Part shown: positions 1 to 64,000 of the stretch, piece after piece
Numbering within the stretch: the first letter of the stretch is position 1
How the letters are laid out: each line of letters begins with the position of its first letter
Assembly: GCA_964634935.1 (NCBI GenBank)
Contig: CAZWJT010000003.1
Span: 52,323 to 116,322, forward strand
Length of the DNA stretch: 64,000 nucleotides
Origin: an uncultured Planctomycetia bacterium
Lineage (GTDB): Bacteria > Omnitrophota > Gorgyraeia > Duberdicusellales > Duberdicusellaceae
Direction of reading: 5' to 3'
Program-made: the position numbers and the translations under genes
The notes under the pieces: model-generated
What the model was told of the DNA's origin: nothing
Database searches by the model: none
The model's input: the letters and a program-made list of their open reading frames with translations, nothing else

Positions 1-1
1 C

Positions 2-784
2 ATGAATTGTACCGTCTCCACCGGATGTACCGCCGGAACGGATTCACTAGGGTTTTCCTATGAGTTGATCCGCGACGGTAAACAGGATATTATTATTGCC
101 GGAGCTACCGAGGCGCCGGTATGCCCAATCACATTTGGGGCTTTTGATGTTGTTAACGTTTTGGCCAAGAATAACGATGATCCCCATAAGGCAAGTCGGC
201 CATTTGACAATAAGCGCAATGGGTTTGTTATCTCTGAAGCCGCTGGTATTTTGATACTCGAAGAACTTGAACATGCGAAGAAAAGAAAAGCGAAAATTTA
301 TGGAGAGATTGTTGGCTACGGAACAAGTTGTAACGCATACCACATGACCGATCTTCCCGAAGATGGAGAAGCGATGGAACGGTGCATCAATGATGCCATC
401 GTGGATGCCAAGATTGAGAAAGAAGAGATTGATTATATTAATGCCCATGGTTCCTCTACCCGCCAGAACGATGTTTTTGAAACAAACGCGTATAAGGCGG
501 TTTTTGGAAAGCATGCTTATGCCGTTCCTATCAGTTCCGTGAAATCTATGATTGGACATCCTTTGGCCGCCGCGAACGCCGTGGAGAGCGTACTCTGTGC
601 AATGATCTTTCAACGCGGATATCTTCCGCCCACCATTAATCAGGAGGAGTCAGATCCAAAATGTGATTTAGACTATATCCCGAATGTAAAGCGGGAGGGA
701 AGGCCGCGATATATTTTAAAGACAAGCAGTGGTTTTTCAGGCATTCATTCCTCAATCATCTTTAAACGATGGGAGTGCGTATGA
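2..784 (+). CDS. beta-ketoacyl synthase, KS-alpha-like (5' end outside window)
   Basis: C-terminal two thirds of a KAS I/II fold: GCTAGTDSLG, catalytic His motifs INAHGSST and KSMIGHPLAAANAVE; ORF open at window start; stop overlaps next start (ATGA at 781-784). Confidence 0.85.
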   Translation: MNCTVSTGCTAGTDSLGFSYELIRDGKQDIIIAGATEAPVCPITFGAFDVVNVLAKNNDDPHKASRPFDNKRNGFVISEAAGILILEELEHAKKRKAKIYGEIVGYGTSCNAYHMTDLPEDGEAMERCINDAIVDAKIEKEEIDYINAHGSSTRQNDVFETNAYKAVFGKHAYAVPISSVKSMIGHPLAAANAVESVLCAMIFQRGYLPPTINQEESDPKCDLDYIPNVKREGRPRYILKTSSGFSGIHSSIIFKRWECV

Positions 785-2016
785 ACGAACGAGTTGCCAT
801 AACCGGGATGGGGGTAGTTTCGCCCGCTGGTTTAAAAAAAGAAACTGTCTGGGCAAATTTAAAGCGGGGCAGTTCTTTTGTCGATGAGATTACGAGATTT
901 GATGCAACACTTTATCCTTCCCGGATAGCAGGGCAAGTGCATGAGTTGGACTGTTATTCACATCTGCCCAGCCGGCTGGTGAAAAAGATAGATGTATTTT
1001 CGCATCTGGCTTTAGTGGCGAGCGAACAAGCGTTGCAGGATGCCCGCTTAGACCTTGAGGGAATCGATAAGCGCAGAGTGGGAGCTTTTATGGGAAACGC
1101 TTTGGGCGGCTGGCTTTTTGCTGAGACAGAATTGCGCGATCTTTACATTGAGGGCCGTGAGGGTGTGTCTCCATATATGGCATCCGCGTGGTTTGCCGCT
1201 GCCCCACAAGGGCAAATTACGATTTACTATGGGTTTAAGGGATACAGTAAGACAATAGTGGCGGACCGGGCGTCTTCCGCTTTTGCGATCTGGTATGGAG
1301 CCAGGGTTATCCAGGAAAATAAGAATGATTATGTCCTTGCCGGTGGCATGGAGGCGCCAATTACTCCTTATGCTCTGCTCTGTGCAAACACATGCGGTAA
1401 TCTTTCCAAGAACAACCTTACTCCCAAAAAGGCTTATAAACCCTATGATCTGTACCGAGACGGCTTTGTGTTGGCAGAAGGGGCCGGGATTGTTATGTTA
1501 GAGAAAGAAAGTCATGCTAGTGCCCGCAAGGCGCGGAGTTACGGATATATTTCCGGGGTTGGTTTTTCTTCCGACGGACACCACTATATGCGTCCAAGTC
1601 TTTCTTCCGATGCCCTGGAATATGCGATTGAGGAATGTTTGCGAGATTCCGGATGGAACAAAAAGGACATAGATTATATCTGTTTGGATGGAGAGGCAAC
1701 TCCTTTGGGTGATCTGGTGGAGACCAAGGCATTAAAGGCTGTTTTTGGGAAAGAGTTGAGTCACATTGCGTTAAGCGCCCCAAAGAGCATGTATGGGAAT
1801 CTTTTGGGAGCTCAGGCAGCGTTGGATTTAATCACCACGGTTCTTTCCATGAACAACAGTCTTGTGTTGCCCACGGTGAATTACGAAATGCCAGATCCGG
1901 ATTGTGATTTAGATTATACTCCGCTTAAGGCCCGCGAGAAGAAAATTCAGAAATCGTTGATTCTTACGCGCGGTCGTGGCGGAATAAATGTTGTTCTCGC
2001 TCTTGAGCGCGATTAG
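781..2016 (+). CDS. ketosynthase paralog lacking active-site Cys (chain-length-factor / KS-beta-like)
   Basis: Full-length KS fold (ITGMGVVSPAG N-terminus) but the position aligned to TACSS reads DRASS, no Cys; translationally coupled to the upstream KS; start moved to ATG 781 (GGGAG RBS) rather than 769. Confidence 0.72.
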   Translation: MNERVAITGMGVVSPAGLKKETVWANLKRGSSFVDEITRFDATLYPSRIAGQVHELDCYSHLPSRLVKKIDVFSHLALVASEQALQDARLDLEGIDKRRVGAFMGNALGGWLFAETELRDLYIEGREGVSPYMASAWFAAAPQGQITIYYGFKGYSKTIVADRASSAFAIWYGARVIQENKNDYVLAGGMEAPITPYALLCANTCGNLSKNNLTPKKAYKPYDLYRDGFVLAEGAGIVMLEKESHASARKARSYGYISGVGFSSDGHHYMRPSLSSDALEYAIEECLRDSGWNKKDIDYICLDGEATPLGDLVETKALKAVFGKELSHIALSAPKSMYGNLLGAQAALDLITTVLSMNNSLVLPTVNYEMPDPDCDLDYTPLKAREKKIQKSLILTRGRGGINVVLALERD

Positions 2017-2038
2017 AAGTTTGAAAAAGGAGGAAGGT

Positions 2039-2272
2039 ATGGATTTACGCGATGAAGTACTGCAGAAAATTTGCGAGACTCTGGATGTTGATGAAAAAGA
2101 GCTTACCGTGGACAAAAAACTTTACGATTCTATCGGTGTTGATTCAACGGAAATGGTCGAACTCACCGTTGCTTTAAGTAAGCATTTCGGAGTACAGATT
2201 GCGGCCCATGAAATGACTAAGTTTTCAACCCCCCTTGATATTATTGCGCTGATTGGGAAAAAGAGAGCTTAA
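2039..2272 (+). CDS. acyl carrier protein
   Basis: 78 aa, DSIGVDSTEMVEL phosphopantetheine-attachment Ser motif; AAGGAGGAAGG RBS 5 nt upstream of ATG 2039 (ORF-track start 1988 lacks RBS). Confidence 0.8.
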   Translation: MDLRDEVLQKICETLDVDEKELTVDKKLYDSIGVDSTEMVELTVALSKHFGVQIAAHEMTKFSTPLDIIALIGKKRA

Positions 2273-2275
2273 TCG

Positions 2276-3091
2276 ATGACTTTGATTGACTTAAGTCTTC
2301 CGATCGACGAAAAAGCCTTTGAGGTGCACAAAGTTGAGGTTGAGCGTATTTCGCATGGCGATGGAGTTGAGAAATTCAATCGAGTTATCATGGGGAAAAC
2401 TTTTCAAGGGAAACTGGCTTATTGGTTTGGCAAACGCATTATTCAGAAAAAAGATTTACCTGACGGCGAGTTTCTTTCGTTAGAAATCGTGCATGCCCCT
2501 GTGCACGTTGGCACGCATTTAGACTATACATTTCATTACGGTTCCTCTTCAGAAGAGCGGCCGTCAAAAACAGCTGAAGAGATTCCGCTGGAATGGTGCT
2601 ATCAGAGCGGCGTAAAACTCGATTTTACCCACAAAAAGCCGCAAGAGGTCATTACTGCAGGAGATGTGAAGGCAGCGCTTGAAAAGATCCGGTATACACT
2701 CCGGGATTTTGATATCGTTCTTTTTCATACCGGCGCCAGCGCTCTCTATGGCAGCCCAAGGTATTTTTCTGATTACCCAGGGGTTGATATAACTGCTATT
2801 GATTATCTGCTTGACCGGGGTGTTAAAATTTTTGGCGTTGATACGATGGGTATTGACCGGCCTTACAAATTTATGCTGGGAGAGTTTTTGAAGACGAAGG
2901 ATCCAAAACGATTTTATCCCGCTCATTTCTATGGTCGGAAGCGGGCATTCATCCATATTGAGCGCTTGGCATGTTTGGAAAAACTTCCCAGCTTTGGTTT
3001 CAAGATCATTTGTTTTCCGATCAAGATCAAATGTACGGGAGCTGCCTGGGCTCGCGTGGTGGCGCTCTGTGACTCTTCGGCGTGTCTGTAA
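2276..3091 (+). CDS. cyclase-family protein (kynurenine-formamidase-like 'putative cyclase')
   Basis: HAPVHVGTHLDYTFH = HxGTHxD metal-binding motif of the cyclase family; located directly after KS/CLF/ACP. Confidence 0.7.
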   Translation: MTLIDLSLPIDEKAFEVHKVEVERISHGDGVEKFNRVIMGKTFQGKLAYWFGKRIIQKKDLPDGEFLSLEIVHAPVHVGTHLDYTFHYGSSSEERPSKTAEEIPLEWCYQSGVKLDFTHKKPQEVITAGDVKAALEKIRYTLRDFDIVLFHTGASALYGSPRYFSDYPGVDITAIDYLLDRGVKIFGVDTMGIDRPYKFMLGEFLKTKDPKRFYPAHFYGRKRAFIHIERLACLEKLPSFGFKIICFPIKIKCTGAAWARVVALCDSSACL

Positions 3092-3118
3092 AAGAATTGA
3101 AACAAGGAGGAAAAAGTT

Positions 3119-3559
3119 ATGGCTCATACCGTTAATAGAATCGTGATCGATGCGCCCTATGAAAAAGTATTTGCGATGAGCAACGATATTGCTCGCTGGA
3201 AGGATTTTTTTGATGAATATACTGCGTCCGAAGTGCTTTCTCATGAGGGGAACAAGATTCTTTTTAAGCTTACTCATACCAATGGTACCAGTTGGCAATC
3301 CTACCGCCTGCTTTTTCCCGAAGAAAGATTTACCTATGCCGAACGGCTTACTCCCTTGTTCCCTTTTGCGTATATGAAAATTATCTGGCTGTATCGCCAA
3401 ACTTCCTCGGGAGTTGAGATGACCTGGATCCAAGATTTTACAATGGACAAGCAGGCTAAGTTTACGGATACGCAAGTAGAGGAAATGATGAACAAACATT
3501 CCGGAGAAAATCTGAAACGTTTCAAAGAAATTATCGAGAAAGAGGCGAAAGCGCCATAA
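3119..3559 (+). CDS. SRPBCC-superfamily polyketide cyclase/dehydrase-like protein
   Basis: 146 aa, N-terminus IVIDAPYEKVFAMSNDIARWKDFF typical of Polyketide_cyc2/START fold; strong RBS AAGGAGGAAAAAG upstream. Confidence 0.6.
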   Translation: MAHTVNRIVIDAPYEKVFAMSNDIARWKDFFDEYTASEVLSHEGNKILFKLTHTNGTSWQSYRLLFPEERFTYAERLTPLFPFAYMKIIWLYRQTSSGVEMTWIQDFTMDKQAKFTDTQVEEMMNKHSGENLKRFKEIIEKEAKAP

Positions 3560-4686
3560 TGAAAAAAAGCACTTTTCTTCTTCTCTGTATTGAAGGAGCG
3601 GTGTTGTCTTTTAATGTAGCAGCCTGCGTCGCGCTTATCCCCCAGATTGCGTCAACGTTCCAAGTCGAGCAATTCATCGCGGGCAGACTGACCTGGATTT
3701 ATATGCTTCCTTACGGTGTTGCCGCCTTGGTTTATGGTCCGCTGATTCGGATTGTTGACGCAAAAAAAGTAGAGTGTATTTGTATTCTGTTTTTTGCGTG
3801 CAGTAATTTTTTTGCAGCAACCTCCCAGACAATCGAAGCCCTTTTTATCTCTCGGTTTTTCATGGGCTTGTCCGGTGCGTCGGTTATCCCTCTCGGACTT
3901 ATCCTTATTGCTCAGGAAGTAAAGTCGAGAGAGCGAGGGAAGTATGTCGGCTTTTTTTTCAGCGCGACATTTATCGCTTCATTAATTGGTCTTGTGTTAA
4001 GCGGTTTTGTTCCATGGAGAAATCTTTTCCTTATCCCCGCAGTTTCTGGATTTCTACTCTTTTTTGGCATGGTTTCCTGGTTACCAAATTTTGGCGTACT
4101 ACCGGGACAAAAGGTATTCCGCTATTGGCAGAGCTTTCAGCACAAAGGAGTTCGTCTGGTGTTTTTCTATATTTTTTTTATCAGCATGTTTTACCATGGA
4201 GTTCAGCAATGGCTCGGAGTATATTTTTCGCAGGGATACCTTTTCAATCAAATGACAATCAGCTTACTTGTGACCTTAACGAGTTTTAGCGGTATATTTG
4301 GTGAGGCCATTGGAGGGTATCTCTCCGATCTTATCGGCCGGATACCGACGATTAATCTTGGTATTCTCTGCATGATCGCTGGACTTGTTCTTTTACTGGT
4401 ACGCTTGCCGCTTTTTCTGCTTATACTTCCGATGCTCTTGTGGGGTTTTGGCTGGACGTTGAATCACGCCGGCGTTTCTACTGTGCTTACGGATCTACCC
4501 GGAAATCTTGTCCATGAGGCGGCAAGCCTTAACAGCGGTATTCGATTTTTGTCTGGAGGTATTGGTACGGTTATTGGCGGAATTATTTTACAGAAGAGTT
4601 TTTCACTGGGTTTTCTTCTGTTTGGCGTATGCTTGTTGTTCTTATATATGGCGCACGACCATTTTTTACGCATTCAAAAGGCATAA
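3559..4686 (+). CDS. MFS-type membrane transporter
   Basis: 375 aa, about 10-12 hydrophobic helices, Gly-rich inter-helix loops; ATGA overlap with previous gene. Confidence 0.5.
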   Translation: MKKSTFLLLCIEGAVLSFNVAACVALIPQIASTFQVEQFIAGRLTWIYMLPYGVAALVYGPLIRIVDAKKVECICILFFACSNFFAATSQTIEALFISRFFMGLSGASVIPLGLILIAQEVKSRERGKYVGFFFSATFIASLIGLVLSGFVPWRNLFLIPAVSGFLLFFGMVSWLPNFGVLPGQKVFRYWQSFQHKGVRLVFFYIFFISMFYHGVQQWLGVYFSQGYLFNQMTISLLVTLTSFSGIFGEAIGGYLSDLIGRIPTINLGILCMIAGLVLLLVRLPLFLLILPMLLWGFGWTLNHAGVSTVLTDLPGNLVHEAASLNSGIRFLSGGIGTVIGGIILQKSFSLGFLLFGVCLLFLYMAHDHFLRIQKA

Positions 4687-4704
4687 GCATAATAAGGAGG
4701 GGCT

Positions 4705-5478
4705 ATGGATGAATTACGAGGGAAAGTAGCGATTGTTACCGGAGCAAGCCGCGGCATCGGTAAAGCGCTCGCGTCGACTGCCGCGAGTCTTGGTATTACC
4801 CTAAGTATTGCCGCGCGGCAGGAAAGTCCTCTTCGGGATACCGCAGAAGAAATTTCCAAAAAACATAAGGTGAAAGTGCTTCCTGTTGTCTGCGATGTGA
4901 CCAAGCTTGAGGACTTGGAAAACCTGGTTGCTAAAACCAAAGCAGAGTTCGGCAGGGTTGACATTTTAATCAATAATGCCGGCGTATCAAGCCAATACCC
5001 GTTTCCTCAGCAGCCCCTTGCTGATTTTGAGAAGCTTGCCCACACGAACTATTTAGGATATGTGCGCCTGATCCGTTTAGTTATTGAAGAGATGATTGAG
5101 AGAAAATCTGGCGCGATTATTAATATGGTTTCTGGTTCAACGCTTTGTGATCCTGTTCCCAGGAATTTTATTGTGTATAGCTCTCTCAAAGTGGGTTTAC
5201 GCGCTTTCAGCAAAGGGTTATTCTGGGAATTGCGCGACTGCGGTATCAAAGTAACTTCCATTCTACCTGGGGTTACCGATACGGATCTTACGGGAAAATT
5301 GCAAGAAATAACGGCTGATACAAGCCGTTTGATGACTACAGAAGCGATTGAGAATGCGCTTCGTTTTGCATTGACTGTTCCGGCAAATGTTTGTCCTCTC
5401 GAGATTGCGGTTATTAATCAGCAGACACCTTGGACAAAGCCGGTTATTCCTTATACACAGGCGCATCCAAAACAATAA
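4705..5478 (+). CDS. SDR-family oxidoreductase (ketoreductase-like)
   Basis: TGASRGIGKA Rossmann motif, NNAG, YSSLK catalytic YxxxK. Confidence 0.85.
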   Translation: MDELRGKVAIVTGASRGIGKALASTAASLGITLSIAARQESPLRDTAEEISKKHKVKVLPVVCDVTKLEDLENLVAKTKAEFGRVDILINNAGVSSQYPFPQQPLADFEKLAHTNYLGYVRLIRLVIEEMIERKSGAIINMVSGSTLCDPVPRNFIVYSSLKVGLRAFSKGLFWELRDCGIKVTSILPGVTDTDLTGKLQEITADTSRLMTTEAIENALRFALTVPANVCPLEIAVINQQTPWTKPVIPYTQAHPKQ

Positions 5479-5505
5479 CCAGTTATTCCGAAAATGGAGG
5501 AAGAA

Positions 5506-6966
5506 ATGAAAATTCTATTTGTCATGCCAAAAGTCGGTGCCTGGGCTACTCATGGACAACATCGGGCTCCAAATCAGCTCTACGCACAGTGGGCAGCCTA
5601 TGTGCGAGAAAAAGGATACGATAATCTGGAAGTGCTTGATTGTCGAGCTTTAAATATTTCTCCAGAAGAAATGGTTGAGAAGGTAAAAGCAGCAAAGCCA
5701 ACGATTGTAGTTCTCGGTGACATGCTCCATTCGTACGGCGGCTACGCGATTGTTTGGTATTTTAACGATACTGCGCGGCGAATCAAACAAGCGCTCCCCC
5801 AGGTAACCATTATTATGGGCGGATTATGGTATTCAGCAACACCGCAACAGACTATGGAGGAGAATCCGGCGGTTGACTTTGTGGTTATGGGCGAAGAGGA
5901 ATCATTCTATGATCTGCTTGCGGCTTTGGACAAAAAGAAGAACCTGAAAGATGTGGCAGGGGTGAGCTCCCGGATAGAAGGAAAAGTTTTTCTGGGCCCT
6001 CATAAACCGCTGCTTATGGATTTGAATAGTTTACCGCTTCCAGCTTATGATTTATTCCCGATGGATACTTACGTGGGACACACTCACTGGAAGCCGTTTG
6101 TAGAAATGGTGACTTCCCGGGGTTGCCCTTCTGCGTGTACATTTTGCTACGAATGGGATCAATACGACCCGCGTCATCCGGAAGACTTTCTTAAGTGGCG
6201 GGCTAAATCTCCAGAGCGCGTGATCGAAGAGCTCGAATTACTCCACAAAAAATTCGGCACAAAAGTGGTTGTTATTCAAGATGACAACTTTAACGTAGAT
6301 GCGAAAAGAGTCGAGCGCTTCTGTTTGTTGAAGAAAGAAAAAAATAATCCGATTAAATGGGTTTCGCTCGGTCGGGCGGTTGATTGGATTAACTGTGAAC
6401 AGATTTTGCCACTGATGAAAGAAACAGGCTTATTCACTGGTGTGTTTGGTATTGAAGTTACCACCGAGGAAGAGTTAAAGAAGATTGCAAAAGGGATTAC
6501 CATCGCCCAAATCAAGAAAACCGTAGAAATTTTACGAAAGAATAATGTTGCGGTTGTCGCTGATATCATGATGGGGTTTGACTACGACAATGAACAAATC
6601 ATTAAGCAACGTTTTGAATTTACCGATGAAGTCGATCCAGACATCCTTTGGATTGGGTATGTTACGCCAGCCCCGAATTCTCCAATGTGGAGGATTGGCC
6701 TGAAGAAGGGGTGGATTGATCCGAAGAAGATCGATTTTCTGAAATGGGATTTTTTACATCCAGTAACCCCGACCGACTACCTCTCAACCGAAGATTTGGG
6801 CAGGCTTGGGGCGTGGTGTATGCGGGAATTTTTCTCAAAGCCGGGGAGAATCCAAAGGATTATGACCAGCAATTTTGATCCGCTGGCAAAACTTTGTTTC
6901 CAGGATGTTATGCAGGGAGTGAGCGCCTGGGAAGAAGGAGCAGTCAAAGGAAAAAAACATATCTAG
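5506..6966 (+). CDS. B12-binding-domain radical SAM enzyme
   Basis: N-terminal cobalamin-binding-like domain followed by CPSACTFC (CxxxCxxC) radical SAM cluster motif; GGAGGA RBS favours ATG 5506 over 5494. Confidence 0.8.
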   Translation: MKILFVMPKVGAWATHGQHRAPNQLYAQWAAYVREKGYDNLEVLDCRALNISPEEMVEKVKAAKPTIVVLGDMLHSYGGYAIVWYFNDTARRIKQALPQVTIIMGGLWYSATPQQTMEENPAVDFVVMGEEESFYDLLAALDKKKNLKDVAGVSSRIEGKVFLGPHKPLLMDLNSLPLPAYDLFPMDTYVGHTHWKPFVEMVTSRGCPSACTFCYEWDQYDPRHPEDFLKWRAKSPERVIEELELLHKKFGTKVVVIQDDNFNVDAKRVERFCLLKKEKNNPIKWVSLGRAVDWINCEQILPLMKETGLFTGVFGIEVTTEEELKKIAKGITIAQIKKTVEILRKNNVAVVADIMMGFDYDNEQIIKQRFEFTDEVDPDILWIGYVTPAPNSPMWRIGLKKGWIDPKKIDFLKWDFLHPVTPTDYLSTEDLGRLGAWCMREFFSKPGRIQRIMTSNFDPLAKLCFQDVMQGVSAWEEGAVKGKKHI

Positions 6967-7003
6967 TCAGACAAGAACATATTGATTCAGAGGAACTTTA
7001 TCT

Positions 7004-7918
7004 ATGATTTGTGATTTTCACATACATTTTATTCCTCAGGTTATCGCTGAGCACACATCTTTCTTCCGGGGTGTTTGGTCGGATAAAGCCAGGCTCCTTG
7101 ATTTTTTACGGACGAATAACATCGGGAAAGCTCATCTTGTGTATCCGGCGACGGATGCCCATAGAACACTTGGGGCTGTTGAACTTTGTAAAATTTATAA
7201 CGAAGAGGTGCTGCGCTTTGCCTGCGAAACCGGGGGAGTCGTTCTTCCTTCCGGTATTGTGGATGTTTCACAGGGCGAAGATAAAATTATTTCTGCCATT
7301 GACGAACTCAAGAAGCAAGGTTTTCGAAGCATCTCGCTCGCATCGAGCTATGAAGGGAAATACATCACGGAAAAATTAAAGCTTATTTGTCGCAGGATAG
7401 CCGAACACAACCTTACGCTTTTTGTACATCCCCAGGTTGCCAATCCTGTCGGATTTGATCGGGTACAAGATCCATTGCTCATGCCGGTTCTGGAATATAG
7501 TTTCGATGTTTCCTTGTGTTTTGGCTTATGTATGGTTTCAGGCATTTTTTCCGAAGAACAGAATCCGAAAATAGTTTTTTCTTCGTTAGGCGGAGTCATT
7601 CCATTCTTGCGTGATCGTTTCGACAGCGTCTATATGATGCTCCGCGGCCGGAATATGGTTGAGGATCTAGGAGCGCTTCCTTCGCAGCTCTTAAAGAAAG
7701 CGTATATCGATATTGCGGGCGTGCAGTCTCGCGATATCCTGGCATGTGCGCTCAATCTTTTTTCCGAGGACCACATTCTGTTTGCTTCGGATTATCCAGC
7801 TCAACAAAATATCATGGGCCAGCTGGAGTCTTTCTCTGGACTTTCTCAGGTCGCGCGCGAGAAAATATTAAGCAGAAATTTCTTAAAGTTATTATGCGAT
7901 GATGAAGCTGTACTCTAA
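7004..7918 (+). CDS. amidohydrolase-2 family TIM-barrel metal-dependent hydrolase/decarboxylase
   Basis: N-terminal CDFHIHFIP metal-ligand motif typical of amidohydrolase_2 (ACMSD-like) proteins; about 300 aa. Confidence 0.5.
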   Translation: MICDFHIHFIPQVIAEHTSFFRGVWSDKARLLDFLRTNNIGKAHLVYPATDAHRTLGAVELCKIYNEEVLRFACETGGVVLPSGIVDVSQGEDKIISAIDELKKQGFRSISLASSYEGKYITEKLKLICRRIAEHNLTLFVHPQVANPVGFDRVQDPLLMPVLEYSFDVSLCFGLCMVSGIFSEEQNPKIVFSSLGGVIPFLRDRFDSVYMMLRGRNMVEDLGALPSQLLKKAYIDIAGVQSRDILACALNLFSEDHILFASDYPAQQNIMGQLESFSGLSQVAREKILSRNFLKLLCDDEAVL

Positions 7919-8723
7919 CGGATCTTTTTCCTCCGAAGGCAACCCTAAAGAGCTGCTGGAACCAGGTTTTTTGTTTGGTTGGGGAGTTTTTGAAACCATC
8001 CGCGTTTATCAGCGAAAGCCAGCTTTTCTTTCCGAGCATGTTCAGCGTTTGGAAAAAAGTTGTCGTAAGTTATTCTTGGAGTTTCCTGATTGTTGTATTC
8101 CCTCGATTTTGGAAAAGCTGCTTGATGAAAATCAGCTCGACGACGCGTATTGCCGGGTTACTGTCTATAAAAGACGGGAAGGGGCGGGTATCCTTATTCA
8201 TGTTGCCCCGTTCGCCTATTATCAATCCGGTGAATCTGACCAGGGAGTAAGCGCAGTTATCGCGCCTTTTCGCAGATACTCGGCAAATCCATTCTTAGGG
8301 CTTAAATTGATCAGCTATTGCGAGAACCGGATTGCTTGGAGAATCGCCCAGGATAAAAAGGCTGAAGAGGCACTGATGCTCAACGAGAATGATTTTCTGA
8401 CAGGAGGATCCCGGAGCAGCATATTCTTTGTCAAAGATGGGGTATTATGTACGCCATCTCTTGCCTGCGGGGTATTCCCCGGAATTACCCGGGAGCGCGT
8501 ATTGGCGATCAGTAAAAGAATCGGGCTCTTTTGTAAAGAAGGAGAATTTAAGCCCGAAGATTTAACGAAGGCCCAGGAAGTATTTCTTACGAGTTCTTTG
8601 ATGGAAATTATGCCTCTGGTGTATATCCAAGGCTGCGCTTTTACAGCAAAAAACCCAGGTATTTGGACAAAAAAACTACACTCTTTATATTTGGAAGAAA
8701 TAAACAATGCCCACGCAGTTTAG
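7899..8723 (+). CDS. class IV aminotransferase-fold protein, aminodeoxychorismate-lyase-like
   Basis: 274 aa, GxGVFETIRV N-terminal motif and overall length typical of PabC/ADC lyase rather than BCAT. Confidence 0.6.
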   Translation: MMKLYSNGSFSSEGNPKELLEPGFLFGWGVFETIRVYQRKPAFLSEHVQRLEKSCRKLFLEFPDCCIPSILEKLLDENQLDDAYCRVTVYKRREGAGILIHVAPFAYYQSGESDQGVSAVIAPFRRYSANPFLGLKLISYCENRIAWRIAQDKKAEEALMLNENDFLTGGSRSSIFFVKDGVLCTPSLACGVFPGITRERVLAISKRIGLFCKEGEFKPEDLTKAQEVFLTSSLMEIMPLVYIQGCAFTAKNPGIWTKKLHSLYLEEINNAHAV

Positions 8724-9615
8724 AAGCCCGCTTTTATTTCCGGTTTCAATGAGTCAGGGGATCATCAAGGTGCTTGATGAAACCAAGCTGCCTTTTATCG
8801 AAGAGTACACATGTGTTAAAACCCTTTCTGAGGCTCTGACAGTGCTTGGTTCGATGAAAACTCGTTCCTTGGGACAAGTTCTTCTTTTTTTCTATGCGTG
8901 CGTTGTGCTTGCTGACGCTGATGCGCGGAAGATCGCGCAAGAATTTCATGCAACGCGTCCGACTTTTGACTTTATGACTCTTGCGGAAATTCTTGAGCAA
9001 ATTGAACAAAAGACAAAAAGCCGCCAGAAAGCAGTAGAGTTATTCCTGCACAAGTTCGATCAAGCACGCAAGACGCGGGCGGAGCGGCTTGCCTTTAAAT
9101 TACCAAATCCAGCGAAAGTTTTGACAATTTGCAATATTAACGGAGAGCTGCTCTACCTCGAGCAGGCATTGCGTGCCCAAGGAAAAGAATCCATTTTTTA
9201 TGTTGCAGAAACCAGACCATACTTGCAGGGTAGTCGGCTTTCTTTCTGGGAACTTACGAAAGCTTGCGTTCCTTGTCGTCTTCTCTGCGATAACCAAATT
9301 GCCTGGTGTATGAAGGAGAAAATGGTAAATTGTGTTGTGAGTGGTGCGGACCGAGCCTCCCGGCAAGGCGGAATTGTGAATAAAACCGGGACCTATGCTC
9401 TTGCCGTACTCAGTAAGCATTTTGGCATTCCCTTTTACGCATTCACTCAGTATCCCAAGGATATTGATATCAGTAAGGTGGAAATCGAGGAACGCAACAG
9501 CGAGGAGATTTTTATGTTTTGTGGGGATCTCAAAGTTTCCGATGGGATCTATCCCGCGTTCGATATCATTCCGGGTGAATACGTTACCGAACAGATAATT
9601 CTGGAGGGATTATGA
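8707..9615 (+). CDS. eIF-2B/MtnA-family sugar-phosphate isomerase (methylthioribose-1-P / 5-deoxyribose-1-P isomerase-like)
   Basis: VSGADRASRQGGIVNKTGTYALAVLSKHFGIPFYAF and PAFDIIP C-terminal signature of MtnA/eIF2B family. Confidence 0.75.
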   Translation: MPTQFRSPLLFPVSMSQGIIKVLDETKLPFIEEYTCVKTLSEALTVLGSMKTRSLGQVLLFFYACVVLADADARKIAQEFHATRPTFDFMTLAEILEQIEQKTKSRQKAVELFLHKFDQARKTRAERLAFKLPNPAKVLTICNINGELLYLEQALRAQGKESIFYVAETRPYLQGSRLSFWELTKACVPCRLLCDNQIAWCMKEKMVNCVVSGADRASRQGGIVNKTGTYALAVLSKHFGIPFYAFTQYPKDIDISKVEIEERNSEEIFMFCGDLKVSDGIYPAFDIIPGEYVTEQIILEGL

Positions 9616-10088
9616 AACTAAGAGATCTTCATAATGGAATTATTATTTGGGGCGTGCCCGGGGAAGAGTTATTCCTTTTTTTGGAAACTTGTTCTGGCCT
9701 CTGCATTCTTCCGGAGATGCGCCCTTCCGGTATTGGATTACGGATTAATAGAGAGATATGCAACATCCGGAATATCCCATTCTGCGTTTGTACCGACAAC
9801 ATGCTTGGTAATCTTTTCTTTCAGAAAAAAATAAAGCAGGTAGTCGTGTTTTCTATGAAGGAGGAGAAAGAAAATATTGTTTGTTTTCCGGGTACATTTA
9901 CCCTTTTGATGCTGGCAAGATTGCATTCCGTTCCAGTGAAATTGCTTCCGGCAGGATTGTTTCAAAAAGATGTCCTTATCGATAAAGATGCGCAGACTAT
10001 TTCCGGCAAGCCTCTGGTAGAACAATTGAAGCAGGAGTTTCTTTTTTCTCAGGAATCTGAGATAATATCCCGAAAGGAGTTTGCATGA
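9612..10088 (+). CDS. degenerate eIF-2B/MtnA-like C-terminal domain protein
   Basis: 158 aa; VVVFSMKEEKENIVCFPGTFTLLMLARLHSVPV aligns by eye to the VVVSGADRA...GTYALAVLSKHFGIPF block of the upstream gene but lacks the Asp; ATGA-coupled. Confidence 0.35.
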   Translation: MKLRDLHNGIIIWGVPGEELFLFLETCSGLCILPEMRPSGIGLRINREICNIRNIPFCVCTDNMLGNLFFQKKIKQVVVFSMKEEKENIVCFPGTFTLLMLARLHSVPVKLLPAGLFQKDVLIDKDAQTISGKPLVEQLKQEFLFSQESEIISRKEFA

Positions 10089-11074
10089 AGTTTTCCGAGC
10101 AAAGGAAAGAGTTTATTTTCTGGGCAAAACTTTTAAATGAAAGAGGTTTTGTCACTGCCCGCAGCGGCAATATTTCGTATCGGGTGGGCTCAAATGAATT
10201 GTTAATAACGTCGCACAATAGTTATTTAGGGAGTTTAGCCAACGAGGATATTCTGCTTACGGATATATCCGGAAATCTTCTGGAGGGTCAAGGTGAACCA
10301 ACTTCAGAAAAAGAATTGCACCTTACCCTCTACAGGGTTTTTCCGGATACCCAGGTTGTGTTGCATGCCCATTCCCCTTTTTCTACGGCGTTTTTCTACT
10401 ACCATAAACTTCTTCCTGTATTTTCATTCGAAGCAGAGTTTTATCTCGGGAAAATTCCGGTTGTCGACCAAATAACTCCCACTGTGACAGAACTTACTCC
10501 GGTGCTACAGGCTTTCGGAAAAAATAATATCATTGTATTACGCCGCCATGGGGTTGTAGCAAAAGGGTCAACGTTTCGGGAGGCATTTTCGCTCATTGAG
10601 CTCTTGGAAGAGCAAGCCCGAGTCGGGTTGATGATTTATGCCAGCCGTTCTGGCGTTTTTCCTGATTCATCTCAACCGGCTCAGCAGAGAGAGAAAAAAA
10701 CCTATGTATTATTATCGCAGGAACATATCCAGAAGCTCACGGAGATCATTAATTCGGACAGCGAAGCGCAAGCGCTGGGGAGAAAGTATAATTTAACCAT
10801 GACGTTTGCGATTAAGAATCAGGATACCGGGCAGAGCGCCGGGTTTACCTATGACCAAGGTAAGATTACCAAGACTAGCAGTGGAGAGGATGCCGAGTTT
10901 ATGATTATTGGTTCGGCTGATATTCTGCGCAAAGTATTTAATAGAGAATTAGATCCATTCGTCGCACTCACGCAGGGTAAGGTTCGGTCAAAAGGCGATT
11001 TTTCTAAGATGAGCAAGTGGTATCCAGTGATGGTGCGGACATTCCAGCTTTGGGAACAAGCGCCAGTCGAATAG
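10085..11074 (+). CDS. class II aldolase/adducin-family protein fused to a C-terminal SCP2 sterol-carrier-like domain
   Basis: N-terminal RSGNISYRV...HAHSPFSTAF (MtnB/FucA-type zinc aldolase fold); C-terminal about 110 aa with GKVRSKGDFSKMSKW typical of SCP2. Confidence 0.7.
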   Translation: MKFSEQRKEFIFWAKLLNERGFVTARSGNISYRVGSNELLITSHNSYLGSLANEDILLTDISGNLLEGQGEPTSEKELHLTLYRVFPDTQVVLHAHSPFSTAFFYYHKLLPVFSFEAEFYLGKIPVVDQITPTVTELTPVLQAFGKNNIIVLRRHGVVAKGSTFREAFSLIELLEEQARVGLMIYASRSGVFPDSSQPAQQREKKTYVLLSQEHIQKLTEIINSDSEAQALGRKYNLTMTFAIKNQDTGQSAGFTYDQGKITKTSSGEDAEFMIIGSADILRKVFNRELDPFVALTQGKVRSKGDFSKMSKWYPVMVRTFQLWEQAPVE

Positions 11075-11092
11075 CGTTCATTCAGGAGGATT

Positions 11093-12529
11093 ATGCGCGA
11101 ATATAAATACTATATGGAAGGAAGATTCTTGGGTTCTTCCGAGAAGAGTCTCGTTTTCGACCCATTCTTAGAAGAACCTTTTGCCGAAATTTCTTACACG
11201 CAGATTTCTCAACTGTCGCAGGCTGTGTTTTGTGCGCGTGAAGCTTATCGGCTGTGGTCAAAAAGGTCTTTTGCCGAACGGGCAAAATTATTGAAGGATA
11301 TTGCTCAGATCATTCTCGAGAATCTCCGTGAGCTTGCAGAACTCGAAACAAAAGAAATCGGAAAACCCTTGAAAGAAAGCCTTTTTGTCGATATTCCCCT
11401 CGCCGCCGAAGTTTTTTCTTATTATGCTTCTTTTTTAGAGCGGCTTGAGGAACGCACTCAGCAAACCGGAAGCACGATCGACATTTTTGAATATAAACCA
11501 TACGGCGTATGCGGGATTTATCTGCCGTATAACGTTCCATTAATGATTTTTGGTTTTACTGCGGCTGCGGCGCTTGCCGCCGGAAATGCAGTCATCATCA
11601 AACCTTCAGAATATGCGTCGTTGTCTCTGCTGCGCCTTACGGAATTACTGGATTTGCTTTCTCTTCCTAAGGGGCTTATTCAAGTGGTGACTGGGAGGGG
11701 CGATGAACTTGGACATGCGTTTGCCGAACAGGATATAGATCTTATTTCTTTTACCGGCTCGCGGGAAACATTGGGAAAGGTTGTCGCGGCGTCAGCAAAA
11801 AATCCTAAAAAGATTATCTGCGAACTCGGCGGGGCTAATTGTACTGTTGTATTTCAAGACGCCGATCTTCTCGAAGCGGAACAGAATATTTTAGGTTCGT
11901 CATTCATGAAACAAGGGCAAATTTGTATTGGGACAAGCATCGCCCTAGTTGAAGAAAATATCTATGATTCATTTGTCCCCCGCCTTGTTGAAAAAACAAA
12001 GAAAATTACCCTGGGCAATCCCTTTGAGCCGGCTGTGGGTTTAGGTCCTCTTGTTTCACAACAGCACCGCAGCAATGTTGAACAAAAGGTTGCGCAACTT
12101 CTCAAAACGCAAGGAAAACTTCTCTGCGGAGGCGTGATCCCGAGACAAAAAGGCTATTTTTATCCAGCTACAATTATTGAATTATCCAGCATGCTCTACG
12201 AAGAGTTTTTCGCTCCAGTTCTACTTGTTTATAAATTCAAAGATTACAACGAAGCGCTCAAAATCGTTTCCCAGAATCCTACAGGGCTTGTTTGTCAAAT
12301 CTGGACAAAAGACCTGGAGAAAGCGCGAACGTTTGCTTCAAGTGCTGAAGCCGGGACTGTCTGGATTAATACCTTTGCCCAAATGTCCGCAAAAACACCT
12401 TTTGGTGGTTTTCGGCAGAGTGGTTTTGGCCGGAATTTGGGGGAGGAAGGATTTTTTGAATATGTGCAAACCAAACATACCGGGATTGGATTTGACAAGA
12501 GTCCAGTTTCTGGCTGGTTCGGGTTATGA
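11093..12529 (+). CDS. NAD(P)-dependent aldehyde dehydrogenase
   Basis: ALDH family: ELGGANCTVV (catalytic Cys region), FTGSRETG, GQICIGTS. Confidence 0.85.
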   Translation: MREYKYYMEGRFLGSSEKSLVFDPFLEEPFAEISYTQISQLSQAVFCAREAYRLWSKRSFAERAKLLKDIAQIILENLRELAELETKEIGKPLKESLFVDIPLAAEVFSYYASFLERLEERTQQTGSTIDIFEYKPYGVCGIYLPYNVPLMIFGFTAAAALAAGNAVIIKPSEYASLSLLRLTELLDLLSLPKGLIQVVTGRGDELGHAFAEQDIDLISFTGSRETLGKVVAASAKNPKKIICELGGANCTVVFQDADLLEAEQNILGSSFMKQGQICIGTSIALVEENIYDSFVPRLVEKTKKITLGNPFEPAVGLGPLVSQQHRSNVEQKVAQLLKTQGKLLCGGVIPRQKGYFYPATIIELSSMLYEEFFAPVLLVYKFKDYNEALKIVSQNPTGLVCQIWTKDLEKARTFASSAEAGTVWINTFAQMSAKTPFGGFRQSGFGRNLGEEGFFEYVQTKHTGIGFDKSPVSGWFGL

Positions 12530-12586
12530 GCGAAAAGAGTTGACAAGATAAGATTATTTCATAAAATCTATACTACTTTCTCATAT

Positions 12587-12662
12587 GGGGACGTCGTTTA
12601 GCCCGGTTCAAGACCCCTGCCTGTCACGCAGGTGATCGTGGGTTCAAATCCCATCGTCCCCG
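12587..12662 (+). tRNA. tRNA-Asp (anticodon GTC)
   Basis: 76-nt cloverleaf: acceptor GGGGACG/CGTCCCC, anticodon stem CCTGC/GCAGG with loop CTGTCAC, T-loop GGTTCAAATCC. Confidence 0.85.
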
Positions 12663-12735
12663 TTTATCCGAGATCGATAGAATCTGATAGACTATGGGTT
12701 CGCCATAAACCGCCTAACAGGACGATAGCTCCTAA

Positions 12736-12873
12736 GACCTCCCGGTGGTGGTTGAGTTCGTTGATACCGAAGAAAACCTTGCCAAACTAATGCCATTTCT
12801 TGATCAAGTCGTTGATGGGGGATTGGGTACGCTTGAAAAAGTCAGGATAGTCAAATATCGACATGCCCAGTAA
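12736..12873 (+). pseudogene. remnant of a DUF190 (PII-like, CrcB-associated) gene: C-terminal about 45 codons only
   Basis: Frame translates DLPVVVEFVDTEENLAKLMPFLDQVVDGGLGTLEKVRIVKYRHAQ*, matching the conserved C-terminus of DUF190 proteins; in-frame stop immediately upstream, no start codon. Confidence 0.5.
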
Positions 12874-13366
12874 CCGCTATTCAAAGAAATCCGTGTGTAC
12901 TTTGTTGGCGAACCACAGATGTATTCTTATTATTTTTTTCCTTTTGTGGAGCGGCTGCCATTCGAGCCACACTTCTTCAGGGAGAGTATGCTTTGGAAAG
13001 AATTGTTTTGTAGTCGAGGTTGCCTCTACGAGTCGTGATCGCGCTCAAGGGCTTATGTTCCGTTCCAGTCTTCCGGAAAATCGTGGCATGCTTTTTGTTT
13101 TTCCCCGCGAAAGCCACCAGGGTTTCTGGATGAAAAATATGAAACTACCACTGGATATTATCTGGCTTGATAGCCAGAAGCGGGTAGTTTCTCTTACTGA
13201 AAATGCTCAACCTTGTTTGGAGAGCGATTGTCCTTCTTTTTATCCGGAGAAGAAAATTCGATATGTTTTGGAAATAAGTTCTGGAATGGCACAAAAGAAA
13301 GGTATTTCCGTGGGGAAAAGCGCTCAGTTCCTGAATATAAAAAATATTGGAAAAAATTCCGAGTAG
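12863..13366 (+). CDS. DUF192-domain protein, probable lipoprotein
   Basis: GLMFRSSLPENRGMLFVFP...MKNMKLPLDIIWLD DUF192 core; N-terminal hydrophobic segment ending LLWSGC (lipobox-like). Confidence 0.6.
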   Translation: MPSNRYSKKSVCTLLANHRCILIIFFLLWSGCHSSHTSSGRVCFGKNCFVVEVASTSRDRAQGLMFRSSLPENRGMLFVFPRESHQGFWMKNMKLPLDIIWLDSQKRVVSLTENAQPCLESDCPSFYPEKKIRYVLEISSGMAQKKGISVGKSAQFLNIKNIGKNSE

Positions 13367-13401
13367 GTATATAATAAAAAACTGATTTTAGAAAGATTGC
13401 G

Positions 13402-13779
13402 ATGAAAAAGGAAAGGGTAAAAACGCTTGAAGAACGTCGGAAATTTCCACGTTTGGATACTTCGGTCGATGTTTCATACTCGTTGCTCGATCGGGTCCCT
13501 AAAAAAGCGACTACTTCAAAAAATATCAGCGCCGGCGGCATTTGTCTTATCGTTTATGAGGATGTTCAGTTAGGCGCTGGAATGTCACTTTTAATTAAAA
13601 TACCAGATGAGCCGGATCAGATTCACGTCAAAGGGAAAGTTGTCTGGAAGAACGAATTTAGCGTAAGCACGGATACGCGAAAGCGATACGAACTGGGGAT
13701 TGAGTTTTCCGAAATGGGAATTTTTGATCAAGAAAGATTGCAGCAGCATATTTTTACGTTTCTTCGGAAAAAACCCTGA
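13402..13779 (+). CDS. stand-alone PilZ-domain (c-di-GMP-binding) protein
   Basis: RRKFPRLD (RxxxR) and NISAGGICL (D/NxSxxG) PilZ motifs. Confidence 0.7.
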   Translation: MKKERVKTLEERRKFPRLDTSVDVSYSLLDRVPKKATTSKNISAGGICLIVYEDVQLGAGMSLLIKIPDEPDQIHVKGKVVWKNEFSVSTDTRKRYELGIEFSEMGIFDQERLQQHIFTFLRKKP

Positions 13780-13811
13780 CGATTCGATTTTCCCATCCTC
13801 TTCAAACGTAC

Positions 13812-14945
13812 ATGGCGGATAAAGTAATAACATTGGCAGGCAAGCCGCGAAAAACCACGCTCTATGATCAACATAGATTGTGTGGCGCGAAGATCGTGGA
13901 TTTTCATGGATGGCTTATGCCGGTTGAATATACCGGCATTCTTGAAGAGGCGAAGGCTGTGCGTTCGACCTGCGGTTTGTTTGATATTTCGCACATGGGG
14001 ACAATAGAAGTACGCGGGGCGGAAGCGTGTCGGTATTTACAGTATATTCTTTCAAACGATATTGCGCAGATCGAAGATGGGCAAGTCCAATATAATCTTT
14101 TTTGTGATGCAGATGGCGGGATTATCGACGACTTGATGGTTACCCGTGTATCCGATAAGTTTTTTTGCGTTGTGAACGCTTCAAACAGTAAAGAAGATTT
14201 TTCCTGGATGCTCAAAAACAAGACGGGATTTGATGTGGAGATTATTGATCAAAGCCAAAAGCGGTCTTTCCTTGCATTACAAGGGCCTTTAGCCGAAGTT
14301 ATTTTGAAGCAGTCTCTCAATATCGACGTTCACGGTTTACCGTATATGCATGCGATGGAATGTTCTTGGCAGGGAGCAAAGATTTTTCTTTCTCGCACCG
14401 GATATACCGGGGAAGATGGGTTCGAGTTTTTTGTGGATCATGCTTCTGCTCAAAAGATTTGGGAAATTCTTTTAAGTTTCCAAAGGCGTTCGGAATTAAA
14501 ATTATGCGGTTTGGGGGCGAGAGATATCCTACGACTCGAAATGGGATATACACTTTATGGGAATGAAATCAGTCTTTCCACGAATCCATTTGAAGCCGGC
14601 CTAGGGTGGGCTGTGGCGATGAAGAAAGGAGCGTTTATCGGCCAGGGTGCGCTCTCTTGTATTTTGAAAAAAGGTTTATCCCGGAAGAGAATCGGATTTT
14701 TTATGGAGGAGCGCGGGATGCCCCGGCAAGGGTATCCTTTTGTATCTGATAGTGGTCTTGCGATCGGGACGGTAACGAGCGGCGGTTTTTCTCCAAATCT
14801 TAATAATTTTATTGGCATGGGATATATTGCAAATGAACACCTGCAAAATAATCAGGAAATTTTTGTCTCAATACGCCAGAAAAATCATCAGATCAAAATA
14901 CGCCAACTGCCTTTCTGGGCTGCTCGTACCAGGCATCACGGGTAG
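13812..14945 (+). CDS. gcvT: glycine cleavage system T protein (aminomethyltransferase)
   Basis: Full-length GcvT fold (HMGTIEVRG, TGYTGEDGFE), first of gcvT-H-PA-PB order. Confidence 0.9.
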   Translation: MADKVITLAGKPRKTTLYDQHRLCGAKIVDFHGWLMPVEYTGILEEAKAVRSTCGLFDISHMGTIEVRGAEACRYLQYILSNDIAQIEDGQVQYNLFCDADGGIIDDLMVTRVSDKFFCVVNASNSKEDFSWMLKNKTGFDVEIIDQSQKRSFLALQGPLAEVILKQSLNIDVHGLPYMHAMECSWQGAKIFLSRTGYTGEDGFEFFVDHASAQKIWEILLSFQRRSELKLCGLGARDILRLEMGYTLYGNEISLSTNPFEAGLGWAVAMKKGAFIGQGALSCILKKGLSRKRIGFFMEERGMPRQGYPFVSDSGLAIGTVTSGGFSPNLNNFIGMGYIANEHLQNNQEIFVSIRQKNHQIKIRQLPFWAARTRHHG

Positions 14946-14982
14946 AGAAGGCTTTTTGAAAGAGAATTGAGAAGGAGGATGT

Positions 14983-15357
14983 ATGGTGGAAGGAAATTTT
15001 AAATTCACCAAGACCCATGAATGGGTTAAGGTGGAAAATGGGGTAGCAATCGCTGGTATTACTGCGCATGCCGTAAAAGAATTGGGCGATATTGTTTTTG
15101 TCGAGACAAAAGAATCCGGAGCAGCACTTTCTGCCTCGAAGCAATTTGGAACCATTGAATCTACCAAGGCCGCAAGCGAGTTGTACGCGCCGGTCAGCGG
15201 AGTGCTTCTTGAAGTAAACCAGGAGGTCATCAGCCATCCGCAACTTATCAATGAAAGTCCTTTCGAGAAGGGGTGGCTTGTGAAGATCAAGATGAGCGAT
15301 GAAAAAGAGATTGAAGAACTTCTGGATTTAAAAGAATACGAAGCTTTGGTGCATTAA
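14983..15357 (+). CDS. gcvH: glycine cleavage system H protein
   Basis: 124 aa, lipoyl-lysine motif ESTKAASELYAP. Confidence 0.9.
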   Translation: MVEGNFKFTKTHEWVKVENGVAIAGITAHAVKELGDIVFVETKESGAALSASKQFGTIESTKAASELYAPVSGVLLEVNQEVISHPQLINESPFEKGWLVKIKMSDEKEIEELLDLKEYEALVH

Positions 15358-16697
15358 TGCCGTATACGCCTCATACCCCAGAACAAGTTCAGGAGATGCT
15401 GCGTGCTATTGGGATAGCGTCAGTCGATGAGCTTTTCTCCGGAATCCCTCAAGGAAAACTCTTAGCCCGGAATCTGCGTCTTCCGAATTTCTTGACCGAA
15501 GATAAAATACTGCGCATCATCGATGCTCTTTGTGCCCAGAACATGACTACAAAAGAACTTAATTCTTTCTTGGGTGCCGGTTGTTACGAGCATTTTATTC
15601 CAAGTTTGGTCGGATATATTACCTCAAAGCCAGAATTTTCGACAGCGTACACACCCTATCAACCGGAAGTAAGCCAAGGGACACTGCAGGCGATTTACGA
15701 GTATCAAAGCTTCATTTGTTTGCTTACCGGTATGGATGTTACCTGTGCGTCTTTGTATGATGGAGCTTCTGCTCTTGCTGAAGCTGTGCTTATGGCTTTG
15801 CGCATTCGCGGGCAGAAGAAAATCTATGTTTCGACGCTTGTCCATCCAGAATACCGGCAGGTGCTCGGTACTTACGGAAAAGGAATACCTCTGAAGCTCA
15901 TCGATATTCCATATCAGACGGATGGGACTTTTGACCATGAATATCTGGCAGGAAAGATTGATAACGATACGGCCGCGGTAATTCTCCAGAGGCCAAATTT
16001 TTTTGGTATTATTGAAGATACTAAAAAAATTGCTGAAATTTGTCATCAGTACGGGGCACTCATGATTGAAGTGGTCAATCCTCTGGCGCTTTCAGTTCTG
16101 GGCTTGCCTCAAGAATACGGCGTTGATATCGTAGTTGGAGATGGGCAACCTTTAGGGCAAGGGCTTCATTTTGGCGGTCCTTCGTTTGGATTCTTGGCGA
16201 CAAAAACCGAATTCGTACGGAAAATTCCCGGTCGCGTAGTCGGTCGCACTATTGATAAGGATGGGAAAGAAGGATTTGTGTTAACCTTGCAGGCGCGAGA
16301 ACAGCATATCCGGCGGCAACACGCAACAAGCAATATTTGTTCTAACCAATCTTTGAACGCGCTGGCTGCCTGCGTTTACTTGGCGTGTCTCGGCGAAGAA
16401 GGATTCCGCAATGTAGGAGAAGCTTGTTTACAGAACGCGCACTATTTGATGAAATCTCTCACGCGGATTCCGGGGATACGACTGCCTTTTTCCGGGCCAT
16501 GTTTCAATGAATTCGTAATTTCTTGTGAACAATCAAATTCAATTTATAAAAAATTACTCAGGCGAGGCGTTTTGTTCGGTTTCCCGCTCAGAAAATTTTA
16601 TCCTGAACTAAAAAACCATTTGCTTCTTTCGGTTACGGAACTGAAAACGCAAGAAGCCATGGATAGCGCAATACATATACTCCAGGAGATTCTGTAA
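15357..16697 (+). CDS. gcvPA: glycine dehydrogenase (decarboxylating) subunit 1
   Basis: GcvPA family, ATGA-coupled to gcvH; TAYTPYQPE motif. Confidence 0.9.
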   Translation: MPYTPHTPEQVQEMLRAIGIASVDELFSGIPQGKLLARNLRLPNFLTEDKILRIIDALCAQNMTTKELNSFLGAGCYEHFIPSLVGYITSKPEFSTAYTPYQPEVSQGTLQAIYEYQSFICLLTGMDVTCASLYDGASALAEAVLMALRIRGQKKIYVSTLVHPEYRQVLGTYGKGIPLKLIDIPYQTDGTFDHEYLAGKIDNDTAAVILQRPNFFGIIEDTKKIAEICHQYGALMIEVVNPLALSVLGLPQEYGVDIVVGDGQPLGQGLHFGGPSFGFLATKTEFVRKIPGRVVGRTIDKDGKEGFVLTLQAREQHIRRQHATSNICSNQSLNALAACVYLACLGEEGFRNVGEACLQNAHYLMKSLTRIPGIRLPFSGPCFNEFVISCEQSNSIYKKLLRRGVLFGFPLRKFYPELKNHLLLSVTELKTQEAMDSAIHILQEIL

Positions 16698-16699
16698 TT

Positions 16700-18142
16700 A
16701 TGGAACGGCTCATCTTTGATAAGTCGGTTCAGTCGCGTCCCGGGGTCCCCGTTCCGCAAACGACCGTACCAAGGGATTCGGTATCGTCTTTTATTCCAGA
16801 AAAATTTCTCCGAAGCCTCCCTTTGAATTTCCCTTCTTTAAGTGAGCTTGATGTTGTCCGGCATTATACTGCTCTGGCTCATGCCAATTTCAGTGTCGAC
16901 GCAAATTTTTACCCACTTGGATCTTGCACGATGAAGTACAATCCAAAGCTCAACGAGCTGGCCGCTCAAAAGCAGGGTTTTTCTGAATTGCATCCTTACG
17001 CTCCGGAGGAGCAGGTACAGGGAGCGTTGAAGCTCTTATCGTGTCTTGAACAATTTCTATGCGAAATTACCGGTATGTCTCGGTTTACTTTCCAGCCGGC
17101 AGCTGGGGCCCATGGGGAACTCTGCGGAATACTTATGATCCGTGCTTACCATCATTCCCGCCGTACGAATAAAACCAAAGTTTTAATACCCGATTCAGCT
17201 CATGGAACGAATCCGGCCAGTTGCGCTATGGCTGGGTACGAAGTGGTTGAAATAAAGAGTGGTCCTGACGGGCTCGTGGATATCGATACCCTGAAGAAAC
17301 ATATCAGTGAAGATACAGCCGCTTTGATGTTGACAAACCCAAATACTGTCGGGCTTTTTGAGAAGAAAATTCTTGAGATTGCGGAAATTGTCCATAGCGC
17401 CGGAGCGCTCCTTTACTACGATGGGGCAAATCTTAATGCATTATTGGGAGTAGTGCGGCCAGCAGACATTGGTTTTGATATTATGCACATCAATCTCCAT
17501 AAAACATGCGCCACTCCTCATGGCGGAGGAGGTCCTGGAGCGGGGCCAGTTGGCGTTGTTTCTGAACTCATGCCGTTCCTCCCGGTTCCTCTGGTTGAGC
17601 AGAAAGCGGAAAAGTATTATCTGAATTACGACCTTCCCTACACGATCGGTAAGATGCGGAGTTTTTACGGCAATTTTTCTGTTTGTATCAAGGCCTACAT
17701 ATATCTTTTAAGTCTGGGACAAGAATATATTCGTGATGTGGCACGCTATTCTGTGTTGAACGCGAACTATATACGGGCAAAACTGAAAGATCTATATGAA
17801 CTTGCTTATGACGCATGCTGCATGCACGAGGTTGTCTTCTCGGCAAAAAAAGAGAAAGCACAAGGGGTTTCTGCGTTGGATATAGCCAAGCGGTTGATTG
17901 ATTTTGGAATACATCCACCCACGGTGTATTTCCCTTTGATTGTGAAAGAAGCCTTGATGATTGAACCCACAGAGACTGAAAGCAAGGAAACGTTAGATCG
18001 TTTTATCGAAGTTATGAGACAGATCGCGCACGAGATCAAAACTGAGCCAGGTCTTCTGAAGAATGCTCCGCTCAAAACCGCTCTTTCCCGTCTTGATGAA
18101 GCAAAAGCCGCACGCGAACTAAACTTGCGATGGCGGCCATAA
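16700..18142 (+). CDS. gcvPB: glycine dehydrogenase (decarboxylating) subunit 2
   Basis: GcvPB family, PLP-lysine region HINLHKTCATPHGGGGPG. Confidence 0.9.
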   Translation: MERLIFDKSVQSRPGVPVPQTTVPRDSVSSFIPEKFLRSLPLNFPSLSELDVVRHYTALAHANFSVDANFYPLGSCTMKYNPKLNELAAQKQGFSELHPYAPEEQVQGALKLLSCLEQFLCEITGMSRFTFQPAAGAHGELCGILMIRAYHHSRRTNKTKVLIPDSAHGTNPASCAMAGYEVVEIKSGPDGLVDIDTLKKHISEDTAALMLTNPNTVGLFEKKILEIAEIVHSAGALLYYDGANLNALLGVVRPADIGFDIMHINLHKTCATPHGGGGPGAGPVGVVSELMPFLPVPLVEQKAEKYYLNYDLPYTIGKMRSFYGNFSVCIKAYIYLLSLGQEYIRDVARYSVLNANYIRAKLKDLYELAYDACCMHEVVFSAKKEKAQGVSALDIAKRLIDFGIHPPTVYFPLIVKEALMIEPTETESKETLDRFIEVMRQIAHEIKTEPGLLKNAPLKTALSRLDEAKAARELNLRWRP

Positions 18143-18951
18143 GAAAGTGGTATTTTCTGGATAGCGGGCTTCTCTCCGGTCCTGAAAATATGGCCTTGGA
18201 CGAAGCTTTATTCCGTAGTTATCGCGAGGGAACCTTGCTCTATCCCATCTTTCGCATTTACGGCTGGAATCCTCCCGCTTTTTCTCTCGGGTATAGCCAG
18301 AACCCAACAGAAGAATTCTTCCTTGAAAGATTCCCGGATTTGTGTTTTGTGCGCCGGATCACCGGCGGAGGGATTATTTACCATGAAAATGAGCTTACGT
18401 ATAGTATCGCTGCCAAGATTGAAGATTTTGGAATTTTTTCCTCAGTGAAAGAATCCTACAAGTATATTTGTGCTTTTTTGGTTGCTTTTTACAAACGTTT
18501 AGGACTCCATCCCGCTTTTGCTTGTGAAACGAAGGCTCAGGAGCGATTCGGAGAATTTTCTCCATTCTGTTTTTCCAAGAAAGAGGCATACGATATTACT
18601 ATTGGCGGCAAGAAAATCGGCGGTAACGCCCAACGACGGAAGAAAAACTTCTTACTGCAGCATGGTTCGATACCGCTTTCCATTCATCGGGAAGCAATCA
18701 AAGAAGTTCTTCGGAGCGGCTCGATAGATCTTACCGGGTGCGTTTCTTTGGATGAACTTTTTGGAAAACGCCTGGAGTATCAACAGACCAAGTATTTTCT
18801 GAAACAGGCGTTCCAGGAGACGTTCGGCATTGAGTTTTTCGAATTGGACCCTACGGTGGTACGACCATTCTGGACGGAGATTCTAGAACAAAAATATTTA
18901 TCTCGGGAATGGAATTATCGTCTTGCCAGCGTTTCATTTACCCATGGTTGA
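18130..18951 (+). CDS. lipoate-protein ligase A family protein (catalytic BPL/LPL domain only)
   Basis: RRITGGGIIYHENELTYSI and GGKKIGGNAQRR lipoyl-AMP-binding Lys motif; 273 aa, no C-terminal accessory domain. Confidence 0.75.
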   Translation: MAAIRKWYFLDSGLLSGPENMALDEALFRSYREGTLLYPIFRIYGWNPPAFSLGYSQNPTEEFFLERFPDLCFVRRITGGGIIYHENELTYSIAAKIEDFGIFSSVKESYKYICAFLVAFYKRLGLHPAFACETKAQERFGEFSPFCFSKKEAYDITIGGKKIGGNAQRRKKNFLLQHGSIPLSIHREAIKEVLRSGSIDLTGCVSLDELFGKRLEYQQTKYFLKQAFQETFGIEFFELDPTVVRPFWTEILEQKYLSREWNYRLASVSFTHG

Positions 18952-19816
18952 GTATCATCTCAGGAAACCGCCCTGGCTTTCAAAAAAGATTGATCTGCGC
19001 GAGTGCGCGCGGGTAGACCGCATTTTACATTCTGAGCGTCTATCAACTATTTGCCGGGATGGATTATGCCCGAATATGTCCGAGTGTTTTTCGCGCGGGC
19101 AAGCGACATTTCTTATTTTGGGGGATATCTGCACGCGGCGGTGCAGTTTTTGTGGGGTTAAGAAGGGAACACCTCGCAATGTAGATCCGAATGAACCGAG
19201 GCGTGTCGCTCAAGCCGCGCGGAAATTAAATTTACGTCACGTCGTGGTAACAAGTGTTACCCGGGATGACCTGGCGGATGGAGGAGCTGCGTTATTTGCT
19301 GAAACCATTGCTTGTCTGCGAGCCGCTTTTTCAGGTAAAGTGGCCGTTGAAATTCTAGTTCCTGATTTTCAACTGAACCCAGAATCCTTGGTGGCCTTGG
19401 CAAAAGAACAACCGGATATTTTCGGGCACAACATAGAAACCATTCCTCGATTGTATCCTGCCGTGCGCAGCACATCGAATTACCAAGTAAGTCTTGCGCT
19501 TCTTCGGACAGCAAAGCAGAAGTTTCCGGGGATCTATACAAAATCAGGAATAATGCTTGGACTCGGGGAAACCGAAGAAGAGGTGCGCGCTGTTTTTAAT
19601 GATTTACGTTCAGTGGAGTGTGATTTTCTAAGTATTGGCCAATATCTGCGTCCCTCGTGTTCGCACTATCCCGTACAGGAGTATGTTCCCCCTGCGCAAT
19701 TCGAAAAGTTAAAGCGCGCTGCTTTAGAGTTTGGATTCCGAGCGGTCGAGAGTGGCCCCTATGTCCGAAGTTCATATCTTGCCGAAAAATATATCGATAA
19801 CATAGTCTCAAGATGA
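18944..19816 (+). CDS. lipA: lipoyl synthase
   Basis: CPNMSEC (auxiliary cluster) and CTRRCSFC radical SAM motifs; ATG 18944 overlaps lplA-like stop. Confidence 0.9.
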   Translation: MVEYHLRKPPWLSKKIDLRECARVDRILHSERLSTICRDGLCPNMSECFSRGQATFLILGDICTRRCSFCGVKKGTPRNVDPNEPRRVAQAARKLNLRHVVVTSVTRDDLADGGAALFAETIACLRAAFSGKVAVEILVPDFQLNPESLVALAKEQPDIFGHNIETIPRLYPAVRSTSNYQVSLALLRTAKQKFPGIYTKSGIMLGLGETEEEVRAVFNDLRSVECDFLSIGQYLRPSCSHYPVQEYVPPAQFEKLKRAALEFGFRAVESGPYVRSSYLAEKYIDNIVSR

Positions 19817-19869
19817 ACCCAGAGTTGACACTTAAAATTTAGTGTGTTATAGTAGAAAAAACAATTTCA

Positions 19870-20661
19870 ATGGCTGAGGAAAAGAAAAAGCCGCAAGAAG
19901 AAGCAAAACCAAAAGTTACCAAAGGGAAGCCTAATTCTCTGTTAGGCATTGTTTTCTTCCTCATTTTTGTCCTGCTCGCCCTTTTCACGCTGGTCACTAT
20001 TTTTATCAAGAAAGAAAAAGAAGAAAATAAACGGATTAGCCTCGAGACAGATCTCGGTAAATCCCAGAAGCTGCTTGAGGAGATCCAGGGAAAATTCAAC
20101 GCGCTTGAAACTGAACTCGCTGACGTAAAAGCCGAACGTGATACCCTGAAAGTGGCAAGCGGAGCAGCCGCCCTAGAGAAGAAAGCGCTGGAGGATAAAG
20201 TCAAGGCGACAGAAACCGAGATCGAGCAGCTTAAAAAAAGTATTGCTGAAAAACAAGATGCCAATACGAGTCTTGAAGGAAAACTCACCCAGCTCAATAC
20301 TACGGTTTTAGAAATGGTTGAAAAAATAAATTCTTTAAAAAAGGAGCTTGTGGCGGCAAGACAGGAGGTCGAAAACAACTTGCCGGTGCAGAAAAAAGAT
20401 CCTCCCAAGAGCGCTCCTCCAGTTGAAGGTTTCATCTGGACCACAAACGAGGTGCATAACTTTGTAGTGATCAGCGTTGGAGAAAAAGATAAGGTGAGCG
20501 AAGGAATGTTGTTTGACGTGCTCGATCAGAATAGCAACACGAAGATCGGTAAGATCGAAATCAAGAATATTCGTGAGAGCATGTCGGTCGCGGATATCGT
20601 CGCTAAGACGCAAAAGATCAAGAAAGGTGACAAAGTCCGCTTAAGTCCAGCCGTTCCGTAA
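19870..20661 (+). CDS. bitopic membrane protein with long coiled-coil and C-terminal beta-rich domain
   Basis: Basic N-terminus, one TM helix (LLGIVFFLIFVLLALFTLVTIFI), about 130 aa heptad-like E/K/L-rich segment, C-terminal about 80 aa of unclear fold. Confidence 0.4.
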   Translation: MAEEKKKPQEEAKPKVTKGKPNSLLGIVFFLIFVLLALFTLVTIFIKKEKEENKRISLETDLGKSQKLLEEIQGKFNALETELADVKAERDTLKVASGAAALEKKALEDKVKATETEIEQLKKSIAEKQDANTSLEGKLTQLNTTVLEMVEKINSLKKELVAARQEVENNLPVQKKDPPKSAPPVEGFIWTTNEVHNFVVISVGEKDKVSEGMLFDVLDQNSNTKIGKIEIKNIRESMSVADIVAKTQKIKKGDKVRLSPAVP

Positions 20662-20668
20662 CCATTCT

Positions 20669-22096
20669 ATGCAGTCTCTTCAAAGGCGCTCCGAAGAACA
20701 CAACCGATCTTTAAACTTATTGCTTCTGCTTATTCTCATCGACTCCTTTTTGATTAACATCGCGGAAGTGATCTCATTTGAAATACGGTTTCAGGGCCTA
20801 CTCCCCGAGTATAATTTCGCTGCGTACCAGAACATGATTCTCTTATTAACAGCGACAAGGCTTTCCTGCCTCTACATTTTTCGTGCGTACCACCACATCA
20901 AAACAAAATCAGCGTTCCAATCATTCGTGGAGATTATTAAGGCGAATACGCTCAGTTCCCTGCTCATTATTGTTGCTGCTTTTTTCTTCGGAAACTTCTC
21001 CTATCCGCGTATCGTCATCGTCTATTCTTGGGTTATTACGACTATCTCTTTGTTCGGTTTACGCATCTTGATCCGCAAAGTTACCGCCGCTTTCTTCAAA
21101 ACGGATTATTTCTTTTCAAAAATGATTATCATCGGCACGAATAAAGAGGCCCAGCGTTTGGGCTTGAATCTTATACAGGACAGCTATGAGCAAATTAAGA
21201 TCGTAGGTTTTATAGCGCTCAACGGCGATGATGTCGCCACTCAAGAAGTACTTTTGAACAATTTCCGGATTTTGGGAAAACTCGATCACATCGAGGATAT
21301 TGTGCGGGATATTAACATCGATGAAATTATCGTTGCTGATCGGAGAATCACGGATCGCCAACTGACATTTCTCTTAAGCCGAGTGAACAAGTATGGAATT
21401 GCCGTACGGATTATTCCGAGTCTCTATGAGATGCTTATTGGCGCTACGGTCCGGCATAATGTTGCTATTCCGCTTGTCAAGCTTACTCTTGAGCCGCTTC
21501 GAGGATGGTATCCGGGATTTAAACGTTTGGCAGATGTACTTTTGGCAATTATTGGGCTTCTTGTTTGTTCGCCGATTTTGCTTCTTGCTTTTTTCGCGCT
21601 CAAGCTCGAAAATATGCCTTCGTCCGCACTGTTTAAGCAGGTTCGGGTTGGTCTCGACGGAAAGGAGTTCGTTCTCTATAAATTAAGGACGATGGTTGAT
21701 GATGCCGAGGAAAAGACCGGACCTGTCTGGGCGGAAAAGAATGATCCGCGAGTTACCCGGGTGGGGAGGCTTCTCCGTATCTCACGGATTGATGAATTAC
21801 CTCAATTGATTAACATTCTGCGCGGAGAAATGAGCCTTATAGGACCTCGGCCTGAGCGGCCATTTTTTATCAAGGAGTTGATCGAAAAGATTCCTTGTTA
21901 CGCCGAGCGGTTTAACGTTAAACCAGGTATTACCGGATGGGCCCAGGTTAACTTTAAGTATGCGTCGAGCATTGCTGATAATCAGGAAAAACTCTTATAC
22001 GACCTTTACTATATCCAAAATATGTCGCCAACCCTTGATTTCTTTATCTTTCTGCGTACCTTGGGTCTTATTTTTGGCAGAATAGAAGTTCATTAA
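20669..22096 (+). CDS. polyprenyl-phosphate sugar-1-phosphate transferase (bacterial sugar transferase, WbaP/PglC large type)
   Basis: N-terminal TM bundle, central Rossmann-like domain, C-terminal LKLRTM...PQLINILRGEMSLIGPRPERP sugar-transferase signature. Confidence 0.8.
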   Translation: MQSLQRRSEEHNRSLNLLLLLILIDSFLINIAEVISFEIRFQGLLPEYNFAAYQNMILLLTATRLSCLYIFRAYHHIKTKSAFQSFVEIIKANTLSSLLIIVAAFFFGNFSYPRIVIVYSWVITTISLFGLRILIRKVTAAFFKTDYFFSKMIIIGTNKEAQRLGLNLIQDSYEQIKIVGFIALNGDDVATQEVLLNNFRILGKLDHIEDIVRDINIDEIIVADRRITDRQLTFLLSRVNKYGIAVRIIPSLYEMLIGATVRHNVAIPLVKLTLEPLRGWYPGFKRLADVLLAIIGLLVCSPILLLAFFALKLENMPSSALFKQVRVGLDGKEFVLYKLRTMVDDAEEKTGPVWAEKNDPRVTRVGRLLRISRIDELPQLINILRGEMSLIGPRPERPFFIKELIEKIPCYAERFNVKPGITGWAQVNFKYASSIADNQEKLLYDLYYIQNMSPTLDFFIFLRTLGLIFGRIEVH

Positions 22097-22213
22097 ATCT
22101 TCTTGAGTGCGTCTTTCCTCCATGGTACAATTCTCTGTATCTCGTCATAGGTTAAAGTACAGAAAATCAACCTTTTCCGTACGTTCCGGGCTGGAGAAGA
22201 AAGCGACTAATAT

Positions 22214-22287
22214 GCGCCCGTAGCTCAATTGGATAGAGCGCCTGGCTACGAACCAGAAGGTTGGGTGTTCAATTCACCCCGGGCGCG
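22214..22287 (+). tRNA. tRNA-Arg (anticodon ACG)
   Basis: Acceptor GCGCCCG/CGGGCGC, D-arm GCTCAATTGGATAGAGC, anticodon loop CTACGAA, T-loop GGGTGTTCAATTCACCC; one C-A mismatch at the base of the anticodon stem. Confidence 0.8.
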
Positions 22288-22382
22288 CTATTAGTCTTTG
22301 CGAGACAATAAGATATGCTCCAAAGGCATTCCGCGCAAAAACAAAATTCCCTCCCTACTTATTCTCGCCTTGTTTGTTGCTC

Positions 22383-22412
22383 TTGAAAAAAGCATAGGAT
22401 ATATTCTATACT
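22383..22412 (+). promoter_or_regulatory. candidate sigma70-type promoter (TTGAAA-18nt-TATACT) upstream of PilZ gene
   Basis: Hexamers at 22383-22388 and 22407-22412; downstream GAGGTG RBS and ATG at 22430. Confidence 0.35.
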
Positions 22413-22429
22413 ATGTTGGGTGAGGTGTA

Positions 22430-22798
22430 ATGGATGAAAGGAGGAAGTTTAGACGGGTAGAGTGTAACGCAAGAGGTCGAGCGGAAAATCTTGAGCAAGG
22501 AATTGAATTTGGAATTGTTACCCGCGATATAACCCCTGAAGGAGTGCGCCTTGTTACTGACTATGGACCAAAAATCGGCGATGTACTTGACTTAAAAATC
22601 ACTATTAACGGAAGCACTGTTCAGTGTACGGCAAAGGTCGTATGGATTGATCATGATCCTTCCCATAATAATCGTGAACGTTTCCAGTGCGGTTTGTCTA
22701 TCACTCACATCCCTTACCGTGATTGGTCTGAGATGATCCATTTTTATAGCAAACAAGTTGGACAGCAGTATTTTTCGAACAATTTTTTACCTTCCTAG
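22430..22798 (+). CDS. stand-alone PilZ-domain protein
   Basis: RRKFRRVE (RxxxR) and TRDITPEGVRL (DxSxxG-like) motifs. Confidence 0.6.
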   Translation: MDERRKFRRVECNARGRAENLEQGIEFGIVTRDITPEGVRLVTDYGPKIGDVLDLKITINGSTVQCTAKVVWIDHDPSHNNRERFQCGLSITHIPYRDWSEMIHFYSKQVGQQYFSNNFLPS

Positions 22799-22887
22799 CC
22801 AGCTTCCCCAAAAGATAGAATAAGCCCGCAAATTATGGTATAATCTTTTCCATAGTTTTAACCCCATGTTTGGCATGGGAAAGCCGT

Positions 22888-24060
22888 ATGGAAATCAAGT
22901 TTTGCGATTTACAAAAACAGCACACTCTTTTACGCTCACAGATTGACCAGCGTCTTCAAAAAGTCATTGCTCATACCCAATTCATCAATGGGCCGGAGAT
23001 CGGCGAGCTTGAAGAGAAGTTAAGGGCTTTTTTAGGGGTAAAACACGCGGTATGTGTTTCATCTGGCACGGACGCGCTTTTTTTAAGCTTGCTTGCTCTC
23101 CAGGTACAGCCCGGCGATTTTGTCATCACCACTCCGTTTACCTTTGTTGCGACCGCTGAAGTGATTTCTCTTCTGGGAGCTTATCCTGTTTTTGTTGATA
23201 TCGAGCCTGATACTTTTAATATTTCGCCGGATAAACTTGAACAATTTCTCAAGTTCCCGAAGCTTCCTTGCATAAAAGGGGCGATTTCTCGAGAAAAGAT
23301 AAAAGCCGTTATAGCCGTAGACCTTTTTGGCCAGTGTGCCGATTATGACCAAATTCTGCAGACAGCCAAACACTATGGGCTTTTGGTGATTGAAGACGGC
23401 GCTCAATCGTTCGGCGCACTCTATAAAGAGAGTAAATCCTGCACGCTCGGGGATATAAGCTGTACCTCATTTTTTCCGGCCAAGCCTTTGGGGTGTTTTG
23501 GCGACGGAGGAGCACTATTCACCAATAATGACCCATGGGCAGAGAGGCTTAAGCTTCTACGCAACCACGGGCAGGAAAAACGTTACAACCATTCGTGCAT
23601 TGGGCTGAATGCCCGCCTGGATACGTTGCAGGCGGCAGTATTGCTTGCTAAGTTCGAAACTTTTCTTTCTCAAGAAACAAAGCTCCGTCAGTCTCTTGCT
23701 GAAAAATACTGCACAGAGCTTGCTCCTTTGGCAAGGCAAGGTTTCCTCGCGCTTCCGGTCGTTAAGCCGTTCAACCGTTCCATCTGGGCGCAGTTTTCGA
23801 TATGCACGGAAGGATCGAGAGACTTGCTGAAAGATTTTTTGCAATCAAAAGGGGTGCCTACGGCCGTACATTATCCAAAACCGTTGCATCTCCAAGATGC
23901 TTTCGCCTATCTTGGTTATACAGCGGGAGATTTTCCTGTTGCTGAAGCTGTCGCGCGGAAAATTATCAGTCTTCCATTTCATCCATATCTCAGCGACGAT
24001 GATTTTGGGTATATCTGTTTGCAGCTCAAGAATCATTATTCTCAAGGCAGTTTGCAGTAA
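22888..24060 (+). CDS. DegT/DnrJ/EryC1/StrS-family PLP-dependent sugar aminotransferase
   Basis: FINGPEIGELE, SSGTDAL, DLFGQ and FFPAKPLGCFGDGGA (Schiff-base Lys region) typical of DegT family. Confidence 0.8.
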   Translation: MEIKFCDLQKQHTLLRSQIDQRLQKVIAHTQFINGPEIGELEEKLRAFLGVKHAVCVSSGTDALFLSLLALQVQPGDFVITTPFTFVATAEVISLLGAYPVFVDIEPDTFNISPDKLEQFLKFPKLPCIKGAISREKIKAVIAVDLFGQCADYDQILQTAKHYGLLVIEDGAQSFGALYKESKSCTLGDISCTSFFPAKPLGCFGDGGALFTNNDPWAERLKLLRNHGQEKRYNHSCIGLNARLDTLQAAVLLAKFETFLSQETKLRQSLAEKYCTELAPLARQGFLALPVVKPFNRSIWAQFSICTEGSRDLLKDFLQSKGVPTAVHYPKPLHLQDAFAYLGYTAGDFPVAEAVARKIISLPFHPYLSDDDFGYICLQLKNHYSQGSLQ

Positions 24061-24094
24061 GCATAGATAAGAGAAAAGGGAGGTGCTGTGCGCC

Positions 24095-25399
24095 ATGAAC
24101 ACTCGTCAGGACGATGATTTTTTGGATATCAGCGTTTTTCTTAAGTTTCTTCTCCGGCAAAAAATTGCCATAGCCGTAACTTGTGCCCTGGTTCTTCTCC
24201 TGGCCCTTCCGGGAATTCTGTTTGAGGAGAAACTGTATCAAGCGCAAGCGTCAATCATGATTATTCCTTCCAAGCTCACTTCAGTATTTTCCCCAACGAA
24301 TATCGTTCTTCAAGCTGACCAGAAGGCGAGTGGAGAGTACGTTGGTCCCAGGCCAACGATTTCAATCTCTTCCCATAAAGAACTTTTGAAATCATCAGTA
24401 GTGTTAGACCGCCTCTTAAAGCGCTGTTTCCAGAGAGAAGAACAAGCAAAAACAAAAGCTTCACCGGCTGTCATACCGGGAAATTTCTCGATACGAGAAA
24501 TACCCGATACGAACATTCTTTTGCTTCAGGTACAATCATCAACCCCGGCAAAAGCCCAGGAGGCAGCCAACGCTTGGGCGGAGATTTACGTGCAGTACAG
24601 TCAAGAGCTCATTGCTGGAGAGATTAAAGGAACGGGTGATTTTATCCAGGAACAGTTTGAATTTACCCAAAAAGAGCTTGTCCATGCCGAGGAGCAGGTG
24701 AAAGAATTTCAAGAACGGAATAAAATAGATATCGCGCAGGCGGATCTTGATCTGAAAAAGTCAAAATATAACGATTATAAAAAGATGTTGATCGAGCTCG
24801 ACGCAGATATCAAAGCGAAAGAGAATCAACTGCAACAATTGAAAAAAGAGATCGCATCACAACCGAAATTTATTGTAGTTTCAAAAGCCATTACCGATGA
24901 CGCCCTCTGGCAATCGGTCTCTAAGAAGGCAGACTTAGGGGCGCTTGCAAATCGTAAACTGCAGAGTGAGATACTTAACCCTATCTATAGCGACCTTGCA
25001 TCTCGAATTGTAAATACAGAAATAGAACTCAACACCTTGCGTCCCAAGATGGAATATATCAGGCGGTTACAGCAGCAAACTAGAAGAGAGATTGACGGGT
25101 TATCGATGGTAATCAGCCAATACCAATTTGAGTTAAAACAATTAAACCGGCAAGTTGAGATTGTGCAGAAAGCTTATAACAATCTTTCAGCGAGAATAGA
25201 AGATACTAAATTTGTGAATTCTGCACAACTTGGAGAAGTGCGTATTGTTTCTCCGGCGACGCTTCCTCAAAATCCAATGAGCGTTTCACGGAAAGCAACA
25301 TTTCTGCAGTATGCTGTGTTGGGAATCATATGCGGCATAGTCATTGCGTTCTTGAAAGAAGCGTTTGAGCGGTACGTAAAAAAGAGAGTTTCCATATAG
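24095..25399 (+). CDS. polysaccharide chain-length determinant (Wzz/GumC-like) protein
   Basis: N-terminal TM, long coiled-coil periplasmic region, C-terminal TM (LQYAVLGIICGIVIAF); AAAGGGAGG RBS before ATG 24095. Confidence 0.55.
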   Translation: MNTRQDDDFLDISVFLKFLLRQKIAIAVTCALVLLLALPGILFEEKLYQAQASIMIIPSKLTSVFSPTNIVLQADQKASGEYVGPRPTISISSHKELLKSSVVLDRLLKRCFQREEQAKTKASPAVIPGNFSIREIPDTNILLLQVQSSTPAKAQEAANAWAEIYVQYSQELIAGEIKGTGDFIQEQFEFTQKELVHAEEQVKEFQERNKIDIAQADLDLKKSKYNDYKKMLIELDADIKAKENQLQQLKKEIASQPKFIVVSKAITDDALWQSVSKKADLGALANRKLQSEILNPIYSDLASRIVNTEIELNTLRPKMEYIRRLQQQTRREIDGLSMVISQYQFELKQLNRQVEIVQKAYNNLSARIEDTKFVNSAQLGEVRIVSPATLPQNPMSVSRKATFLQYAVLGIICGIVIAFLKEAFERYVKKRVSI

Positions 25400-25453
25400 T
25401 GCGGCGCAGTAGAACAAAATAAGATACGTTTGGTTTGTCAATGGGTGGATAGC

Positions 25454-26437
25454 GTGAAACCATACAAAGTTCTCGTCATAGGATGTGGTTCGATTGGAAC
25501 GCGGCATGCGCGTATTCTGAAAAGCATTGTTCCCTGTATTATTTTCGCTTTTCGTCCCGTTCTTCACAGGTCCCGCGCTCATTTTGCAGAGGGAATTTTG
25601 AGTGATTGGGGTAGGGTGCAAAAGGAAAAGATAGATTTTGCGGTTATTGCTAATCCTTCAGCGTTACATATGCGACCAGCATTATCGCTTGCCCAGCTCG
25701 GGATCCCTTTTTTGATTGAAAAACCAGTTTCCACCAGCTTAGAGCATACCAAAAAGTTAGCGGATGCCGTTCATTCGAAGCAAATCCCGGTTCTGGTTGG
25801 TTTTAATCTGCGTTACCATATACTGTATCGAAAATTGAAGCACCTCATCGCATCGAAAACGCTCGGCATACCCCTCTTTTTTTCCGCAGAGACAGGATAT
25901 TTTTTGCCATATTGGCGGAACGACGATTATCGGAAAAGTTATTCTGCCCAGAAACTTCTTGGGGGCGGGGTCATTTTTGATCTTACCCATGAACTGGATA
26001 TGGCGGTTGATTTATTCGGTCCAGTCAGTGCAGTTAGCTGTATGAAAGGAAAAATCTCCAATTTACAAATTCAGACAGAAGATATTGCCGAAATCAGTTT
26101 GCGGCATAAGAATAAAAGATTTTCGCACATTCATGTTGATTATCTCCAGAAAAAGTACACCCGGCGGTTTAAGGTGGTTTGCGAACGGGGAGAGATTGTG
26201 TGGGATTATGCACAGGGATGCATTAATGTTTTTCGCGGGAAAACAACAGGCACGGTGGCACAGCCTGCGGATTATCATCGAGATGAAACATTTTATCGAC
26301 AGGCGAAACACTGGCTTTCTGTTTTTCGGGGAAAGGAAGACCCCGAATGCTCTTTGGCTCAAGGAATTTATGTGTCTGCTGTTGCCATCGCGGCTCATCG
26401 TTCGGCAGAGCAGAAAAAATGGGTAACGGTGTCATGA
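25454..26437 (+). CDS. Gfo/Idh/MocA-family oxidoreductase
   Basis: KVLVIGCGSIGTRHA N-terminal Rossmann motif; probable GTG start at 25454 (ORF-track TTG 25430). Confidence 0.65.
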   Translation: MKPYKVLVIGCGSIGTRHARILKSIVPCIIFAFRPVLHRSRAHFAEGILSDWGRVQKEKIDFAVIANPSALHMRPALSLAQLGIPFLIEKPVSTSLEHTKKLADAVHSKQIPVLVGFNLRYHILYRKLKHLIASKTLGIPLFFSAETGYFLPYWRNDDYRKSYSAQKLLGGGVIFDLTHELDMAVDLFGPVSAVSCMKGKISNLQIQTEDIAEISLRHKNKRFSHIHVDYLQKKYTRRFKVVCERGEIVWDYAQGCINVFRGKTTGTVAQPADYHRDETFYRQAKHWLSVFRGKEDPECSLAQGIYVSAVAIAAHRSAEQKKWVTVS

Positions 26438-27138
26438 TAGAAAAAAAACAGATAATCCTTGGAGTTATTCCTGCCCGGGCCGGTTCAAAGGGGATTAAGA
26501 ATAAAAATTTGCAGAGCATCGCAAATGTACCCTTGATCGCTTATACCATCAGACAAGCATTGCGGTATGCAGGTATCGATAGAGTTATTGTCACAACAGA
26601 CAGCAAGAAGATTGCTTTGGTTGCGGTTCGATATGGGGCGGCGGTTCCTTTTCTCCGTCCAAAACAACTGGGTCGCGATCGAACCCCCATGCTTGCTGTA
26701 CTAAAGCATGCTTTGGTTGAGTGCGAGAAATTCTATGCTTGTCGGGTAAAGGGGGTTGTCCTGCTTGATCCAACAAGCCCCGTGCGCGAACCAAAAGAGA
26801 TGGAGACAATGATAAAAATGTTTGTGCGGCATCAACCGGATTTGCTCGTTGCTGTGACACCAAGTAGACGCAGTCCGTATTTTAATATGCTTGTTAAAGA
26901 AACGAACGGGTATGCGCGGCTGATTTCCAAAAAGAAATTTTTCCGGAGGCAGGACGCGCCTCGGGCTTTTGATATTACCAATACCTGTTGGATCTTTTCC
27001 CGGAAAGCGATTCTTCTTAGGCAAAGAATTCCACGGAGAACAGCAGTGTATGAAATAAAAAATCCTTATATTGATATTGATAGAAAAGCGGATCTTGAAC
27101 GGTTCCGGCAGTATCTCGATTCAGGGAGAATACAATGA
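26434..27138 (+). CDS. acylneuraminate (nonulosonate) cytidylyltransferase, NeuA/LegF-like
   Basis: IILGVIPARAGSKGIKNKNL N-terminal motif of CMP-sialate synthetase family; ATGA-coupled start 26434. Confidence 0.8.
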   Translation: MIEKKQIILGVIPARAGSKGIKNKNLQSIANVPLIAYTIRQALRYAGIDRVIVTTDSKKIALVAVRYGAAVPFLRPKQLGRDRTPMLAVLKHALVECEKFYACRVKGVVLLDPTSPVREPKEMETMIKMFVRHQPDLLVAVTPSRRSPYFNMLVKETNGYARLISKKKFFRRQDAPRAFDITNTCWIFSRKAILLRQRIPRRTAVYEIKNPYIDIDRKADLERFRQYLDSGRIQ

Positions 27139-27983
27139 AAAGAGGATCGTCCGTAAAACCACTTATTTCTGTCACAGACTGTTTTTCATTGGCTGGGAAG
27201 AATATCGTTGTTTTTGGCGGCGGCGGGAAAATGGCAGAATCTTTTTCTCGGACTTTTCTTGAAGCCGGCTGCCGAAAACTGATTTTGGTGGACACAGATT
27301 CCCATCGTTTGTTCATGATTCAAGACAGCTTGGCAAAGAGATTTCCCGGAAGTTCCGTGGAGATCTTTCAGGCAGACGTTACCCAAAAGACCGCTGCCAA
27401 AAAAATCGCCTCTTTTCTCCGAACCAAAATCCGCCTGATCGATATATGTGTCTACGCGGTGATGAACAAGCCGCCTCATTACTACGCCCCCTGCGAGGAT
27501 TATTCTCAGAAAACGTGGGACACGGCGCTCTCGGGAAATTTGAGCGGAGCCTTTTTCCTCGTTCAAAAACTCTTGAATTATTTTGCGAATTCATCCAGCA
27601 TTATTTTTATCAGTTCAATTTATGGGATCATTGCTCCAGATTTGCGTATCTATAAAGGGATTCGAGGTAATATCTACGGCGGAAAATATCCACTTACTGT
27701 ACCGCCGGTCTATTCAGCCTCAAAATCTGGCCTGATCGGATTAGGAAAATATTTGGCAGTGTTGCTTTCCGAGCGTAATATACGCGTGAACATATTGGTG
27801 CCGGGAGGAGTGTATGATGGGCAATCTCACAAGTTCTATAAACGCTACGCAGATAGGGTTCCTTTGCGCCGGATGGCGCATTGGTCTGATTATAACGGCC
27901 CGATGCTTTTTCTGGCTTCGGACGCCTCGCGTTATATGACGGGACAACTTTTAATCGTCGATGGTGGTTTAAGTGTCTGGTAA
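27135..27983 (+). CDS. SDR-family oxidoreductase
   Basis: VVFGGGGKMA Rossmann-like motif and YSASK catalytic YxxxK. Confidence 0.65.
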   Translation: MKRGSSVKPLISVTDCFSLAGKNIVVFGGGGKMAESFSRTFLEAGCRKLILVDTDSHRLFMIQDSLAKRFPGSSVEIFQADVTQKTAAKKIASFLRTKIRLIDICVYAVMNKPPHYYAPCEDYSQKTWDTALSGNLSGAFFLVQKLLNYFANSSSIIFISSIYGIIAPDLRIYKGIRGNIYGGKYPLTVPPVYSASKSGLIGLGKYLAVLLSERNIRVNILVPGGVYDGQSHKFYKRYADRVPLRRMAHWSDYNGPMLFLASDASRYMTGQLLIVDGGLSVW

Positions 27984-29049
27984 AAGGAGTCGCCGCATGG
28001 GGCGAAAAGCGAAATCAAGAAAGTCAGAATTTTCTATCGAAAGGCGTAGGATCGGAGAAAATTTTCCGCCTTTCGTGATCGCTGAGGTTGGGATTAACCA
28101 CGAAGGAGATTATAAAAAAGCATTACGTCTTATTGATGCCGCTGTTTGGGCTAAGGCAGATTGCGTCAAATTTCAATGCCATATTACCGATAAAGAAATG
28201 ATTCCTACCGATATGAAACCCGGGAAGATTTCTTCGGAACGCCTCTGGGATATCATACGGCGATGTGAATTGGACGAAGATACAGAAGAAAGGCTCAAAA
28301 AGTATTGTGAAAAGAAAAAGATTATGTACCTTTCTACCCCGTTTTCCCGAGAAGCGGCAGACCGTCTGGATAAACTAGGGGTGAGCGGGTTTAAGATTGG
28401 TTCGGGAGAATGCAACAACTTTCCGCTTGTAGAACATATCGCTCAGAAGAGAAAACCAGTTATTCTTTCAACTGGGATGAACACGGTAGCTTCAATTATG
28501 CAAAGTGTAAAGATCTTGCGATACTTCAAAGTTCCTTTTTTGCTCATGCATTGTGTTTCTCGGTATCCCACGCCTTATCAAGACTTGCGTCTGGGAGCAA
28601 TTCAAGAACTGCAGGATATATTCCGTGTCCCTGTGGGCTTAAGCGACCATTCACACGGTATCTACACATGTTTAGGCGCCGTTGCTTTGGGCGCTTGTGC
28701 GCTCGAAAAACATTTTACTATTACCCGTTCCTGGCCTGGCCCGGACATTCCTCTTTCTATCGAGCCACACGAACTGCAACAATTGGTCATTGGCTCGCGG
28801 GCTGTCTGGCAAGCGCTTGGAGGACATAAGGGTATTCAGAAAGAGGAAAAACCGGTGATCGATTTTGCCTATGCTTCGGTTGTCACGATACGGAAGATTC
28901 AGCAAGGCGAACCGCTCACCTTGGATAATATCTGGGTAAAAAGGCCTGGTACTGGAGATTTCTTGGCCAAAGATTTTTCTCGGATTCTTGGAAGGAAAGC
29001 AAGGCGTCACCTTGAAGAGTCTGTGCAACTCAAGAAGGGCGATGTCTGA
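27973..29049 (+). CDS. nonulosonic acid synthase (NeuB/LegI/PseI family) with C-terminal SAF domain
   Basis: FVIAEVGINHEGD, KFQ, KIGSGE NeuB motifs plus about 70 aa C-terminal antifreeze-like SAF domain. Confidence 0.85.
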   Translation: MSGKRSRRMGRKAKSRKSEFSIERRRIGENFPPFVIAEVGINHEGDYKKALRLIDAAVWAKADCVKFQCHITDKEMIPTDMKPGKISSERLWDIIRRCELDEDTEERLKKYCEKKKIMYLSTPFSREAADRLDKLGVSGFKIGSGECNNFPLVEHIAQKRKPVILSTGMNTVASIMQSVKILRYFKVPFLLMHCVSRYPTPYQDLRLGAIQELQDIFRVPVGLSDHSHGIYTCLGAVALGACALEKHFTITRSWPGPDIPLSIEPHELQQLVIGSRAVWQALGGHKGIQKEEKPVIDFAYASVVTIRKIQQGEPLTLDNIWVKRPGTGDFLAKDFSRILGRKARRHLEESVQLKKGDV

Positions 29050-29959
29050 CAGAACCTGTGTAGTCATTACTGGCAGTTCTGGTTTTCTCGGCCGGAATTT
29101 TATAGATGAATTAATGAGGAGTTCAGATATCGGCATTTTGGCTCTTGACCAAGTCAATAACCTTCCGGTTACGAATCGTAGCGTGCAATATTTCCGGTGT
29201 GATCTTCTCTCTTCCGGGGATATTTCTAACGTTCTTGATTTTCTTCGCAAATCTCAATATAAAGAAATTTATCTCGTCCATCTTGCTGCCGTTACTCATT
29301 CCTCCTGTTACAGCGAGAAAGAGTTGCGTGAGATGAATGTGCGGTTACTGCAAAATACATTGGCGCTTGCATCCCTCAAAGAGGTAAAGAAGTTCGTCTT
29401 TTCTTCATCCGCCCTTGTTTATGGGACAAAGTATCCAGAATGTATTACTGAAGATTTTGCTCTTGCGCCAGAAAATGCATATGCGCAAGCCAAGCGGGAC
29501 TGCGAAGAATATATCCTCGGAAAAAGCGTGAACTTTCCCCAGAGTATCATTCTGCGGTTTACGAATATTTATGGATTAGGCATGAGTCCCTCCAGTGTAA
29601 TTGCCACAGTTGAAAAACAACTACGGAATAACGAGCTTGCTTTACGTGAATATATGAGTGTTCGGGATTTTCTTTACATCCAAGATGCTATTGCTGCGTT
29701 GCGGTTGTCAGTCTTTTCAGCTTGTTCCTTTCAGATATATAATGTTGGTACTGCGCAAGGTCATTCAATTTATGAGCTTGTAAAACTCATGGCTGGACTG
29801 ACAGGCAAACAAAATTTATTTGGCGCTATCCAGAAACCCCTGCAGCATCATGAGAAACTGGTTGTTTCTCATGATCGTATTACTCATGATCTGCGTTGGA
29901 TGCCAGAATATTCCTTGGAACAGGGATTGCAAAAAATGGTACATTCCGCATATGCCTAG
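29042..29959 (+). CDS. NAD-dependent sugar epimerase/dehydratase-family protein
   Basis: VVITGSSGFLGRNF and YAQAK; ATG 29042 overlaps NeuB stop. Confidence 0.7.
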   Translation: MSDRTCVVITGSSGFLGRNFIDELMRSSDIGILALDQVNNLPVTNRSVQYFRCDLLSSGDISNVLDFLRKSQYKEIYLVHLAAVTHSSCYSEKELREMNVRLLQNTLALASLKEVKKFVFSSSALVYGTKYPECITEDFALAPENAYAQAKRDCEEYILGKSVNFPQSIILRFTNIYGLGMSPSSVIATVEKQLRNNELALREYMSVRDFLYIQDAIAALRLSVFSACSFQIYNVGTAQGHSIYELVKLMAGLTGKQNLFGAIQKPLQHHEKLVVSHDRITHDLRWMPEYSLEQGLQKMVHSAYA

Positions 29960-31139
29960 ACGAAAGATAGCAATTTTTACTGGTAACCGCGCTGAGTATG
30001 GGTTGCAATTTCCGATTATCAAAGCGATTTCTCAGAGCAGCAGATTACGTTATTTTCTGTTAGTTTCCGGGGCGCATCTTGATGAAAAATTCGGGTATAC
30101 CAAGCGCGAGATAGAAAAAGATGGATTTTTGGTATATCGTGAAGTACGGGCAGAAGTAAGGGCTGATGATCTTTATTCAGCTACCCAAGCAGTCGGGCAG
30201 ATTATTTTAAGTTTGAGCCGAGTTCTTGCCGAAATCAAGCCGGATATACTCATTGTTTATGCGGATCGTTTTGAAGGATTAGCTGCGGTCGTTGCAGGCA
30301 GCCAGATGGGCATTCCTGTTGCGCATATCGAAGGAGGGGATATTACTGAGGGGGGGGCGCTCGATGATTACGTGAGACATGCGATGACCAAGCTTTCACA
30401 TCTGCATTTTACGACAAACATCCAAGCGGCAGAGCGAATCGCTCGATTAGGAGAAGAAAAATGGAGGATTTTCAATGTGGGTTTTCCGGTAATTGACCTT
30501 ATTCGTCAGAAAAAATTTGCCGCTCCCCAAGAAATTACTGAACGATTTTCCATTATTCCAGAAAAGCCAACAGTACTTTTTACCCAGCATTCAGTTACCA
30601 CAGAACTTGACCAAGTCACCCAACAAATAAGGCCTTCCCTGGATGCGCTTTGTTTCTGGGCACAGAAAGGAATTCAAGTGGTGATAACGTATCCGAATAA
30701 TGATGCCGGTGGCAGGCGCATTATCCATGAGTTAGAAGGGCTTAAGAGGAAAAATATCCCTACGCTCAAAATATATCCACATTTGGGACGTTATTATTAT
30801 CATGGTATACTATATCTCTGCGGTAAAGAAGGCCTTGGGGTTTGTGTCGGTAATTCTTCGAGCGGGATAAAAGAAACCCCGGCATTTGGCTGTCCGTTTG
30901 TTAATATTGGAAGCCGGCAGCAAGGGCGGTTACGTTCGACAAATGTACTTGATGTGGCGTATAGCTCTGCACAGATTAGAAAAGCAATCGGGAAAAGCAT
31001 TTTCGATAAAGAATTTCGTAAAAACTGTGCTCGGTGTAAAAATCCATACGGTACGGGGCATGCTGGAGAGAAAATAACCAACGTGCTGGCGCAGATTTCT
31101 TTAGGCAGGCGATTATTGCAGAAGAAGATTACCTACTAA
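29952..31139 (+). CDS. UDP/GDP-N-acetylglucosamine 2-epimerase (hydrolysing), NeuC/LegG-like
   Basis: KIAIFTGNRAEYGL start, HIEGGD, NIGSRQQGR motifs of NeuC family; start moved to ATG 29952. Confidence 0.8.
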   Translation: MPRRKIAIFTGNRAEYGLQFPIIKAISQSSRLRYFLLVSGAHLDEKFGYTKREIEKDGFLVYREVRAEVRADDLYSATQAVGQIILSLSRVLAEIKPDILIVYADRFEGLAAVVAGSQMGIPVAHIEGGDITEGGALDDYVRHAMTKLSHLHFTTNIQAAERIARLGEEKWRIFNVGFPVIDLIRQKKFAAPQEITERFSIIPEKPTVLFTQHSVTTELDQVTQQIRPSLDALCFWAQKGIQVVITYPNNDAGGRRIIHELEGLKRKNIPTLKIYPHLGRYYYHGILYLCGKEGLGVCVGNSSSGIKETPAFGCPFVNIGSRQQGRLRSTNVLDVAYSSAQIRKAIGKSIFDKEFRKNCARCKNPYGTGHAGEKITNVLAQISLGRRLLQKKITY

Positions 31140-31143
31140 CTCC

Positions 31144-32214
31144 ATGATTCGGATAGAAAAGATTGCGAAATTTATTGTGCGTGAAGATGCTTCTTTACGG
31201 GAAGCCCTCAGGGTCATTGACCAAAATAAAGAAGGGATTGTTCTTGTGGTTGACGCAAAAAACCGTCTCTGTGGGATTATTACTGATGGCGATGTCCGTC
31301 GGTTTATCTTAAAGAACGGGGATATTTCCACGCGGTGTGATACGATTATGAACAAAGAGTACTTTTATAGTACGCATGGTTCGCCCGAAGAAGCGAAAAA
31401 ACTCATGACCCGGCAAAGGATTCGTCATATACCTTATCTGGGTAAAGATAAAAAACTACTTTCACTCTTTATTTCCGATACGATTTATGAATTAAAAGAA
31501 AGCGTAGCCGCCGTGGTGATGGCGGGCGGGGAAGGTGCCAGAGTGCGTGAAATTTCGCAAGGCATTCCTAAGCCGCTGCTGAAAATTAAAGAAAAACCAA
31601 TTCTTGAAGAGGTTTTACTTGGCTTCAAACGGCATCATATCAATCGAATCTTTCTTGCGCTCAACTATCGGGCCAAAGACTTCAAAGATTATTTCCGCGA
31701 TGGGTCATCGCTCGGTTTAGATATTACCTATCTTGAAGAAAAGAAAAAGCTTGGAACAGCAGGGGCTCTTTCGCTGTTACCGAAAGCGTTACCCTATGAA
31801 ACCCTTTTAGTGATGAACGCAGATGTGCTGACTGCAACGAATCTCACAAGTCTTATCCAGTTTTATCGCGACCACCATCTTTTAATGTGTGTTGCGGCCA
31901 AGGAGTATGTTTTTGATATTCCTTTCGGAATTTTTGAAGTAGCGAATGGGCACCTCGTGGGTTTAAAAGAAAAACCTTCTGAGCGGTTTTTTTGTAATGC
32001 AGGTATCTATGTGCTGGATAAACAGGTTCTTGAGTTTATCCCAAAAAATAAACGATATGACATGACAGATTTAATCAAGTTGCTTCTGGGGAAATCGTTA
32101 CCCATTGGTGCTTTCCCGCTCTACGAGTATTGGATTGATATCGGCAACAAGGGAGATTTCCACCGCGCGGGAAATGAATATGACAAAATTTTTAAACGCC
32201 GGGAATATGAGTAA
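31144..32214 (+). CDS. CBS-domain-containing sugar-phosphate nucleotidyltransferase (PtmE-like)
   Basis: Two N-terminal CBS repeats followed by AVVMAGGEGARVREISQGIPKPLL nucleotidyltransferase motif. Confidence 0.75.
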   Translation: MIRIEKIAKFIVREDASLREALRVIDQNKEGIVLVVDAKNRLCGIITDGDVRRFILKNGDISTRCDTIMNKEYFYSTHGSPEEAKKLMTRQRIRHIPYLGKDKKLLSLFISDTIYELKESVAAVVMAGGEGARVREISQGIPKPLLKIKEKPILEEVLLGFKRHHINRIFLALNYRAKDFKDYFRDGSSLGLDITYLEEKKKLGTAGALSLLPKALPYETLLVMNADVLTATNLTSLIQFYRDHHLLMCVAAKEYVFDIPFGIFEVANGHLVGLKEKPSERFFCNAGIYVLDKQVLEFIPKNKRYDMTDLIKLLLGKSLPIGAFPLYEYWIDIGNKGDFHRAGNEYDKIFKRREYE

Positions 32215-33205
32215 CTTTTGGAAAAAAAAGAAAGTTTTTGTTACCGGAGCGGATGGATTTATCGGCTCGCATCTTGTTGAGCGGCTCGTCCAGAATGGTG
32301 CTTCTGTGCGTGCTTTTGTTTTGTATAATTCATTTGGTAACTGGGGTTGGCTGGAATCTTTCCAAAAAAGATGTCTTCAGAAAATTGATGTTTATCCTGG
32401 AGACGTTCGCGACGCAGCTTCACTGGATAAGGCCCTCGGCGGTTCAGAGATCGTTTTCCATCTCGCAAGCTTAATCGCGATTCCTTATAGTTATTCTGCT
32501 CCGGAAAGTTACCTCGATACGAATGTCAAGGGAACTCTGAATATCCTGCAAGCGGTTCGTAAACACGGAGTGCGGCGGGTTATCCATACGTCGACGAGCG
32601 AAGTATATGGGACTGCGCAGTACGTGCCGATTGATGAGCAGCATCCGCTGAATCCCCAGTCTCCCTATGCAGCATCCAAGAGCGCCGCTGACGCGCTTGC
32701 GTTGAGTTTTTATCATTCTTTTGGTGTCCCGGTAGTCATTGCGCGGCCATTCAATACTTTTGGTCCCAGACAATCAGCGCGCGCTGTTATTCCCGCAATT
32801 ATTTCCCAGATTTACGCTGGGAAGAAAACAATTGAACTTGGAAGCCTTGCTCCTACCCGGGATTTCAATTATATTGCTAATACGGTTGATGCGTTTCTCG
32901 CCTTGGGAGAGGCGTCGGCTGGTTTTGGCGAGGTATTCAATATCGGGAGCGGGGGAGAGATATCGATAGGCACCCTTGTATCTCTCATTCAAAATATTAC
33001 CGGTTCCAGAGTCAATATACGTCAGACAAATATGCGCAAGCGCCCTGTGGCGAGTGAAGTCCAGCGCTTGCTTTGTAATGCTGACAAGATAAAAAACTAT
33101 TGCGGTTGGCAGCCAGAGGTGGCGCTCAAAGAAGGACTTACGCGTACCTGCAAGTGGATTCAGCAGAATAGAGAGAAGTTTAAACCGGAAATTTACCATA
33201 CATGA
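32207..33205 (+). CDS. NAD-dependent nucleotide-sugar dehydratase/epimerase
   Basis: VFVTGADGFIGSHL, YAASK; ATG 32207 overlaps previous stop. Confidence 0.75.
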   Translation: MSNFWKKKKVFVTGADGFIGSHLVERLVQNGASVRAFVLYNSFGNWGWLESFQKRCLQKIDVYPGDVRDAASLDKALGGSEIVFHLASLIAIPYSYSAPESYLDTNVKGTLNILQAVRKHGVRRVIHTSTSEVYGTAQYVPIDEQHPLNPQSPYAASKSAADALALSFYHSFGVPVVIARPFNTFGPRQSARAVIPAIISQIYAGKKTIELGSLAPTRDFNYIANTVDAFLALGEASAGFGEVFNIGSGGEISIGTLVSLIQNITGSRVNIRQTNMRKRPVASEVQRLLCNADKIKNYCGWQPEVALKEGLTRTCKWIQQNREKFKPEIYHT

Positions 33206-34758
33206 ACGCGATTATTTTTACTCAATCGGGAACATTGCGCATGTTTTATCCTTTAGCCCTCCGTTTACAACGGGAGAAAGTTCTTGATACGGTTGGTTTT
33301 TATGTAACCAATTCGCTGTATTTCGAGAATTTTTCGCGCGATAATCCAGAGTTTTTGCAGTTTCCGCTACTCAAGGAATGGGAAATTATTCGACACGGGA
33401 AAAGTAAGAAAGTGGATGTAAAGACGCTGCGTATGTATGAGAAGAAATACGGCGATCCTTTCTTGGCAAGCGCCATTGTTGCTGACCGGCGTTTGTATTT
33501 AGGAAAATTCAATAATCTTTACCACGATGAGAAACAAACGTTTACTGATGGTGAACGTATGGGTATCTTGCAGGAATCGCTCGAGCGCCTTGAATCTTTT
33601 TTTGACCAGATAAAACCAAATTTCATATTGAGTTTTATCTGTGTTACCATCGGAGAATACTTAGGTTATAGGATTGCGGCCCAAAGGAAAATCCAGTTTC
33701 TCAATCTTCGTCCTACTCGAATCAAGAATTACATCTACGCAGCAGACACTATTTATGAACCGCCCGCTTCATTCTCGGCTGGGTATGAACGTTTTCGCCT
33801 GAGTGATTGCGCGGTTGAGGTAAAAAAAGAGGCCGAGGATTTTATGAGAGAATTTCAAGTACGAGAAACATTGTATGAAGGAGTAAGTGGTTCCCAGGGC
33901 AAGCCAAAAAGAAGAAAACGATGGTTTCGCGGTCTCAAGAATAAATTCTTGGGATGCGCGCGGCTTTTGAGGAAAGAATTTCATTACCGCTTGGGAAGAT
34001 ACCAGAGCGATACCCACGTGAAAGGATTTATTTTCCCCGCGCTCTATAAGAATATTTTCGTTCCTTTGAGGATATGTAAGATTCACTCTCTCTTGAAAGA
34101 CCGCTATATTCAGGAAGAAAATCTTGCGGATAATCAGTATGCATTTTATCCTTTGCATAAAGAACCCGAAGTAACTCTGCAAGTTTATAATCGGTATTAT
34201 TTGAACCAGATAGAAGTGATCCGGAATATCGCCCAAAGTCTGCCTTGTGGCATGAGGCTATTTGTAAAAGAACATCCTGTGAGCGTCGGGTATCGCGATA
34301 GCGGCTATTATCAAAAGATTCTGTCGATTCCCAACGTTTCTCTTATTCATCCGCAGGTAAAGAGCAGAATCGTCATTGAAAATGCGCAGCTTGTAGTCGT
34401 GCTCGGCGGTACTGTCGGGTTTGAAGCTTTGCTTTTGAAGAAACCGGTTATTGTTTTGGGGAATGCGCTCTATGGATTAATGCGCACTTCCTCGTTACGA
34501 AAAGTAGAGTCCCCAACCGCTTTAAGCAGCGCCATAGTATCACTTTTGGAAACATACCAATATGACCAGCAAGAACTCCTGCGTTACATTTGTTATATCA
34601 TGCATCATGCTACGAGGGTTGATCTCTATGCAAGATTATTGCACAGAAGCGATGCTGCCGCCCCCGACAATAATGAGAACTTTGCAGAACAGATCCAACG
34701 TTTGGCCGGTTACCTTACAGGCAAACTATTGGGGAATAAAGTTTTTATCGGTGGATAG
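33202..34758 (+). CDS. capsule-polysaccharide-biosynthesis (KpsS/KpsC-type) family transferase
   Basis: C-terminal half (YPLHKEPE...LFVKEHP...VVVLGGTVGFEALLLKKPVIVLG) resembles the Capsule_synth family of beta-Kdo transferases. Confidence 0.55.
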   Translation: MNAIIFTQSGTLRMFYPLALRLQREKVLDTVGFYVTNSLYFENFSRDNPEFLQFPLLKEWEIIRHGKSKKVDVKTLRMYEKKYGDPFLASAIVADRRLYLGKFNNLYHDEKQTFTDGERMGILQESLERLESFFDQIKPNFILSFICVTIGEYLGYRIAAQRKIQFLNLRPTRIKNYIYAADTIYEPPASFSAGYERFRLSDCAVEVKKEAEDFMREFQVRETLYEGVSGSQGKPKRRKRWFRGLKNKFLGCARLLRKEFHYRLGRYQSDTHVKGFIFPALYKNIFVPLRICKIHSLLKDRYIQEENLADNQYAFYPLHKEPEVTLQVYNRYYLNQIEVIRNIAQSLPCGMRLFVKEHPVSVGYRDSGYYQKILSIPNVSLIHPQVKSRIVIENAQLVVVLGGTVGFEALLLKKPVIVLGNALYGLMRTSSLRKVESPTALSSAIVSLLETYQYDQQELLRYICYIMHHATRVDLYARLLHRSDAAAPDNNENFAEQIQRLAGYLTGKLLGNKVFIGG

Positions 34759-34765
34759 AGTATCT

Positions 34766-35941
34766 ATGAAAAAGATAGCGATAGTAGTAACATCACGAGC
34801 GAGCTACGCGCGCATCAAGAGCGTGCTCGCAGCGATTAGGGAAAACAAAGATCTCGAGCTTTTTTTAATCGGAGCCGCGTCACTCATACTCGATAAATAC
34901 GGAAATGCTGCGGAGATTGTTGAGCGAGACGGTTTTACTATTCATCAGAAGGTGTATTTGATTATCGAAGGAGAAAACCCCACGACTATGGCAAAAAGCG
35001 TTGGAGTTGGGGTGATGGAGCTTGCTACACTTTTCGACAATGTGAAGCCAAACATTGTTATTTCAATCGCTGACCGGTTCGAAACTATCTGTACCGCTAT
35101 TGCCGCGGCTTATCTCAATATTCCAGTTGCTCACATCCAGGGTGGAGAGCTTTCAGGATCGATTGATGAAAAAGTGCGCCATGCCGTCACAAAATTTTCT
35201 TCCGCCCATTTCGTTGCCAATCAAACAGCCAAACGAAGATTGCAGATGATGGGAGAAGCGGAAAATTCAATATTTATCACCGGTTGTCCCTCGATAGATT
35301 TAGCAAAAGACATACAGAAGAAGCATGCGTATATGACAACGGACTATTTATTTTCAAAGTATGGCGGTTTAGGCGACCAGGTGAATATCGCGGATAATTT
35401 TGTTGTTGTTCTGCAACATCCGGTTACCACGGAAGTTGCGGATGGCTACGAGCAAATGAATCAGACCTTGTACGCGGTGCAGCAAACAGGAATTCCTGCT
35501 ATTATCCTTTGGCCAAACGTTGATGCTGGTTCTGATGCAGTATCCAAGGCAATCCGTAGTTTCCGCGAGCGTGTAAAGCCAAGAAACATGCATTTTTTCA
35601 GGAATCTTACTCCTGAAGATTTTCTTGCCCTCCTGATGCAATCAAGCTGTCTTCTGGGAAATTCCTCGGTGGGAATACGTGAATGTTCTTTCTTGGGTGT
35701 TCCGGTTATCAACATTGGGAGTCGCCAGAGAGACCGCGAGCGAGGCCCGAATGTGATTGATGTGGAGCATAATAAAGATGAGATCATCGAAGCCTTGAAG
35801 AAACAGTTACTCTGCCGAAAGCCGTATTCCCCAGCGTTCATCTATGGAGAGGGTTGCGCCGGGAAAAAGATTGCGCAGATTTTAGCTACTCAAGATTTCG
35901 CAATTGAAAAAAGATTCGTTGATCATATCTGCGGAGAATGA
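34766..35941 (+). CDS. nucleotide-GlcNAc 2-epimerase (hydrolysing), second NeuC-like copy
   Basis: KIAIVVTSRASYARIKSVL, HIQGGE, NIGSRQRDR; start moved to ATG 34766. Confidence 0.8.
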   Translation: MKKIAIVVTSRASYARIKSVLAAIRENKDLELFLIGAASLILDKYGNAAEIVERDGFTIHQKVYLIIEGENPTTMAKSVGVGVMELATLFDNVKPNIVISIADRFETICTAIAAAYLNIPVAHIQGGELSGSIDEKVRHAVTKFSSAHFVANQTAKRRLQMMGEAENSIFITGCPSIDLAKDIQKKHAYMTTDYLFSKYGGLGDQVNIADNFVVVLQHPVTTEVADGYEQMNQTLYAVQQTGIPAIILWPNVDAGSDAVSKAIRSFRERVKPRNMHFFRNLTPEDFLALLMQSSCLLGNSSVGIRECSFLGVPVINIGSRQRDRERGPNVIDVEHNKDEIIEALKKQLLCRKPYSPAFIYGEGCAGKKIAQILATQDFAIEKRFVDHICGE

Positions 35942-35988
35942 CCAAGTTGGCACGAGGTTTTACGGGTAAGGAGATTTTCTAATACAAT

Positions 35989-36720
35989 ATGCAAATTCCC
36001 AAAAATATTCTTGCGATTATCCCGGCGCGCAAAGGCTCAAGAGGTTTGAAGGATAAAAATCTGTCTTTACTGGATAAGCATCCTTTGGTTGTCCATACCT
36101 TTGCTGCAGCAAGATCCTCAAAGTTGCTTACCAGGATGATTATGTCAACCGACGATTGTCGCATCGCTCAATTGGCATTACGACATGGGATAGAAGTTCC
36201 GTTTCTTCGCCCCAAATATCTGGCGTCTGACCGGGCAAAAAGCACAGATGTGGCGTTGCACGCGCTTATGCATGTGCAAAAGCATGAAGATTATTCTCCG
36301 GATCTGATTGTTTTGCTTCAGCCAACAGCACCGCTACGCACAGGAGCGCACATTGATGACGCAATACGGAAATTATGCGCACGCCGGGGCGATTCACTAG
36401 TCAGTCTTTGCAGATTATCCGAGCCGCACCCCTATAAGCTGAAACGCTTGAAAAACGGATTTGTTGTTCCATTCTTGACAGGAACCGACAGCACCGTCCC
36501 TCGCCAGCAGTTGCCAGAGGTGTACCGGCTGAATGGCGCAATTTATATTGTTACCCGCGAGGTTTTGCTCAAAGAGAAAAGTTTTTTTGGCACAAGAGTA
36601 ATCCCGTATTTTATGGAGGAAGATTTTTCCGTGAACATTGATTCCGGTTTTGATTTGCTTCTTGCTGAGGCAATATTAAAAAAAAGAAAGCAACGCCATG
36701 GAAAAAGCGTTTCGGTGTGA
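35989..36720 (+). CDS. nonulosonate cytidylyltransferase, second NeuA-like copy
   Basis: ILAIIPARKGSRGLKDKNL motif. Confidence 0.8.
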   Translation: MQIPKNILAIIPARKGSRGLKDKNLSLLDKHPLVVHTFAAARSSKLLTRMIMSTDDCRIAQLALRHGIEVPFLRPKYLASDRAKSTDVALHALMHVQKHEDYSPDLIVLLQPTAPLRTGAHIDDAIRKLCARRGDSLVSLCRLSEPHPYKLKRLKNGFVVPFLTGTDSTVPRQQLPEVYRLNGAIYIVTREVLLKEKSFFGTRVIPYFMEEDFSVNIDSGFDLLLAEAILKKRKQRHGKSVSV

Positions 36721-37531
36721 AATTATAGCCGAAGTTGCCTCGAATCATTCAGGAAACTTAGCTATTGCCAAAAAATTTATACAGGTTTCTGCGCGCTTGG
36801 GAGTTGATTATGTCAAATTTCAATCTTCTCGCTATGAAGATTTAGTGCGCAAGAACGATCCGCAGGCAGAATGGATAAAACGGACGTCACTCTCCGAGGA
36901 AGATCATCTATTTTTAATAGATGTTTGCAGGCGATCGGGGGTCTCTTTTTTGACAACCTGTTTTAGCTTAAGCAGAGTTTCTTTTCTCGGTTCGCTTGGC
37001 TTACGCGCTATTAAGGTAGCAAGCCCAGATCTTTTAAGCTTTGCGATGATTGAAAAATTGGCGCAATTCTTTCCCCGAATTTTTATTTCAACCGGCATGC
37101 ATTCAATCAAAGAAATCAAAGCCGCTATTAAATTTTTGTTAACCAATAAAATACCCGCAGTGCTTTTGTATACAGTATCCTTGTACCCTACCCCTTTGGA
37201 AAAATGTTTTATGCGTAAATTTCTTTGGCTGAAAGACCACTATCCTTTGGTCGGTTACAGCAACCATACAGCAACCATAACCCCGGCAAAATTTGCCATG
37301 GACCATGGCGCAAGCGTCATTGAAGCGCATATGAAACTCAGTGATTCTGGTCCTGGCAGGGTGACCCCGTGGGATATCAGTCCATCCGATTTTTCCGAGA
37401 TTATCAAGTACCGCGCCATGTTGCGTGAGTTTCTCGGCAATGCGCAGTGGCTTGCCAGTGAAAATTATCTTTTTCCGGAAGAGAGAAAAGCGAAACGGCG
37501 TTTTGTCGGGCGCTGGGGGGATAATGTCTAA
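36698..37531 (+). CDS. NeuB-family synthase lacking the C-terminal SAF domain
   Basis: IIAEVASNHSGN, KFQ, TIM-barrel body only (277 aa vs 358 aa for the upstream NeuB). Confidence 0.6.
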   Translation: MEKAFRCEIIAEVASNHSGNLAIAKKFIQVSARLGVDYVKFQSSRYEDLVRKNDPQAEWIKRTSLSEEDHLFLIDVCRRSGVSFLTTCFSLSRVSFLGSLGLRAIKVASPDLLSFAMIEKLAQFFPRIFISTGMHSIKEIKAAIKFLLTNKIPAVLLYTVSLYPTPLEKCFMRKFLWLKDHYPLVGYSNHTATITPAKFAMDHGASVIEAHMKLSDSGPGRVTPWDISPSDFSEIIKYRAMLREFLGNAQWLASENYLFPEERKAKRRFVGRWGDNV

Positions 37532-37533
37532 CT

Positions 37534-38373
37534 ATGGATTTATCAGATATCCAGAAAGAGCAACAGTTCAGCAGTTTTTCTTTCAGCGCATATCCTGCAA
37601 AAACACGATATCATGGAGATACCGCTGCACACTACAATATCCGCCGGGAGAAAAATCCTAAGTGGCGGAGAGAATTCGCAGCGCTTCGCAATATTCTTTC
37701 CGCCTGTCGTTCCGATTCGTCAATTTTGGACATCCCCGTGGGCACGGGACGTTTCATTCCGCTCTACAACAGCGGTTTTAGGAAAGTTTTCGGTTTTGAT
37801 GTATCTTTGGATATGGTGCGGCAGGCAATCGCTGGATACCCTGCTGGGAAAGTTTATTTCGGGGTAGGGGAAGCAGAAAAGATACCTTTCTGTGATAAAT
37901 CAATAGATTATCTTGTTTCCATCCGTTTCCTAAACTGGATTTCCACGGAGCATCTTCGGCACATCCTGCAGGAATATACACGGGTGGCTCGTCTAGGAAT
38001 TATTGTAAGCATCCGCGTTGAAGAAGCGTCAAAGGGAATAAGTGTTCTTTTCTGGTCTATCTACAATCTGATCCCCGCGGTTGTTCATGGAATTTTTCAG
38101 TTTCGGAAAACATTGTCGCGCTTCAAGAGTAGATTGCGAAAAATGAAATCTGCAGAGGTTTCTTGGGCATCTCAAGAAAACACGAAAATATCAAATGGAT
38201 ACGCGGTCCACAAGGGAGCAGATATTTTAGATATATTTTCTGCCTTGCAGCTTACTATCGAACGAGTTATCGACGTAGATGTTCCTTTTTCATATCGCAC
38301 GCGGACAATAAAACCATATCGATTTTATTTTTTGAAGTTTTCTGATGGTAAAAATTGTTCTTCATTAACATGA
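37534..38373 (+). CDS. class I SAM-dependent methyltransferase
   Basis: ILDIPVGTGRF motif I. Confidence 0.6.
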   Translation: MDLSDIQKEQQFSSFSFSAYPAKTRYHGDTAAHYNIRREKNPKWRREFAALRNILSACRSDSSILDIPVGTGRFIPLYNSGFRKVFGFDVSLDMVRQAIAGYPAGKVYFGVGEAEKIPFCDKSIDYLVSIRFLNWISTEHLRHILQEYTRVARLGIIVSIRVEEASKGISVLFWSIYNLIPAVVHGIFQFRKTLSRFKSRLRKMKSAEVSWASQENTKISNGYAVHKGADILDIFSALQLTIERVIDVDVPFSYRTRTIKPYRFYFLKFSDGKNCSSLT

Positions 38374-39164
38374 TTATTGAGCTTGCGGGTTTGTCCGGAG
38401 CCGGGAAGACAACGGCGTGCCAGATCATTGCTAGGACTCATGCGACAAGCAAGTTTATTCTAACCGCGCAATGGTACCGTTGGCTAAAGAAATTCAAAAT
38501 GGACAAGATTTTTTTAATTTTAACCACGGTTTATTTTCGTAAGATTGTACGGATTTTTTATCTCTACTCGCAACGCATACATCACAAGACTTTTTTTCAG
38601 TGGATTATCCATGTATTCAAAATATGCTTTCGGGCGCGCGCGGACCGTTATCAAAATCAAGCAGAGCCAGTTGCCGATATTCTCTTGCTGCTCAACAGAA
38701 TCATCGTTATCTACAGCATCGGATCATTAGAGACTTTTTTTCGCGGAAAACCTTTGCTGATCGATGATGGATTCATCCAACGAAGCGCAAGCATCTGGTT
38801 GCGTACCCCGCAAGAATTACAATCCGGAGTGCTTTCGGTTTATCGCGACTGTTTGCCATCCAAGATACGCTGTATTTTGATGGATTGTGATCCGGCTGAA
38901 GCCTTACAGAGGTCGAGGATCAGAGGGGACGAGCGCGCAGTCTTTAAGAGTTTCTCACAGAATTTTGAAAAGAAAGATTTATTTGATTCCTATAATGATA
39001 TGGCAGCGGTATTAAACTCATTGCAGACAGCTCGGCGGTTCCGGAACATCTCCCGTATATCGGTAGCAAACTCCGATAGTCCGCAGGTTCAAGCTGAGCT
39101 TGTGTGGAAAGTCGCCCAGCAACTTTCTGGAAACAATGACCTTCTTTGCTGGGCTTGTTGTTGA
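38370..39164 (+). CDS. P-loop NTPase-fold protein (kinase- or sulfotransferase-like), function unknown
   Basis: ELAGLSGAGKTT Walker A near N-terminus; ATGA-coupled start 38370. Confidence 0.35.
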   Translation: MIIELAGLSGAGKTTACQIIARTHATSKFILTAQWYRWLKKFKMDKIFLILTTVYFRKIVRIFYLYSQRIHHKTFFQWIIHVFKICFRARADRYQNQAEPVADILLLLNRIIVIYSIGSLETFFRGKPLLIDDGFIQRSASIWLRTPQELQSGVLSVYRDCLPSKIRCILMDCDPAEALQRSRIRGDERAVFKSFSQNFEKKDLFDSYNDMAAVLNSLQTARRFRNISRISVANSDSPQVQAELVWKVAQQLSGNNDLLCWACC

Positions 39165-39219
39165 CAGGCAGAGATCCGTACCAATGAGTAGCCGTGCATA
39201 GAGAGAAAGGCAATGCATT

Positions 39220-40092
39220 ATGGAACAGTTGCAGACAGTCAGCGTGATTATCCCGACCTTTCACCGTTACAAATATCTGGGGGATCTTCTCACGATGTTA
39301 TCAGATCAGACGGTCAAGCCTCTGGAAATAATTATTGTAGATCAGACGCCGGAGCAGGAGCGTCCAAAAGACTTTTATGAGCAATTTCAGGGGCATCTGC
39401 CGATCCGGAGAATTGATATCCAAAAGGCATCTCTTACGTATCCCAGGAATTTGGCGGCTCTCAGAGCGCTCGGTGCGTTTCTTTTATTTCTCGATGATGA
39501 TATCGTTATCGGGAAAGATTTTATTGAGGCGCATTTGAAGGTTATGAGAGAACAAAACGTTGATGTAGTAAATGGAGCGGTAACCCGAAAAGATCAGTTA
39601 CCTAAGGGTTATCCTTGGAATGTCAATGTACTTGACCCGGTGCGCTTTTTTCTTGCTGCTCCTAACTATCAGTGGGAGGGAATGATGCTAGGAGTTTCTT
39701 CATGCAATGTACTTATCAAGAAAGATTCCTTTCTCGCGGTCGGAGGATTTGATGAATATCTTCCACGGATGGTCGATTTTGAGTTGGGGTATCGTTTATT
39801 CCGGCATGGAGCAAAGATCTATTTTAGCTATAAGCCATTTGCCCGCCATCTGCGCGGGGAAGGGGGAAGCCGAAAGAATCCCAAGCACTATAATAAATTA
39901 GTTTCGGCTTTCTACATCCATTACAAGCATTTTCCTGGCTGGATCACTACGCAGTTTATGCTGAAACATATTATGACCTGGAAAATTTTCTTTAAGCCGT
40001 GGTTTCTGGTTATTCTTTGGATGGCTATGCGGCGGGCCAGGGTGCTCTTGAGGAGTTCAAAGGCCAAAAGAATAGCGGATTTGCATGGTTAA
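39220..40092 (+). CDS. family 2 glycosyltransferase
   Basis: VSVIIPTFHRYKYL and FLDDDI (DxD). Confidence 0.8.
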   Translation: MEQLQTVSVIIPTFHRYKYLGDLLTMLSDQTVKPLEIIIVDQTPEQERPKDFYEQFQGHLPIRRIDIQKASLTYPRNLAALRALGAFLLFLDDDIVIGKDFIEAHLKVMREQNVDVVNGAVTRKDQLPKGYPWNVNVLDPVRFFLAAPNYQWEGMMLGVSSCNVLIKKDSFLAVGGFDEYLPRMVDFELGYRLFRHGAKIYFSYKPFARHLRGEGGSRKNPKHYNKLVSAFYIHYKHFPGWITTQFMLKHIMTWKIFFKPWFLVILWMAMRRARVLLRSSKAKRIADLHG

Positions 40093-41533
40093 GAGCCCTC
40101 AGAAAACAATTCTCATTGCTACGCATCAAGGGTTTACCACGCGGTATCTTCTTCAGACGGATATTTTTCGGTTCCTGAAAAGCTATGGGAATCGAGTGGT
40201 GATTCTTTCTCCGAATAGCACAGATGAGAGTTTTCGCGCTGATTATGGCTCAGCCCAAGTGTCGATAGAACAATTCAATTATGAGGCAATCAACAAGGTT
40301 AGACAAAAGAAGCTTTACGCATTTTTTATTCAAATCAAGCGGTTTATCTTTCCCGGTGGTTGTGATTGTGCTACGCTGCATGATAAAGAAAGAGTCATCC
40401 GTTATCGCGTCAAGCATTTGCCTTGGATAAATCGTATTGGGGCGCTTATGCCTCTTTGGATTGCTTTTTTGTTGCGTAAGAGCGGAATGCTCCGGAAGAT
40501 ATTTCTTGGGCTCGAATCACTCGTTTTTTTTAAAGAATACCATGCAGCAGTATTCAATCGATATAAACCAGATATGCTTATTCTTGCTGATTTAGGAACT
40601 ATCGATATCAGCAATTTCCTCATGTATGAAGCACGGAAAAGGCGCATTCCGATTTTATCAATGATCTTAAGTTGGGATAATCTTACTGCAAAAGGCATAG
40701 GGAGTTTTAAGCCGGATTATGCCGTAGCCTGGAACGCAAACATGCGGCAGGAGCTTATTGCGTATCATGGAGTTTCTCCTCAGAATATTTTTGTTGGAGG
40801 CGTTCCTCATTTCGATGGGTACTTTCGTAAAGACGGTGTTATGCCAGAAGAAAATTTTCGTGAAATTTTCTCTCTCCACAAGACAGAAAAAATCATTTTC
40901 TACGGGACCGCCTCTCCTTCTAGTTTCAAAGAGAATGAGCGGATGGTTTTACTTTTGGCGGACGGCATCAGAAATAAAAAGTTTTCTTTTCCAGCCAAGC
41001 TGATCGTTCGCTTGCATCCGGCATATTTTATGAGAAAAAAAAATGCGCACAATGATGAGTTTGCTTCGATCGAGAAGATTTCACGGGAGCATAGCGACAT
41101 AGTTCGTTTGAATTTTCCCAAACTTATTCCTCGTACGGTGGGGTTTGAGTTACCCATCCAGGACCAGTATCTGTTAGGGTCGATCTTGCGATACTCGAAT
41201 ATTCTTATCACGCAATTTTCAACGCTTATGTTGGAAGCCGCTATTTTTGATACTCCGATTGTGAATATCGGGTTCGATAATTTTAGGAACATCGAAATGA
41301 AAAGTTCGGAGCTCTATTGGCGGAATCACCTGCGAAGAGTCCTCGAAACCGGTTTTGCCCGTACGGCAGAAACCGAAAAAGAGCTTATCGACCTTATCAA
41401 TCTATACGTAAGAGACCCGCAGCTTGACAGCGAAAAGCGTAAATTGATTTGTGAGCAGGAATGCAGCGTTTATGCGGGTAAAGCGGGGGAGACGATTGCT
41501 TCGTATATACAGCTGCTTCTGTCAGAAATGTAA
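40085..41533 (+). CDS. large GT-B-like transferase of uncertain family (TagF/glycerophosphotransferase-like?)
   Basis: 482 aa, no TM; weak resemblance to CDP-glycerol glycerophosphotransferase C-terminal region. Confidence 0.3.
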   Translation: MVKSPQKTILIATHQGFTTRYLLQTDIFRFLKSYGNRVVILSPNSTDESFRADYGSAQVSIEQFNYEAINKVRQKKLYAFFIQIKRFIFPGGCDCATLHDKERVIRYRVKHLPWINRIGALMPLWIAFLLRKSGMLRKIFLGLESLVFFKEYHAAVFNRYKPDMLILADLGTIDISNFLMYEARKRRIPILSMILSWDNLTAKGIGSFKPDYAVAWNANMRQELIAYHGVSPQNIFVGGVPHFDGYFRKDGVMPEENFREIFSLHKTEKIIFYGTASPSSFKENERMVLLLADGIRNKKFSFPAKLIVRLHPAYFMRKKNAHNDEFASIEKISREHSDIVRLNFPKLIPRTVGFELPIQDQYLLGSILRYSNILITQFSTLMLEAAIFDTPIVNIGFDNFRNIEMKSSELYWRNHLRRVLETGFARTAETEKELIDLINLYVRDPQLDSEKRKLICEQECSVYAGKAGETIASYIQLLLSEM

Positions 41534-41544
41534 ACTCGGAAGCC

Positions 41545-42132
41545 ATGGAAAGATTTCTGAATCATTCATACGATACAAAAAAAAGGCTATTTTCTTATTG
41601 GCATCAGATGGATGAAATAGAAAAAACGCAGCCTGAGAGTGTTCTTGAGATAGGCATAGGCAGTGGTTTTTTAAAGAAGTACTTGGATGGAAAATACAAG
41701 TATCATACGCTTGATATCGCGCAAGATCTCCATCCTGATTGTGTCGGATCAGTTCTTCATTTGCCGTTTCTTAGCCAGAGTTTTTCGGTTGTTCTGTGCT
41801 GTGAAGTGTTGGAGCACTTGTCCTTTGATCTTTTTCCTTCTTCGTTGCAAGAATTACGCCGGGTAGCGCGGAAAAGAATTATACTCTCTCTGCCTGACCG
41901 GCGTCCATTCCTTTCTCTACAGCTGCCACTTTTGGGAAAACAGGCCATTTACTCCCCATTCTTTACTCCTCCGCACACTGTTTCCATCCGTGAGCATCAG
42001 TGGGAAGTCAATACGCGGAAGGTTTCACTACAAGATATCATCGTATGTTTCGAGCAGGCGCGCCTGAAGCTGATAAGAACCTACCAGGTATTTGAAAATT
42101 ACAAACATAGGTTTTTTATATTGGAAACGTAG
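41545..42132 (+). CDS. class I SAM-dependent methyltransferase
   Basis: VLEIGIGSGFL motif I, Methyltransf_11-like length. Confidence 0.65.
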   Translation: MERFLNHSYDTKKRLFSYWHQMDEIEKTQPESVLEIGIGSGFLKKYLDGKYKYHTLDIAQDLHPDCVGSVLHLPFLSQSFSVVLCCEVLEHLSFDLFPSSLQELRRVARKRIILSLPDRRPFLSLQLPLLGKQAIYSPFFTPPHTVSIREHQWEVNTRKVSLQDIIVCFEQARLKLIRTYQVFENYKHRFFILET

Positions 42133-42148
42133 CGCTCCCAAAGAGTCT

Positions 42149-43492
42149 ATGAATATCATTTTTTTTATCAGAAGGTTTAACGACATCGATCATATTGTTC
42201 CCATTGTCTATCGGATTGCGAAGGATCGTTCCGCAATTCCGTATGTATTTTCGCTCAATCCCGCACTCGATATCGAGCATGATTTTCGGCTACGGTTTTT
42301 ACAAGATCAATATCAGGTCAAGGTTGATTTTGTCTACAATGCGTATCGGGATAGTTTTTGCTATGCGCTTGGGTCATTTTTAGTATCGAGCCGGTTTGTC
42401 CGGATGCGCATGGCGGATTGGTCAATGTGTCTGAAAAAAATATTTATAAAGCAATGTTTAGATTCTTATTTTAAAAATTTATTTTTCATATTTCTCTTCC
42501 CTTGCTGGTTGTTATACAACAAGACGCTGTATCCTTTTTTCTGCAGGCAGGGGCTTACAAGAATCTTTTCTGGAAACTGGGGCATAAAAATTCTCAAGAA
42601 GTACCAGCCCAAAGTTCTTGTTTTTGATCGGGTTAAGAAAGAACAGTATGTGACACAGTCTCTTGTCGATGCCGCAAAAAAATTAAAAATTCCTCTGATT
42701 GCCGTTCCGCATGGCTTAAATCTTATTGTCAACCTCCTGCAGCGGGATAGCGATGTCCAGAGAAACGAACCGACTGACTATGGCGAGAAATCAGGATTTT
42801 TTGATTTTCTTATTGTTCAATTTGCTGCTTACAAGAATTTGCTTGTTCAGGCAGGGATTGATCCGCAAAGAATAAAAGTATTGGGTAGTACGCGTTTTTG
42901 CCGCGAGTGGAGGAAAGTATATCATAGCATCGCCCCGGCATATGAAAATGTTCTTCCTTCTTCTCCGGGAAAACTGAAGGTCGTATTTATGGAGTACCCG
43001 TACATGTATCGTATCCATAAAGACGTGGTTGCTGAGACCATGCTTTCTGTATCAAAGCTGCCATTTATCCATCTCGTCATAAAACCACACACCCGCTCAA
43101 ATAAACTCTATGCGCAGGAATTTGAGTCAGGCGGTAAGATAACGATTGCTTACGATATTCCTTCCGTTACGCTGTGCACATGGGCTGATGTGGTGGTTGG
43201 TACTACCTCAAGTATTTTGTTAGAGCCCTTGTTAAATAATAAAGTTTTGTTGTATCCAAAGTTTTTTCATGAGAATATAATGTTGTTTGAAAAGATGAGA
43301 GCTTGTTGGGTTGTTCAGACGGCTCAGGAACTGCTCCAGGCACTCAAGGAGCTCTCTCGGGATTCGCGCCAACGCCCCTACTTACAAACAGACGTTGATT
43401 CGTTCATTACCGAGGTTGTGTACGGCGGGGTACAAAAGCGGGATGTTTTGGGTGAGTATGTGGATTTTATCCGGGCTGTCGCAGAACCGTAG
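42149..43492 (+). CDS. hypothetical protein, possible GT-B-like transferase
   Basis: About 448 aa; C-terminal region (VVVGTTSSILLEPLLNNKVLLY) resembles GT-B C-domains; start uncertain (42092 or 42149). Confidence 0.3.
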   Translation: MNIIFFIRRFNDIDHIVPIVYRIAKDRSAIPYVFSLNPALDIEHDFRLRFLQDQYQVKVDFVYNAYRDSFCYALGSFLVSSRFVRMRMADWSMCLKKIFIKQCLDSYFKNLFFIFLFPCWLLYNKTLYPFFCRQGLTRIFSGNWGIKILKKYQPKVLVFDRVKKEQYVTQSLVDAAKKLKIPLIAVPHGLNLIVNLLQRDSDVQRNEPTDYGEKSGFFDFLIVQFAAYKNLLVQAGIDPQRIKVLGSTRFCREWRKVYHSIAPAYENVLPSSPGKLKVVFMEYPYMYRIHKDVVAETMLSVSKLPFIHLVIKPHTRSNKLYAQEFESGGKITIAYDIPSVTLCTWADVVVGTTSSILLEPLLNNKVLLYPKFFHENIMLFEKMRACWVVQTAQELLQALKELSRDSRQRPYLQTDVDSFITEVVYGGVQKRDVLGEYVDFIRAVAEP

Positions 43493-43503
43493 AGCAGAGG
43501 AGG

Positions 43504-44292
43504 ATGATGATGAAAGTAGTAATTCTTTGCGGAGGATTGGGGACTCGCCTTCGAGAAGAAACAGAATTCCGTCCTAAGCCGATGATAGAGATAGGCGGGA
43601 AACCGATTCTTTGGCATATTATGCGCATCTATAGCCATTTTGGCTTTAAGGAGTTTATCCTCTGCTTGGGGTATAAAGGCGAGATGATCAAAGAGTACTT
43701 TTATAACTATGAGATTTTGAGCAACGATTTTACGATTGAACTTGGGAAAAGAGAAAGCATCGAGATGCATGCTGCGTCACGCGAGGTGGGATGGAAGATT
43801 ACCTTTGCCGATACAGGAGACGCAGCATTGAAGGGGGCTCGGTTAAAGCGCATTGAAAAATATATCACCGGTGATACGTTTATGGTTACCTATGGAGATG
43901 GTCTTGCGGATGTCGATATCCCTGGGCTTCTTAAATTTCACAAACGGCATAAGAAGATTGCTACAGTGACCGGCGTAAATGCGGCTGCCCGTTTTGGAGA
44001 ACTTAAAATTCAGAACGGCCGTGTTGCGAAATTCTTTGAGAAACGCACTGCGCATAAAGAATTTATCAATGGTGGTTTTTTTGTATTCGATAAAAGAATA
44101 TTCCGGTATCTTGAAGATAAAGATTCTTGCGATCTCGAGTACGGCATTCTTGAACAACTTGCCGCTCGGCAGGAACTAGTCGCTTATTTACACCGTGGTT
44201 TCTGGGCATGTATGGATACCTTGCGAGACGTGGAATATCTGAATCAGTTATGGCATAAGAATCGAGCTGACTGGAAAGTATGGGATGGGTAA
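43504..44292 (+). CDS. rfbF: glucose-1-phosphate cytidylyltransferase
   Basis: KVVILCGGLGTRLREETEFRPKPMIEIGGKPILWHIM classic RfbF/DdhA N-terminus. Confidence 0.9.
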   Translation: MMMKVVILCGGLGTRLREETEFRPKPMIEIGGKPILWHIMRIYSHFGFKEFILCLGYKGEMIKEYFYNYEILSNDFTIELGKRESIEMHAASREVGWKITFADTGDAALKGARLKRIEKYITGDTFMVTYGDGLADVDIPGLLKFHKRHKKIATVTGVNAAARFGELKIQNGRVAKFFEKRTAHKEFINGGFFVFDKRIFRYLEDKDSCDLEYGILEQLAARQELVAYLHRGFWACMDTLRDVEYLNQLWHKNRADWKVWDG

Positions 44293-45368
44293 TGGAGCAT
44301 TTAGCGGCTTTTTATCGGGGCAGGCGCGTTCTCATTACTGGGCATACTGGTTTTAAGGGGGCTTGGCTTTCATTCTTGCTAAAGCATTTGAAAGCCGAAG
44401 TCATCGGGTATGCGCTTCCTCCCCCAACAAATCCAAATTTATTCTCCATTCTTCATTTGGAAGGTAAGATGCATTCAGTTCTCGGAGACGTCTGCGACTG
44501 TAAAAATCTTTTCAAGATGATCAGGCGATATAAGCCGGAATTAATCTTTCATATGGCGGCGCAGTCATTAGTCAAACGGTCATATCTTGCGCCACGCGCA
44601 ACTTTCGCGACAAATATTATGGGCACTGTCCATGTCTGTGAAGCGGTGCGTATGTATCAGTTTATTCGCGCCCTTGTGGTAGTGACAAGCGATAAATGTT
44701 ATGAGCAATCTTCCGGTAAAAAAATATTTTCTGAAGAGGATTCTATGGGTGGATTTGATCCCTATAGTTCAAGCAAAGGTTGTGCCGAACTTGTTGTACG
44801 AGCTTATGAGCGTTCTTATTTTTCAAAGGTTTCCACAGTTTCTGGAGCAATAGCTTCAGCGCGTGCCGGAAATGTTATAGGCGGCGGAGACTGGGCCGTC
44901 GATCGGATTATTCCAGATTGCGTCCGAGCGTTTCTCAAGAACAAACCCATTGTCGTTCGGTGTCCTGATTCTGTGCGTCCCTGGCAGCATGTGTTCGATC
45001 CTCTTTATGGATATCTTCTTCTTGGGAAAAACCTTCTTGAATCTGGAAAGAAGTTTAGCGGGGGATGGAATTTTGGGCCCTGTGAAGGCCGGAAAACCGT
45101 CAAGTGGCTTGTTACATATATGATACGCTTGTGGGGTAGAACCAGCGGCTGGATACCAGATAAAACAACACATCCCCATGAAGCGGAATATCTGCGGCTT
45201 AATTGTCAAAAAGCAAACAAAAAATTACGTTGGTTTGCATCGTGGAACATTACCAGAGCCGTGCGAGAGACGATGGCATGGTACAAGGCTTATTATGCCA
45301 AGGTTGATATGTGGGATTTCTCGTTGGGACAGTTGAGCCAATATATCGCAGGAAGGGTGAAGCGATGA
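44292..45368 (+). CDS. rfbG: CDP-glucose 4,6-dehydratase
   Basis: FYRGRRVLITGHTGFKGAWL, YSSSK; TAATG overlap with rfbF. Confidence 0.85.
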   Translation: MEHLAAFYRGRRVLITGHTGFKGAWLSFLLKHLKAEVIGYALPPPTNPNLFSILHLEGKMHSVLGDVCDCKNLFKMIRRYKPELIFHMAAQSLVKRSYLAPRATFATNIMGTVHVCEAVRMYQFIRALVVVTSDKCYEQSSGKKIFSEEDSMGGFDPYSSSKGCAELVVRAYERSYFSKVSTVSGAIASARAGNVIGGGDWAVDRIIPDCVRAFLKNKPIVVRCPDSVRPWQHVFDPLYGYLLLGKNLLESGKKFSGGWNFGPCEGRKTVKWLVTYMIRLWGRTSGWIPDKTTHPHEAEYLRLNCQKANKKLRWFASWNITRAVRETMAWYKAYYAKVDMWDFSLGQLSQYIAGRVKR

Positions 45369-46588
45369 ATTGCAGGTTTTGTGATACTCCATTGAACTTT
45401 CTTTTTATTTCTTTAGGTTTTTCCCCACTCGCCAATGCGTATCTCTCTGAAGAAGATCTCGGGCGCAAAGAATCATTCTATCCGCTGGATGTTTATATCT
45501 GCCACAACTGTTTTCTTGTCCAATTAGCTGAGTTTGAGGATCCGCAAGCGATCTTCCGCACGTACGCCTATTTTTCTTCGTATGCTGATGCCTGGCTTGA
45601 GCATGCAAAGATGTATGTTGATTCGATAGTCCCTTTTTTAGGCTTGCGTCCGTCTTCCTGTGTCGTTGAGATCGCCAGTAACGATGGCTATCTTCTGCAG
45701 TATTTTGTAGAGAAAAACATACCGGTATTAGGAATAGAACCAGCAGAAAATATTGCCAAGGTTGCACAAGAAAAAGGCATACCTACGGAGATTGCTTTTT
45801 TTGGAAGTTCCTATGCTCAAAGGCTTGTTGAACAGGGGAAATCTGCTGATCTTATCGTGGGGAATAATGTTCTTGCTCATGTTCCCAAATTGAATGATTT
45901 TGTTTGCGGCCTTAAGATTCTTCTGAAACCCCGCGGGGTTATTACTATGGAATTTCCTCATCTTCTGAAGCTCATTGAGGGGCTGCAGTTTGATACTATC
46001 TATCACGAGCATTTTTCTTATTTTTCTTTTTCGACAGTGCGTCGTATTTTCGATACCGCAGGACTTAAGATTTTCCGCGTGGAAGAAATTCCCACCCACG
46101 GGGGATCGTTACGTATTTACGCCGCGCATAAGGAGAATCAAGAGCGGTCCATAGAACGATCCGTTGAACTTTTAAACGAAAAAGAACTTTTAAATGGATA
46201 TCATGAAGTTAAGAAATACCTTCTTTTTGCTGAACAGGTAAGGGCATTAAAATACGCTTCGCTGCAATTTTTCATCGAGGCAAAACGGCAAGGGAAGAAA
46301 ATCGTAGGTTATGGGGCTGCTGCCAAGGGCAATACTTTTCTTAATTACTGCGGCATCGGACGAGATTTTCTCGATTATACCGTCGATAAAAATATGTATA
46401 AACAGGGGAAATTTCTTCCGGGAACTCATGTTCCGATTGTAGCTCCGGAAATGTTAAAAAAGACAAAACCAGATTATATTTTTATACTAGCCTGGAATTT
46501 GAAAGAAGAAATTATCAAGCAGCTTGGTTATGTGCGTTCATGGGGCGGTAAATTTGTAACGGCAGTTCCTTCAATGACGGTTCTCTAG
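45365..46588 (+). CDS. TylC3-type NDP-hexose C-methyltransferase family protein
   Basis: N-terminal CRFC...CHNC zinc-ribbon, VVEIASNDGYL SAM motif, C-terminal C-methyltransferase-type domain. Confidence 0.65.
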   Translation: MNCRFCDTPLNFLFISLGFSPLANAYLSEEDLGRKESFYPLDVYICHNCFLVQLAEFEDPQAIFRTYAYFSSYADAWLEHAKMYVDSIVPFLGLRPSSCVVEIASNDGYLLQYFVEKNIPVLGIEPAENIAKVAQEKGIPTEIAFFGSSYAQRLVEQGKSADLIVGNNVLAHVPKLNDFVCGLKILLKPRGVITMEFPHLLKLIEGLQFDTIYHEHFSYFSFSTVRRIFDTAGLKIFRVEEIPTHGGSLRIYAAHKENQERSIERSVELLNEKELLNGYHEVKKYLLFAEQVRALKYASLQFFIEAKRQGKKIVGYGAAAKGNTFLNYCGIGRDFLDYTVDKNMYKQGKFLPGTHVPIVAPEMLKKTKPDYIFILAWNLKEEIIKQLGYVRSWGGKFVTAVPSMTVL

Positions 46589-46589
46589 T

Positions 46590-47126
46590 ATGAAGTTTCT
46601 TCCGTCCACAATCCCCGGCGTGTTCTCGATTGAAAAAGAAGCTTTTCAAGACGAGAGGGGTTTTTTCTTAAGAACGTTCTGTCAGGAAGAATTTCGGAAG
46701 CATCACATTGATTTTACGGTTCGGCAAACGAACCTGTCTTATAATCGGATCAAGGGAACCTTGAGGGGTTTACATTACCAAAGAGAGCCGTTTCAAGAAG
46801 ACAAGCTTGTTGAATGTATCCGTGGTTCTTTTTATGATGTAATTCTTGATTTGCGGAGAGATTCTCCCGCGTACGGTACCTGGGTTGCTTTTTCGCTTAC
46901 CTGCTGTAAGCCAACAATGATTTATGTTCCGCGCGGATGCGCACACGGCTTTCAAACACTCGAAAACGAAACTTTTCTTTTATACCATATGTCCGAGTTT
47001 TATCATTCGCAGCACGCAACCGGTATCCGATGGAATGATCCTTTTTTCCGTATTTCTTGGCCGCTTCCGAATCCTTTGGTATCTGATCGCGACTCGCAAT
47101 ACCCAGATTTTGAAAGATCAACATGA
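46590..47126 (+). CDS. NDP-4-keto-6-deoxyhexose 3,5-epimerase (cupin, RfbC-like)
   Basis: 178 aa cupin with RGLHYQ and HGFQTLE motifs of RmlC family. Confidence 0.8.
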   Translation: MKFLPSTIPGVFSIEKEAFQDERGFFLRTFCQEEFRKHHIDFTVRQTNLSYNRIKGTLRGLHYQREPFQEDKLVECIRGSFYDVILDLRRDSPAYGTWVAFSLTCCKPTMIYVPRGCAHGFQTLENETFLLYHMSEFYHSQHATGIRWNDPFFRISWPLPNPLVSDRDSQYPDFERST

Positions 47127-48043
47127 ATAAAACGGTGTTGGTGAGCGGAGCGAATGGTTTTATCGGCCGGCACACGCTCCCTCTTTTATTGGAGCGGGGA
47201 TATAATGTGCATGCGCTTCTGTATCCTTCCTGTGACAATTCTCTTAAGGTTTTCCCTTGTCAGTACCATGTATGTGATCTTTTCGATTTTGCGGCACAGA
47301 AAAAAATATTTGAGCAAATCCGTCCTGTGTATCTTATACATTTTGCCTGGATTACAACTCCAAAAATTTATTGGACATCGTTCGATAATTTTCGTTGGGT
47401 TCAGGCGAGTCTCGAGCTTTTCCGGAATTTTATAGAATGTGGGGGTAAACGCATTCTCTGCAGCGGCACTTGCGCTGAATATGACTGGGTAAATGAGCGC
47501 TTATCAGAAACCACTTCTTCTCTGGTTCCTCGTACGTTTTATGGAATATGTAAACGCAGCCTTTCCGAGTTACTTTTTGCCGTTAGCCGGCAAACCAAGG
47601 TTAGCAGCGCCTGGGGGAGGATTTTTTTTGTCTATGGTCCGCATGAACATAAAGAACGGCTCGTCCCTTCTGCGATCCACGCGCTCTTAGGCGGGAACAA
47701 TTTTCGCTGTTTTTCTGGAGAACAAAAGCGGGACTTCCTTTTCGTAGAAGACGTCGCCGCTGCTTTTGTTGCTTTATTGGAAAGTCAGGTTGAAGGAGCG
47801 GTGAATATCGCATCGGGTGCCGCAATTCCTATTCGGGAGTTACTGGAGACACTCAGGCGCACGATTGCTACGACGGGAGTTATCGAGTTTTTCCAGGAAT
47901 CAAAGAATAATCAAGAACCACCGGCGTTGGTTGCCGACATAAAACGGTTAGAACAAGAAGTGCATTGGCGTCCGCGATGGACAATTGAAGAGGGATTAAG
48001 AAAAACTGTTCAATGGCACAGAGAGGTTTTTGGTAATCTATGA
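47123..48043 (+). CDS. NAD(P)-dependent NDP-sugar reductase/epimerase
   Basis: VLVSGANGFIGRH, YGICK. Confidence 0.7.
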   Translation: MNKTVLVSGANGFIGRHTLPLLLERGYNVHALLYPSCDNSLKVFPCQYHVCDLFDFAAQKKIFEQIRPVYLIHFAWITTPKIYWTSFDNFRWVQASLELFRNFIECGGKRILCSGTCAEYDWVNERLSETTSSLVPRTFYGICKRSLSELLFAVSRQTKVSSAWGRIFFVYGPHEHKERLVPSAIHALLGGNNFRCFSGEQKRDFLFVEDVAAAFVALLESQVEGAVNIASGAAIPIRELLETLRRTIATTGVIEFFQESKNNQEPPALVADIKRLEQEVHWRPRWTIEEGLRKTVQWHREVFGNL

Positions 48044-49185
48044 AATGTCCTGTTTGTTCTGCGCATACCACCACACGATTCTTGGTAAGATCAAACATTC
48101 CCGTGCACCAGAATCTTCTCTATAGGAGCCTGAAAGCTGCGCAGCAGGCCGTTCGGGGAGATCTGGTTTTAAGAAGATGCCCGCATTGCGATTTTGTTTT
48201 TAACAGTTCGTTTAATCAGTCGTTGCTTTCCTACGGGAGCGATTATGAGAATACACAAATGCACTCAAAATATTTTGCCCGGCATATCCAATCGCTTCTT
48301 AGATATTTTGTGGGAAAAAGGCAAGCTACCCATAAGCGTATCGTAGAGGTAGGGTGCGGGGAAGGATATTTCTTAAGACTACTCTGCACACAGGGTAAAA
48401 ACGTTGGCGTGGGTTTTGATCCAGCCTATCAAGGACCTTTGTCTGTGGCTGATGGCAGGATTATTTTTCATCGTTCCTTCTTTAATCCGCGCTTGCTTCA
48501 GGAAGTCCCAGATGTCATTGTCTGCCGGCATCTCATAGAGCACATTATCTCTCCTCGAAAGTTTTTAGAGGAGCTGAAGACTATTTCCAAGCAATTCTCA
48601 GGTTGGATGTTTTTTGAAACCCCTTCTCTTGAATGGATTCTACAGCACCATGCCTTCTGGGATTTTTTCTATGAACACAGCTCGTATTTTTGTCAAAGGT
48701 CCTTGGAGGTTTTGTTCGCCGAAGCTGGTTTTCGAGTTATGAGTTGTCAAAGCGTTTTTGGGGGCCAGTATTTTTGGATAGAAATAGCGGGGGCACAGGG
48801 CATATCAAACGAAAGTAAACATAAACGCATTCCGAATGCGTGGTTTGCAAGTTACCAAGACAAAGAGAATGAGCTTGTGCGGTATTGGAGAGAGCGTATT
48901 GAAAAAATAAAGAAAAATGGTAGAGTAGCTCTCTGGGGAGCTGCGGCAAAGGGTACGACTTTTGTCAATCTTATCGACCCTGATAGGGTGCTGATTGATT
49001 GTATTGTTGATCTCAACCCTCGCAAGCAAGGGATGTTTATCCCGGGAACCGGCCATCGTATTATTTCATACGCAGAACTACTGAAGCAGGGTGGAATACA
49101 ATCCGTTTTTGTTATGAACAGGAACTATTATCGAGAAATAAAAGATCTCACAAGGCGAAGTAAACTCAAGCTTTTCTGCTTATGA
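48040..49185 (+). CDS. second TylC3-type C-methyltransferase family protein
   Basis: CPVC...CPHC zinc-ribbon, IVEVGCGEGYF SAM motif, C-terminal domain similar to 45365-46588. Confidence 0.6.
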   Translation: MKCPVCSAHTTTRFLVRSNIPVHQNLLYRSLKAAQQAVRGDLVLRRCPHCDFVFNSSFNQSLLSYGSDYENTQMHSKYFARHIQSLLRYFVGKRQATHKRIVEVGCGEGYFLRLLCTQGKNVGVGFDPAYQGPLSVADGRIIFHRSFFNPRLLQEVPDVIVCRHLIEHIISPRKFLEELKTISKQFSGWMFFETPSLEWILQHHAFWDFFYEHSSYFCQRSLEVLFAEAGFRVMSCQSVFGGQYFWIEIAGAQGISNESKHKRIPNAWFASYQDKENELVRYWRERIEKIKKNGRVALWGAAAKGTTFVNLIDPDRVLIDCIVDLNPRKQGMFIPGTGHRIISYAELLKQGGIQSVFVMNRNYYREIKDLTRRSKLKLFCL

Positions 49186-49195
49186 GAGGTATAAG

Positions 49196-49963
49196 ATGAA
49201 ACTGGTAATTGATACAAAAAAGGAAATTTTAGTAAAAGAAGAAAATGGGAAAAGGGCAGTTTTCAACCTTTACTCGCCCAAGGCATTTGAGATACTGAGT
49301 CAGCAGTGGCTTAAGGTTGGATGGGACCAGAAATATTCTTATTCCTATACTTGGTTGAACCGCCCGGTTATCCAATTGCCTGATGATCTACTCCGGATGC
49401 AGGAAGTTTTATGTACGGTGCGGCCAACCGTGGTTATTGAGACCGGCATTGCGCATGGAGGATCCCTTATTTTTTACGCGAGTATCTTAACGCTTCTGGG
49501 TGAGGGCAGAGTCATAGGCATCGATATTGCAATTAAACCACCTAACCGCAAGGCCATAGAAGCTCATAAGCTTTCTTCGAGAATTTCATTAGTAGAAGGA
49601 AGTTCTACCGAAATTTCGGTGCGGAAAGCAGTCGAACAGATGATAAAGAAGAACGACAGAGTGTTGGTGGTTTTAGACTCATGCCATACAAAAAGGCATG
49701 TTGAAGAAGAGCTTAACGCATACTATAAGCTTGTTACAAAAGGTTCCTATCTTGTCGCTACCGACGGCATTATGAAGGATTTATCAGATACTCCCCGGGG
49801 GAAAAAAGAATGGATTTTTGATAATCCTGTTTGCGCAGTAAGAAAATTTTTAAAGCAACATCCTGAATTTCGGCTGGAACGCCCACCCAGGATTTTTAAT
49901 GAAAGTAAGTTGCCCAAAGATATCACTTATTGGCCGAGCGCGTACCTGAAGCGTATTTCATAA
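49196..49963 (+). CDS. CmcI/cephalosporin-hydroxylase-family methyltransferase (sugar O-methyltransferase-like)
   Basis: WLNRPVIQLPDDLLRMQE...VVIETGIAHGGSL typical of CmcI family. Confidence 0.65.
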   Translation: MKLVIDTKKEILVKEENGKRAVFNLYSPKAFEILSQQWLKVGWDQKYSYSYTWLNRPVIQLPDDLLRMQEVLCTVRPTVVIETGIAHGGSLIFYASILTLLGEGRVIGIDIAIKPPNRKAIEAHKLSSRISLVEGSSTEISVRKAVEQMIKKNDRVLVVLDSCHTKRHVEEELNAYYKLVTKGSYLVATDGIMKDLSDTPRGKKEWIFDNPVCAVRKFLKQHPEFRLERPPRIFNESKLPKDITYWPSAYLKRIS

Positions 49964-49974
49964 TAATCTGCTCT

Positions 49975-51006
49975 ATGCCGACAGTGACTCTTACAAATCA
50001 AGCCCTCAGTTTTCTCACCCCGTATTTGGAGTATTTTGAAAGTGTTTCCTGCCCTCTTTGCAAAAAAGACGACGCAACTGTCATTGGGAGAAATAGTCGA
50101 GGCGGCATTCAGATTAATACCGTAATCTGTAATACCTGCACGCTTATTTATCTCAACCCGCGCCTTTCGCAAAAGAAATATAAAGAGTTTTACGCAACGG
50201 GGGATTATTTAAAATTTTTACAAGTTGTGAAAGGCAGAAAGTCAGAAGAGAGTGATTCAAAAGAAGAAAGCGATCATAAATTCTTGCGGCGTAAAGAAGC
50301 CGGCTGTTTTATCGCTAAGAAATATTTTAAAGATTTTTTGTCTACCCGGGATATTTATTTTGATATTGGATGTGGTTTTGGGGGCATACTCGCAGGCGTT
50401 CGGGATGTTTGTCAATGTGAGATTGCCGGGAATGAGCCGGCGCTTTTTTGTGCCGAGTATGCTCAAAAAAGATTAAACGCGCCTATTGTACAGTGTGCCG
50501 TTGAAGATTTAGAGCAAAAAGAAGGGGAAGCTTATTGGCATAAATGTAAACTCGTTTCGATCTTGAGTACATTGCGGCATGTGGACAATCCTTGTTTGTG
50601 TCTTATGGTTGCAAATAAGTTATTGATGGAAGGCGGGTATCTTTATATTGAGGTCGCCGATCTCATACGGAAAATGGCATTAACAGGAAAAACTCTCGAG
50701 AGTTTTTCCACTATTGATCACCCGTACAATTATCATAACTATAACTTGCAATACTTACTGAGTATGTGTGGGTTTAGCGTAGTCCGGTTTACGTACAAAA
50801 GCAAAACATCCAGCATGATGGAGGTGTTGGCCCGAAAGGAAAAAGGGATAAGCACCAGCATAGGCTGTGGCCCAGCGCAAATCATTGCACAAATTATTTC
50901 TTTAGATACCAGTATACGGACAGCAAGGAGAAGTAATTGGTTTTCGGTTGTGAAATTCTTCCATTGGGCAAAAAAAATGAAGAGTAGATTGTGTCGTGCA
51001 TGGTAA
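49975..51006 (+). CDS. class I SAM-dependent methyltransferase with N-terminal Cys-rich region
   Basis: CPLC...CNTC then YFDIGCGFGG motif I. Confidence 0.55.
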   Translation: MPTVTLTNQALSFLTPYLEYFESVSCPLCKKDDATVIGRNSRGGIQINTVICNTCTLIYLNPRLSQKKYKEFYATGDYLKFLQVVKGRKSEESDSKEESDHKFLRRKEAGCFIAKKYFKDFLSTRDIYFDIGCGFGGILAGVRDVCQCEIAGNEPALFCAEYAQKRLNAPIVQCAVEDLEQKEGEAYWHKCKLVSILSTLRHVDNPCLCLMVANKLLMEGGYLYIEVADLIRKMALTGKTLESFSTIDHPYNYHNYNLQYLLSMCGFSVVRFTYKSKTSSMMEVLARKEKGISTSIGCGPAQIIAQIISLDTSIRTARRSNWFSVVKFFHWAKKMKSRLCRAW

Positions 51007-51031
51007 GATTGAGCAATAACGCGGAAGAAAT

Positions 51032-51913
51032 ATGGAAAAAGTAAGCATTGGATTACCTGTTTATAATGGGCAGGCATACTTAAAATACGCTCTCGAAGCT
51101 CTTTTGCGTCAAGATTATTCCAATATTGAGCTGATCATTTCCGATAATGCCTCTACAGATGATACTCCAGCAATCTGTCATGAATATAGCATGCGTCATA
51201 GCAGATTGCGATACGAAAGAAATGCTACAACTACGAATGTTTTTCTTAATTTCCGCAAAGTCTTCGAGCTTTCTACGGGTGAATACTTTATGTGGGCAAG
51301 TTCAGATGACCTATGGGCGAATAACTATGTTTCAGCGCTTGTTGAACTTTTGCAGGCATATTCTCATGCGGTTTTAGCTTTTTCTCCGGTACAGAGGATT
51401 GACCAATTTGGCAGACAATTGGGGAAACCTACGCAAGCCAGGAGTGATCATCCGAGGACGAACGCCGTTGGAAGGGTGATAAAGAATCTCCAGCGTAACT
51501 CCTGCAGTATTTTTTATGGTTTATTCCGGCGGCAGATACTTGAGAAAACTTCAGTCTTTCCGGAGCTAGGAATTCCGCCAGACCTTGCTTTATTAGCAGA
51601 GATTTCTTGTTACGGTTCGTTCGCTGGAACGAGCAAGACGATTTTTTATCGCCGGAAACACACTCAACAGGTAAATCGGCTGAGAGATGACGTTGAGCAT
51701 AACCAAGCTATCGTATTAAAATGGTGTTTGGATAGGAGAACCCAGCAATGGATCAATTCTTTGTATCTTTCAGGACCAGAAAGGAAGAAAGTCGAGAGGG
51801 TTCTTGCCAAGGAGATTTTCCTCCATAATAAAGGAGGGTCTTTTGTGCGAAAAGCAGTACGCGCGTTGAAACGAAAAAAGCAATTTTTCATGAAACCTTC
51901 ATTTATTTCTTAA
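51032..51913 (+). CDS. family 2 glycosyltransferase
   Basis: VSIGLPVYNGQAYL, ISDNASTD. Confidence 0.8.
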   Translation: MEKVSIGLPVYNGQAYLKYALEALLRQDYSNIELIISDNASTDDTPAICHEYSMRHSRLRYERNATTTNVFLNFRKVFELSTGEYFMWASSDDLWANNYVSALVELLQAYSHAVLAFSPVQRIDQFGRQLGKPTQARSDHPRTNAVGRVIKNLQRNSCSIFYGLFRRQILEKTSVFPELGIPPDLALLAEISCYGSFAGTSKTIFYRRKHTQQVNRLRDDVEHNQAIVLKWCLDRRTQQWINSLYLSGPERKKVERVLAKEIFLHNKGGSFVRKAVRALKRKKQFFMKPSFIS

Positions 51914-52014
51914 GCGAACCCGATTTTCAGCCTAAAAAAACACTATCTCCAAGTAAACAGCTAGCGTATAATATATGATACTGAGTAAATGATATTTTTG
52001 AAGGAGTGGAGGAT

Positions 52015-52776
52015 ATGCGACACAATACACTGAAGCAATCGATGTTTCGGCGTCGCTATACGGTCGGCTCTTGGATCACCCAGGCTGAACCCTCGATAGC
52101 GGAAATTATGGTAGACGCTGGATTTGAATGGTTGGTCGTTGATATGGAGCATTCAGCGATTACTTTTGCACAAGCCCAGGATCTCGTACGGGTTATTTCT
52201 CGAGCCGGGAGCATACCTCTTGTGCGGGTAGGTGAGAATAGCCAAAATTTTATCAAGCGAGCAATGGATATAGGAGCATATGGAGTAGTGGTGCCGATGG
52301 TTAATACTGCTTCTGATGCCCAACGTGCAGTCGAATCGGTAAAATATCCTCCGTGGGGGAAGCGAGGGGTTGGGCTTGCTCGGGCTCAAGGTTATGGGTT
52401 AAGTTTTGAAACGTACAAACGATGGGTAAACAAAGAAACCGTTGTTATTGCGCAAATCGAACATATTGAGGCTGTTCGGAATCTGGAAGAAATTTTATCA
52501 ATTCGCGGAATTGACGGAACTATCATCGGACCATATGATCTTTCTGCTTCTCTGGGGGTTCCCGGTGATTTTCAGCACCCAGAATTTACAAAAGCCGTGT
52601 CCCATTATGAGAGTACTTGTAGAACGATGAAAAAACCAGCAGGATTCCATGTAGTCAGACCGGATGTGCTCCAAGTGCGGCTGCGCCGCAAACATGGATA
52701 CTGTTTTATAGCCGTTGGATTAGATACGCTTTATTTAGGAGAAAAATGCCGAGAAATTCTACGAAAGATCCGTTAA
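52015..52776 (+). CDS. HpcH/HpaI-family class II pyruvate (2-keto-3-deoxy acid) aldolase
   Basis: WLVVDMEHS, PLVRV, VVPMVNTASDA motifs; AAGGAG RBS 8 nt before ATG 52015. Confidence 0.75.
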   Translation: MRHNTLKQSMFRRRYTVGSWITQAEPSIAEIMVDAGFEWLVVDMEHSAITFAQAQDLVRVISRAGSIPLVRVGENSQNFIKRAMDIGAYGVVVPMVNTASDAQRAVESVKYPPWGKRGVGLARAQGYGLSFETYKRWVNKETVVIAQIEHIEAVRNLEEILSIRGIDGTIIGPYDLSASLGVPGDFQHPEFTKAVSHYESTCRTMKKPAGFHVVRPDVLQVRLRRKHGYCFIAVGLDTLYLGEKCREILRKIR

Positions 52777-53759
52777 ATAATTATGATGCCATGCGTCCGC
52801 AAGACCTTTATGCTGAAGTGTTGCGTCAGCGGGAAACTGATGGGCAAGCTTTTTTTGCTCTCTACCACGATAAATTTGTGGAGGTTGCGTGTCCCGTATG
52901 CGGGAATAATGGCATATTCTCCTTTGTAAAGTATGGTTTTTTACATCGGACCTGCGGTGAATGTCATACTTTGTTTTGTTCCCCTCGACCCCCGGAAGAC
53001 TTACTCTCTTTATATTATACCCAGTATAAAGCTCCCCAACTCTGGACGGAGCTTGTTATAAAAACAGATGCTCTCCGCAAATCCGTTCAATATCTACCCC
53101 GAGTTGAAGCAATTCTGGCGATTATAAAACAGCAAGGTGTTTCTCAGGGCGGACGGGCATTAGACATAGGAGCGGGGAGCGGGGCTTTTTCCCTTTGTCT
53201 TAAAAATACAAAATTTTTCCACCAGGTTATTGCGCTTGATATTTCCGAACCATGCGTACACGCCTGCCAGTCGCAGGGGTTAGAAGCACAATTGGGAACC
53301 ATTTTTGACATAGCCGACGATTCTTTTGATTTTGTTTGCACAAATGATTTTATTGAGCATTTATTCGATCCGGGTATTTTTTTAGAACAATGCTTCCGGA
53401 TTTTGCGCAAAGGCGGTTATTTATCAATAGCAACCCCGAACGGCGAGGGTTTCGATTTCAAGATTTTGAGAGAAAAAACCAACAATATTACTCCTCCAGA
53501 GCATCTTACCTATTTGAACCCCGTTTCCTTAAGTTTTCTGCTCAAGCGCACAGGTTTTTCTCCGGTTAGTATTCTGACTCCCGGAAAGCTGGATGTTGAG
53601 ATTATACAGAAAGAAAAAGCATCAGGGTATCCTCTCGCGGATAAAAATCAATACATAGATTATCTTTTAGGTCTGGACGAGCAAACTGTATGTAATTTCC
53701 AGAAATTTCTTGTAGAAAACGGGCTTTCAAGTCACATGGTGGCTGTTGCTCATAAATAA
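52746..53759 (+). CDS. class I SAM-dependent methyltransferase with N-terminal zinc-ribbon
   Basis: CPVCGNNG...CGEC and ALDIGAGSGAF motif I. Confidence 0.6.
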   Translation: MPRNSTKDPLNNYDAMRPQDLYAEVLRQRETDGQAFFALYHDKFVEVACPVCGNNGIFSFVKYGFLHRTCGECHTLFCSPRPPEDLLSLYYTQYKAPQLWTELVIKTDALRKSVQYLPRVEAILAIIKQQGVSQGGRALDIGAGSGAFSLCLKNTKFFHQVIALDISEPCVHACQSQGLEAQLGTIFDIADDSFDFVCTNDFIEHLFDPGIFLEQCFRILRKGGYLSIATPNGEGFDFKILREKTNNITPPEHLTYLNPVSLSFLLKRTGFSPVSILTPGKLDVEIIQKEKASGYPLADKNQYIDYLLGLDEQTVCNFQKFLVENGLSSHMVAVAHK

Positions 53760-53768
53760 GGAGAAATC

Positions 53769-54554
53769 ATGAATATTGTCGGTATTATTCCTGCCCGGAT
53801 GGGATCCAGTCGGTTCCCCGGTAAACCTTTAATGCCCATATGCGGGATACCGATGATTGGTCATGTATATTTACGAAGTAAAATGTGTAAGGCGCTCTCT
53901 GCGGTCTATGTTGCTACCTGTGATACCGAAATAGAACAGTATCTTCATTCAATCAATGGAAACGTGATTATGACTTCTTCAGCTCATGAGCGAGCCTCAG
54001 ATAGAACAGCAGAAGCTCTTTTAAAGATTGAGGAAACTCGGAAAGAAAAAATAGACATAGTCGTTATGATTCAAGGCGATGAACCTATGCTTGTGCCTGA
54101 AATGATTGAGCAGGCAGTGAGACCTCTGTATGAAGATCAGTCATGCCATGTCGTTAATCTTATGGCTTGTTTAACCTCAGAAGATGAACAAAAAGACCAG
54201 AATGAAATAAAAGTTGTGGTGGATCTCAAGAATTTCGCTCTCTATTTTTCTCGTAGCCCAATTCCCTATCGGAAAAAAGACGCTCCGCCCACCCCTGTTT
54301 ATAAGCAGGTATGTATTATTCCGTTCCGGAGAAATTTTCTTCTCGAATACAATAATCTTGCAACCACCCCTCTAGAGAAGGCAGAATCGATTGACATGTT
54401 GCGTGTTCTTGAGCATGGTCATAAAGTGAAGATGGTTTTGACTTCCTTTGTGACCTACAGCGTTGATACGCCTGATGATCTTCGGGAGGTTGAAGAAGTG
54501 ATGAAGGGGGATTCTTTGATTTCTTCATATCAAAAGGGCGCGGCAAAAAGATGA
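53769..54554 (+). CDS. KdsB-type 3-deoxy-ulosonate cytidylyltransferase
   Basis: IVGIIPARMGSSRFPGKPL...GIPMIGHV is the KdsB (CMP-Kdo synthetase) N-terminal signature, distinct from the two NeuA-type genes. Confidence 0.8.
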   Translation: MNIVGIIPARMGSSRFPGKPLMPICGIPMIGHVYLRSKMCKALSAVYVATCDTEIEQYLHSINGNVIMTSSAHERASDRTAEALLKIEETRKEKIDIVVMIQGDEPMLVPEMIEQAVRPLYEDQSCHVVNLMACLTSEDEQKDQNEIKVVVDLKNFALYFSRSPIPYRKKDAPPTPVYKQVCIIPFRRNFLLEYNNLATTPLEKAESIDMLRVLEHGHKVKMVLTSFVTYSVDTPDDLREVEEVMKGDSLISSYQKGAAKR

Positions 54555-55471
54555 AGATAGCCATCACAACGACATCATTCGGCGTGCACGATGATGCGCC
54601 GCTTGCGAAGCTGCGCGCCAAGAATTGTGAAGTTGTTTTGAATCCTTACAAGCGCACCATCACCACCCAGGAACTCATCCAGCTGGCCTCTGATGTCGAA
54701 GGTTTGATTGCTGGTACTGAGCCGATTACAGAAGAAGCGCTTGAGCAAATGCGGAATTTGCGGGTCATTTCCCGTTGCGGTGTTGGTGTTGATTCTATCG
54801 ATGTCATCGCGGCTTCAACAAAGGGAATAGCGGTATTGAATACCCCCCAAGCTCCGACCGTTGCCGTAGCTGAATTGACCGTTGGATTTATGATCATGCT
54901 TCTTCGGCGCGTCGCAACGATGAACCAAAACATACGCCAGGGTATTTGGAATAAGATGATGGGGAATCTTCTTTGCCGCAAACGGGTGGGGATAGTGGGT
55001 TTTGGAAACATAGGAAAGAAAGTAGCTACTCTGCTAGGGTCGTTTGGAGTTGAAATAAGATACTACGATCTTTCCAAGAGCCAGGTTAATCCAGGTTGCC
55101 AATTTATGGATTTTGATCCTTTGCTCCAATGGGCGGATATTATTACCATACATGCATCGAGCAAGAATAAAAAAATGATCCTTGGAGCGCGTGAATTTGC
55201 TTTGATGAGGCAAGGAGCATGGCTCGTCAACGTTTCTCGGGGCGGGTTAGTAGATGAAGATGCTCTCTATGCTGCGGTGGCAAACAAGCATCTTGCTGGT
55301 GCAGCGTGCGATGTATTTATGCAAGAACCGTATACGGGGCCTTTGGCTAGGCTGGATAATATTATTCTTACTCCCCATATCGGTTCTTATGCTGTTGAAG
55401 CGAGAATAGCTATGGAAATGCAGGCAGTTGATAATCTCCTTGAAGTATTGGAACACAATAAAAGTAAGTAA
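54551..55471 (+). CDS. D-isomer-specific 2-hydroxyacid dehydrogenase
   Basis: VGIVGFGNIGKKVA NAD motif, catalytic domain layout of PGDH/GDH-like family. Confidence 0.85.
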   Translation: MKIAITTTSFGVHDDAPLAKLRAKNCEVVLNPYKRTITTQELIQLASDVEGLIAGTEPITEEALEQMRNLRVISRCGVGVDSIDVIAASTKGIAVLNTPQAPTVAVAELTVGFMIMLLRRVATMNQNIRQGIWNKMMGNLLCRKRVGIVGFGNIGKKVATLLGSFGVEIRYYDLSKSQVNPGCQFMDFDPLLQWADIITIHASSKNKKMILGAREFALMRQGAWLVNVSRGGLVDEDALYAAVANKHLAGAACDVFMQEPYTGPLARLDNIILTPHIGSYAVEARIAMEMQAVDNLLEVLEHNKSK

Positions 55472-55484
55472 TTTGGTAATTCCC

Positions 55485-56174
55485 ATGACTGTCTATCTGT
55501 CGCATGTGTTAACTCGGCACATTCCTGTGTATGGGGTTCCTAGACAGCGATTGAGCATCAAGAAAACTGAACGGGGTAGTCGCAATAATTTCTGCCAGAC
55601 ACATTGGTTTGGCATGGAAAATCATTGGGGAACTCATGTTGATTGTCCGGCCCATTTTTTCCGTCGGGGACAATGTGTCGCAGATTATCCGTCTGATTTC
55701 TGGTTTTTTCAACATCCTCAAGTACTGCATCTGGATCTTGCTCTTGGCCAGATTCTTCGGCAGCAGGATATTCCGGGCAGGGTAGATATGAGTACGGATT
55801 TGCTACTTCTTTGTTCTGGCTTAAGTCGATTGCGTGGAAGTACAGCGTATAGCCGCAATAATCCTGGATTACATCCCGAGATTGGTTTTTGGTTACGAAA
55901 ACACTATCCCAACTTGCGAGCAATAGGAATTGATTGGATATCGATTTCTTCTTTTCAGCAGCGGGATTTAGGTAAAAAGGCACATCAGGCATTCTTAAAT
56001 CCTAAGGCTCCGGGTCATCCGATTTTGATCGTGGAAGACATGAATCTTTCCGGTGGCTTAAAACAGCTTAAGCAAGCGTTGATCATTCCATTAATCATAG
56101 AGGGCATCGATAGCGCTCCCTGTACGGCAATCGGCGTTTTAAAGCGGAGAAGCGCTTCAATGAAGGAGGGATAG
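55485..56174 (+). CDS. cyclase-family (kynurenine-formamidase-like) protein
   Basis: NHWGTHVDCPAHF HxGTHxD motif; start set to ATG 55485 after upstream stop. Confidence 0.5.
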   Translation: MTVYLSHVLTRHIPVYGVPRQRLSIKKTERGSRNNFCQTHWFGMENHWGTHVDCPAHFFRRGQCVADYPSDFWFFQHPQVLHLDLALGQILRQQDIPGRVDMSTDLLLLCSGLSRLRGSTAYSRNNPGLHPEIGFWLRKHYPNLRAIGIDWISISSFQQRDLGKKAHQAFLNPKAPGHPILIVEDMNLSGGLKQLKQALIIPLIIEGIDSAPCTAIGVLKRRSASMKEG

Positions 56175-56178
56175 TTTC

Positions 56179-57096
56179 ATGAAAGCAATAGTTTTTGGTG
56201 GTTCTGGATTCCTGGGCAGCCATGTTGCTGATGCGCTTACTGAGCGAGGATTTTCTGTTACTATTTACGATCGCAATCCATCAGCGTATCGCCGGGATAC
56301 CCAGAAGATGATTATCGGGGATATCCTTGACGTGAAATCCGTCAGCACTGCAATACAGGGGAACGCCTATGTCTATAATTTTGCTGGAATCGCCGATATA
56401 AAAGAGGCGTGTACTGATCCGCGAAAGACGGTAGAAGTGAATATTCTCGGGAGTACAAATATTTTGGAAGCGTGCCGCTTACACCAGGTAAAAAGGTACA
56501 TTTTTGCAAGCTCAATCTACGTGTACAGCGATATAGCGCCATTTTACCGGAGCAGTAAGCAGTCTTGTGAGTTTATTACTGAGGATTATTACAATCTTTT
56601 CGGGCTAGACTATACAATTCTGCGCTATGGATCGCTTTACGGGAAAAGAGCAAATCAGTTTAATTTTATCTACCGGACGATACAGGAAGCAATCGTAACG
56701 GGAAAGATTACACGGAAAGGCGACGGAGAAGAAATTCGCGATTATATCAATGTGCTTGATGCTGCCAGATGCAGCGTGGATATTTTGTCTGAAGAATACA
56801 AGAACCAGTATGTTTTGTTGACCGGGGCCCAATCAGTCAAAGTAAAAGATCTTTTAATTATGATTCAGGAGATTTTTCAGGGCAAGATTAAAATCGAATA
56901 TCATTCTGAGTCTGACAAGGATCATTATGAAATTACCCCTTATGCTTTTCGCCCTCGCCCGGCAAAAAAGATTGCGCTTAAGGAATATTATGATTTAGGG
57001 CAAGGGATTCTTGATGTCATCTACGAAGTATATTCGAACTCTGCTGACGCCACAAAAGAACTATCTTTTCTCAAGAAAATCTTCGATACGCCGTGA
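56179..57096 (+). CDS. NAD-dependent sugar epimerase/dehydratase
   Basis: AIVFGGSGFLGSHV, YRSSK. Confidence 0.75.
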   Translation: MKAIVFGGSGFLGSHVADALTERGFSVTIYDRNPSAYRRDTQKMIIGDILDVKSVSTAIQGNAYVYNFAGIADIKEACTDPRKTVEVNILGSTNILEACRLHQVKRYIFASSIYVYSDIAPFYRSSKQSCEFITEDYYNLFGLDYTILRYGSLYGKRANQFNFIYRTIQEAIVTGKITRKGDGEEIRDYINVLDAARCSVDILSEEYKNQYVLLTGAQSVKVKDLLIMIQEIFQGKIKIEYHSESDKDHYEITPYAFRPRPAKKIALKEYYDLGQGILDVIYEVYSNSADATKELSFLKKIFDTP

Positions 57097-57740
57097 TTAT
57101 GCGAAGGCCAAGGGTTTTGCTCCTCGATTTCGACGGGGTTATCCTAGAAACAGTCGGCCTTAAAGGGCTGGTGTTTCGGGAGCTTTTTGCCAAATATCCA
57201 GAACACGTAGAAAAAATTGTCGCTTATCATCTTGCCAACGGAGGCATATCGCGGTTTCAAAAATTTCGCTCGATTTACAAACACATTCTTGAGAAACCTC
57301 TTTCAACAAGCGAGTTTAATTCTCTTTGCAATCGGTTCTCAAAGCTCGCATACCGAAAAGTGCTCAACGCCGATTTCGTTCCCGGAGCGAAGGAATTTCT
57401 GGAAAGTACCTATACGCATACTCCTTTGTTTATTGTTTCCGGAACTCCAGAGGATGAAATACGGAGGATTGTGAAACAACGGAAGCTTGCACGGTACTTT
57501 CACGGCGTTTTTGGAGCTCCTCGGAGTAAATCTTTTTTAATCAGGAAGATTCTTCGTCAATGGAGGTTTTCAGCAAAAGAAGCAATCTTTGTCGGCGATG
57601 CGATGAGCGACTGGGACGCTGCACAAAGAACAGGGATCCGTTTTATCGCCAGAGTAACAGAGCAAGATATTTTTAAGAAAGTAAAGGTATACAAAAAAAT
57701 GAACGATCTTTTCGCGCTGCGAAAAATCTTTCAAGGATAA
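57093..57740 (+). CDS. HAD-superfamily phosphatase
   Basis: LLLDFDGVI (DxDG motif I), GDAMSD motif IV. Confidence 0.7.
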   Translation: MIMRRPRVLLLDFDGVILETVGLKGLVFRELFAKYPEHVEKIVAYHLANGGISRFQKFRSIYKHILEKPLSTSEFNSLCNRFSKLAYRKVLNADFVPGAKEFLESTYTHTPLFIVSGTPEDEIRRIVKQRKLARYFHGVFGAPRSKSFLIRKILRQWRFSAKEAIFVGDAMSDWDAAQRTGIRFIARVTEQDIFKKVKVYKKMNDLFALRKIFQG

Positions 57741-57751
57741 TCCAGACTATC

Positions 57752-59491
57752 ATGAGATACTTTTGGCATTTTCTCCGCAATTATAAAAAAGAGACGACGG
57801 TTCTTTTTTTCTTCGTTATGCTCAATACCGCTGCAGAGAGCATCGGTTTAGGGATGCTGCTACCTTTTTTCCAGACAGTATTTTCTGCTTCTCTACCCCA
57901 AGAAAAAGCTTCTGTTTTTTTAAAACCATTCCTAGATTTTTTCCCCGCAGAGCACCAGATTTATATCATTGGGGGAGGTATTTTGGCATTGTTAATTTTT
58001 AAAAGTCTCTTTACTCTTGTCCAAACTGCCTATGCCGCACACTTTGAATGGAGAGTGCTTCGTGAATGGTCTACGGGCATTATGGAGCGATATATGCGTT
58101 CTCCATACTCATTCGTCATTTCCCGTACGCAGGGTTTGTTGCTTAACAATGTTATCGCTGAACCACCCAACGCGATTAAATTTATAGAAGTTGCCCTGTT
58201 ACTCACGTCTCGGTTATTGCTTATGCTCGGGTTGTATCTAATTCTTTTTCTTGTTCATTGGCAGATGACAGTCGCTATAAGCATTATCGCAATTATTATC
58301 GTGATGCTTGTTTATCGGATAACGCGCACAATAGCAACGACATATGGCACGATCAAGCTCCAATGGAATCAGCAACTCCACGCAAACGCTGCCGAAAATA
58401 TCAGTGCGGTACGTCAGATAAAAACATTCTCTCTCGAAGAGCGCGTATGCAAGCGATTCGGCGGTATTTTAGCTAACATCTCCAAACTCGTGATACGCTT
58501 CAAGATTATCCAAGTGTTTCCTGACATGCTCGCAGAAATACCGATAGCTTTTTTTTCAATAGGAGCAATCATATATCTTTTTACCAGCCAAGGCCCGAAA
58601 GCATTGTCGTATGTTCCGACTATTGCGCTTTTTGCGGTTATTGGGTTACGATTATTCAGCTGCGCCTCAATCATCATAAAGAACCGGCTTTTATTCTTCT
58701 CATTACTTGCTTCATTGAAAGTTATCTTCGAGAATACAACAAGAAAGGCTGAGTTTGAAATTCTTGATAAAGGTATTTCTGTGGGTAATCTTGAAACAGA
58801 TATTGTTGTTGAAAACTTAAGCTTTTCTTACGGTGCCAGGAAAGCATTATTCAACAATCTGAATATGCGGATACCTTTTCAAAAAGCAACTGCGATCATC
58901 GGCGGCTCTGGATCCGGGAAGTCCACGTTCGCAGACTTACTTATTGGCTTATACCAGCCGGATGCAGGGAAAATTCTTATTAATCATCAAGATCTCCAGA
59001 CTCTCCAACTGAGTTCCTGGCGGAAACAAGTTGGTTTTGTAAGCCAAGATACACTGTTATTTCATGCGAGCATCAGAGAAAATATTTTAGCGGGTAAACC
59101 TGAGGCATCTGATGAAGAAGTAATCGCGGCGGCGAAGAAGGCGAGAGCCCACGAGTTTATTCAACATTTTCCGAGAGGATATGAAACTATCGTTGGGGAT
59201 AGGGGTTTGGCTCTTTCAGGGGGCCAGCGGCAACGTATTGCTATTGCGCGGGCGATGATCCGTAACCCTCACTTTTTCATCTTTGATGAAGCGACAAGTT
59301 CTTTAGACTATGAAACCGAGAAGCTCATTCAGCAGACAATAATGTCCTTTGCGGAAGAGAAAACAGTTTTGATTATTACCCATCGCCTGCTCAGTATTGC
59401 AAATGTGGAACTGATCTATAGATTAGAGAACGGGATCATTGTACAATCGGGGACAGCTAAAGAAATTTTTAAACAGGGTTTTTCAGATTAA
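57752..59491 (+). CDS. ABC exporter, fused permease/ATPase (MsbA/PglK-like)
   Basis: Six N-terminal TM helices; GGSGSGKST Walker A, LSGGQRQR signature, IFDEATSSLD Walker B. Confidence 0.85.
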   Translation: MRYFWHFLRNYKKETTVLFFFVMLNTAAESIGLGMLLPFFQTVFSASLPQEKASVFLKPFLDFFPAEHQIYIIGGGILALLIFKSLFTLVQTAYAAHFEWRVLREWSTGIMERYMRSPYSFVISRTQGLLLNNVIAEPPNAIKFIEVALLLTSRLLLMLGLYLILFLVHWQMTVAISIIAIIIVMLVYRITRTIATTYGTIKLQWNQQLHANAAENISAVRQIKTFSLEERVCKRFGGILANISKLVIRFKIIQVFPDMLAEIPIAFFSIGAIIYLFTSQGPKALSYVPTIALFAVIGLRLFSCASIIIKNRLLFFSLLASLKVIFENTTRKAEFEILDKGISVGNLETDIVVENLSFSYGARKALFNNLNMRIPFQKATAIIGGSGSGKSTFADLLIGLYQPDAGKILINHQDLQTLQLSSWRKQVGFVSQDTLLFHASIRENILAGKPEASDEEVIAAAKKARAHEFIQHFPRGYETIVGDRGLALSGGQRQRIAIARAMIRNPHFFIFDEATSSLDYETEKLIQQTIMSFAEEKTVLIITHRLLSIANVELIYRLENGIIVQSGTAKEIFKQGFSD

Positions 59492-59564
59492 GCATAAGCC
59501 GATTGTTAAAAACTGAGATGAATATGTCTGCGGCTGTGAATCGTAACCACACCTAAAGGAACGG

Positions 59565-60836
59565 ATGTATCCTATTGACAAGATTCTTGTATGGTTTTTT
59601 ATTATTGGTGATCTTTCTGCCTCTGCGTTACAAAAAAAAGTTCCGGCGCCAACGGTTACCGGCTTTAGGTTTTTCGCTGAAGCATGCCTTGGTATTTTGC
59701 TTGGTATTGTATGCTATAGATTTTTACTCAAAAAATATATTTATCCAAAACGCATTCTCATCGGCCTTGTAGGAATACTTTTTCTCACGATGCTACAGAA
59801 ATTCTTCCTGCATCTTGAAACAAAGGATCTGATTTATGGTTTAAGGAGTTACCTGAAATATCCTCTCTTTTTTCTTGTGTTAGTGAACGTATTCCTGTCT
59901 TACAAAGACTATCGGGTCATTTTTATCTTTTTTCGCTGGCTTATTCTTTTTTCGATACCGCTTACAGTTTTTGAATATTTTTTTCTTCAATGGGGATCAG
60001 ATCAAGCAGGAGGAATTTTTTCTTCCGGGGAAGTGGCAGTGTTCGGTGTATTTATGTTTTTCTTGGAATTATCACTCGGGGTATTGACCAGGAAGGTCGA
60101 ACATTTTTTCATGCTTTTGGGTATTCTTCTTATTTTTCTTACCGCTGAAACTAAAGTCAGCTTTTTTCTGGTTCCTGCAGGGTTAGTGTTTTTGCTTTTT
60201 AGAATAAGAACAAAACTGGCTTTTGGAGTGATAGGCTGTGCATTTTTCGCGATTATCTGTGGGGTTTTACTTTCGGATACTTTTGTTCAGAGAAGCGATC
60301 TGAAGGGGCTATTTTTATATCCTTCAAAAGCAGTTCACTATCTTATTTCCGACAAATGTGTTGCAACTAAAAATTTATTTAGCCCCCGGGAATATTCTCT
60401 CTGTGTCGAAAAAAACAACGCGGGAAAATTAAACCGAATTCCGAGTATTCTCTTTGCCTGGCATGAGATTAAGCAGACTTTATTTTCATCATTTTTGGGT
60501 AAAGGTATAGGGGTGGCAACGGAGTATGCGCAGAAAGATAACAAGTATTTACAGCTGCATCTTCAAAGTACGCAGCTCAGTAAAGGCCTCATTGAGCTTG
60601 GGTTACTCGGTTTCTTTCTATATCTTTTGTTTATCGTACACCAAATTAAATTTCCCGTTTTTTTGAATAAGAGCATGACCCACCCATTGGATCAAGCGAT
60701 GATTTTTTTGCTTCTTCCAGTAACCGCCTGTTACTTCGCGGCGGTTATTTATAACCAGGTTTTTTATGTCAGCAGCAGTGCGATATTCTTCTGGTCGCTT
60801 ATTGGATATGGCAATAAGATTCAAGAATCTGGATAA
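59565..60836 (+). CDS. O-antigen polymerase/ligase-family (Wzy/WaaL-like) polytopic membrane protein
   Basis: 423 aa, about 10-12 TM helices with a larger loop near the C-terminal third. Confidence 0.5.
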   Translation: MYPIDKILVWFFIIGDLSASALQKKVPAPTVTGFRFFAEACLGILLGIVCYRFLLKKYIYPKRILIGLVGILFLTMLQKFFLHLETKDLIYGLRSYLKYPLFFLVLVNVFLSYKDYRVIFIFFRWLILFSIPLTVFEYFFLQWGSDQAGGIFSSGEVAVFGVFMFFLELSLGVLTRKVEHFFMLLGILLIFLTAETKVSFFLVPAGLVFLLFRIRTKLAFGVIGCAFFAIICGVLLSDTFVQRSDLKGLFLYPSKAVHYLISDKCVATKNLFSPREYSLCVEKNNAGKLNRIPSILFAWHEIKQTLFSSFLGKGIGVATEYAQKDNKYLQLHLQSTQLSKGLIELGLLGFFLYLLFIVHQIKFPVFLNKSMTHPLDQAMIFLLLPVTACYFAAVIYNQVFYVSSSAIFFWSLIGYGNKIQESG

Positions 60837-60860
60837 AAATTTGCTTCTTTGTATTCCCAT

Positions 60861-60889
60861 TTCTCATAAGTTGGTAAAATTGCTATAAT
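60861..60889 (+). promoter_or_regulatory. candidate promoter (TTCTCA-17nt-TATAAT) ahead of 60980 gene
   Basis: Perfect -10 hexamer at 60884-60889 in 143-nt intergenic gap; weak -35. Confidence 0.3.
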
Positions 60890-60979
60890 ATTACAAGAAA
60901 GATGAATGAGCCTCATGATTTATACAGACAAAAATAAGGGACCATTGCAACTCATTGTGGAAAACCGTCTTTTCGGTGA

Positions 60980-62164
60980 ATGAGTATTTTAGGCAAGATT
61001 TCTCAGGTAGATCTTTTGGAATGGTTAGGAAAACTGCGCTCTGGAGAGAAGAGCGCAGGCTATAAGTTTAGTGCATCCCAAGGTGCGACAGCCTTTAGCG
61101 CTTGTTTTGCTTTATTTTTAATCGATTTGTTTCGGGGAGTTGAAAAGTTTACGCAGCAGGAGCGGGAAGAATGGATTTCTTATATCCAAAGCTTCCAGAA
61201 TAAAGAATACGGCTATTTTGAGCCAGGAGATTATTTTCTCGGAGAGCAAGAAAGAACCCGATACCAGCTTACAAGCTTTTGTTTAAGCGCGTTTCGTATC
61301 CTATCCGCTTCTCCAAAATATCCATTACAATTTGTGCGGCAATGGCAGACGCCTCACGATATTCAAAAATATTTATACCAAGAGGGATGCCATATTGGAA
61401 GGGGTGGTTCAGGAAATAAGGCTATGTTTTTAGCTATCTTTCTCACCCACGAATATGAACGGACTAAGGATCAAGAATTTTTGCAGCTTTTAGACGCTTG
61501 GTTTGCATTCCATGACCAGGCACAAAATCAAGCGGGCTTCTGGGGGCGTTATTATTCCGCTTATCACTACAAAGGTTTCCAAAACGGGTTTCATCAATTG
61601 CTGGTTTATTTTTATTGGCGCAAAAAAGTAAATAAATTTGAACGTATCGTTGATTTACTTTTAAAAATTCAGAATAAGAACGGATCTTTTACCCCGAGTC
61701 CATTTTGCGGCATGTGTTGGGAATACGATGCAGCGCATATTTTGCTCAACGCTTTCTCCCGGTTGGATTATCGGCGGGATGAGATCAAAAAAAGCCTGCA
61801 GCAAATATCTTTTGCGATCCGCAGTCGATATAAGAAAGGTGAAGGATTTTGTCAATCTCGATATTATCCGAGAAATCTTGAGGGGATTTGCCAAAGCCTT
61901 TCCTGTTTGATCGGTGGCTTCGGTGGCCCAGTCTGGTTTTATAGACTTAAAGATATCCTGAGTTATATACTCAAAAAGCGCGATATGGTTTTAACCAGCT
62001 GGACAAAAACTCCAAGGCGTCTTGATGAGGCGAATCTATGGGATACATGGCTTGCTTGTTTAACTTTGGCGGAGATTTCCACATTCGTACATACTGGATT
62101 TGATTTTCCATCTGAGAATATTCGGTTTCACGAGCATATCGGCATTGGATATTTTAACCCTTAA
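60980..62164 (+). CDS. hypothetical soluble protein, 394 aa
   Basis: Long ORF with good coding look, aromatic-rich, no TM, no recognisable catalytic motif. Confidence 0.3.
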   Translation: MSILGKISQVDLLEWLGKLRSGEKSAGYKFSASQGATAFSACFALFLIDLFRGVEKFTQQEREEWISYIQSFQNKEYGYFEPGDYFLGEQERTRYQLTSFCLSAFRILSASPKYPLQFVRQWQTPHDIQKYLYQEGCHIGRGGSGNKAMFLAIFLTHEYERTKDQEFLQLLDAWFAFHDQAQNQAGFWGRYYSAYHYKGFQNGFHQLLVYFYWRKKVNKFERIVDLLLKIQNKNGSFTPSPFCGMCWEYDAAHILLNAFSRLDYRRDEIKKSLQQISFAIRSRYKKGEGFCQSRYYPRNLEGICQSLSCLIGGFGGPVWFYRLKDILSYILKKRDMVLTSWTKTPRRLDEANLWDTWLACLTLAEISTFVHTGFDFPSENIRFHEHIGIGYFNP

Positions 62165-62172
62165 GCAAACAA

Positions 62173-62844
62173 ATGAATGCATGGAGCAGGGAACAAGTAA
62201 AAGCGTATATTGCGAGCGAAGATTGGTACCAGGATATTTCTCTGAGTAATGGACTTCGGACTGCCGGTAAGAATGCTTGTTCGAAGCGGCTTGTTTTTCT
62301 GCCGCAGGAAGAAATGGAAAATAGCTCCGTTCTTGATATTGGATGTAATTCTGGATTTTATTGTCTCTGGGCAAAAAGGAATGGGGCACGCTGTGTGTAT
62401 GGTATCGATATTGATGAACAACGGATTCAGCAAGCAAAGACCTTAAGTATGTTTGAAAATCTAACCATTGAATATCAAAAGAAGAGTCTTTTTGAACTTG
62501 ACAGTACTCAGCGTTTTGATGTCGTATTCTGCTTCGCTGTATTAACCGAGATTCAGAATTTGCTTGGCGCGCTTGCGGTTATCAAGAACATTATCGGAAA
62601 GAAAGCCTACATAGAGCTTGCTCTGGCAAGAAGATTTTTTTACTTTTCTTTTTCCAGAAGGTACCTGAAAGATCTTCTGGCGCGCCGGACTTTTTCCAAT
62701 ATAGGGGAAATCCGGCATACGGATGCCGGTTGGATGTTCGTTCCTAGTTTATCGGTTATTCGGGATATTTTTGGACCAAATTTTATTATCCGTGATCTCG
62801 GAAGAGGCCTAAAATATCAAATGATTTTGATTGAAAGAAAGTAA
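62173..62844 (+). CDS. class I SAM-dependent methyltransferase
   Basis: VLDIGCNSGFY motif I. Confidence 0.6.
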   Translation: MNAWSREQVKAYIASEDWYQDISLSNGLRTAGKNACSKRLVFLPQEEMENSSVLDIGCNSGFYCLWAKRNGARCVYGIDIDEQRIQQAKTLSMFENLTIEYQKKSLFELDSTQRFDVVFCFAVLTEIQNLLGALAVIKNIIGKKAYIELALARRFFYFSFSRRYLKDLLARRTFSNIGEIRHTDAGWMFVPSLSVIRDIFGPNFIIRDLGRGLKYQMILIERK

Positions 62845-63472
62845 GAGGCGCATGACAAATCTTTTATGCTTGTTGCTCCGAACCAGCTTAACCAGCATAC
62901 CAATTTCTTTGATGACAACAGAAGCTACCACGGTTTCCAAAGACGAAGGCTGGGGCGGTAAAAGTATCCACTATTTTCCGCCGTATATTTTTTATTCGCT
63001 CTATCAAGATGGGAAAAGAGACCACGCCCATGAGCTTATGCTGGAATGGTATTACAACCGGTTTATGAAGAATAAGCTCTACAGCGTTTCTAAAAGAATA
63101 GGGGGGATGAAAAATGGTTCTTTGTTTCGGCTGGTGCGGACTATGCATCGGGCCTCGGGGATCATTCTATGCGACGACTTGAGTAATGCAGATACAAACT
63201 TAATCTTAGAAGGTATCCGGACCAGGGTCAAAGAGCGTTTTCAACTCTTTGAAGCTATCCAGGGGAAGCAGTACGATGATTCCATTAATTTTATCTCACT
63301 CAAGAAAGATAAAGATCATTTTAGTATCGTTGATGGACATCATCGAATTGCCGCTTTCGCGCTTTGCGGTTATTCAGCAGTATCAGGAGTATTAATAAAT
63401 AATTCTGCAAAATTTTTATTGCGGGTTTATTCTATCGTACGAAAGCATGGGTTTTGCTGTGCCTCTCAATAG
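62831..63472 (+). CDS. ParB/Srx-fold (DGHHR motif) protein
   Basis: IVDGHHRIAAFALCG resembles the ParB/sulfiredoxin-fold nucleotide-binding motif. Confidence 0.4.
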   Translation: MKESKRRMTNLLCLLLRTSLTSIPISLMTTEATTVSKDEGWGGKSIHYFPPYIFYSLYQDGKRDHAHELMLEWYYNRFMKNKLYSVSKRIGGMKNGSLFRLVRTMHRASGIILCDDLSNADTNLILEGIRTRVKERFQLFEAIQGKQYDDSINFISLKKDKDHFSIVDGHHRIAAFALCGYSAVSGVLINNSAKFLLRVYSIVRKHGFCCASQ

Positions 63473-63518
63473 AATATGGGTGATTTACGAAGACGGTAAG
63501 TTTCAGTAGAGAAAATTT

Positions 63519-64000
63519 ATGAAAATATGCTGTCCTGTTTTTGCTGTTTTCCCGAGTCGCTCGGCACATGCGGTAAATATTCTTGAAATGTGCGATGCTT
63601 TCGCGACCCATGGTCATTCCGTTGTTTGCCTTACTCCTTTTCTTGCCGGTACTCAAGCTGAAATTTTACGTCTCTATGGGGTCGAGGGAAATTTTCTCAT
63701 ACACCAATTGCCTTGGAAGATTCCCTTTCGCGGAAAATATTTTTTTTCTTTGCCGTTTGTTTCCTATATGAAGCGTTCTTTGTGTCCGGATATTGTATAT
63801 ACTCGGTTTCTCAGCATTGCCTTTTGGTCTGTTGTCCAAAAGATGCCCGTTTTCTTAGAAATGCATCGTCCCGTAGAATCTATCGTAGAGCGAGAGCGGT
63901 TGAAATTCTTCTTAAACAGTAAATATTGTTTAGGCTTAATCGTTATCAGTAAATATTTGGAGGGATTCTACCGGCGATATACGGAGAAAGTTTTTCTGCT
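63519..64000 (+). CDS. family 4 glycosyltransferase (3' end outside window)
   Basis: ORF with no stop to window end; SAHAVNILEMCDAFATHGHSVVCL matches GT4 N-terminal domain start; not listed in ORF track because unterminated. Confidence 0.6.
   Translation, partial: MKICCPVFAVFPSRSAHAVNILEMCDAFATHGHSVVCLTPFLAGTQAEILRLYGVEGNFLIHQLPWKIPFRGKYFFSLPFVSYMKRSLCPDIVYTRFLSIAFWSVVQKMPVFLEMHRPVESIVERERLKFFLNSKYCLGLIVISKYLEGFYRRYTEKVFL

Follow-up and report, generated by a model that had tools for sequence, protein, structure and literature searches.

A conserved aldolase-cytidylyltransferase cassette that may serve a PEP-independent route to a CMP-activated sugar acid

Why does a KdsB-type cytidylyltransferase lie in a row of genes headed by an HpcH-family pyruvate aldolase, and what might the two make together? 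The question is raised by positions 52015-57740 (plus strand) of a 64,000-nt stretch of DNA, which is called the window here. Gene calls on the source contig resolved the interval into seven abutting genes that overlap or are separated by no more than 13 nt. It starts with a class II HpcH/HpaI-type 2-oxoacid aldolase (52015-52776, +; Pfam PF03328, 3.5e-37; alternative start GTG at 52006), followed by a SAM methyltransferase with a Cys-rich N-terminal segment (52746-53759, +; Methyltransf_23 3.5e-16, Methyltransf_11 5e-16) and the cytidylyltransferase (53769-54554, +; PF02348, 1.7e-48). Downstream are a PGDH-like D-isomer-specific 2-hydroxyacid dehydrogenase (54551-55471, +; PF02826, 9e-52), a cyclase-family metal hydrolase (55485-56174, +; PF04199, 8e-16), an extended SDR with a short GalE-type resemblance (56179-57096, +; PF01370, 7.5e-37) and a HAD-IA phosphatase of the beta-PGM/phosphoglycolate-phosphatase type (57099-57740, +; HAD_2, 1.4e-15). 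The preliminary description had named six gene types, all of which are present on the plus strand, but had overlooked the methyltransferase between the aldolase and the cytidylyltransferase.

The closest solved structure to the aldolase is YfaU (3.7e-48), which acts on 2-keto-3-deoxy sugar acids. Since the 24 homologues compared all share the catalytic residues H49, R74, E152 and D178, and since YfaU is the nearest structure, the enzyme is predicted to be competent. It reaches less than half of the equivalog cutoff for each of HpaI, RhmA and GarL; the comparison with YfaU, HpcH and GarL proposed earlier placed it nearest YfaU with a preserved active site and outside these equivalogs. It shares its fold and the conserved metal- and pyruvate-binding residues with the catabolic aldolases HpaI/HpcH, YfaU/RhmA and GarL. 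Yet its context is biosynthetic, lacking the dehydratase, kinase and semialdehyde dehydrogenase of catabolic operons, and it is tightly linked to a CMP-transferase. An aromatic-catabolic operon had been considered as its possible home; the gene was found outside aromatic and sugar-acid catabolic operons and is tied to the CMP-transferase in many phyla. Catabolic dehydratase, kinase and transporter genes are likewise absent.

Pfam annotation of the window revealed neither KdsA nor KdsD, in agreement with the preliminary description, and E. coli KdsA, a query sequence validated against PDB 1d9e, had no tblastn match there. The observation extends to other genomes. By tblastn and ORF clustering we assembled 80 loci with close relatives of the aldolase (46-62% identity), and KdsA was absent from all of them. 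For 43 of them, termed well-covered here, the sequence extends 8 kb or more in both directions from the aldolase; 31 of these had no NeuB within 10 kb.

The cytidylyltransferase, whose N-terminus reads MNIVGIIPARMGSSRFPGKPL, was said to be of the KdsB type and distinct from two NeuA-type genes of the window (26347-27138 and 35989-36720, each adjoining a NeuB), which profile scores and signature bore out. It scored 303 bits against the NCBIfam KdsB subfamily NF009905 (cutoff 255) and narrowly passed TIGR00466 (155.7 against 155.2). The catalytic residues R10, K19, D98 and D225 as well as those for Mg and CTP are retained. The pocket is another matter. Aldolase-linked cytidylyltransferases (n = 45) carry the near-invariant replacements H172Q, E201D, Q202M, S75R and D51C. 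H172Q and Q202M are each found in 45 of 45 and E201D in 44 of 45, while the three positions are invariant in three Kdo enzymes; we assume that His172, Glu201 and Gln202 of KdsB have roles in the pocket. Loci with both NeuB and the aldolase possess two cytidylyltransferases, one adjoining each condensing enzyme, and there only the aldolase-linked one has the signature CRQDQ(C/G)IFDMD. Its pocket signature thus differs from those of Kdo enzymes and NeuB-adjacent cytidylyltransferases alike. From sequence we predict a competent enzyme with a pocket different from the Kdo type.

Since the set recurs as a group in dozens of unrelated genomes, its clustering is far beyond chance. A CMP-transferase lies no more than 1.5 kb from the aldolase in 36 of the 43 well-covered loci and no more than 5 kb away in 41. 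The dehydrogenase lies within 10 kb in 39 loci and is the most faithful partner after the cytidylyltransferase; an SDR homologue belongs to the cassette in 33 and the HAD phosphatase in 27, the latter never co-occurring with an AroB-related phospholyase. In most long loci these five genes are co-directional and adjacent. Nine of the 43 loci have a homologue of the methyltransferase no farther than 1.5 kb from the aldolase; other methyltransferase families substitute for it elsewhere, and methyltransferases are frequent beside the aldolase. The cyclase-family gene, present in 17 of 43, is an optional member of the cassette. In one variant a GFO-family oxidoreductase takes the place of the SDR. 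Where the KdsB-type cytidylyltransferase is missing, a divergent NeuA/PseF-like one lies directly upstream of the aldolase. All five well-covered loci with Maf-type glycosyltransferases have a NeuA-type cytidylyltransferase, and Maf was seen only in that arrangement.

The five-gene core recurs in about 17 bacterial and 4 archaeal phyla. Among its carriers are groups without LPS, namely Methanoperedens, Thermoplasmatales, Methanoregula, Hadarchaeum, Woesearchaeota, Dehalococcoidia and Patescibacteria, whose cytidylyltransferases are 52-67% identical to that of the window. Cultured carriers include Nitrosomonas sp. Nm166, Syntrophomonas wolfei subsp. methylbutyratica, Draconibacterium mangrovi and Mucilaginibacter segetis. 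Outside the cassette, few genes of the window recur in related loci; the exceptions, with low identity, are a second extended SDR and members of both NeuB/NeuA sets. The cassette is autonomous from the rest of the window locus. The interval would be one representative of a biosynthetic cassette that moves horizontally, with a core of HpcH-type aldolase, dedicated KdsB-like cytidylyltransferase, D-2-hydroxyacid dehydrogenase, GalE-like SDR and HAD phosphatase; the window copy has the methyltransferase and the cyclase-family hydrolase in addition. A published description of the cassette was not found in the literature.

These data bear on the simplest explanation, in which the cytidylyltransferase makes CMP-Kdo, either as a capsule-type (KpsU-like) or as a housekeeping enzyme, and its neighbours are unrelated genes of sugar-acid metabolism that lie beside it by accident. 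Public sources name the family CMP-Kdo synthetase, it passes both KdsB models, its best PDB match is KpsU (1gq9, 1e-44), and a KpsC/KpsS-family gene is located at 33202-34758 of the window. Yet that gene does not travel with the cassette, about 21 phyla, archaea and further lineages devoid of LPS among them, keep the gene order, all aldolase-linked cytidylyltransferases have replacements at positions invariant in Kdo enzymes, and kdsA (window and 80 loci), kdsD (window) and the catabolic dehydratase, kinase and transporter are all lacking. We regard ordinary CMP-Kdo supply as highly improbable. Because the family occurs without LPS and its pocket signature is unlike that of Kdo enzymes, the gene is not simply a housekeeping kdsB; that it might be the organism's only one had been raised in the preliminary description and, as far as testable, is contradicted by the non-Kdo signature and by the occurrence of the family in LPS-less archaea, Dehalococcoidia and Patescibacteria. 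The canonical pathway (KdsD, KdsA, KdsC, KdsB/KpsU) and the cassette have in common a cytidylyltransferase of the KdsB family, identical in its catalytic residues, a HAD-superfamily phosphatase, and a CMP-linked 2-keto sugar acid for surface-glycan transferases, which is the product expected of the cassette. They differ in that the cassette is without KdsA and KdsD, the C-C bond being proposed to come from a metal-dependent pyruvate aldolase; its pocket residues are consistently different; its phosphatase is of the HAD-IA and not the KdsC type (TIGR02009 8.9e-10; a faint KdsC match, 0.0038); it has an additional dehydrogenase, SDR, cyclase and methyltransferase; and it is found without LPS.

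On balance we lean towards a PEP-independent route to a CMP-activated non-Kdo 2-keto sugar acid, a reading of the sequences that we hold with modest confidence. The aldolase would condense pyruvate, or possibly hydroxypyruvate, with an aldose or aldehyde that central metabolism provides in phosphorylated form, and so stand in for the PEP-dependent synthases KdsA or NeuB; the product may be a 3-deoxy acid, with pyruvate as donor, or a 3-hydroxy acid. The HAD phosphatase would remove the terminal phosphate, and the SDR may epimerise or oxidise or reduce one ring position. The methyltransferase, probably an O-methylase of the sugar acid, would methylate the sugar. The cytidylyltransferase, observed to be linked to the aldolase and to keep its catalytic residues, would convert the free keto acid to a CMP-glycoside; cleavage of CTP would render activation irreversible and drag the reversible aldol step forward. 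The dehydrogenase and cyclase-family protein could supply donor or acceptor or form a dehydrogenase/lactonase branch. The product would be destined for the surface glycan encoded by the remaining locus. In one-pot syntheses with sialic acid aldolase and CMP-sialate synthetase a reversible pyruvate aldolase is likewise pulled forward by irreversible CTP-dependent activation, and the thermodynamic logic is the same as that proposed here. That coupling is a laboratory arrangement with NanA, a class I and naturally catabolic aldolase, whereas the cassette represents a natural pair of class II aldolase and cytidylyltransferase. The nonulosonic pathways (NeuB/PseI/LegI with NeuA/PseF/LegF) also place a condensing enzyme beside its own CMP-transferase, and like the cassette they occur in glycan or flagellin-glycosylation loci, sometimes with Maf; the window itself has two NeuB/NeuA sets. 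In contrast, the cassette's condensing enzyme has a different fold and its proposed donor is pyruvate, not PEP. Because genes for an aminotransferase, an N-acetyltransferase and a hydrolysing 2-epimerase are missing from the cassette, an amino sugar acid is an improbable product.

The non-canonical aldolase route suggested earlier stands in so far as the window lacks a PEP-dependent Kdo-8-P synthase, KdsA is missing from 80 loci and aldolase and cytidylyltransferase are linked. The proposed tailoring fares less well, since the dehydrogenase is hard to fit into it, though so faithful a partner. Were it to act as a reductase on the 2-oxo group of the aldol product, the anomeric centre on which a KdsB-type enzyme depends would be lost. 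The best PDB match of the dehydrogenase is PGDH (1wwk, 2e-53), and its catalytic Arg, Glu and His are invariant. A true PGDH was rejected (TIGR01327, 240 bits against a cutoff of 454), and the PGDH V-R-S motif is changed to A-G-x-E in 51 of 55 family members. Two other features also speak against the preferred reading. The SDR, with UDP-hexose 4-epimerases as best PDB matches (6dnt, 3.7e-23; 4zrm; 2p5u), hints at a nucleotide-sugar substrate outside the model. Furthermore, a 6-phosphogluconolactonase-like gene fills the cyclase slot in 5 loci and never occurs together with the cyclase, which suggests a lactone intermediate that a simple aldol route does not predict. The former is bona fide (TIGR01198, 158 bits against a cutoff of 124); the cyclase-family protein, with weak PDB matches to kynurenine formamidase only, is a possible lactonase or amidohydrolase.

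This mutual exclusivity would be accounted for if the keto acid arose by oxidation. The SDR would oxidise C1 of an aldose or its phosphate to a lactone, which the cyclase or 6-phosphogluconolactonase-like enzyme would open; the dehydrogenase would oxidise C2, the HAD enzyme would remove the phosphate, and the cytidylyltransferase would activate a 2-keto-aldonic (3-hydroxy-2-ulosonic) acid. The aldolase would be ancillary, serving C3/C4 epimerisation by enolisation or retro-aldol cleavage, or precursor supply. The GFO-family replacement of the SDR is in line with such a scheme, and 2-hydroxyacid dehydrogenases do interconvert aldonates and 2-keto-aldonates, the 2-ketogluconate reductase 9m0t being matched at 1e-38. 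Every gene would have a textbook role except the aldolase, yet it is this gene that defines the cassette, is its best-conserved member and directly adjoins the cytidylyltransferase. In addition, the SDR resembles 4-epimerases and not sugar 1-dehydrogenases (only 5.5e-7 with the Azf glucose-6-phosphate dehydrogenase model), and a lactonase is missing from about a third of the loci with an SDR. We thus consider the oxidative route rather improbable.

The main rival provides the dehydrogenase with a natural role. Here the cassette would make an acyl side chain instead of a glycosyl donor: pyruvate and glyceraldehyde (or its 3-phosphate) would give a 2-keto-3-deoxy-hexonate via the aldolase, the dehydrogenase would reduce C2, the methyltransferase would methylate the new 2-OH and the HAD enzyme would take off the phosphate. 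The 3-deoxy-2-O-methyl-hexonic acid so formed, possibly in lactone form, would acylate an amino group of one of the nonulosonic acids made elsewhere in the locus. The flagellin glycan of Treponema denticola is a pseudaminic-type acid with a 2-methoxy-4,5,6-trihydroxy-hexanoyl group (bioRxiv 10.64898/2026.01.31.703064). Aldolase, 2-oxo reduction and methylation would yield exactly its carbon skeleton and 2-O-methyl group. Methyltransferases beside the aldolase and the two NeuB/NeuA sets are in keeping with such a side chain, and an aldonolactone could be handled by the lactonase-like cyclase and 6-phosphogluconolactonase genes. Yet the T. denticola substituent, whose structure the putative side chain would resemble, is an N-acyl chain and not a CMP-activated donor. 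The dedicated, conserved cytidylyltransferase adjoining the aldolase would go unexplained. Moreover, no amide-forming enzyme (ATP-grasp, acyl-CoA ligase, GNAT) recurs in related loci, and 31 of the 43 well-covered ones have no NeuB within 10 kb. We therefore judge this rival unlikely, while favoring the CMP-activated product.

Finally, two outlying genes were inspected. Directly downstream of the cassette lies an MsbA/PglK-type ABC exporter (57752-59491, +; ABC_tran 5.8e-34, ABC_membrane 1.3e-13), which scores below the HepA, MsbA and PglK model cutoffs. With homologues in 3 related loci only, it is context and not part of the conserved cassette. The protein encoded at 42149-43492 (+), termed u428, has no Pfam or NCBIfam match. 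ORF clustering placed its family in 10 other loci, usually adjoining the cytidylyltransferase or aldolase; when tblastn matches had to cover 60% of the query, a stricter threshold, its window copy was matched in 4 loci only. It is 36% identical to a copy directly upstream of the aldolase in one related locus (L044). The AF2 model (pLDDT 89.9) indicated a GT-B fold, with UDP-GlcNAc 2-epimerases and other GT-B proteins as best Foldseek matches (TM about 0.55). Tentatively, u428 may be the cognate transferase of the cassette or an NDP-sugar hydrolase.

The interval 52015-57740 holds seven genes on the plus strand, which overlap or are separated by gaps of at most 13 nt in the gene calls of the source contig. 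They encode an HpcH/HpaI class II aldolase (52015-52776; PF03328, 3.5e-37), a SAM methyltransferase (52746-53759; Methyltransf_23, 3.5e-16), a KdsB-like cytidylyltransferase (CT) with the N-terminus MNIVGIIPARMGSSRFPGKPL (53769-54554; PF02348, 1.7e-48), a D-2-hydroxyacid dehydrogenase (54551-55471; PF02826, 9e-52), a cyclase-family protein (55485-56174; PF04199, 8e-16), an extended SDR (56179-57096; PF01370, 7.5e-37) and a HAD-IA phosphatase (57099-57740; HAD_2, 1.4e-15). The genes named in the preliminary description, which had proposed a non-canonical, aldolase-based route to a Kdo-like sugar, were recovered by Pfam and NCBIfam matches; its list was incomplete in that it lacked the methyltransferase. 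The absence of KdsA and KdsD from the window, also claimed there, held up. The window annotation contains no DAHP_synth_1/KdsA- or KdsD-type gene, and E. coli KdsA, a query sequence confirmed against PDB 1d9e, had no tblastn match in the window nor in any of 80 related loci. Within 52015-57740 there is no PEP-dependent synthase of the NeuB/PseI/LegI type either. Promoter and terminator sites were no more numerous in a scan than in shuffled sequence. An antisense ORF inside the SDR gene (56269-57042, minus strand) recurs in related loci (cluster c40); it reflects the conservation of the coding sequence and is not a gene.

The cassette is embedded in a 40-kb co-directional run of glycan genes with an initiating transferase, a TagF-like gene, genes for a C-methylated deoxysugar, several methyltransferases and GT2 genes. 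Two NeuB/NeuA sets belong to this run; their NeuA-type CTs are located at 26347-27138 and 35989-36720, and the two NeuB genes form separate sets 15-25 kb upstream of the cassette. An MsbA/PglK-like ABC exporter follows directly downstream. A PF05159 Capsule_synth gene of the KpsC/KpsS beta-Kdo-transferase family (33202-34758) lies between the two NeuB/NeuA sets. We rejected it as the cognate transferase of the cassette, because it is without a homologue in all 80 aldolase loci.

When the aldolase was used as a single sequence to scan genome contigs, no relative was retrieved, while a scan with an alignment profile yielded at least 595 carriers with one genome per species. The 80 best carriers span about 17 bacterial and 4 archaeal phyla, among them Methanoperedens, Thermoplasmatales, Methanoregula, Hadarchaeum, Woesearchaeota, Dehalococcoidia and Patescibacteria. 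In most long loci the aldolase, the KdsB-like CT, the 2-hydroxyacid dehydrogenase, the extended SDR and the HAD phosphatase are adjacent and on the same strand, as seen both by tblastn with the proteins of the window and by an independent clustering of every ORF in the loci. Self-contained operons of these five genes occur, e.g. in the related loci L044, L061 and L078. Precomputed Pfam annotation revealed the same arrangement in a Dissulfurispiraceae MAG and in Candidatus Magnetobacterium bavaricum. Few other genes of the window recur; they comprise a second extended SDR and, with low identity, members of the two NeuB/NeuA sets. We regard the finding as specific and its distribution as wide.

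Linkage was counted in those 43 of the 80 best loci that extend at least 8 kb on both sides of the aldolase. In 36 of them the distance from the aldolase to a CMP-transferase is at most 1.5 kb, and in 41 it is at most 5 kb. Within 10 kb we found the dehydrogenase in 39, the SDR in 33 and the HAD phosphatase in 25-27 of the 43 loci; NeuB was absent from this range in 31. In loci without a KdsB-type CT a divergent NeuA/PseF-like CT (99 bits with the PseF model, cutoff 206) is positioned directly upstream of the aldolase, and only where this replacement has occurred do Maf-type glycosyltransferases appear in the same loci. Loci with both NeuB and the aldolase have two CTs, one adjoining each condensing enzyme. 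No CT-aldolase gene fusion was present among the best 120 matches of either protein.

The aldolase is a PF03328 TIM barrel. Across 24 homologues its residues H49, R74, E152 and D178 do not vary and, matched by motif, presumably correspond to His45, Arg70, Glu149 and Asp175 of HpaI. The closest structure is that of YfaU, a 2-keto-3-deoxy sugar aldolase. Fold and residues place it in the HpcH/HpaI class II aldolase superfamily. The equivalog cutoffs were missed by a wide span, i.e. 183 versus 369 for TIGR02311, 174 versus 441 for NF007521, 169 versus 393 for NF007849 and 167 versus 407 for TIGR03239. No catabolic partner genes were detected near the aldolase in the window or in the related loci. 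By scores and context the enzyme thus falls outside the orthologous groups of HpaI, RhmA (YfaU) and GarL. Thousands of close metagenome relatives with about 60% identity are named deoxyglucarate, rhamnonate or HpcH aldolases in their source.

The CT passed the subfamily models NF009905 (303 bits, cutoff 255) and NF003952 (276, cutoff 193). It barely passed the equivalog TIGR00466 with 155.7 versus 155.2 and failed NF003948 with 189 versus 281. The CTP_transf_3 fold residues R10, R15, K19, Q96-G-D98-E-P and D225 (KpsU numbering), with the Mg-binding Asp at positions 98 and 225, are kept in the window CT as well as in 45 of 45 family members. To define a signature we read KpsU positions 51, 75, 96, 98, 172, 174, 176, 178, 201, 202 and 225. 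The three solved Kdo enzymes have DSQDHGYYEQD at these positions, while the aldolase-linked CTs, i.e. the orthologues adjoining the aldolase in related loci, carry a near-invariant CRQDQ(C/G)IFDMD. Near-invariant changes relative to the three solved KdsB/KpsU proteins are H172Q, G174C, Y176I, Y178F, E201D and Q202M. The Kdo-enzyme motifs HxGIYxYR and E-x-L-E-Q-L-R (ELEQLR), which we take to line the Kdo site, are replaced family-specifically in the aldolase-linked CTs. With its catalytic and CTP-binding residues kept, the CT is, judged by residues, predicted to be competent and to possess a distinct pocket. Its C-terminal-domain motifs and genomic context place it outside the Kdo-specific KdsB enzymes. 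Family members are present in archaea, Dehalococcoidia and Patescibacteria, and the 62-64% identity of the window CT to archaeal copies points to lateral transfer under strong constraint.

Separate KdsB-like CTs are found directly beside NeuB in some of the related loci (L002:3211-3969, L035:17790-18527, L040:48-776 and L068:3351-4046). They contain neither the Kdo-enzyme motifs nor the CRQDQ(C/G)IFDMD signature, which implies at least three specificity groups of KdsB-like CTs in these loci.

From the linkage with a CT, its substitution by another type, the presence of one CT per condensing enzyme and the signature peculiar to the aldolase-linked CTs we concluded that the aldolase behaves in genomes as NeuB does, i.e. 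as a condensing enzyme to which a particular activating enzyme belongs. Another explanation would be an ordinary supply of CMP-Kdo beside unrelated genes. We consider this highly improbable, because it is contradicted by the synteny, by hosts devoid of LPS and by the altered CT pocket. On balance we favor a CMP-activated 2-keto sugar acid distinct from Kdo as the product of the cassette.

The closest matches of the dehydrogenase are phosphoglycerate dehydrogenases (PDB 1wwk, 2e-53). Yet its TIGR01327 score of 240 versus a cutoff of 454 sets it apart from SerA-type PGDH. The motif V-R-S of 1wwk, or R-S-R of SerA, is A-G-T-E in the window enzyme, and 51 of 55 family members share the pattern A-G-x-E; the catalytic Arg, Glu and His are retained. 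These residues predict a competent 2-oxoacid/2-hydroxyacid enzyme that acts on a distinct substrate. The absence of the PGDH Arg-Ser motif weakens the idea of a true 3-phosphoglycerate dehydrogenase that supplies hydroxypyruvate to the aldolase; a version of this supply with a glycerate dehydrogenase is possible. The SDR resembles short UDP-hexose 4-epimerases of the GalE type. The cyclase-family protein showed faint similarity to kynurenine formamidase and none stronger. The HAD phosphatase matched best to HAD-IA proteins of the beta-PGM and phosphoglycolate-phosphatase types and scored 17 bits with the KdsC model TIGR01670 (cutoff 107, E 0.0038), i.e. it is not a HAD-IIIA enzyme of the YrbI type.

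The favored product, a CMP-activated 2-keto sugar acid, is based on the observed gene content, catalytic residues, conserved linkage, absence of PEP-dependent synthases and distinct CT pocket, from which we infer all substrates and the order of steps. The aldolase would join pyruvate (or hydroxypyruvate) to an aldose or aldehyde that bears a phosphate, and the HAD phosphatase would take this phosphate off. The CT would then capture the keto acid as a CMP-glycoside and pull the reversible aldol step forward, and SDR and methyltransferase would tailor the sugar. The cassette would share the last-step logic of condensation, dephosphorylation and CMP-activation with the Kdo and nonulosonic acid pathways. 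Two exchange patterns concern individual steps. The HAD phosphatase (25-27 loci) and an AroB-related 'sugar phosphate phospholyase' (TIGR04425; 8 loci) never co-occur, suggesting that dephosphorylation of an intermediate is a necessary step. Likewise, no locus has both the cyclase (17 loci) and a bona fide 6-phosphogluconolactonase-type gene (5 loci), which suggests a lactone-handling step.

The weak point of the proposed route is the dehydrogenase. If it reduced the 2-oxo group, the CT would lose its substrate, and it would therefore have to act upstream or on another branch. Two other readings give it a place. In the first, aldolase, dehydrogenase and methyltransferase would build an acyl side chain, 3-deoxy-2-O-methyl-hexonic acid. 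The same carbon skeleton is found in the 2-methoxy-4,5,6-trihydroxy-hexanoyl group borne by the flagellin nonulosonic acid of T. denticola (bioRxiv 10.64898/2026.01.31.703064). Dehydrogenase and methyltransferase would be accounted for, but the dedicated CT and the frequent absence of NeuB would remain unexplained, and we regard this reading as unlikely. If it were true, these would be the first genes for an unusual acyl chain on spirochaete flagellin glycans. The second reading is an oxidative route to a 2-keto-aldonic acid with the SDR as sugar 1-dehydrogenase, the cyclase or 6-phosphogluconolactonase-type protein as lactonase and the dehydrogenase as aldonate 2-dehydrogenase. It assigns roles to all genes except the aldolase; as it leaves this defining gene unused, we think it quite improbable.

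To our knowledge all textbook routes to CMP-keto-acid sugars, i.e. Kdo, sialic, legionaminic and pseudaminic acids and Kdn, use a PEP-dependent synthase. A natural pair of aldolase and CT would constitute a different biosynthetic logic. Somewhat more tentatively than the nature of the product, we propose that the cassette may be a third, PEP-independent way to CMP-keto-acid sugars, in which a class II pyruvate (or hydroxypyruvate) aldolase with its own CT serves as the synthase. Its product would be a ulosonic acid that is new to science and often methylated, carried on the cell surface by at least about 600 species of bacteria and archaea, CPR bacteria and Dehalococcoidia among them. This would explain 'CMP-Kdo synthetase' genes in organisms without LPS and correct a widespread annotation error affecting genes now called 'CMP-Kdo synthetase' and '2-dehydro-3-deoxyglucarate aldolase'. 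It points to a surface sugar in many uncultured and a few culturable lineages; in the latter it could be detected by mass spectrometry, and the enzymes would be useful for chemoenzymatic synthesis of keto-acid sugars. Cultured carriers are Nitrosomonas sp. Nm166, Syntrophomonas wolfei subsp. methylbutyratica JCM 14075, Draconibacterium mangrovi GM2-18 and Mucilaginibacter segetis. The searchable literature, which leaves most subscription journals outside its scope so that prior publication is possible, yielded no description of the cassette. Nothing relevant was found in it that links an HpcH/deoxyglucarate aldolase with a cytidylyltransferase, ulosonic or nonulosonic acids, flagellin glycosylation or Treponema denticola.

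An uncharacterized family of proteins of about 430 aa, represented in the window by 42149-43492, has members in 10 related loci, where they mostly adjoin the CT or the aldolase (L021:8737-10023, L044:262-1557, L066-L070, L076, L078 and L080); with a stricter threshold for tblastn, matches of the window copy were confined to 4 loci. The family has no Pfam or NCBIfam model, and a search of 5.8 billion proteins yielded just 472 relatives. The AF2 model is confident and shows a GT-B fold, with UDP-GlcNAc 2-epimerases as the nearest matches; going by this model the protein could serve the cassette as its cognate transferase or hydrolyze a nucleotide sugar.

A second variant of the cassette was seen in loci L015, L016, L033, L046, L055, L059, L065 and L074 from Dehalococcoidia, Methanoregula, Omnitrophota and Bacteroidota. 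It combines aldolase, CT and 2-hydroxyacid dehydrogenase with a GmhA-like SIS isomerase, a GFO-family oxidoreductase, an adh_short protein and the AroB-related phospholyase (463 bits with TIGR04425, cutoff 400). YhcH/DUF386 is present in the Bacteroidota loci, and the variant frequently comes with Maf genes and without NeuB. FkbH-like proteins, B12-binding radical SAM and SPASM radical SAM proteins recur around the cassette in L008, L032, L034, L053, L085 and L086. Enzymes of the FkbH type charge a carrier protein with a glyceryl unit, and these neighbors hint at further acyl or C-methyl tailoring.

Three further gene groups were noted in the window. Upstream of the cassette, 43504-49963 encodes a route to a branched or methylated deoxysugar with an NTP transferase, a 4,6-dehydratase, two TylC3-type C-methyltransferases (Methyltransf_13/14), an RmlC-like epimerase, a reductase and a CmcI-type methyltransferase. 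Immediately before the glycan locus, 12863-19816 carries glycine cleavage T, H, P1 and P2 together with lipoate-protein ligase and lipoyl synthase, flanked by DUF192 and PilZ-domain genes. Positions 1-12529 contain a small polyketide-like cluster with ketosynthase, ACP, PF04199 cyclase, SRPBCC polyketide cyclase, MFS transporter, ketoreductase, B12-radical SAM protein, amidohydrolase_2, class IV aminotransferase, IF-2B/MtnA-like isomerase, class II (MtnB-like) aldolase and aldehyde dehydrogenase.
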